Virus record (IMG/VR): IMGVR_UViG_3300032292_000478 | Location: 1-26,941 of that record | Length of the DNA: 26,941 nt | Direction: 5' to 3' (one strand) | DNA from: a virus | Lineage: Duplodnaviria; Caudoviricetes | In this document: one piece after another, positions 1 through 26,941 of the stretch | Numbering within the stretch: the first letter of the stretch is position 1 | Layout of the letters: each line of letters opens with the position of its first letter | Made by a program: the position numbers and the translations under genes | Notes under the pieces: generated by a model | Databases searched by the model: none | What the model was told of the DNA's origin: nothing | What the model saw: the letters and a program-made list of their open reading frames with translations, nothing else

Positions 1-432
1 AAAAACAAAAGTAATCAGGCAATGGATCCCAAGATACATGATGCATTAGGTGGCGGCTATATGAATCCATTGGCCAAACATTATGACACCCTATCACAAA
101 AATTCAGTAACAAAGCAGTGAAAGTAGGACAAAGAGATGCAGTGAAAAAGATCGCTTCTCCAGCAGTGATGCGTAAGATAGGAATGGCCGAGCAAGGTGT
201 GGCGGAAGATCAGGATCACGCATTCAAGCGTGGTGACCGCGTGTATGTGCGCAATCAGATCGGCAGCGACAGAGTGATTCGTGTGGTAGGCGATCAAGTA
301 TATCTAGAGAAGATGGGTCGCGCACCCATGCGTGATGTGAGTCGTGTGAATCCTGGCCTGGGTCAGCAACTAAAGACTGCGGGCACAGACATGATGCGTG
401 GTGTCAAAGGTTTTGTGACTGGTCGAGACTAA
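1..432 (+). CDS. 5'-truncated hypothetical phage protein, probable head-associated modular protein with a QGVAE linker followed by an SH3/KOW-like segment
   Basis: Frame 1 is open from base 1 to TAA at 430-432, so the true start is probably upstream of the window. Contains EQGVAED then FKRGDRVYV. Confidence 0.6.
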   Translation, partial: KNKSNQAMDPKIHDALGGGYMNPLAKHYDTLSQKFSNKAVKVGQRDAVKKIASPAVMRKIGMAEQGVAEDQDHAFKRGDRVYVRNQIGSDRVIRVVGDQVYLEKMGRAPMRDVSRVNPGLGQQLKTAGTDMMRGVKGFVTGRD

Positions 433-1853
433 TATGCGAGCCAAAGATCTGTTTGAAAAGAGCACCAGCCAGGCACAGTTCCGTACCATGGCGGCTGCTG
501 CCAACAATCCCAAGTTCGCCAAGAAGGTAGGCATCAGCCAAGATGTGGCCCGTGAGTTTCATGCTGCTGATCGCAAAAGCGACTACAAGAAGCTGCCGGA
601 CCATGCCAATGAATCACAGTTGAATGAACTGTTTGACGCTGATCAACAGTATTTCAAACTGGCTGATGGTCAAGTGATCCGCGCAGATTTCACACAGGCA
701 GGATTGAATCCCGATGGCATGTCCAGCAGCATCAAGATCTCCACAGTGGATCCCAAGATCATGCCCAGTGCTGCTACCACAGCCGTACAGCCCTGGGACA
801 AAGCTCGTCCCAATATCCGAGCAGCCATACAGAAGTGGGTGCAGGGTGGTCAGCAAGATGTGTCTGAAGCTGCCATTGCAGAAGATCTACGCAAATGGTT
901 CAAAGAGAAGTGGGTACGCTTTGGTCCCGATGGCAAGATACGTGGAGACTGTGCCCGTGGCAGTAGCAGCGAAGGTAAGCCAAAATGCTTGCCACAATCA
1001 AAAGCACAGTCTTTGGGCAAAAAAGGTCGTGCCAGTGCAGCGGCCAAGAAACGTCGAGAAGATCCTGATCCTGAGCGTCGTGGTGCAGCTAAGAATGTGG
1101 CTACCAAAGTCAAAGAACAAGATATAACAGAAAAGTGGAGTAAAAAATACAAAAGCAGTATCAACTGTAGTCATCCAAAGGGTTTCTCACAAAAAGCGCA
1201 TTGTGCTGGTAAAAAGAAACACAATGAAGATATCACCATGGAGATGACTTGTCCCGATTGTAACATGTGTGAAACACACGGAAATCACTCACATGCCAAT
1301 CTAGACGAAGCCTGCTGGAAAGGTTATCATAAAGAAGGCAACAAAGAACTGTTTGGCAAAACTGTGCCCAACTGTGTAAAGAATGAGGCAGTGGAGGAAT
1401 CTCATGAGATGTGTCCCGAGTGTGGCGGCAACATGTATCCCGACACTATGATCAATGAAAAGCAAGATGCTTGTTACTACAAAGTCAAGAGCCGATACAA
1501 GGTATGGCCCAGTGCCTATGCATCTGGCGCCCTGGTACAGTGCCGCAAGAAAGGTGCCAAGAACTGGGGCAACAAAACAGAAGGTGTGGCGGAAGGTTTG
1601 AACGAATTTGCACCTCCCAGCGGCGATGACGGTGACGATGGCTTCAGCGAAGAAACACTAAAGCGCATGGCCGCACAATGGTGGAATGGTGACCAAGATC
1701 CTGGCATAGAAAAAACACTTGCAGCCGCAGGTTGGGAAATCGGCCAGGATGAAGGCTACGACAACGGCGGTGTGTTTGTGGTGCAGGCAGGTGACGTCAA
1801 TGGCAACAGCTACATCAGCTGGCCTGCTGAAGAACTCGAAGGCTTGGCGGAAG
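194..1853 (+). repeat. Dispersed 15-bp direct repeat AAGGTGTGGCGGAAG encoding the G(V/L)AE linker
   Basis: Exact copies at 194-208 and 1581-1595; a 2-mismatch copy AAGGCTTGGCGGAAG at 1839-1853. Confidence 0.8.
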
Positions 1854-2032
1854 CACGCGGCAAAGATCAAGACCAGTTTGGAGGCATGCATCAAGATGAT
1901 TTCCAAGAGAAACTGATGCGACTCAAACAGTTGGCCCAAGCTGGCCCAATGAAAACTGTGTATGATCCCAACAAACGTGTGTACAAGAACATGCCCACAG
2001 CAGTACAACCCCCAAGGCAACCCAAGAAATGA
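434..2032 (+). CDS. Mosaic multi-module phage protein, putative head-packaged polyprotein
   Basis: 532-aa ORF of short basic or Cys-rich modules (CPDC, CPEC, CWKGY, WPSAYASG) separated by LFE/LNE/VSE/IAE/ITE/LDE/INE/VAE/LAE motifs. These resemble the T4 gp21 prohead-protease (I/L)-x-E sites. Function is inferred. Confidence 0.65.
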   Translation: MRAKDLFEKSTSQAQFRTMAAAANNPKFAKKVGISQDVAREFHAADRKSDYKKLPDHANESQLNELFDADQQYFKLADGQVIRADFTQAGLNPDGMSSSIKISTVDPKIMPSAATTAVQPWDKARPNIRAAIQKWVQGGQQDVSEAAIAEDLRKWFKEKWVRFGPDGKIRGDCARGSSSEGKPKCLPQSKAQSLGKKGRASAAAKKRREDPDPERRGAAKNVATKVKEQDITEKWSKKYKSSINCSHPKGFSQKAHCAGKKKHNEDITMEMTCPDCNMCETHGNHSHANLDEACWKGYHKEGNKELFGKTVPNCVKNEAVEESHEMCPECGGNMYPDTMINEKQDACYYKVKSRYKVWPSAYASGALVQCRKKGAKNWGNKTEGVAEGLNEFAPPSGDDGDDGFSEETLKRMAAQWWNGDQDPGIEKTLAAAGWEIGQDEGYDNGGVFVVQAGDVNGNSYISWPAEELEGLAEARGKDQDQFGGMHQDDFQEKLMRLKQLAQAGPMKTVYDPNKRVYKNMPTAVQPPRQPKK

Positions 2033-2229
2033 GAGCACAAGAGTTTGTGGTTGAAAAAAAACGCCTCAAGCGTTTGAAAGAACTCACGTTCATGGGTAGC
2101 CAATGCACCAAAGACTGTTCAGGACATCGTGCCGGTTACGACTGGTCAGTGGCACGTGGACGTCGCAGCGCCAGTTCATGGTCTCCCAGTTTCAACAAAG
2201 GCGCACAGTTAGCCGCCACAGGGCACTGA
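2029..2229 (+). CDS. Small hypothetical phage protein with a CxxxCxGH motif
   Basis: ATGA overlap with the previous stop. N-terminal MRAQEFVVE resembles MRAKDLFE of the upstream ORF. Contains CTKDCSGH. Confidence 0.65.
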   Translation: MRAQEFVVEKKRLKRLKELTFMGSQCTKDCSGHRAGYDWSVARGRRSASSWSPSFNKGAQLAATGH

Positions 2230-2230
2230 C

Positions 2231-2524
2231 ATGAAGGCTAAAAGCGTGCAGGTGCTGTGTGATGTGTATATCAAGAATCCCGGTGAGTATTCAAAATACC
2301 GTGTGTTTGTAGGTGACGAACTGTTTGCTGAACGCACCTGGCTTTGGACCGAACATTATCTTGAAGAAGTCATTGTAGTACGAGCCCGACCTGGGCATTA
2401 CCCTATTAGATACGAGTTAGTAAAACCAGAACAAGGTAGACTCAAAGTGCGTAATGTGCGCATTGGAACAGAAAGTGATCCTGCGGTGATACACGATGAA
2501 CAAATACTGGAGATCCTAGAATGA
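2231..2524 (+). CDS. Hypothetical protein
   Basis: 97-aa ORF packed tightly between its neighbours; no recognisable motif. Confidence 0.6.
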   Translation: MKAKSVQVLCDVYIKNPGEYSKYRVFVGDELFAERTWLWTEHYLEEVIVVRARPGHYPIRYELVKPEQGRLKVRNVRIGTESDPAVIHDEQILEILE

Positions 2525-2733
2525 AGATGCGCGAGATAATGGAAAATGCTTCTGTGGGATCCACATCATCAGGGTCCGTGGCACCTGTGTCAATGGCACT
2601 GGGCACACAATCAAGAGCCGGCGGTGGCCTGCTGAGTGGTAAATACACGACGGACCCTACTCCTAACACGCCCAAGGAATACAAAAGGAATAAAAATGCT
2701 CGCGGACAGTTTAAAAACTCTATTAGCAACTGA
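2521..2733 (+). CDS. Small hypothetical protein (MKMREIME leader, Ser/Gly-rich, basic tail)
   Basis: ATGA coupling, upstream GGAG, and the same type of leader as the other small ORFs. Confidence 0.6.
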   Translation: MKMREIMENASVGSTSSGSVAPVSMALGTQSRAGGGLLSGKYTTDPTPNTPKEYKRNKNARGQFKNSISN

Positions 2734-3139
2734 ATACGCCTTTTCAATCAAGGCACAGTTGTTCCACTGGAACGTGGAAGGACCTGACTTCGCGCAGTTA
2801 CACGAATTCTTTGGCAATCTCTACGAAGAAGTATACAACAACAGCATTGACAAAACCGCTGAGTATATACGCACCTTGGACGAATATGCCCCAGGCAGTT
2901 TTGAACGTTTCAATGAACTGAGCCTGATACCAGGTCAGACCAAGATACCCCGTGCCAGACTCATGATTGAAGAACTGTTGGCCAACAACAATACTTTGAT
3001 CGAACTGCTGAATGATTGCTTTGCAGTAGCCGAGCAAGAGAACAATCAAGGCATTGCTAACTTCATCGCCGAACGCCTGGATGCACAAGCCAAGCATGGT
3101 TGGATGCTGAAGTCATTCCTGAAAGATCAAAGAGCATGA
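2696..3139 (+). CDS. dps: Dps / ferritin-like DNA-protecting protein
   Basis: HWNVEGPDFAQLHEFF and D..AE ferroxidase signature, C-terminal KHGWML. Start placed at ATG 2696 after AAGGA. Confidence 0.93.
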   Translation: MLADSLKTLLATEYAFSIKAQLFHWNVEGPDFAQLHEFFGNLYEEVYNNSIDKTAEYIRTLDEYAPGSFERFNELSLIPGQTKIPRARLMIEELLANNNTLIELLNDCFAVAEQENNQGIANFIAERLDAQAKHGWMLKSFLKDQRA

Positions 3140-3819
3140 CCAATGACGTCCGCGACATCATGGAACGCCTAGCGGCTATCGAAGCCCGCACCACACCAGT
3201 GAGTGTCAAACATGGTTTGAACCAGCAGCAAAAAGGTGTGCCACAGATGCCGGCCCTGTTCAAACCCAAACATATCAGCGTGTTGGGTTCCAAGACCGAT
3301 CCCAAGCACCCTGCAGATGGCTACATGGTGGGCGATTCAGTGGAGCCTAAGAAAACTGCCTTGGAAGAAACCATGGGCGAGATCGAAGAGGACATGCTGA
3401 GCAAGGTCAAAAAGGATCTCAATCAGTATCTGGACAAGTTGGAGAAGAAGGTCAGCATTGATCGCACTCTCAAGGACAAGGCCATTGCTGCTGTACAAAA
3501 GGGTCAAGCCGAAGAAGAAATCGAAGAAGATGATTACGAACTCACTGAACCAGAAACTGTGCATGATGTAGAAGACAAAATCGACACAGCAGCGGCACAA
3601 CCACAGGCCCCCATCCAAACAGAAACCTTGGATGACGGCACAGTGTTTGAAGTACACGGTGATGAACAAAATGGTTTTGAAATACGTCATGGAGACCGCC
3701 CACTGCGCAGCCGTTTCCGTAACTTGGCAGACGCAGGTATGGCCATCGAACTGTTTCGCGCACGTCGCAAGCAACAGGCCAAACAGGATCTTAGCCAGGA
3801 CTACGTGGAAGAAAAATAA
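3136..3819 (+). CDS. Acidic hypothetical phage protein, possibly head-related
   Basis: ATG 3136 overlaps the dps stop (ATGA). Acidic central region with LEE/IEE motifs. Confidence 0.65.
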   Translation: MTNDVRDIMERLAAIEARTTPVSVKHGLNQQQKGVPQMPALFKPKHISVLGSKTDPKHPADGYMVGDSVEPKKTALEETMGEIEEDMLSKVKKDLNQYLDKLEKKVSIDRTLKDKAIAAVQKGQAEEEIEEDDYELTEPETVHDVEDKIDTAAAQPQAPIQTETLDDGTVFEVHGDEQNGFEIRHGDRPLRSRFRNLADAGMAIELFRARRKQQAKQDLSQDYVEEK

Positions 3820-3834
3820 CGAACTCTGGCCTTA

Positions 3835-3887
3835 GGACCGAGTGGGTGGCTCCTGCCCGGACCACTGGATTCGCTACCCAGTGGTCC
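3835..3887 (+). ncRNA. Candidate structured RNA or DNA element with a perfect 10-bp hairpin and an alternative pairing
   Basis: GGACCACTGG (3859-3868) pairs with CCAGTGGTCC (3878-3887). Alternatively TGGGTGGC (3843-3850) pairs with GCTACCCA (3873-3880). No U-tract; family unknown. Confidence 0.4.
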
Positions 3888-3904
3888 AAATGAGCAAACT
3901 GATC

Positions 3905-3932
3905 TTGACTATTGTATGGAATGCTGTATAAT
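3905..3932 (+). promoter_or_regulatory. Sigma70-like promoter for the replication module
   Basis: TTGACT (3905-3910), 16-bp spacer, TATAAT (3927-3932); SD AAGGAG at 3944-3949. Confidence 0.7.
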
Positions 3933-3956
3933 ATGCATTTTACAAGGAGTTTAGAC

Positions 3957-4217
3957 ATGTCCGACCGCGTTTTTACCTCAGAACAAAAAGCCAAGCTCAT
4001 CCAAATCATCAATGAAGGCATGCAGGTCATGCAAGAAGTTGAAACCTTGAACGATGGGTTGACCGACACCATCAAAGCCATTGCTGAGGAAATGGAACTC
4101 AAACCAGCCATTCTCAAGAAAGCTATCAAGATCGCGCACAAGGCCGAGTTTGGCAAAGCACAAGAAGATCACGAGCTATTGGAACAGATCCTGACCACAG
4201 CAGGCAAGACGCTATAA
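3957..4217 (+). CDS. Small dsDNA-binding protein, T4 DsbA / GapR-like
   Basis: 86-aa helical protein (IKAIAEEMELKPAILKKAIKIAHK) directly upstream of the polymerase. Start set at ATG 3957 from the SD. Confidence 0.65.
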   Translation: MSDRVFTSEQKAKLIQIINEGMQVMQEVETLNDGLTDTIKAIAEEMELKPAILKKAIKIAHKAEFGKAQEDHELLEQILTTAGKTL

Positions 4218-4220
4218 ATA
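4213..4220 (+). promoter_or_regulatory. T4-type late promoter consensus TATAAATA
   Basis: Exact TATAAATA overlapping the stop codon of the upstream gene. Confidence 0.5.
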
Positions 4221-4238
4221 TTTGCGAGAGCACGAGTC

Positions 4239-4289
4239 GCCCACGTCACGGGCAAGTTCAACGGCCAGTGGGCCATAAGCCACAAGGAG
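4239..4289 (+). promoter_or_regulatory. Structured 5' leader of the DNA polymerase gene, candidate translational operator
   Basis: Hairpin GCCC/GGGC (4239-4253). Hairpin GGCC/GGCC (4263-4274) whose loop GTG can pair with CAC (4281-4283) next to SD AAGGAG. Confidence 0.4.
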
Positions 4290-4292
4290 AAA

Positions 4293-6953
4293 ATGAGTTA
4301 CATCGACGCACTATTTGATCGTGAACACGATCGCATCCATGTTGTAGAACGCCGCGACGGCCAAAGACAGTATCGAGAATATCCGGCCAACTACATCTTC
4401 TACTACGATGATCCCAGAGGCAAGTTCCGCAGCATCTACGGCACATCCGTGTCAAGGTTCAGCACACGCAACAACAAAGAGTTCCGCAAAGAAGTGCGCA
4501 TGCACGGCGGCAAACAACTGTATGAGAGTGACATCAATCCCATTTTCCGTTGCTTTGAAGAGAACTACAAGGATCAGAATGCGCCAGAACTACACACAGC
4601 TTTCTTTGACATTGAGGTAGCCTTTGACAAGGAACGTGGATTCAGCCCTGTGGCAGATCCATTCAATCCTATCACTGCCATATCCATATATCTTGACTGG
4701 TTGGATCAACTGATCACATTGGCTGTACCACCCAAAGGATTGAGTTGGGACACGGCACAAGATCTAGTCAAAGAATTTGACAATACTGTGCTGTTTGAGT
4801 CTGAATCGGAAATGGTCAAATCCTTCCTGGACATCATTGATGACGCGGATGTGCTCAGTGGTTGGAACAGTGAGGGCTATGATATCCCTTACACAGTGAA
4901 CCGCATCACACGCATACTCAGTAAAGATGACACCAGGAAGTTCTGTCTTTGGGGACAACTGCCCAAGCAGAGAACATTTGAACGCTTTGGTGCCGAGAAT
5001 CAAACTTACGATTTGATTGGCCGTGTGCATATGGACTATATGCAACTGTATCGCAAGTACACCTATGAAGAACGCCATTCATACAGCTTGGACGCCATCA
5101 GTGAATACGAACTGGGTGAACGCAAGACACAGTTTGAAGGCACATTGGACCAACTGTACAATCAGCACTTTAAGACATTCATTGAGTACAACCGCCAAGA
5201 TACCATGCTGATTGGCAAGCTGGACAAAAAACTACGATTCCTGGACTTGGCCAACGAACTGGCACATGCCAATACTGTGCTGCTGCAAACCACAATGGGT
5301 GCCGTGGCTGTGACTGAACAGGCCATCATCAATGAAGCACATGAGCGTGGTATGGTGGTTCCAAATCGCAAACAACGACTCACAGACGAGGACACACAGG
5401 CTGCAGGTGCTTATGTGGCCTATCCCAGAAAAGGCATGCATGAATGGATTGGCTCAGTGGACTTGAACAGTCTGTATCCATCCACCATCCGGGCCTGTAA
5501 CATGGGACCCGAAACTATCGTAGGGCAACTGCGCCAGACCATGACTGATAGATTGATACACGATCACATCACATCAGGTATGAGCTTTGCAGCAGCATGG
5601 GAAGGCTTGTTTGGATCACTGGAATATACTGCTGTGATGGAACAACAGCGAGGTACAGAGATTACCATAGACTGGGAGTCTGGAGAAGAGTCTGTACACA
5701 GCGCCGCTGAAGTATGGAACTTGATCTACGACAGCAATCAGCCTTGGATACTCACTGCCAATGGTACCATACTCAGCTATGAGAAGAAAGGCATCATCCC
5801 AGGACTGCTGGAACGCTGGTATGCCGAACGCAAAGAGATGCAGGCCAAGAAAAAGGATGCCACTGACAAGAAGGAAGAAGCTTTCTGGGACAAGCGCCAG
5901 CTGGTCAAGAAGATTAACTTGAACAGTTTGTATGGTGCTATCTTGAATCCAGGCTGTAGATTCTTTGACAAGCGCATTGGTCAAAGCACCACGCTCACAG
6001 GTCGTGCTATCGCTAGACACATGGACGCCTACATCAATGAATGCATCACGGGCAAGTATGATCACGTGGGTGAAGCAGTGATCTACGGTGACACAGATTC
6101 GTGTTACTTCAGTGCCTGGCCTGTGTTGCGGAAGGAAGTCTCAGAAGGACGCATGACATGGAACAAAGAAACCTGCATCCAGCTATATGACAGCATAGCT
6201 GAACAGGTCAATGAAAGTTTTCCTGCATTTATGGAACAGAGTTTCCATTGTCCCAGAGACATGGGATCACTGATCCGAGCCGGTCGAGAAATGGTTGCTG
6301 ACCGTGGTTTGTTTATCACCAAGAAGCGTTATGCTGTGAACATCATTGACTTGGAAAACCGTAGACTGGATGTGGAAGGCAAGACAGGTAAGATCAAGGC
6401 CACAGGCTTGGATCTCAAGCGCAGTGACACACCCAAGGTCATACAAGACTTCCTTAGCGATGTGTTGGCAGATGTACTATCAGGTGCCGAACGTGAATCT
6501 ATCATTGAAAAGATCCGTGAGTTCAAGTATGCGTTCAAAGAGAGACCAGGCTGGGAGAAAGGTTCGCCCAAGCGTGTGAACAACTTGACCAAGTATGGCA
6601 AGGAAGAAGAACGACTGGGCAAAGCCAACATGCCAGGGCATGTGCGGGCTGCGCTGAACTGGAATACCTTGCGTAGGATGAATTCAGACAACTATAGCAT
6701 GGCCGTAGTAGATGGTATGAAGACCATAGTGTGCAAGCTCAAAAGCAATGCCCTGGGATGGACCAGCATTGGTTATCCCACAGATGAGCAGCATTTGCCG
6801 CAATGGTTTAAAGAACTACCTTTTGATGACAGCGAGATGGAAGCCACTGTGGTAGATGGCAAAGTAGACAACTTGCTGAGTGTGTTGGACTGGGATCTTG
6901 CCAGTGCCACCAATACCGAAAACACTTTCCAATCATTATTTTCATTCGAATGA
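4293..6953 (+). CDS. gp43: Family B DNA polymerase, T4 gp43-like
   Basis: ExoI FFDIEV, ExoII GWNSEGYDIPY, ExoIII YNRQD; polymerase motifs DLNSLYPS, KINLNSLYG, YGDTDS and KKRY. Confidence 0.97.
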   Translation: MSYIDALFDREHDRIHVVERRDGQRQYREYPANYIFYYDDPRGKFRSIYGTSVSRFSTRNNKEFRKEVRMHGGKQLYESDINPIFRCFEENYKDQNAPELHTAFFDIEVAFDKERGFSPVADPFNPITAISIYLDWLDQLITLAVPPKGLSWDTAQDLVKEFDNTVLFESESEMVKSFLDIIDDADVLSGWNSEGYDIPYTVNRITRILSKDDTRKFCLWGQLPKQRTFERFGAENQTYDLIGRVHMDYMQLYRKYTYEERHSYSLDAISEYELGERKTQFEGTLDQLYNQHFKTFIEYNRQDTMLIGKLDKKLRFLDLANELAHANTVLLQTTMGAVAVTEQAIINEAHERGMVVPNRKQRLTDEDTQAAGAYVAYPRKGMHEWIGSVDLNSLYPSTIRACNMGPETIVGQLRQTMTDRLIHDHITSGMSFAAAWEGLFGSLEYTAVMEQQRGTEITIDWESGEESVHSAAEVWNLIYDSNQPWILTANGTILSYEKKGIIPGLLERWYAERKEMQAKKKDATDKKEEAFWDKRQLVKKINLNSLYGAILNPGCRFFDKRIGQSTTLTGRAIARHMDAYINECITGKYDHVGEAVIYGDTDSCYFSAWPVLRKEVSEGRMTWNKETCIQLYDSIAEQVNESFPAFMEQSFHCPRDMGSLIRAGREMVADRGLFITKKRYAVNIIDLENRRLDVEGKTGKIKATGLDLKRSDTPKVIQDFLSDVLADVLSGAERESIIEKIREFKYAFKERPGWEKGSPKRVNNLTKYGKEEERLGKANMPGHVRAALNWNTLRRMNSDNYSMAVVDGMKTIVCKLKSNALGWTSIGYPTDEQHLPQWFKELPFDDSEMEATVVDGKVDNLLSVLDWDLASATNTENTFQSLFSFE

Positions 6954-7888
6954 AGCTAAGCCAACTAATCTCCTATCGTAATCTATTGCGAACCAAAGAG
7001 TTTGACCCAGAGTATGGTGCAATCACTGGACGCTTAGATCATATCGTACATACTGTGCAAAATCACAAAGTACAGTTTCCGTCATGTACCAAGGATGTTG
7101 CTCTACACTCAGACAATGTCAGACGGGCTATAAAAGGTTTCCATCGTGAACTAGAAACATTGAAAGTCGAGATCGAAACACAGATCGCCAGGCAGGAGAG
7201 ATCATACTATCAACAAAGCCTACGATGGTTCATTGACGAATCTCCCAATGAAACCACAGACTACATCTTAGATCGTCGGCTCAAAATCAGTGATGCAGAC
7301 AAAGAAGTCCTGTGCAATCGAATCCGTAGTCACAGTGATTGGAGATTGCCCGGGATGGTCTTACGGCCCGGTAAGGAAGATTTTATTGATATCATGGTCG
7401 CATTGGATCCGTTGTATGTGGTTGATCTGAGTGAAGCACTGTTACAACCTGCAGTCAGTCATTTTCCGGATATGTATCAAATTCGAGTACGACAGTATGT
7501 GATCAATGACAAAACTGATGACAAGATATTTGATCGCTTGCCCAAGGGTCAGTTTGGATTGATCTTTGCCTACAGCTATTTCAACTTCTTGCCCATGGAA
7601 ATGATCAAGCGTTATCTAGCAGAATCCATGGAACTGCTGCGTCCAGGCGGCACGATCATTTTTACTTACAATGATTGTGATCGAGAAGAATCAGTTGGGT
7701 CAGTTGAGAACCATTTCATGTGCTATACCCCTGGTGGAAAAATACAACAAATGGCCAAGGAACTTGGATTTGAGATTGAACGTAATGTGTATGGTGATCA
7801 TGGGCTGGCCTGGTTTGAGATGAGGCGGCCAGGCAAAGTATCCAGTATGCGTGGTGCTCAGACACTGGCAAAAATATATCGAATTTAG
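6950..7888 (+). CDS. Class I SAM-dependent methyltransferase-like protein with an N-terminal helical/coiled-coil region
   Basis: C-terminal FGLIFAYSYFNF...ELLRPGGTIIF resembles methyltransferase motifs; glycine-rich motif I is degenerate. Confidence 0.55.
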   Translation: MKLSQLISYRNLLRTKEFDPEYGAITGRLDHIVHTVQNHKVQFPSCTKDVALHSDNVRRAIKGFHRELETLKVEIETQIARQERSYYQQSLRWFIDESPNETTDYILDRRLKISDADKEVLCNRIRSHSDWRLPGMVLRPGKEDFIDIMVALDPLYVVDLSEALLQPAVSHFPDMYQIRVRQYVINDKTDDKIFDRLPKGQFGLIFAYSYFNFLPMEMIKRYLAESMELLRPGGTIIFTYNDCDREESVGSVENHFMCYTPGGKIQQMAKELGFEIERNVYGDHGLAWFEMRRPGKVSSMRGAQTLAKIYRI

Positions 7889-7917
7889 TTGCAAAATCTA
7901 AATAACCCTGTTATAAT
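7889..7917 (+). promoter_or_regulatory. Sigma70-like extended -10 promoter with an embedded TAAATA
   Basis: TTGCAA (7889-7894), 17 bp, TGnTATAAT (7909-7917); AAAATCTAAATA at 7893-7904; SD AGGAG follows. Confidence 0.75.
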
Positions 7918-7935
7918 AATCCATAGGAGAAAAAC

Positions 7936-8661
7936 ATGAGAGACTATCTTTTAGACTTAGTAGAACACACACACGACCTCGGCTGCATCGACTTGATCAA
8001 GATCACCGGCGATGACAAATCCACACAGATCGTGGGCATCGCCGAAGACCTTTCTGTGGTATTAGAAGGTGAACTTAAGAATCCACATCCTGACTTTGTT
8101 GGCACGTTTGGTATGCCTAACTTGAGCAAGCTCAAGATTATTTTGAGCTTACAAGAGTACAAGGAAAACGCCACGCTCAAGCTGTCACGCCGCAAGGACA
8201 CTGGCGTTCTCGATGGTATTGATTTTAGCAATGCCAATGGAGACTTCCGCAACAACTATCGCTTCATGACCGCAGAAGTGGTCACAGACAAACTCAAGAC
8301 TCCCAAGTTCAAAGGTGTCACTTGGCATATCGAGTTTGAACCCACAGTAGCTGCTATCCAGAAACTGCGCATGCAGGCACAAGCCAATGCTGAAGAACCC
8401 AACTTCCAGGCCAAGACTGAAAACGGTGACCTCAAGTTCTTCTTTGGTGATCACAGCACACACGCTGGTAACTTTGTGTTCCATCCCAGTGTTGGTGGCC
8501 AGTTGAAACGTGCATGGTCATGGCCTGCTGCACAAGTCATGGGTATCTTGGCTCTCACCGGGGACAAGACTGTGCGCATCAGCGATGATGGTGCTGCTAA
8601 AATCACTGTGGATTCTGGCCTGGCTGTTTACAACTACATCCTGCCAGCTCAAAGCAAATAA
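7936..8661 (+). CDS. Probable DNA polymerase sliding clamp, gp45/PCNA-like
   Basis: 241 aa, a clamp-like size with an alternating beta/alpha two-domain pattern, C-terminal YNYILPA, located beside the polymerase with a strong SD. The fold call is inferred. Confidence 0.6.
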   Translation: MRDYLLDLVEHTHDLGCIDLIKITGDDKSTQIVGIAEDLSVVLEGELKNPHPDFVGTFGMPNLSKLKIILSLQEYKENATLKLSRRKDTGVLDGIDFSNANGDFRNNYRFMTAEVVTDKLKTPKFKGVTWHIEFEPTVAAIQKLRMQAQANAEEPNFQAKTENGDLKFFFGDHSTHAGNFVFHPSVGGQLKRAWSWPAAQVMGILALTGDKTVRISDDGAAKITVDSGLAVYNYILPAQSK

Positions 8662-8670
8662 GGACTACTG

Positions 8671-8970
8671 ATGAAATGGTTTGATCGTTGGTTTTATCGT
8701 CAAGCTAAAAAGGCTTGGGATAATAAAAACAAGTATGACGAGGTCTACCCAACTCCGCCTGGTCTGCTGGCCGCCGTGGAATGTGATGATGTGGATTGGG
8801 GAGATGGTCTCAACATCCGTGTGAAGCGTGTGAATGGTGGCTTTATCATAAACTTCCGCAAGTATGATCGAGTCAAAGACCGGAATCAAGAAAACATCCA
8901 CATCATCACTGACGAAATGGAGTTCAACCGGGAACTGGGCAAGCTGATCACATTGGAGAGCATGCGTTGA
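8671..8970 (+). CDS. Hypothetical protein
   Basis: 99-aa ORF with SD AAGGA; its stop overlaps the next start. Confidence 0.7.
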   Translation: MKWFDRWFYRQAKKAWDNKNKYDEVYPTPPGLLAAVECDDVDWGDGLNIRVKRVNGGFIINFRKYDRVKDRNQENIHIITDEMEFNRELGKLITLESMR

Positions 8971-10529
8971 CCCAAGACGATCTAACCAGCAAACAGAATG
9001 ACTATGCTGTGTTCCTCCCAGCCATCTCCGGATTCTACGCTACCTTCATAGGCAAACAGCGTCAGGATCCCATGAACCCTTATGTGGATCCTGCTCGGTT
9101 CCCAAATGGTCTTAATGATATGGAACAGATGAACTGGCTCAACAGCCAGCAAGCCTTGTTTCCCTATCGTTGGAGCCTGTATTCAGGTGGTCATGCCAAT
9201 CTGGATCTCAACAAACAGGACTGGTCTGAGGACATGGTGCGTAATCGCGAACCTGGCACCTTCATACTAGGTGACTCCGGAGGATTCCAGATTGCCAAAG
9301 GTCTGTGGGAGGGTGACTGGAAAGCCAACTCGGGTTGCCCAAAAGCACAGAAGAAACGAGCAGACGTATTGAACTGGTTGGATAATATGGCCGACTATGG
9401 CATGATTTTGGACATACCAACTTGGGTGATCCATGACAAAAAAGCCAGCCGGGCTTGCCAGATTACCACACTAAACGAAGCCGTGGATGCTACCAAGTTC
9501 AACAACGAATACTTCATGAAACACCGTCGTGGTAAAGACAATGGCGGTGCCAAGTTCTTGAATGTGTTGCAAGGTGACAATCATACATCAGCAGAGCAGT
9601 GGTATCAGATGATGAAGGACTACTGTGATCCTGCAAAGTATCCTACCACACACTTTGATGGTTGGTCAATGGGTGGTCAGAACATGTGTGATGTACACTT
9701 AGTGCTCAAACGGTTAGTGGCCTTGCGTTACGATAACTTGTTGCAACAGGGCAAGCATGACTGGATGCACTTCTTGGGCACCTCCAAACTGGAATGGGCA
9801 GTGCTACTCACAGTCATACAGCGGGCAGTACGGAAGTATGTCAACCCCGATTTCACCATCAGCTTTGACTGTGCCAGCCCGTTCTTGGCCACAGCAAATG
9901 GACAAGTCTACTTTGAGAATGTATTTGAGCACGACTCAAAATGGTCATACAGAATGGCTCCCAGTGCCGACGATAAGAAGTATTCCACAGATACTCGTAA
10001 GTGGAGCACTGGTGTGGTAGCAGATGGTATCTATCCACGCTGGGAAGATTCACCAATCAGTGACCTATTGCAGATGAAAGACATCTGTATCTACCGGCCT
10101 GGTGATCTCAACAAAAATGGTAAAGAGGGCAAAACTTCGTGGGATAGTTTCAGCTATGCCTTGTTGATGGGTCACAATGTTTGGATGCACTTGACTGCGG
10201 TACAAGAGGCCAATAGGCGTTTTGATGCCGGAGAACATCCTGCCATGATGCGACGCCAAGGTGGTGACTATGCTAAGTTTGAGGACATAGTGGAATCCAT
10301 ATTCGCTGCACCAGATCGGGCCACTGCTGAATCCATAATCGAAAAGTACAGCAGCTATTGGATGGAGATCGTGGGCACACGAGGATTCAAAGGCAAGAAG
10401 GCCATGAATGCCCGAACACAGTTCAATGTGTTGTTTGATTTAGAAGAACAAAGTGTTGACAACAATATCGAAGATGCTGTAAACTTAGACTCATCCGCAT
10501 TAGATCAACTTGAACAGGAACAAACATGA
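8967..10529 (+). CDS. dpdA: TGT-fold guanine transglycosylase, DpdA-like (7-deazaguanine insertion into DNA)
   Basis: TGT motifs LGDSGGFQ, MILDIP, NVLQG, GWSMGG, HFLG, SFDCAS and HN; clustered with folE/queD/queE; TTG start. DNA rather than tRNA as the substrate is inferred from context. Confidence 0.8.
   Translation: MTQDDLTSKQNDYAVFLPAISGFYATFIGKQRQDPMNPYVDPARFPNGLNDMEQMNWLNSQQALFPYRWSLYSGGHANLDLNKQDWSEDMVRNREPGTFILGDSGGFQIAKGLWEGDWKANSGCPKAQKKRADVLNWLDNMADYGMILDIPTWVIHDKKASRACQITTLNEAVDATKFNNEYFMKHRRGKDNGGAKFLNVLQGDNHTSAEQWYQMMKDYCDPAKYPTTHFDGWSMGGQNMCDVHLVLKRLVALRYDNLLQQGKHDWMHFLGTSKLEWAVLLTVIQRAVRKYVNPDFTISFDCASPFLATANGQVYFENVFEHDSKWSYRMAPSADDKKYSTDTRKWSTGVVADGIYPRWEDSPISDLLQMKDICIYRPGDLNKNGKEGKTSWDSFSYALLMGHNVWMHLTAVQEANRRFDAGEHPAMMRRQGGDYAKFEDIVESIFAAPDRATAESIIEKYSSYWMEIVGTRGFKGKKAMNARTQFNVLFDLEEQSVDNNIEDAVNLDSSALDQLEQEQT
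10456..10485 (+). promoter_or_regulatory. Possible internal sigma70-like promoter within the 3' end of dpdA
   Basis: TTGACA (10456-10461), 18 bp, TAAACT (10480-10485), about 40 nt upstream of the next start. Confidence 0.4.
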
Positions 10530-11044
10530 AACGAGAAGGCTTCGATGATATCCAGTTTTTTGTGGGCTCAGAAGTAGAACTCACACCCATGTATGGCAAG
10601 ACCACTTTGTTTGTGGTAGGCTTACATGCTGCCAAAGACATCATGAAACACGTGGCCAACCACCCTGATGGCATCCAGCATGTGTATTTCGGTGCCAATC
10701 AAAGTTTTCCTAACTTGGCCACTGACAATGCCAAGGAGTGGAAAGCCTGGACCAAGATGATCTCGGATGTGTTGGCTGAAGGTATCTGGGCCACATTGGA
10801 TCTAGACATCAGCTGCGTGGAAGGCCTTGCTGATACAGGCTTGTGTGAGCACTTCAACTTCATCCCAATGATCTCAGCCAAACTACCCTACATCAATCAA
10901 CTGGGATACAATGCTGTGCTCAAACTAGATGACCGGGACTTCCAAGCCACCAATCCTGGTGTTTGGTGTTGGAATATACATGACCTCAAACAGCGTGACT
11001 ACTTTACCAGCTGGGACGCTTACACTCAGGACGAAAGACTATGA
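10526..11044 (+). CDS. Hypothetical protein of the deazaguanine cluster
   Basis: 172-aa ORF with ATGA coupling on both sides; enzyme-like motifs HVYFGANQSF and KLDDRDFQATNPGVW. Confidence 0.75.
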   Translation: MKREGFDDIQFFVGSEVELTPMYGKTTLFVVGLHAAKDIMKHVANHPDGIQHVYFGANQSFPNLATDNAKEWKAWTKMISDVLAEGIWATLDLDISCVEGLADTGLCEHFNFIPMISAKLPYINQLGYNAVLKLDDRDFQATNPGVWCWNIHDLKQRDYFTSWDAYTQDERL

Positions 11045-11496
11045 TAGAACAACGAGAAATGGCATTACAAGAAAAGCATCAGCGCATCATGGACCTAGCA
11101 GAGCGCAAGATATGGGTGACCTTCCGCAAAGAGGGCATGCATAAATACCCGGCAGCAGCCACAGACCCAGCGTTGGCCACCGGAGATGAATATGACGTAT
11201 CGTTCCTTGCTAATCCCCATCGTCATATTTTTCATTTCAGGGTGTGGATCGATGTGTTCCATAATGACAGGGACATCGAGTTCATCCAATTCAAACGATG
11301 GCTGGAGAATCTGTTTCGCGATTCCACTCTAAGCCTAGACTACAAATCTTGCGAGATGATCGCAGACGACCTATATACCCAAATCTCATCACGTTACCCT
11401 GGTCGTAGCGTGTGGATTGAAGTGGCCGAAGATGGTGAGAACGGCTGCCTCATCAAATACGATACTCACCGTCCTAACATCAACTTAGCAATCTAA
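11041..11496 (+). CDS. dpdL: QueD-paralogous T-fold protein, DpdL-like (proposed CDG decarboxylase)
   Basis: LANPHRHIF fits LxxxHRHxF in place of the QueD CxxxHGH motif; T-fold tail SCEMIA...EVAEDGENG. The DpdL motif is recalled from the literature, not searched. Confidence 0.7.
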   Translation: MIEQREMALQEKHQRIMDLAERKIWVTFRKEGMHKYPAAATDPALATGDEYDVSFLANPHRHIFHFRVWIDVFHNDRDIEFIQFKRWLENLFRDSTLSLDYKSCEMIADDLYTQISSRYPGRSVWIEVAEDGENGCLIKYDTHRPNINLAI

Positions 11497-11510
11497 AAGG
11501 AAACTGCATC

Positions 11511-11732
11511 ATGGGCAAGCGCGACTATCAACCCAATCCCCGTACACAACAAACTTTGGAGGACTTGGACAAGTTCTTAGAGTTCTGTCGTGACTACGGA
11601 TATCGCTTCAACGAAGGCGATCTCTACAACTTCAAGGCCTATGCCTGGCAACAATACAACAAATTCAGTTCAGGCAAAAACGCCAAGAACATGTGGGACG
11701 AGGATAGCCGTCGGCTTGCTGGTGCTCGCTGA
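11511..11732 (+). CDS. Small hypothetical protein
   Basis: 73-aa ORF with SD AAGGA and TGATG coupling to the next gene. Confidence 0.7.
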   Translation: MGKRDYQPNPRTQQTLEDLDKFLEFCRDYGYRFNEGDLYNFKAYAWQQYNKFSSGKNAKNMWDEDSRRLAGAR

Positions 11733-12931
11733 TGAGAAAACTTTTCTACATGGGCCTTGAGTCGTACGAGGCCCGATACACACTACAACTCACTGAATGG
11801 AATCGGCGTGTGTTTGATCGCCGTGGACTAGATGTGGTGTATGTGCCTGGTACGACCATTGACGATAGCCAAAGCATCAGCGTAGGACAGGTCCTGGACG
11901 CACATGGCCGCAGTTATTTTTCAATGAGCCAGATGATGAATCTGGTGCAACTGATGAAAGACGGAGAAGTCACCAGTGACGACGTCATCTACTTCGAAGA
12001 CATGTTCCAGCCCGGCATCGAAAGCCTGCCTTACATCATGGATCAGATCCCTGCTGATATGCGGCCTCGTGTGTTTGTGCGCTGTCTTGCTCAGGCTATT
12101 GACCCTGATGACTTTGTTCATGTATGGGGCATGGCGCAGTGGATGTCAACTTATGAAAAGATGGTGAACCACTTTGTGTCAGGCGTGTTGGCCACTAACG
12201 AAGAGATGGTAGCTCATATGCGCATCGCTGGATGGACTGCCCCAATCTACAACATTTCAGGGTTGGCATTTGGCAAAGAGGAAGTGCTGGAGCGTGTGGA
12301 TGGCAAGGTGCGTCCATTTGAACAACGCAAGATGCGTGTGGGATTCGCTGCTCGTTGGGATCAGGAGAAACAGCCCGGCTTCTTCATGGACATGATCGAA
12401 GCATACTTGAGCCGACCACCTGCTGCTAGACACGAAGTCCGGTTTGCTATATTTTCTGGCGGTCCTCTGCGCAGCAACAATCCCGAGTATGTGTCGCGAG
12501 CCAGGACTATGGCAGCACAGGGCAAGCTAGACATCCACGAGAACCTAGGAAAAAATGAGTATTATAGATTACTTAATGATACTCGCGTATTGTTTAATTG
12601 TGCTCTACAAGATTGGGTCAGCAATACTGTCAGCGAAGGGGACACCTTAGGCGCTAATGTGTTATATCCCGCTTATCGCAGTTTTCCAGAAACCTTTGCC
12701 AATGACCATGAGCGTATGTATGTGCCTTGGAGCCAGGAAGATGCCTTGGCCAAACTGGATCTACTGCTGCTGGCACCACATCACAATCAAGGCTTGATCT
12801 CAGACTGGACCAATGGCACTGTGGACCGTGTGGTAGATATCATGCAAGGTCAAGGTGAACAATGGCGTAGAGATGATCCACGCTACAGGGATCATGCTGC
12901 CACAGCCAAATACTCATTGAGGGCACGATAA
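11732..12931 (+). CDS. GT-B fold (GT4-like) glycosyltransferase
   Basis: FAARWDQEKQPG, LQDWVSNTVSEG and YRSFPE match the pattern of the GT-B C-terminal nucleotide-sugar binding domain. Confidence 0.8.
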   Translation: MRKLFYMGLESYEARYTLQLTEWNRRVFDRRGLDVVYVPGTTIDDSQSISVGQVLDAHGRSYFSMSQMMNLVQLMKDGEVTSDDVIYFEDMFQPGIESLPYIMDQIPADMRPRVFVRCLAQAIDPDDFVHVWGMAQWMSTYEKMVNHFVSGVLATNEEMVAHMRIAGWTAPIYNISGLAFGKEEVLERVDGKVRPFEQRKMRVGFAARWDQEKQPGFFMDMIEAYLSRPPAARHEVRFAIFSGGPLRSNNPEYVSRARTMAAQGKLDIHENLGKNEYYRLLNDTRVLFNCALQDWVSNTVSEGDTLGANVLYPAYRSFPETFANDHERMYVPWSQEDALAKLDLLLLAPHHNQGLISDWTNGTVDRVVDIMQGQGEQWRRDDPRYRDHAATAKYSLRAR

Positions 12932-13878
12932 TGAACATTGTAGTCACAGGAGCCGCAGGTTTCATTGGCGGCGAGATCATGCTCAAACTCAAAGATGCTG
13001 GACACCGTGTGATGGGTGTTGACTTTACACCCTTGCCTGATCACTTGCAAGGTGTGCCAGACTACTTCTTGTTTCGAGACTTTGCGGATCAAGACAGCAC
13101 AGCAGAGATGCATAAGTGGCAACCAGATGCTATCATCCATTGTGCTGGTACCAGTTTGGTTGGGCCTAGTCTTGCCAACCCAGGCATCTACTACAACAAC
13201 AACGTGGTCAAGACCTTGATCCTGCTGGGCAACGTCAACACCTTTATGCCCGGATGTAGAGTCATATTCAGTTCTAGTGCAGCGGTGTATGGACAACCAA
13301 TCATGACCCCATGTCATGAAGTAGATCCAAGAGAACCCATTTCTCCCTATGGAGAGAGTAAGATGATGATTGAGCAAGTGCTCGAAAGCTATCATCGTGC
13401 TTACAAACTAGATTATGTGGCCTTCCGTTACTTCAATGCCTGTGGTGCTGATAGTCAAGCAAGGCATGGACAGGCACCTGGTGCTACCCATGTCATAGCT
13501 CGTTTGCTGGAAGCTATACGTGATGATTTGGTGTTTACTGTGAATGGCAACAACTACAATACCGATGATGGCACTTGCGTGAGAGACTATGTGCATGTGG
13601 AAGATATCGCAGAAGCTCATATCCGTGCATTAGATCGTGATATTCCTGCAGGTGTGTATAATCTAGGCAACAGCACAGGTACCAGTGTGATGCAGATTTT
13701 GGCTGCTTGCAATGCGATCACAGGACGTACTCCAGTGGTTGGATTTGGTCCACGCCGCCAAGGCGATCCAGACACTCTTACTGCATCATCAGACAAGTTT
13801 GACCGTGTGGCTCCGGGTTGGCGCAAATACGATCTGGATCACATGATCCAACACGCCTGGAAGTGGTATGTTCGATAA
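12931..13878 (+). CDS. galE: UDP-glucose 4-epimerase / NAD-dependent sugar epimerase
   Basis: TGAAGFIG, FSSSAAVYG, catalytic YGESK, RYFNACGA, DGTCVRDYVHV. Confidence 0.93.
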   Translation: MNIVVTGAAGFIGGEIMLKLKDAGHRVMGVDFTPLPDHLQGVPDYFLFRDFADQDSTAEMHKWQPDAIIHCAGTSLVGPSLANPGIYYNNNVVKTLILLGNVNTFMPGCRVIFSSSAAVYGQPIMTPCHEVDPREPISPYGESKMMIEQVLESYHRAYKLDYVAFRYFNACGADSQARHGQAPGATHVIARLLEAIRDDLVFTVNGNNYNTDDGTCVRDYVHVEDIAEAHIRALDRDIPAGVYNLGNSTGTSVMQILAACNAITGRTPVVGFGPRRQGDPDTLTASSDKFDRVAPGWRKYDLDHMIQHAWKWYVR

Positions 13879-14464
13879 GATCCTAAAGTTTGAAAAGGAG
13901 TTGGCTGAGTTCTGTGGCGCGCCTTATGCCATCATGACCGACTGCTGCACCCATGCCATTGAGCTGTGCCTAAGACACGATCAGATTCGAGCACTAAAGA
14001 TGACTCCATATACCTACATCAGCATACCCATGCTTATGCACAAGTTAGGTATCCATTATGTGTACAAAGATGAAACCGAGCAAACTTGGGCCGGTGAGTA
14101 TGATTTTATGTATACTCGCATTTGGGACAGTGCTCGTAGACTAGAACCAGACATGTATCAATCAGGCAAGATGCAATGTTTGAGTTTTGGCTATGACAAG
14201 CCTTTAAACATAGGCCGTGGTGGTGCTATACTGTTGGATGATCGCAAAGCATACGACAAAATAATCCGTATGAGATACGATGGACGTGATCTAACTGTGT
14301 CACCGTGGATCGATCAAAAGAAGTTTGTGGTAGGATACCATTACAAGCCTACCATAGAAGAGGCTGTGCTTGGTTCGAAGTTGTTGAAGAAGCTGAAGAA
14401 AGATTGTCCGCCTGTTAAAACAGTTGCGTATCCTGATCTAAGAAATATAAAAATCTCGGAATGA
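13868..14464 (+). CDS. Short DegT/DnrJ/EryC1/StrS-like PLP-dependent aminotransferase
   Basis: FEKELAEFCGAPYA, CCTHAIEL, DSA and SFGYDKPLNIGRGGAI (PLP lysine); only 198 aa. Confidence 0.75.
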   Translation: MFDKILKFEKELAEFCGAPYAIMTDCCTHAIELCLRHDQIRALKMTPYTYISIPMLMHKLGIHYVYKDETEQTWAGEYDFMYTRIWDSARRLEPDMYQSGKMQCLSFGYDKPLNIGRGGAILLDDRKAYDKIIRMRYDGRDLTVSPWIDQKKFVVGYHYKPTIEEAVLGSKLLKKLKKDCPPVKTVAYPDLRNIKISE

Positions 14465-15459
14465 TTATACCGATACAAAAAGTGCAACCTGGGGTGTTGC
14501 GTTACACTGGCTTGCATTTCAACAGCCAATCCGATATAGAACATCAAGTACATCAAGACCTAAACAAATCTGGGTTCACAGTGCAAGACATACGCGATCA
14601 TAGGATGATTTTAGATTTCAGCTGCGAAGGTCATTGTGACCAAGTAGCAGCACCATTGATCAAATATTTGCAGTCCTTGCCTGTGCAGGATCTACTGGTG
14701 ATATACAGCACCTGTGTTGATACCAAACAGTTGGATTACCGGGCGTTAAGTATGCCCAACTGGATGGTAACCCATAGCCAATGGTTGTCACGTCTCGAAT
14801 CAATGTATTACGATGACACAGTTGATCAAAAGTTTTTGTGTTTGATGCGTAGGCCTAGCCACAGTAGGGCCATGATAGCTCGTATGTTGCTAGACTCAAA
14901 CTGTGATGTGAGAATGAGTTTTGGATCCGCAGCGATTTGGGCTAACAAACCTTTCCAGCACCTGTTTCCCGATGTAAACTTACCTATGTTGATTGACGGT
15001 GTAATAGATCGTGTGACCAACGATACCGAACATGACCAAACAAATCCAGTGTTCCATAGTTGTTTGTTCAATCTCGTAGTTGAAAGCAGTAGCCAAACCG
15101 ATGTGGGTATCTGGCGCAGTTTATTCATCACGGAAAAAACTTTCAAATCATTTGGTCTGCGACAAATACCTATCTGGTTCGCTGTTCCGGGTCTAGTGCA
15201 AGAGATTCGGAAGTTGGGGTTTGATATGTTTGATGACATAGTGAATCATGACTATGATAGCATACCAGAAGAAGAAACAAGATTTCGGGCAGTGATTGAT
15301 CAAGTACGGAAGTTAGATCAAACACTCAGCATATCACAATGCCAGGATATCAGGAAGTCGTTGAGAGATCGATTGTGTGCGAACTTTGACCTTTTACAAC
15401 AACATCGTAACCAAGTACGTGAGATACATTATAACACTGTCAAAGAGTTTATGAAATGA
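14461..15459 (+). CDS. Hypothetical protein, possibly glycosyltransferase-related
   Basis: KFLCLMRR, FNLVVES...FITEKTFK and GFDMFDDIVNHDYD resemble phage GT10-like proteins; weak call. Confidence 0.5.
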   Translation: MIIPIQKVQPGVLRYTGLHFNSQSDIEHQVHQDLNKSGFTVQDIRDHRMILDFSCEGHCDQVAAPLIKYLQSLPVQDLLVIYSTCVDTKQLDYRALSMPNWMVTHSQWLSRLESMYYDDTVDQKFLCLMRRPSHSRAMIARMLLDSNCDVRMSFGSAAIWANKPFQHLFPDVNLPMLIDGVIDRVTNDTEHDQTNPVFHSCLFNLVVESSSQTDVGIWRSLFITEKTFKSFGLRQIPIWFAVPGLVQEIRKLGFDMFDDIVNHDYDSIPEEETRFRAVIDQVRKLDQTLSISQCQDIRKSLRDRLCANFDLLQQHRNQVREIHYNTVKEFMK

Positions 15460-16172
15460 AAAATCATTTGTACATATTTGGAGATTCCTGGGCGTATGGG
15501 GCAGAACTAGATCCTGGCACAAGGAGACAACAAAACTATGCTGGTCAGTTAGGGGTCATGCTCGGTGTGGACCAAGTCAGGAACTACTCAGAGGTAGCAA
15601 GCTCAATCAGTCATATGCATCTACAGGTTCGTCAGGCCATGATAGAATCAGTTGGTGATGACTCAAAAAAAACTGCGATATTCTTCCTTACTGGTCAACA
15701 ACGATTCTTGTTTTTTGATATGGATGGAGAATTTGTTAACTTAAATCCGTCTAGTGAATACCTTCATCGCCCTATGCAACAAAAGTACGAAAGTTTGTTC
15801 AAAGAAATCAACAAGTTTTACTATAAAAAAATACAATCCAAACAAGCCGATGATATTTCTTTGAACACCAATCTGTTGGCCTTCCAGACCTTGTGCAAAC
15901 ATCACAACATTAATGACTACTATATTTCGGGATGGCAAACGCTCAACTTATGGCCCGAAGTAGATGCTACCAAGATATATCGCCAAGGACAAAGCCATTG
16001 TGCAGAGTTGTTGGGGTTGCTCTCTAAAAAGGGAACGATACGGTTTGAGATTCCGGAAAAAAATCAATACATCTATCCACATGGGTCTCATCCTAATGCT
16101 CAAGGTCATAGGTTGATAGCTCAGACATTGTACGACTTTATTAAATCCAAAAACATTGACACTAAAATCTAA
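15456..16172 (+). CDS. SGNH/GDSL hydrolase-family protein (esterase or acyltransferase)
   Basis: N-terminal FGDSW and C-terminal SHPNAQGH blocks. Confidence 0.75.
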   Translation: MKNHLYIFGDSWAYGAELDPGTRRQQNYAGQLGVMLGVDQVRNYSEVASSISHMHLQVRQAMIESVGDDSKKTAIFFLTGQQRFLFFDMDGEFVNLNPSSEYLHRPMQQKYESLFKEINKFYYKKIQSKQADDISLNTNLLAFQTLCKHHNINDYYISGWQTLNLWPEVDATKIYRQGQSHCAELLGLLSKKGTIRFEIPEKNQYIYPHGSHPNAQGHRLIAQTLYDFIKSKNIDTKI

Positions 16173-16184
16173 ATACGCTATAAT
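16156..16184 (+). promoter_or_regulatory. Consensus sigma70 promoter with an embedded TAAATA upstream of folE
   Basis: TTGACA (16156-16161), 17 bp, TATAAT (16179-16184); AAAATCTAAATA at 16164-16175. Confidence 0.85.
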
Positions 16185-16202
16185 CAATCCACTGGAGAAC
16201 AT

Positions 16203-16904
16203 ATGACAGACACAAGCAAACATCTATCACAAGTATTGCGCGAGCGCATGAAGTCAGATGGCAAGAGGTTCTGGGCCGGAGACAACATCAGCGACTATCT
16301 AGCTGATTCGGACAAAGAACACTTGATCACCGAAGCCACAGAGGCTTTTGAAAAAGTCTTGGATGCACTATTGATCGATCGTGAAAATGATCCCAATAGC
16401 CAAGGAACAGCCCGCCGTATGGCGAAAATGTATTTTAACGAAATCATGAGTGGACGATATGATACCAGCCCTGCTGCGACCAGTTTCCCCAACGAAGACG
16501 AAGGCAAATACCAAGGTATGTTGGTTGTTAGATCCGAACTCAAAAGTATGTGTTCGCATCATCACCAACCAGTCACCGGCATCGCGTACATCGGCATCAT
16601 CGCAGGCTCCACGCTGATCGGTCTCAGCAAGTATAGCCGCATCGCACAATGGTGTGCTCGTCGTGGAACCTTGCAGGAAGAACTGTGCATGGACATCGCA
16701 CGTGAGATTGGTCGTGCTTCGGGCAGTCCGGATGTGGGCGTGTATATCCAAGCCCAGCATGGTTGTTGCGAGAATCGCGGTATCATGGCATACTCCAGTC
16801 TCACACAGACCACAGTGCTCAACGGCGTGTTCAAAACAGATCCATCTGTGAAAAAAGAGTTCTTTGACAATATCAAACTACAGCAAGATTTTGCCCCACG
16901 ATAA
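16203..16904 (+). CDS. folE: GTP cyclohydrolase I
   Basis: TARRMAKMY, SMCSHHHQP, GLSKYSRI, LQEEL, HGCCENRG. Confidence 0.96.
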   Translation: MTDTSKHLSQVLRERMKSDGKRFWAGDNISDYLADSDKEHLITEATEAFEKVLDALLIDRENDPNSQGTARRMAKMYFNEIMSGRYDTSPAATSFPNEDEGKYQGMLVVRSELKSMCSHHHQPVTGIAYIGIIAGSTLIGLSKYSRIAQWCARRGTLQEELCMDIAREIGRASGSPDVGVYIQAQHGCCENRGIMAYSSLTQTTVLNGVFKTDPSVKKEFFDNIKLQQDFAPR

Positions 16905-17239
16905 TGCCACGCAAAAAGAAAACTTTCTGGACTGAGGAAGAGATAGCCCGGGATCAAATCGAGATGCAGAAGTTAGCAGCAGAGTTGGATCTAATACTAG
17001 TACCACTAACCAAGGAGAGCAACATGGCAAAAGCCAAAGTAGCAGTAAAGAAGATCAGCGACAAGTTGGCCAAGACCAATGAGAACTTTAGCATCAACAT
17101 GTATGACAACGGTTTCATGATCGAAGTCAGTGGCCGTGATGATGAAAACGAGTGGAAGACTGCCAAGATCATGGTGACCACTGTGGATGAACTTGTGGCC
17201 TTGGTGCGCGAAGCCGCTGAAATGGAACGCGATAGCTAA
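16904..17239 (+). CDS. Hypothetical protein; a second in-frame start is likely at 17024
   Basis: TAATG coupling to folE at 16904, plus a strong SD AAGGAG before ATG 17024. Confidence 0.65.
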   Translation: MPRKKKTFWTEEEIARDQIEMQKLAAELDLILVPLTKESNMAKAKVAVKKISDKLAKTNENFSINMYDNGFMIEVSGRDDENEWKTAKIMVTTVDELVALVREAAEMERDS

Positions 17240-17241
17240 CA

Positions 17242-17661
17242 ATGAATAGCTACATAGGTCATCGCTCTCTTAGAGATGCGCAGCAGCAGGGCACAGCCCC
17301 ATGGACTGACGAAGCCAAAGAGATATCCGACTATCATGTGGCTGTGTTCCGCGATGCGTATCCTGTGGCACCTGGACATCTGTTGTTTGTGCCTCGCTAT
17401 GACACACCTGGTGTGATCAAGGATGCATTTGACTCTGCATACATACATGGCTTGCAGCTCAAAGAGCGTGGAGAGATACAGGGGTTCAACATAGGTATGA
17501 ACATGGGCGCAGTGGCTGGTCAAACAGTGATGTACCCGCACATACACCTCATCCCAAGATCTGCAGGAGACTGTGCGGATCCGGTGGGTGGAGTGCGCGG
17601 AGTGATTCCTGGTCAGGCTAACTACAAGAACACAGGATATAAAAAACCCGAATGTTTCTAG
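17242..17661 (+). CDS. HIT-family nucleotide hydrolase
   Basis: DAYPVAPGHLLFVP, GFNIGMN, AGQTVMYPHIHLIPR. Confidence 0.9.
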   Translation: MNSYIGHRSLRDAQQQGTAPWTDEAKEISDYHVAVFRDAYPVAPGHLLFVPRYDTPGVIKDAFDSAYIHGLQLKERGEIQGFNIGMNMGAVAGQTVMYPHIHLIPRSAGDCADPVGGVRGVIPGQANYKNTGYKKPECF

Positions 17662-18479
17662 GACTCACACAAGACTATCGCCCTAATTCTGCCACACCAT
17701 TGGGGCAGTATAAACAACATCAACTATTGGTGAACAACCAGGGCGACTTTAGTTTGATGACCAATGTATGCCCGCATCAAGGCAGCATGATCACACAATG
17801 CCGTACCAGCCAACTACAATGTCCTTATCATGGTTGGAAGTTTGGTCTTGATGGTCAAGGTCAAGACAATCAAGGCCGATTGGACCAGCATCAAATATTC
17901 ACAGTCAATGATATGCTGTTGAGCGAGGCCATAGATTTTGTTCCTACTATGCCTCTCAAACACATGACCTTGATGAAACATCGCACTGACCTAGTGGAAG
18001 CTTCAGTGGATGCCATCATGGATGTGTTCCTGGACATTGACCATATATCCGTGGCCCATGCTGGTGTGTATGATCCCATTGGCCTCAGCAGGTTTGGTGA
18101 TATACGCATTGAAACTTTTGATCAAGGTAGCTTACAAACGGTTCCTGCACAACAACCACCTCACATCCTCACCGAAGATCACATGCGAAACATCGGAGCC
18201 ATGTGGTTGGCTATCTATCCTGGCACCATGATTGAATGGCAACCAGGTGCTCTGTTTGTCACAGTGGCCACTAACCTTGACTATAAACACAGTAGTGTAG
18301 AAGTATACAAATATCGCGATGTCAGATATCCACAACAGACCTGGACCATGAATCAACAGGTGTGGGAAAAGGCTTGGTCTCAAGATAGAGAGCTCAGCCG
18401 CAATATCGTGAACCTGTGCATGGATCCCGCAGAACCTTTGAAACAGCATCATAGAGCATGGATCAACGATGCTATGTAA
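17652..18479 (+). CDS. Rieske [2Fe-2S] non-heme iron oxygenase, compact alpha-subunit-like
   Basis: CPHQG...CPYHGW Rieske ligands; DIDHISVAH mononuclear iron motif and a distal QD. Confidence 0.85.
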   Translation: MFLGLTQDYRPNSATPLGQYKQHQLLVNNQGDFSLMTNVCPHQGSMITQCRTSQLQCPYHGWKFGLDGQGQDNQGRLDQHQIFTVNDMLLSEAIDFVPTMPLKHMTLMKHRTDLVEASVDAIMDVFLDIDHISVAHAGVYDPIGLSRFGDIRIETFDQGSLQTVPAQQPPHILTEDHMRNIGAMWLAIYPGTMIEWQPGALFVTVATNLDYKHSSVEVYKYRDVRYPQQTWTMNQQVWEKAWSQDRELSRNIVNLCMDPAEPLKQHHRAWINDAM

Positions 18480-19335
18480 AAATAACTGGATCAATCTTAC
18501 TTGGGATGGCAAGACAGCAAGAGACAAAACAGAAAATATCCGCATTGAGTTCTTACGCCGTGCTCGTGTCTTGATGGATTTTGATCATGCCTGTGATCGA
18601 GCAGCTAGTGAAATATACGATAGTCACAAAAATCTGTACCTAGCGCTCAGTGGTGGCAGTGACAGCGAATACGTGGCCACTTGTTTGCATCGCAATGGCA
18701 TACCATTTACACCACTGATATTGCGATATAACCTGGCCACATCCAATGACCAACACTATGAAACTTGGTATGCTATGCATTGGTGTAGGACACATAATGT
18801 AGAACCTGTGATTGTTGATATCGATGATTATGTGACATCAGATCATGGAAAAGCAGTGTATCTCAAACACAAACCAAGATTGCTGGGAGGTTCAGTCACT
18901 GCTGGATTCTTACATCAATATGTGAATGAACTTGGTGGCAAGCTCGTAACTGGTTATCAGATCGAATACTATCCAGACCAAGAGCAGATGACCTATCTTG
19001 AACCGCAACTGGGTGACTATCGTGGCTTCGTGCTCGAAGAAAGCGATCTGTATATTGAGACCTTGGCTCCAAATCAACATCCCTGGGCCTTCTACTACTG
19101 GAGTCCAGAAGTGATGAGCAGTTTTGTAAATGCCTGGGATACTAATCTCAACATGTGCGACAACAAGTCTCGGATATACAAGACTAGTCCACGGCCTAAA
19201 TTCTTATATCCTGCTAACTTTTTTCCGGGCAAACAATGGATCATTAGGAAAACACTGTCCGAAAACAACTGGGGGACCATTGATTGTGCTCTACTAGGCG
19301 ATCGCAAAAGTTTATTGGATCAACTGCTAGAGTAA
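18469..19335 (+). CDS. PP-loop (adenine nucleotide alpha-hydrolase) superfamily protein
   Basis: LALSGGSDS PP-loop; lacks the QueC C-terminal Cys/Zn motif. Confidence 0.7.
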   Translation: MLCKNNWINLTWDGKTARDKTENIRIEFLRRARVLMDFDHACDRAASEIYDSHKNLYLALSGGSDSEYVATCLHRNGIPFTPLILRYNLATSNDQHYETWYAMHWCRTHNVEPVIVDIDDYVTSDHGKAVYLKHKPRLLGGSVTAGFLHQYVNELGGKLVTGYQIEYYPDQEQMTYLEPQLGDYRGFVLEESDLYIETLAPNQHPWAFYYWSPEVMSSFVNAWDTNLNMCDNKSRIYKTSPRPKFLYPANFFPGKQWIIRKTLSENNWGTIDCALLGDRKSLLDQLLE

Positions 19336-19346
19336 ATACTGTTCCC

Positions 19347-19411
19347 AAGCGGTCTTGGCGTCACTCCCGCTTTACAAATTCTGCCGCCTATGCTATAATC
19401 TAACATAGGAG
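19347..19411 (+). ncRNA. Candidate preQ1-I-like riboswitch (H-type pseudoknot plus SD-sequestering stem) upstream of queD
   Basis: P1 AAGCGG (19347-19352) pairs with CCGCTT (19367-19372). Loop GGCG (19357-19360) pairs with TGCC or CGCC (19382-19388) after an A-containing linker. CCTATG (19387-19392) pairs with CATAGG (19404-19409), covering the SD. Confidence 0.5.
19371..19399 (+). promoter_or_regulatory. Sigma70-like extended -10 promoter for queD, nested in the structured leader
   Basis: TTTACA (19371-19376), 17 bp, TGcTATAAT (19391-19399); a separate TAAATA at 19333-19338. Confidence 0.75.
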
Positions 19412-19417
19412 AAACAC

Positions 19418-19906
19418 ATGGCAAAATATATTTCTACTAAGACGTACAATCAAATAGGCCCCGTGGCATACCGTCAATGGCGCGCCGACAGTCACTGCAA
19501 TCTGGTACATGGTTACGCATTGAGTTTCCACTTTGAATTTGAATGTGATACTCTTGATGCTCGTAACTGGTGCATGGATTTCGGAGGATTGAGACCACTC
19601 AAGGACAAACTAGAGGAATGGTTTGACCATACTCTATTGGTTGCTCAGGATGATCCTCATCGTGATGCACTACTGAACTTGGGTAAACTGGGCATAGCCA
19701 AGATCACCGAAGTAGAAAAGACAGGCTGCGAAGGATTAGCTGACTTCCTGTACGAATATATCAACACCATATTCTTTCCCATGTATGGAACGGAAGAAGC
19801 CAAGCGTGTGTGGTGTTGCAAAGTAGAAGTGCGTGAAACTGATTCAAACATGGCCATGCGTGTGGGCCATAGGTCGGACAATGAGTTCGACGATTTTGTT
19901 AACTAA
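19418..19906 (+). CDS. queD: 6-carboxy-5,6,7,8-tetrahydropterin synthase
   Basis: HCNLVHGY, MDFGGL, FDHTLL, GCEGLA, VEVRET. Confidence 0.92.
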   Translation: MAKYISTKTYNQIGPVAYRQWRADSHCNLVHGYALSFHFEFECDTLDARNWCMDFGGLRPLKDKLEEWFDHTLLVAQDDPHRDALLNLGKLGIAKITEVEKTGCEGLADFLYEYINTIFFPMYGTEEAKRVWCCKVEVRETDSNMAMRVGHRSDNEFDDFVN

Positions 19907-19918
19907 AGGAGGTATCAT

Positions 19919-20590
19919 ATGTTAGAAACATTATGGGCTTTGTCAGCTATCATATTGATTGACCTGGTGCTGGCAGGCGACAATGCCTTGATCATTGGTA
20001 TGGCAGCAAACAGGTTGCCCGAACATCTAAGACAGCGAGCTATCATCTGGGGCACCATAGGTGCAGTGGCAGTGAGGTTCCTGTGCGTGGCCATGCTGAC
20101 CTATCTACTGCTGATACCAGGCCTGAAGTTTGTGGGTGGATTGGTATTGCTGTACATTGGTTGGAAACTGGCGTTCCACGAAGAAGATTCGACCATAGAT
20201 GCCAAGCATACCTTCTGGGGCGCAATCACCACTATCGTGGTAGCAGATGCGGTGATGGGCATAGACAATGCCCTAGGCATTGCTGCTGCGGCCAATGGTG
20301 ACTTTTGGCTGGTAGTTTTTGGATTGCTGATATCAGTACCCATGATCTTGTTTAGCAGCACTATCATCAGTAAGCTTCTAGTACGCCATCCCAATCTCAT
20401 ATTCTTGGGCAGCTATGTGTTGTTTGTAGTGGCGCTACAGATGATGGAGAAAGAACCATTCCTCACAGAATGGTGGCATCAACTGGATCCCATGGTAGAA
20501 CCCGTGGCACCGTTCTTGACTGCTGCGGTTATCACAGCCAAGCAATACTACAGATCCAAGATTAAAATATCACGAAAGGTCACAGCATGA
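19919..20590 (+). CDS. TerC/YjbE-family integral membrane protein
   Basis: IDLVLAGDNALII and ADAVMGIDNALGIA repeats; several hydrophobic segments; SD AGGAGG. Confidence 0.9.
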   Translation: MLETLWALSAIILIDLVLAGDNALIIGMAANRLPEHLRQRAIIWGTIGAVAVRFLCVAMLTYLLLIPGLKFVGGLVLLYIGWKLAFHEEDSTIDAKHTFWGAITTIVVADAVMGIDNALGIAAAANGDFWLVVFGLLISVPMILFSSTIISKLLVRHPNLIFLGSYVLFVVALQMMEKEPFLTEWWHQLDPMVEPVAPFLTAAVITAKQYYRSKIKISRKVTA

Positions 20591-21081
20591 ATCCAAAAGT
20601 AGGCATAGTCATGGGCAGTACATCTGACTGGGAGATAATGTCTGAAGCAGCTAAGATATTGAAACAGTTTGATGTGCCCTACGAAGCTAGGGCATTGAGT
20701 GCGCACCGTAGTCCCGAAGCTTTAGAAAAATGGATCACTGAATGTAGTGTTCGTGGTACTAAAGTGTTTATTGCAGCGGCAGGGGCAGCAGCTCATCTCG
20801 CTGGTGTGGTAGCAGCACAGACACAGTTACCGGTGTTAGGTGTGCCCATGCCATCAAAATACCTCAAAGGTATAGATAGCTTGTTAAGTATGGTGCAGAT
20901 GCCCAAAGGAATTCCCGTGGCCACGTTTGCTGTGGGAGAAGCAGGTGCTGCCAATGCAGCACTGTTTGCTGTGGCCATGTTAGCCACATCAGATTCTGAT
21001 TTAGCAACCAAACTACATGTGTATCGTGAAGCACAAACACAGGCAGTGGTTGCTAAATCAACTTCATTGACATTAGACTAA
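20587..21081 (+). CDS. purE: N5-carboxyaminoimidazole ribonucleotide mutase
   Basis: MGSTSDW, SAHRSP, AGAAAHLAG, PVLGVP, DSLLSMVQMPKGIPVAT. Confidence 0.96.
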   Translation: MNPKVGIVMGSTSDWEIMSEAAKILKQFDVPYEARALSAHRSPEALEKWITECSVRGTKVFIAAAGAAAHLAGVVAAQTQLPVLGVPMPSKYLKGIDSLLSMVQMPKGIPVATFAVGEAGAANAALFAVAMLATSDSDLATKLHVYREAQTQAVVAKSTSLTLD

Positions 21082-21090
21082 GGAGAACAA

Positions 21091-21621
21091 ATGATCGGAA
21101 GACAAGTACCAAACGTAACATTCCGCACCCGTGTGCGTGACGAAAGCGTAGGCGGATCAAACCCATATCGTTGGCAAGACATGACCACACACGATTACTT
21201 TGCTGGTCGGCGTGTGTTGGTGTTTAGCCTGCCAGGTGCATTCACCCCAACTTGCAGCACATATCAACTGCCAGGCTTTGAAGTAGGCCATGCTGAAATC
21301 CAAAGCCACGGTATCAGTGATATCTATTGCGTCAGTGTAAACGATGCATTCGTGATGAACGCCTGGGGCAAACAGCAAAACATCGACAAGATCAAACTGA
21401 TCCCCGATGGCACAGGACAATTTACCAGACTCATGGGCATGCTGGTAAGCAAAGACAACCTTGGTTTTGGCGACCGTAGCTGGCGCTATGCCATGATTGT
21501 GAATGATGGTGTGATCGAAGCCTGGTTTGAAGAACCCGGCCGTGAGGACAACTGTGGTTCAGATCCCTACGGTGAAACCAGTCCAGAGAAAGTCATCAAC
21601 TACCTACGCGGTAGTCTTTAA
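21091..21621 (+). CDS. Peroxiredoxin, Prx5/redoxin family
   Basis: LPGAFTPTCS, VSVNDAFVMNAW, RSWRYAM. Confidence 0.95.
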   Translation: MIGRQVPNVTFRTRVRDESVGGSNPYRWQDMTTHDYFAGRRVLVFSLPGAFTPTCSTYQLPGFEVGHAEIQSHGISDIYCVSVNDAFVMNAWGKQQNIDKIKLIPDGTGQFTRLMGMLVSKDNLGFGDRSWRYAMIVNDGVIEAWFEEPGREDNCGSDPYGETSPEKVINYLRGSL

Positions 21622-21635
21622 CCAAGGAGAAACAA

Positions 21636-22259
21636 ATGTTAGATCGTATCTTAGCAGGACTTGACCGAGCATTGGTCACCAAACTCATGATAGCACACAT
21701 CGCTATCATCGCACTCAGCAACTATCTAGTGCAGTTCAAGTTTGACCTTGCTGGGCATCCCCTGGCAGTGGCAGCGTTCACTTTCCCACTAGTGGTGGTG
21801 TTGACTGACTTGACCGTGCGTTTGCTGGGCAAGGAAACTGGCCGCGCAGTGATTGGATTGGCATTCATCCCTGCTGTGTTTGTCAGTATCTTGGTGGTGT
21901 TGGCCGGTGGTGCTCCCAGTTCAGTGGCATTCCGTATTGGTCTAGGATCAGGTGTGGCTTATTTGGTTAGCAACTTGCTGGACGTTTATGTGTTCCAATA
22001 CCTGCGTGAGAAGTATGCCACCTGGTGGATCGCTCCTGCACTGAGCTGTGTGGTGAGCACATTCTTTGACACCTATGCTTTCTTCTTCACAGCATTCGCC
22101 GGAGGCCAGAACGAGTTCATGGCAGCTAACTGGCACATCGTGGCCACTAACCAAAGTATCACCAAGATCGTTGTGAGCCTGTTGGTGATCCTGCCTGCTT
22201 ATGGCATGTTGTTGAGCTACTTGCAAAACAAAATAGCCAACGACACTGCTGCTCAGTAA
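21636..22259 (+). CDS. yhhQ: Queuosine-precursor (preQ0/preQ1) transporter, VUT family
   Basis: IIALSNYLVQ, FTFPLVVVLTDLTVRLLG, RIGLGS..AY...LLDVYVF, FDTYAFF. Confidence 0.9.
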   Translation: MLDRILAGLDRALVTKLMIAHIAIIALSNYLVQFKFDLAGHPLAVAAFTFPLVVVLTDLTVRLLGKETGRAVIGLAFIPAVFVSILVVLAGGAPSSVAFRIGLGSGVAYLVSNLLDVYVFQYLREKYATWWIAPALSCVVSTFFDTYAFFFTAFAGGQNEFMAANWHIVATNQSITKIVVSLLVILPAYGMLLSYLQNKIANDTAAQ

Positions 22260-23071
22260 TGGATATTTCCATACTGTTACCAACCCGGAGTCGTGCTGAT
22301 CAGATGGAGCGCAGTCTGCGCAGTTTGATCGACCGGGCCTCGGGCCTACACAAGATAGAAATAGTGTTTGGAGTAGATCAAGACGATCAGGAAAACACTG
22401 AACTCTGGAAACAAACTGTGAGACCTTATCTCGCAGAAAAAAATGTATCCGATAGCATACTGGTGTTTGATCCTTTGGGCTATGAGAACTTACATCATTA
22501 TGTGAATGCATTGGCTAGTCACAGCACAGGTTCTTGGATGTTTTTCTGGAATGATGACGCATACATGCAGACACAAGATTGGGACAAAATAATCTGTGGT
22601 TATACAGGCCAGTTCAAACTGCTGAGTGTGCATACACACAACGAACACCCATACAGCATCTTTCCCATAGTTCCTCGTAAGTGGCATGATCTAGTGGGAC
22701 ATCTAAGCCAGCACAGTTTGAATGATGCTTGGTTAAGCCAGGTTGCATACATGCTGGATATCTTTGAACGCATACCAGTTTGGTGCAATCACGATCGCAA
22801 CGATCTCACTGGCAACAACAACGATGCTACCTACAAGAACAGGAAAGTGTTAGAGACCAATCCTACTAATCCCAATGATTTCAACTATGTTGACCGTCAA
22901 CGACAACGATTGAATGATTGTGCTATTTTAGCCACATGGATGCAAGACAACAACATAGACACCAGTTTCTTTGCAGAAAGTTGTCAGGGAAAAAGAGATC
23001 CCTGGGAAAAAATGTTCGCCAATGATGTTAACCGGCAACTAGGCGTTCTTATACCTAAGTTAAATACGTGA
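22259..23071 (+). CDS. GT-A (GT2-like) glycosyltransferase, paralogue 1
   Basis: ISILLPTRSR, DQDD, FFWNDDA, HPYSIFP. Confidence 0.82.
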   Translation: MDISILLPTRSRADQMERSLRSLIDRASGLHKIEIVFGVDQDDQENTELWKQTVRPYLAEKNVSDSILVFDPLGYENLHHYVNALASHSTGSWMFFWNDDAYMQTQDWDKIICGYTGQFKLLSVHTHNEHPYSIFPIVPRKWHDLVGHLSQHSLNDAWLSQVAYMLDIFERIPVWCNHDRNDLTGNNNDATYKNRKVLETNPTNPNDFNYVDRQRQRLNDCAILATWMQDNNIDTSFFAESCQGKRDPWEKMFANDVNRQLGVLIPKLNT

Positions 23072-25047
23072 TGACTAAAAAACGTGTAAGTTTCGTACAG
23101 CCCAACTTCCAACAGGGCCCTAAAGAGTTCAATGCCTACTACTTGCCTTATTCTGTAGGTGTGATATTGAGCTATGCCCTGGGACATGATCATATAAAAC
23201 AGCAATGGGAAGTGGATGAAATAATCTGGCGCAGAGAACCAGTGGAGGATGTGGCACTTAGATTGCAGCACAGTGACATAGTGGCATTCAGTGCCTATGT
23301 CTGGAATCATAGATACAACTACAAACTGGCACGCCGCATCAAAGAACTCAATCCCAAAGTCAAGATCTTGTTCGGTGGTCCGGAACCTGCTATCACTGAT
23401 CCGTTGCTGTTTGAAAAAGAACCCTTCATGGATCTAGTGATCAAGATGGAAGGTGAGATAACTTTCAAACGCATCCTGGAAGACTTTGACACTGACGACT
23501 TCTCCCACATTCCTGGGCTGCTGATCAACACTCGCCCAGGACTGGTGGACACAGGCGATTGTGCCAGGATCGATACATTAGATCAAATACCCAGTCCATA
23601 CCTCACAGGCATATTTGACAAGATGATGGCTGAGAATCCGGATGTGATTTGGAATGCCACACTAGAGACCAATCGCGGTTGTCCATATCAGTGCACCTTT
23701 TGTGACTGGGGTTCGCTGACTTACAACAAGGTCAAGAAGTTTGAACTCACCCGTGTGTTCCATGAACTAGAATGGATTGGCGAGCATTGTGGCTTTGTTA
23801 CCATCACTGACGCTAACTTTGGTATGTTTATCGAACGTGACAACATGATCGTAGACAAGCTGATAGAGGTGCAGAAGACTTGGGGTAAGCTCAGCAGTTT
23901 CTCAATGACCTGGGCCAAGAACCAAAAGAACGAAGTGGTAGGCATCGTCAAGAAACTGATTGAAGAGAGTCCTAACTTCGGGCAAGGTCTCACAGTGAGC
24001 GTACAAAGTATGGACCATGACGTGCTGGAGAACATCAAGCGCAGGAACTTGGACCAACACAAGATCGACGAGATCTTTGCCCTTTGTGATCGCAACAACA
24101 TACCAGTATACACCGAAGTTATTCTGGGCTTGCCTGGAGAAACAGTGGCCACATGGAAGGATGCTTTCTGGAAGATATTCCGTGCAGGCAATCACACAGG
24201 CGTGAATATCTTACAGGCCCAGCTGCTGGAAAACGCAGAAATGAACCTGTTGCAGAAACGCATGTGGAAGATTGAGTCTGTGCCTGTGTATGACTACATG
24301 AGCGGCAGCTATGGTGACGTTGACCTTAGCGAATGCGTGGATGTGGTTGTGAGCACCAAGGACATACCTAGAGAAATGATGTTGGACACGTTGGTGTGGA
24401 ACAGTTTCATCCAGACCTTCCACATCAATGGATTGACCACATACATCTCTAGATACTTGGCCAAGGCACATGGCATTGACTACAGTAAGTTCTATGATGC
24501 TTTTTATGAGTGGATACAACAGGATCAATGGTTCAAAGAGCAGTTTGCCGAAACTCGCAGCTACTTTAAAAACTGGACCATAGATGGACGTATCAATCAT
24601 CCCAAGATCGGTAACATCGAAGTGTTTGGATGGAACTTGGTACACCGCACCACCCTGTATATGCAGCAGCAGCAAAAAATCAATCATGTGTTTGATATCA
24701 TTGACAAGTTCGTAAGATCCAGCTATAATATTGACAGTAACATCATGGACCAGCTGTTGAAGTTCCAACGCAACTATGTGATCGATTACAAGGACTTTAC
24801 CGCACTACCAATCAAAGAAACGTTTGATTACGATTTTCTGGGATATCTATTAGATGACTTACCCTTGGCCACACAGTGTCATTATAGATTTGACTCTGTG
24901 GAAGACAAGACCATGAGCCTAGATAGATTCCTAGAGAGTATGTATTTTGGACGTAAACGCAACTTTGGAAAAACAATAATAACAAAAACCACTCCATCTA
25001 ACAACCATGAAGTGATACATGAACACAGAGAACTCGTCGCAGACTAA
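23068..25047 (+). CDS. Cobalamin-binding radical SAM protein (class B-like)
   Basis: B12-domain motifs FSAYVWN, FGGPE, MEGE; radical SAM motif ETNRGCPYQCTFC; DANFG; ILGLPGET. Start is GTG 23068 or ATG 23071. Confidence 0.92.
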   Translation: MMTKKRVSFVQPNFQQGPKEFNAYYLPYSVGVILSYALGHDHIKQQWEVDEIIWRREPVEDVALRLQHSDIVAFSAYVWNHRYNYKLARRIKELNPKVKILFGGPEPAITDPLLFEKEPFMDLVIKMEGEITFKRILEDFDTDDFSHIPGLLINTRPGLVDTGDCARIDTLDQIPSPYLTGIFDKMMAENPDVIWNATLETNRGCPYQCTFCDWGSLTYNKVKKFELTRVFHELEWIGEHCGFVTITDANFGMFIERDNMIVDKLIEVQKTWGKLSSFSMTWAKNQKNEVVGIVKKLIEESPNFGQGLTVSVQSMDHDVLENIKRRNLDQHKIDEIFALCDRNNIPVYTEVILGLPGETVATWKDAFWKIFRAGNHTGVNILQAQLLENAEMNLLQKRMWKIESVPVYDYMSGSYGDVDLSECVDVVVSTKDIPREMMLDTLVWNSFIQTFHINGLTTYISRYLAKAHGIDYSKFYDAFYEWIQQDQWFKEQFAETRSYFKNWTIDGRINHPKIGNIEVFGWNLVHRTTLYMQQQQKINHVFDIIDKFVRSSYNIDSNIMDQLLKFQRNYVIDYKDFTALPIKETFDYDFLGYLLDDLPLATQCHYRFDSVEDKTMSLDRFLESMYFGRKRNFGKTIITKTTPSNNHEVIHEHRELVAD

Positions 25048-25867
25048 CATCGATATCAGCGTACTTTTGCCCACACGCGGGCGACCCAAGCCACTAGAAC
25101 AATGCCTCCGAACCCTGATGGATCACGCCAAGGATCCCAGTCGTGTGGAAATCATGATCGCATTTGATGATGATGACACTGAGAGCATACAACATTTCAA
25201 CCAGGAAATCCAACCATATCTAGATGGCATTGGTGCAGAATACACAGCCATGCAGTTCACGAGACTGGGCTATCTCCGACTCAATGAATATCTCAATGCA
25301 TTGGCTGCGGCCAGTCAAGGTTCCTGGTTGTTTTTCTGGAACGATGACGCTGTGATGAAAACCCAAGATTGGGATCAGATCATCATGGACAATAGTTCTG
25401 AGTTTGCTTTGCTGCGTGCCGAAACCAATCACGAACATCCTTACGCCATATTCCCTATCTTGCCCCGCAAGTGGATCGAGATCACAGGGCATTTGAGTCC
25501 ACATCAGATCAATGATGCATGGACTAGCCAAGTGGCCTGGATGTTGGACATAGTTAAAAACATTCCGGTGATGATCCATCATGAGCGTTATGATCTCACT
25601 GGAGAGAACTTGGATGAAACATTCAAGGAAAGGATCATGTTAGAAAACATGCCCAACAACGATCCCAGATGTTTCAATCACATCACTTGGCGCAAACGCC
25701 GTGTGGATGAAACTGCCAAGATAGCTGACTATCTTGAAAGCATTGGACGTGACTGTTCATGGTTCCGTGATAGCTTGTCCGGAAAAAACAAAGACATCTG
25801 GGCCAGGATGGTATTATCCGATCCACACAAACGACTAAGACAATGGAAGGACAGTCCCTTTGAATAA
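25019..25867 (+). CDS. GT-A (GT2-like) glycosyltransferase, paralogue 2
   Basis: ISVLLPTRGR, DDDD, FFWNDDA, HPYAIFP; collinear with 22259-23071. Confidence 0.82.
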   Translation: MNTENSSQTNIDISVLLPTRGRPKPLEQCLRTLMDHAKDPSRVEIMIAFDDDDTESIQHFNQEIQPYLDGIGAEYTAMQFTRLGYLRLNEYLNALAAASQGSWLFFWNDDAVMKTQDWDQIIMDNSSEFALLRAETNHEHPYAIFPILPRKWIEITGHLSPHQINDAWTSQVAWMLDIVKNIPVMIHHERYDLTGENLDETFKERIMLENMPNNDPRCFNHITWRKRRVDETAKIADYLESIGRDCSWFRDSLSGKNKDIWARMVLSDPHKRLRQWKDSPFE

Positions 25868-26633
25868 CGAACTGATTGACAAAATCACTGAGTATTGGAA
25901 TCGCCAACCCTGCAACATCAACCATAGTTTGGCAGAAGTAGGATCCGAACAGTTTTTTGTGGAGAACTCTCTCAAACGCTATTTCGTAGAACCACATCTC
26001 AAAGACCTGGCCCAGTTCCATCAATATCAAGGCCGGCGTGTGTTGGAGATTGGATGTGGCATGGGCGCTGATGCTGTGGAGTTTGTGCGTCACGGTGCAG
26101 AATATGTGGGCATTGACCTCAGTGCAGAAAGCGTGAACTTAGCCCGCAAACGATTTGAAGTATTTGGCCTCCAAGGCCGATTCTATGTGATGGATGGAGC
26201 CAATGCCTCAGCACTGTCCGAACTGGGCAAGTTTGATTTGGTATACTCTTGTGGAGTGCTACATCATTATCCAGATCTACCACTGGTGATCAACAACATA
26301 TATCGAGCATTGAATCCTGGTGGTGATTTGCGATTCTTAGTATACGCTAAGAACTCCTGGAAGTATGCTATGATCCGAGCTGGATTAGATCAGTTCGAAG
26401 CCCAAGCCGGTTGTCCTTACGCTCAAGCATATACCGCAGAAGAGATACATGAGTTGTTGGTAGGCTATGATATCCTAAATATCAGACAAGCGCATTGTTT
26501 CATGTATAATGTACCCAAGTACAAGCAAGGCATCTATGAGTTAGAGCCTTGGTTTGCAGCCATGTCAGAAGAAATGCGTGAGGCTGTGAAACAAAATCTT
26601 GGTTGGCATTTACTGGTACATGCGAGGAAATAA
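25860..26633 (+). CDS. Class I SAM-dependent methyltransferase
   Basis: VLEIGCGMG, GIDLS, FDLVYSCGVLHH, LNPGG; TTG start. Confidence 0.92.
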   Translation: MNNELIDKITEYWNRQPCNINHSLAEVGSEQFFVENSLKRYFVEPHLKDLAQFHQYQGRRVLEIGCGMGADAVEFVRHGAEYVGIDLSAESVNLARKRFEVFGLQGRFYVMDGANASALSELGKFDLVYSCGVLHHYPDLPLVINNIYRALNPGGDLRFLVYAKNSWKYAMIRAGLDQFEAQAGCPYAQAYTAEEIHELLVGYDILNIRQAHCFMYNVPKYKQGIYELEPWFAAMSEEMREAVKQNLGWHLLVHARK

Positions 26634-26941
26634 TGAGCAAAATCAAAGTAGCAGAACTGTTTTACAGCATACAAGGTGAAGGCAGGTACATGGGTGTGCC
26701 GTCAGTGTTCTTACGCACATTTGGTTGTAACTTTAAATGTGCTGGTTTTGGTATGCCCCAAGGAGAACTCAGCCAAGAAGCCATCAACATTGATCCCGCT
26801 AAGTACAAGACCTATGATGAACTGCCCTTAGTGAGCACAGGCTGTGACAGTTATGCGTCATGGGACCCACGTTTCAAAGACCTTAGCCCATTGATGGACA
26901 CAGACGCCATCGCAGAAGCCATAGTAGATACACTACCACAT
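26633..26941 (+). CDS. queE: 7-carboxy-7-deazaguanine synthase, 3'-truncated by the window and absent from the ORF track
   Basis: Manual translation from ATG 26633 gives MSKIKVAELFYSIQGEGRYMGVPSVFLRTFGCNFKC...GCDSYASW; open to the window end. Confidence 0.93.
   Translation, partial: MSKIKVAELFYSIQGEGRYMGVPSVFLRTFGCNFKCAGFGMPQGELSQEAINIDPAKYKTYDELPLVSTGCDSYASWDPRFKDLSPLMDTDAIAEAIVDTLPH

Follow-up and report, generated by a model that had tools for sequence, protein, structure and literature searches.

The DNA analysed here (the window) is a 26,941-nt stretch of the Caudoviricetes virus record IMGVR_UViG_3300032292_000478, and the genome of this large phage is known only as this 27-kb fragment. 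Seven plus-strand open reading frames between 8967 and 14464 are joined by spacings of -4, -4, +14, -1, -1 and -11 nt, and the overlap at 5 of 6 junctions confirms the tightly packed, mostly coupled run that an earlier note on this DNA had described (Table 1). The folE, queD and queE genes lie downstream of the run, where the same note had placed them. The gene order of the block is kept far beyond chance expectation, with a probable clamp gene 5' of it in 72 of 73 loci (its homologue in Phosso is an annotated sliding clamp) and folE after it in 35 of 37. The window also carries two GT2 genes, a B12 radical SAM gene and methyltransferase genes; near-complete relatives have 9–19 radical SAM matches per genome.

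Table 1 Genes of the deazaguanine block and its surroundings in the window.
Feature	Position	Strand	Evidence
Family B DNA polymerase, methyltransferase-like gene, probable sliding clamp (replication context)	4293..8661	+	Family matches
Long DpdA-type guanine transglycosylase, TGT fold, 520 aa	8967..10529	+	Model, motifs, PA5oct homologue
Conserved 172-aa protein, no known family	10526..11044	+	Recurrence across loci
DpdL (QueD paralogue, proposed CDG decarboxylase), 151 aa	11041..11496	+	Motif, pocket residues, phiST match
73-aa protein, lineage-specific passenger	11511..11732	+	Locus counts
GT-B glycosyltransferase, dpdL-linked family related to QTMAN/GTDC1, 399 aa	11732..12931	+	Fold, residues, co-occurrence, kinship
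GalE-type NDP-sugar epimerase, 315 aa	12931..13878	+	TIGR01179 above cut-off
Short DegT-like PLP-fold protein, 198 aa, optional	13868..14464	+	PF01041
FolE, GTP cyclohydrolase I	16203..16904	+	PF01227 E 3e-37
QueD	19418..19906	+	PF01242, TIGR03367, phrog_2389
YhhQ-family preQ0/preQ1 transporter	21636..22259	+	PF02592; TIGR00697 above cut-off
QueE, cut by contig end	26633..26941	+	phrog_2076 E 1e-19; TIGR03365 N-terminus

The 520-aa protein has no match in Pfam, PHROG, NCBIfam or PADLOC, and its structural model (pLDDT 90.9) has the TIM-barrel fold of TGTs, which are its best Foldseek matches and make up all 50 Foldseek and VIA matches listed (best VIA match: Z 19.0, rmsd 4.2, 304 aligned). The top solved structures among them are tRNA TGTs, and none of the 50 matches listed is a DpdA. 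Of 7,999 candidates scored, 7,971 proved to be relatives of this DpdA. Across 84 sequences, down to 35% identity, residues D103, S104, G106, D149, G203, H268, L270, G271 and D301 are invariant, and Q202 of the pair Q202-G203 is retained in at least 90%. We take D103-S-x-G, D149, Q202-G203, H268-x-L-G and D301 to map to the catalytic and guanine-binding residues of the Z. mobilis TGT, with D301 as the nucleophile. The protein is 35.6% identical to QCG76197.1 of PA5oct, which is listed as a DpdA3 by Cui et al. (PMC10516641, Data S1), and is distant from the short phiST DpdA3 (hhalign 25.5%, E 7.5e-4). The fold, the intact motifs and the published homologue bear out its identification as DpdA. 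By analogy with PA5oct, from whose homologue the DNA target is taken, the long DpdA likely exchanges a deazaguanine for G in DNA. PA5oct DNA resists five restriction enzymes, which the accessible part of the source interprets as modified G in GA and/or GG (PMC12191111).

The 151-aa protein, previously called dpdL-like, can be assigned to DpdL. It carries LxxxHRHxF (L56-x3-H60-R-H62-x-F64) in place of the QueD motif CxxxHGH, matches DpdL of phiST, ACP17 and PA5oct, and has the phiST DpdL pocket residues given by Cui et al. (PMC10516641): G32, H34, L56, H60, R61, H62, F64, R77, E80, S103, E105 and E130. These 12 positions are invariant or nearly so among 10 sequences. From its sequence, DpdL likely decarboxylates CDG to 7-deazaguanine, an activity proposed but not demonstrated by Cui et al. 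(PMC10516641). We estimate that IMG/VR holds ~3,400 dpdL-pattern stretches. FolE, QueD and QueE make CDG from GTP, and their genes and dpdL are all four present in the window. Phages with the glycosyltransferase-bearing module gave no full-length match to QueC or QueF_N: QueC exceeded the cut-off in none of six such cultured phages, and ten near-complete relatives gave partial N-terminal QueC matches in three, one of them barely over the cut-off and covering 76 of 210 positions.

The model of the 399-aa glycosyltransferase (GT; pLDDT 86.1) has a GT-B fold and aligns with 6kih (Z 25.6, rmsd 3.9, 344 aligned). PF00534 is matched by 86 of 94 family members at E up to 1, and the dpdL-linked GTs form one sequence and structure family. 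Residues R208, K213 and E302 are invariant in 22 diverse members, some only ~20% identical to the window protein, and D294 is conserved in the near family; R208, K213 and D294/E302 (acidic-x7-Glu) are presumably the donor-site motif of retaining, GT4-like GT-B enzymes. The T4 alpha- and beta-glucosyltransferases (AGT and BGT) are phage GT-B enzymes that add sugar to a pre-modified base, hydroxymethylcytosine, in DNA. The structural comparison with them that the earlier note suggested gave no specific likeness to AGT, which ranked 17th (Z 21.3) among generic GT4/GT5 folds and not above other such enzymes. A pterin (tetrahydrobiopterin) glucosyltransferase scored above AGT (Z 23.1), among near-tied fold matches. 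Unlike for the T4 enzymes, a purine acceptor is predicted here, and the window showed no hydroxymethylase gene.

Kinship with the QTMAN/GTDC1 family (Q-tRNA alpha-mannosyltransferase; PF12038 + PF00534), likewise GT-B enzymes, is new relative to the earlier note. Judged by sequence, QTMAN-family proteins appear to be the closest relatives of the GT among those tested, mainly by the donor lobe. A phage GT profile scored 41–85 bits against 12 distinct full-length QTMAN_N proteins versus at most 10.9 bits for other GT4 reading frames, and a profile of the C-terminal donor lobe scored 37–75 versus at most 10.1 bits. The profile-profile alignment (hhalign 99.4%, E 4.7e-21, 272 columns) extends through the N-lobe, but only the donor lobe shows significant likeness, as the N-lobe profile reached at most 4 bits against QTMAN proteins and none of the 94 GT family members matches QTMAN_N (PF12038) at E up to 1. 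In the reverse search, QTMAN-profile scores of phage GTs (median 35 bits, range 16.5–76; window protein 27) overlap with that of one ordinary GT4 at 37 bits. Two trees place the phage GT and QTMAN rows on one side of a branch (SH-aLRT 100 and 95); both come from quick searches, carry a long-branch warning and draw their controls from four genomes. The bacterial proteins compared are QTMAN family members by sequence. In the accessible part of its description, QTMAN mannosylates a 7-deazaguanine in tRNA with GDP-mannose (10.64898/2026.06.28.735034). The known member thus modifies a nucleic acid at a 7-deazaguanine nucleoside, whereas the substrate of the phage GT is likely DNA; in further contrast, the Q side chain is not makeable from the phage's own genes.

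Co-occurrence and synteny with dpdA and dpdL, the check first asked of the GT-B, hold across unrelated phage lineages. The GT is found in all 37 dpdA-anchored loci of the window's family, and dpdA in all 73 GT-anchored loci with enough flank, a set spanning phages in which DpdA is 33% and the clamp 28% identical while GT and DpdL remain ~70% identical. Wherever a well-flanked dpdL locus has a long DpdA, the GT adjoins dpdL (81 of 81 loci). Among 12 cultured dpdL lineages, six carry it (Paride/PA5oct, ACP17, BUDD/X1, BCSR5, Phosso and BUCT-ZZ01) and the remaining six do not. It adjoins dpdA in PA5oct, ACP17, BUDD and BCSR5, lies between the published dpdA and dpdL in PA5oct and ACP17, and in BUCT-ZZ01, from a different phage family, is 66% identical and directly 3' of dpdL. 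Phosso has the GT beside dpdL and dpdA ~170 kb away, and no GT accompanies the long DpdA and dpdL of L315–L317 within a 25.7-kb fragment. Among 185,579 prokaryote genomes there were eight matches, all 52–79% identical to the phage protein and seven accompanied by a dpd block. The GT-B therefore belongs to the deazaguanine module. With short phiST-type DpdA3 it was absent (0/11 loci, 0/5 cultured phages), most of these having a kinase or dUTPase/DCD-like gene in its place, which suggests that the presence of the GT depends on the type of inserting enzyme.

The phiST system, whose product is 2'-deoxy-7-deazaguanosine (PMC10516641), shares FolE, QueD, QueE, DpdL and a TGT-fold DpdA and likewise has no QueC, but its DpdA3 has 259 aa and lies beside MazG-like and kinase-like genes, all G is replaced, and such a GT is missing; the window instead has the 520-aa DpdA, the GT-B and the 172-aa protein. 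PA5oct and Paride have the order polymerase, clamp, dpdA, GT, dpdL, queE, and PA5oct DpdA is 36% identical to the window's. Data S1 of Cui et al. lists the PA5oct/Paride and ACP17 clusters with DpdA3 and DpdA2, respectively, together with DpdL (PMC10516641); the GT gene between dpdA and dpdL has no column in that table, and the word glycosyltransferase is absent from the available supplement text. We found no report of the identity of the PA5oct-type modified base in the literature searched. DpdM and DpdN are likewise extra tailoring enzymes of a dpd cluster that give a new base in phage DNA, but their target for methylation or formylation is the preQ1 amine, and they require QueC and QueF.

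The other genes of the run vary in their ties to this module. The 172-aa protein is encoded in 37 of 37 close and 68 of 73 wider loci, with homologues in ACP17 and Paride and distant candidates beside the GT in BUDD, BCSR5, L304, L309 and L338 that were chosen by eye and seeded into the profile. It is missing from all 11 short-DpdA3 loci and has no Pfam, PDB or usable Atlas match. It is likely an accessory part of the GT-bearing module and is our best candidate for a helper. The 73-aa gene occurs in 37/37 close and 35/73 wider loci, its product matching no Pfam, PHROG or NCBIfam family. The GalE-type protein scores 279.8 bits against TIGR01179 (cut-off 262.3) and has the GxxGxxG and YxxxK motifs, with Y140 and K144 kept by at least 95% of the 155 different sequences. 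In the clade of window-type GTs, 72 of 74 loci have its gene, which may supply the donor there without being a universal part. Contrary to the earlier inclusion of galE and degT as cluster parts, neither is fixed: across well-flanked loci of three dpdL samples, galE occurs in 40/47, 4/21 and 2/13, and degT in 39/47, 2/21 and 1/13 (and in 16 of 65 wider loci). The DegT-like protein has the PLP lysine/aspartate motifs, with D87-S88, S106-F107 and K111 kept by at least 95% of the 94 different homologues (171–237 aa), but at 198 aa it is about half the family length rather than a full two-domain chain (~370 aa), and it aligns only to positions 32–64 and 174–248 of a 382-aa solved member. As galE and this short degT are lineage extras, the amino-sugar decoration raised earlier lacks support.

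The recurrence of the GT beside deazaguanine genes in many unrelated phages suggests that their DNA likely bears a sugar-carrying guanine substitute, and we infer such a base for the phage of the window. In the pathway that we favour, and consider somewhat probable, 7-deazaguanine is the joint product of FolE, QueD, QueE and DpdL, DpdA builds it into DNA, and the GT attaches a hexose. GTP would be converted to CDG by FolE, QueD and QueE, as their gene identities indicate, and CDG would be decarboxylated to 7-deazaguanine by DpdL, in keeping with its family and proposed activity. The long DpdA would then swap G for 7-deazaguanine after replication at a subset of sites, and the GT would move one hexose from a nucleotide sugar with retention of configuration. 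The donor could be GDP-mannose, by QTMAN kinship, or, in the window's clade, a UDP-galactose-type sugar from the adjoining GalE. About two thirds of our weight within this reading goes to the base in DNA as acceptor and about one third to the free base before insertion. The sugar might be attached at N2, at a pyrrole carbon, or at a side chain if DpdL is not a plain decarboxylase here, and the hexose-bearing 7-deazaguanine would probably shield the DNA against host nucleases. The failure of ACP17 dpdA and dpdL to yield dDG in E. coli when the gene between the two was left out (PMC10516641) also speaks for this pathway, although it has other explanations. The chief weakness is the lack of a side-chain hydroxyl on 7-deazaguanine, whereas QTMAN acts on the cyclopentenediol of Q. 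The literature searched yielded no nucleoside measurement for any GT-bearing phage and no description of a sugar-bearing guanine substitute in phage DNA.

Since the closest tested relatives of the GT are QTMAN-family proteins and tRNA TGTs lead the solved structures matched by the 520-aa model, with no DpdA among the 50 listed, the module could act on tRNA, with the TGT-fold enzyme or the host making Q-tRNA and the GT mannosylating Q so as to adjust translation or fend off anticodon nucleases. YhhQ could bring in preQ0 or preQ1, and Q glycosylation guards tRNA from fragmentation according to the accessible part of one source (10.64898/2026.06.28.735034). We regard this as unlikely: the acceptor-side lobe has no QTMAN_N match, the GT follows dpdL, which plays no part in making Q, the polymerase and clamp genes lie with the block, and G is modified in PA5oct DNA, as far as the available text of that study goes (PMC12191111). 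Moreover, Vibrio 2.275.O, the sole cultured phage with a window-type transglycosylase, queC and queF, lacks the GT. The gene arrangement in Phosso, where the GT is tied to dpdL more than to dpdA, fits a small-molecule acceptor equally well, and the GT could glycosylate a free pterin or deazapurine of the FolE branch that never enters DNA, leaving plain dDG there. The near-tied fold match to tetrahydrobiopterin glucosyltransferase (Z 23.1) agrees with this, as does HuiG, which, in the accessible part of its description, glycosylates a free 7-deazapurine in huimycin (10.64898/2026.04.15.718813). The lack of a GT wherever dpdL pairs with short DpdA3, and its position next to dpdA in four of the cultured lineages named above, make such an acceptor improbable.

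That the GT is a mere neighbour, glycosylating a virion protein, a surface or another base together with GalE, DegT and the nearby GT2 and radical SAM products, would suit the GT2, radical SAM and methyltransferase genes of the window, the many radical SAM matches of its relatives, and the sugar-modification clusters known from large phages, so far as the available portion of the source describes them (PMC7824862). We consider it very unlikely, as the GT stands beside dpdL or dpdA in six cultured lineages with varied gene orders and without galE or degT, its dpdL-linked members are one family in sequence and structure, no GT-anchored locus with enough flank lacks dpdA, and its few matches in prokaryote genomes are all phage-like and mostly lie at a dpd block. 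There is similarly little probability that the GT acts in the pathway but leaves no sugar on the base, for instance by helping the long DpdA to flip bases or by forming a transient glycoside. Its restriction to long DpdA forms and the absence of an obvious acceptor hydroxyl would fit such a role, as would the inactivity of ACP17 DpdA and DpdL alone: expressed without the intervening gene, they gave no dDG in E. coli, for which the authors give other explanations (PMC10516641). However, the donor-binding R, K and E are invariant even at ~20% identity, as would be expected if the transferase is active, and one large clade couples galE to the GT.

A bolder form of the favoured hexosylation pathway, which we offer tentatively, is that hundreds of abundant aquatic phage lineages may carry N2- or ring-carbon-glycosylated 7-deazaguanine in DNA, the product of a family sister to QTMAN, and that DpdL may serve two routes: short DpdA3 with a kinase/dNTPase-like gene would lead to full replacement by bare dDG, while a long DpdA plus the GT would give site-selective insertion and sugar capping. 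To our knowledge, all known sugar-bearing DNA bases are on pyrimidines. If true, hexosyl-deazaguanine would bring purines into this set, in a phage group that is very common, as a DNA-side counterpart of queuosine mannosylation, and would name the modified G of PA5oct-type phages, which are in use for therapy and defence research. It could also offer a possible reason for the failed published DpdL reconstitution and possibly an enzyme for labelling G. A sugar-bearing guanine substitute could be sought in phages already in culture.

The earlier note had tied a GT-B glycosyltransferase (GT) to the transglycosylase DpdA and to DpdL, and co-occurrence and synteny bear this out: the GT was present in all 81 well-flanked dpdL loci with a long DpdA, counts that are not independent because loci share descent within each clade, and in six cultured lineages, whose differing gene orders are the better measure of linkage. 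Among 80 dpdA-anchored loci, all 37 with 6 kb downstream contained the GT. Conversely, the BUCT-ZZ01 GT taken as anchor gave 80 loci (duplicates included), and those with 5 kb upstream contained dpdA in 73/73 cases and dpdL in 72/73; in the most distant members, DpdA has 33% identity and the GT and DpdL still ~70%. Three DpdL queries gave 165 loci, of which 141 were left once those sharing an identical DpdL end had been merged. For the three queries in turn, the GT was found in 47/47, 21/21 and 13/13 of the loci that combine a long DpdA with 3 kb of flank on either side. Where the flanks were shorter it was found in 29/34, and where the locus held no DpdA in 12/15. It occurred in none of the 11 loci with a short, phiST-type DpdA3, a small sample because the phiST DpdL as query had no relatives in IMG/VR and the ACP17 GT as query matched only itself. 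One true exception (L315-L317) has a long DpdA and lacks the GT on a 25.7-kb fragment; it was merged into the short-flank class when loci were collapsed.

Of 13 cultured phages searched over their whole records, six carry the GT (BUCT-ZZ01, BUDD, Paride, ACP17, Phosso and BCSR5), in each case only a few genes away from dpdL. Five of the seven others (phiST, MA9V-3, D479, Ahp1 and RHph_I1_18) have a short-type DpdA3 adjoining a kinase-like and/or dUTPase/DCD-like gene; in Bakedbeans no DpdA was found near the fused dpdL, and Vibrio phage 2.275.O, in which nothing matched dpdL, has queC and queF together with a window-type DpdA. A broader GT profile still did not find the GT in these seven phages. 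The GT is part of the deazaguanine module. Across 185,579 prokaryote genomes, GT matches were limited to eight loci (L176-L183), all in metagenome-assembled bins; these are probably mis-binned phage contigs, most of them displaying the polymerase and clamp along with the phage block.

The window is an entire virus record of 26,941 bases and a piece of a large uncultured phage: its genes run in the + direction and include a family B polymerase, and close relatives sit on IMG/VR contigs that reach 350 kb and in some cases bear terminal repeats. Among 23 runs containing the stretch, those that state a habitat were freshwater or lake metagenomes, and no RNA run was listed. The seven ORFs of the block lie where the earlier note had placed them, overlapping at five of six junctions, and are followed by folE, queD, yhhQ and the start of queE. 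Elsewhere in the window, a Dps/ferritin-like gene and a region of tailoring and stress genes were observed (see table). GT2, B12 radical SAM and methyltransferase genes recur jointly in relatives, and radical SAM matches number 9-19 each in four near-complete genomes of 330-350 kb (G001, G086, G089 and G091, the records behind L033, L198, L258 and L292) and 0 in Paride at the same threshold.

Positions of features in the window and in comparison loci (L-numbers)
Feature	Sequence	Position	Remark
Dps/ferritin-like DNA-binding protein gene	window	2702-3139	upstream of polymerase
DegT-like gene	window	13868-14464	conserved half-length family, ~200 aa; PLP fold, catalytic lysine kept
Tailoring and stress genes	window	17242-26633	HIT, Rieske protein, TerC, PurE, peroxiredoxin, YhhQ, methyltransferase; B12 radical SAM flanked by two GT2 genes
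Short-DpdA3 dpdL locus	L174	5415-7577	
Short-DpdA3 dpdL locus	L175	5431-7579	
Short-DpdA3 dpdL locus	L172	5992-8575	
Short-DpdA3 dpdL locus	L173	5971-8400	
Short-DpdA3 dpdL locus	L085	12071-13855	
Short-DpdA3 dpdL locus	L314		
Short-DpdA3 dpdL locus	L326		
Short-DpdA3 dpdL locus	L329		
Short-DpdA3 dpdL locus	L344		
Second GT-B	L081	11010-12353	~450 aa
Second GT-B	L300	3315-4682	~450 aa
Gene adjoining GT	L082	10380-11953	PAPS-reductase-like, PIG-L-like or radical SAM/SPASM
Gene adjoining GT	L171	6351-9099	as L082
Gene adjoining GT	L304	2117-3668	as L082
Gene adjoining GT	L309	6369-7088	as L082

Neither as a single sequence nor as a profile did the 520-aa DpdA match Pfam, PHROGs, NCBIfam, PADLOC or PDB, and it is a predicted transglycosylase identified by fold only. 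A model built from 84 sequences reached pLDDT 90.9, two structure searches with it gave only TGTs among the 50 matches listed (Z 19.0), and even homologues at 35% identity retain the TGT-type motifs unchanged. Matches occurred in 13 of 50,697 phage records, namely 11 of PA5oct/Paride type, Phosso and Vibrio 2.275.O. The PA5oct homologue, QCG76197.1, is listed as DpdA3 in Data S1 of Cui et al. 2023 (PMC10516641); our long/short division runs crosswise to these published names, in which PA5oct has DpdA3 whereas ACP17 and BCSR5 have DpdA2. In the PA5oct literature covered, no chemical identification of its modified base was found.

FolE, QueD and QueE produce CDG. The 151-aa protein has the published DpdL motif and pocket residues, with matches in 28 phage records from 12 lineages. 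Cui et al. proposed that DpdL decarboxylates CDG and reported that in phiST all G is replaced by dDG, the deoxynucleoside of 7-deazaguanine (DG); dDG was undetected in E. coli carrying dpdA and dpdL of phiST or ACP17, where they considered that additional enzymes may be required (PMC10516641). Neither the cultured phages with the GT nor 10 near-complete relatives gave a full-length QueC; partial PP-loop matches were seen in BUDD and in three of the relatives. QueF_N was likewise not found in this set, using a model that passed its cut-off in just one control genome and that a single-domain QueF could escape.

The GT model has a GT-B fold, with retaining GT4/GT5 enzymes nearest and no clear winner among them; T4 AGT, proposed for comparison in the earlier note, was matched at rank 17. 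The best two viral models, far above others, were a 370-aa protein, agreeing in length with the BCSR5 GT, and the ACP17 GT. All of 22 diverse GT members share the same donor-site residues. In five genomes searched, the sole non-phage match below E 6e-4 was a QTMAN_N protein of the queuosine (Q) tRNA mannosyltransferase family (E 3.6e-17); this search did not report the QTMAN_N gene that a second of the five genomes carries. With the phage profile, scores were 41-85 bits for 12 distinct full-length QTMAN_N proteins, 2.5 bits for one truncated QTMAN_N ORF, and no more than 10.9 bits for the remaining ORFs of the GT4 control loci. Profile-profile alignment of phage GT and QTMAN gave 99.4% over 272 columns. 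In two quick trees, phage and QTMAN rows came out together, apart from 26 control GTs in one and 17 in the other (SH-aLRT 100 and 95, respectively); the first carried a long-branch warning, and 10 long rows were left out of the second. Because this signal is that of the donor lobe, PF12038 matched none of the GTs, and phage GTs and ordinary GT4 proteins overlap in score in the reciprocal search, the GT is a relative of the QTMAN family outside the family proper. Of 61 genomes sampled from one bacterial phylum, 11 hold QTMAN_N proteins (L349, L350, L381-L392), against none of 14 control genomes.

Gene identities, folds, motifs and linkage are established here. As to chemistry, DpdL would yield DG, the long DpdA would install it in place of G at a subset of positions, and a hexose would be attached by the GT, so that a sugar-bearing deazaguanine in phage DNA is, in our judgement, fairly probable. 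The acceptor atom is the weak point of this mechanism, because DG has no side chain. In huimycin, the sugar position is N2. A GT of huimycin synthesis glycosylates a free deazapurine (10.64898/2026.04.15.718813), which is a precedent for the chemistry; it is equally a precedent for a free glycoside, a small molecule, as the product of the phage GT, a reading we consider unlikely. QTMAN uses GDP-mannose as donor and acts on the Q ring (10.64898/2026.06.28.735034), and tRNA as the target of the phage module is just as doubtful. It is quite improbable that the GT acts in an unrelated glycosylation, and a role leaving no sugar is equally so.

Returning to the sugar-bearing base, the full-text literature searched (including PMC13282480, PMC7824862 and PMC9025141) described neither this GT nor DNA containing a glycosylated deazaguanine, and the word glycosyltransferase is absent from the supplement text, as distinct from the separate data files, of Cui et al. 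(PMC10516641). This is a widespread deazaguanine module carrying a tailoring GT not studied before, and the predicted GT chemistry is open to immediate test in cultured phages.

The earlier note had also included galE and degT, which do not stand as fixed parts. GalE is intact and present in 72 of 74 loci of the window-type GT clade, and rare elsewhere (4/21 and 2/13 loci); Paride has merely a 172-aa epimerase-like gene. The DegT-like protein retains PLP motifs, is half-length in 94/94 distinct homologues, and is encoded in 16 of 65 wider loci; an amino sugar as a general feature was therefore rejected. In one other clade (L276, L291-L296) the DegT-like gene follows the GT and galE is absent, so the gene may have some tie to the block. 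The 172-aa gene of the block is a recurrent companion of the GT-bearing module, though some phages with the GT lack it, and no short-DpdA3 locus contained it. Its product matched no family in Pfam, PDB or Atlas, the Atlas search using a low-confidence model that gave TIM-barrel-like matches below the bar, and a fragment of DpdA or DpdA3 was ruled out (hhalign 0.4% and 3.4%). The 73-aa gene is a passenger.

AATT occurs 34 times in the window against 132 expected (0.26), and 80 related loci show no bias (median 1.0). Palindrome avoidance was rejected as evidence, as the depletion belongs to the window and not to the family; it suggests a host restriction enzyme with a G-free site, beyond shielding by guanine modification.

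The module also varies among loci. Short-DpdA3 dpdL loci carry a nucleotide kinase, MazG-like or dUTPase/DCD-like gene, often with DUF3310, and the kinase is fused to DpdL in L342-L348; such neighbors may mean that full G replacement is reached through the nucleotide pool, as opposed to the post-replicative route proposed in the literature. A second, different GT-B lies between folE and dpdA in BUCT-ZZ01 and one IMG/VR locus, suggesting two sugar steps. In other lineages, the PAPS-reductase-like, PIG-L-like and radical SAM/SPASM neighbors of the GT point to more variants of the base.
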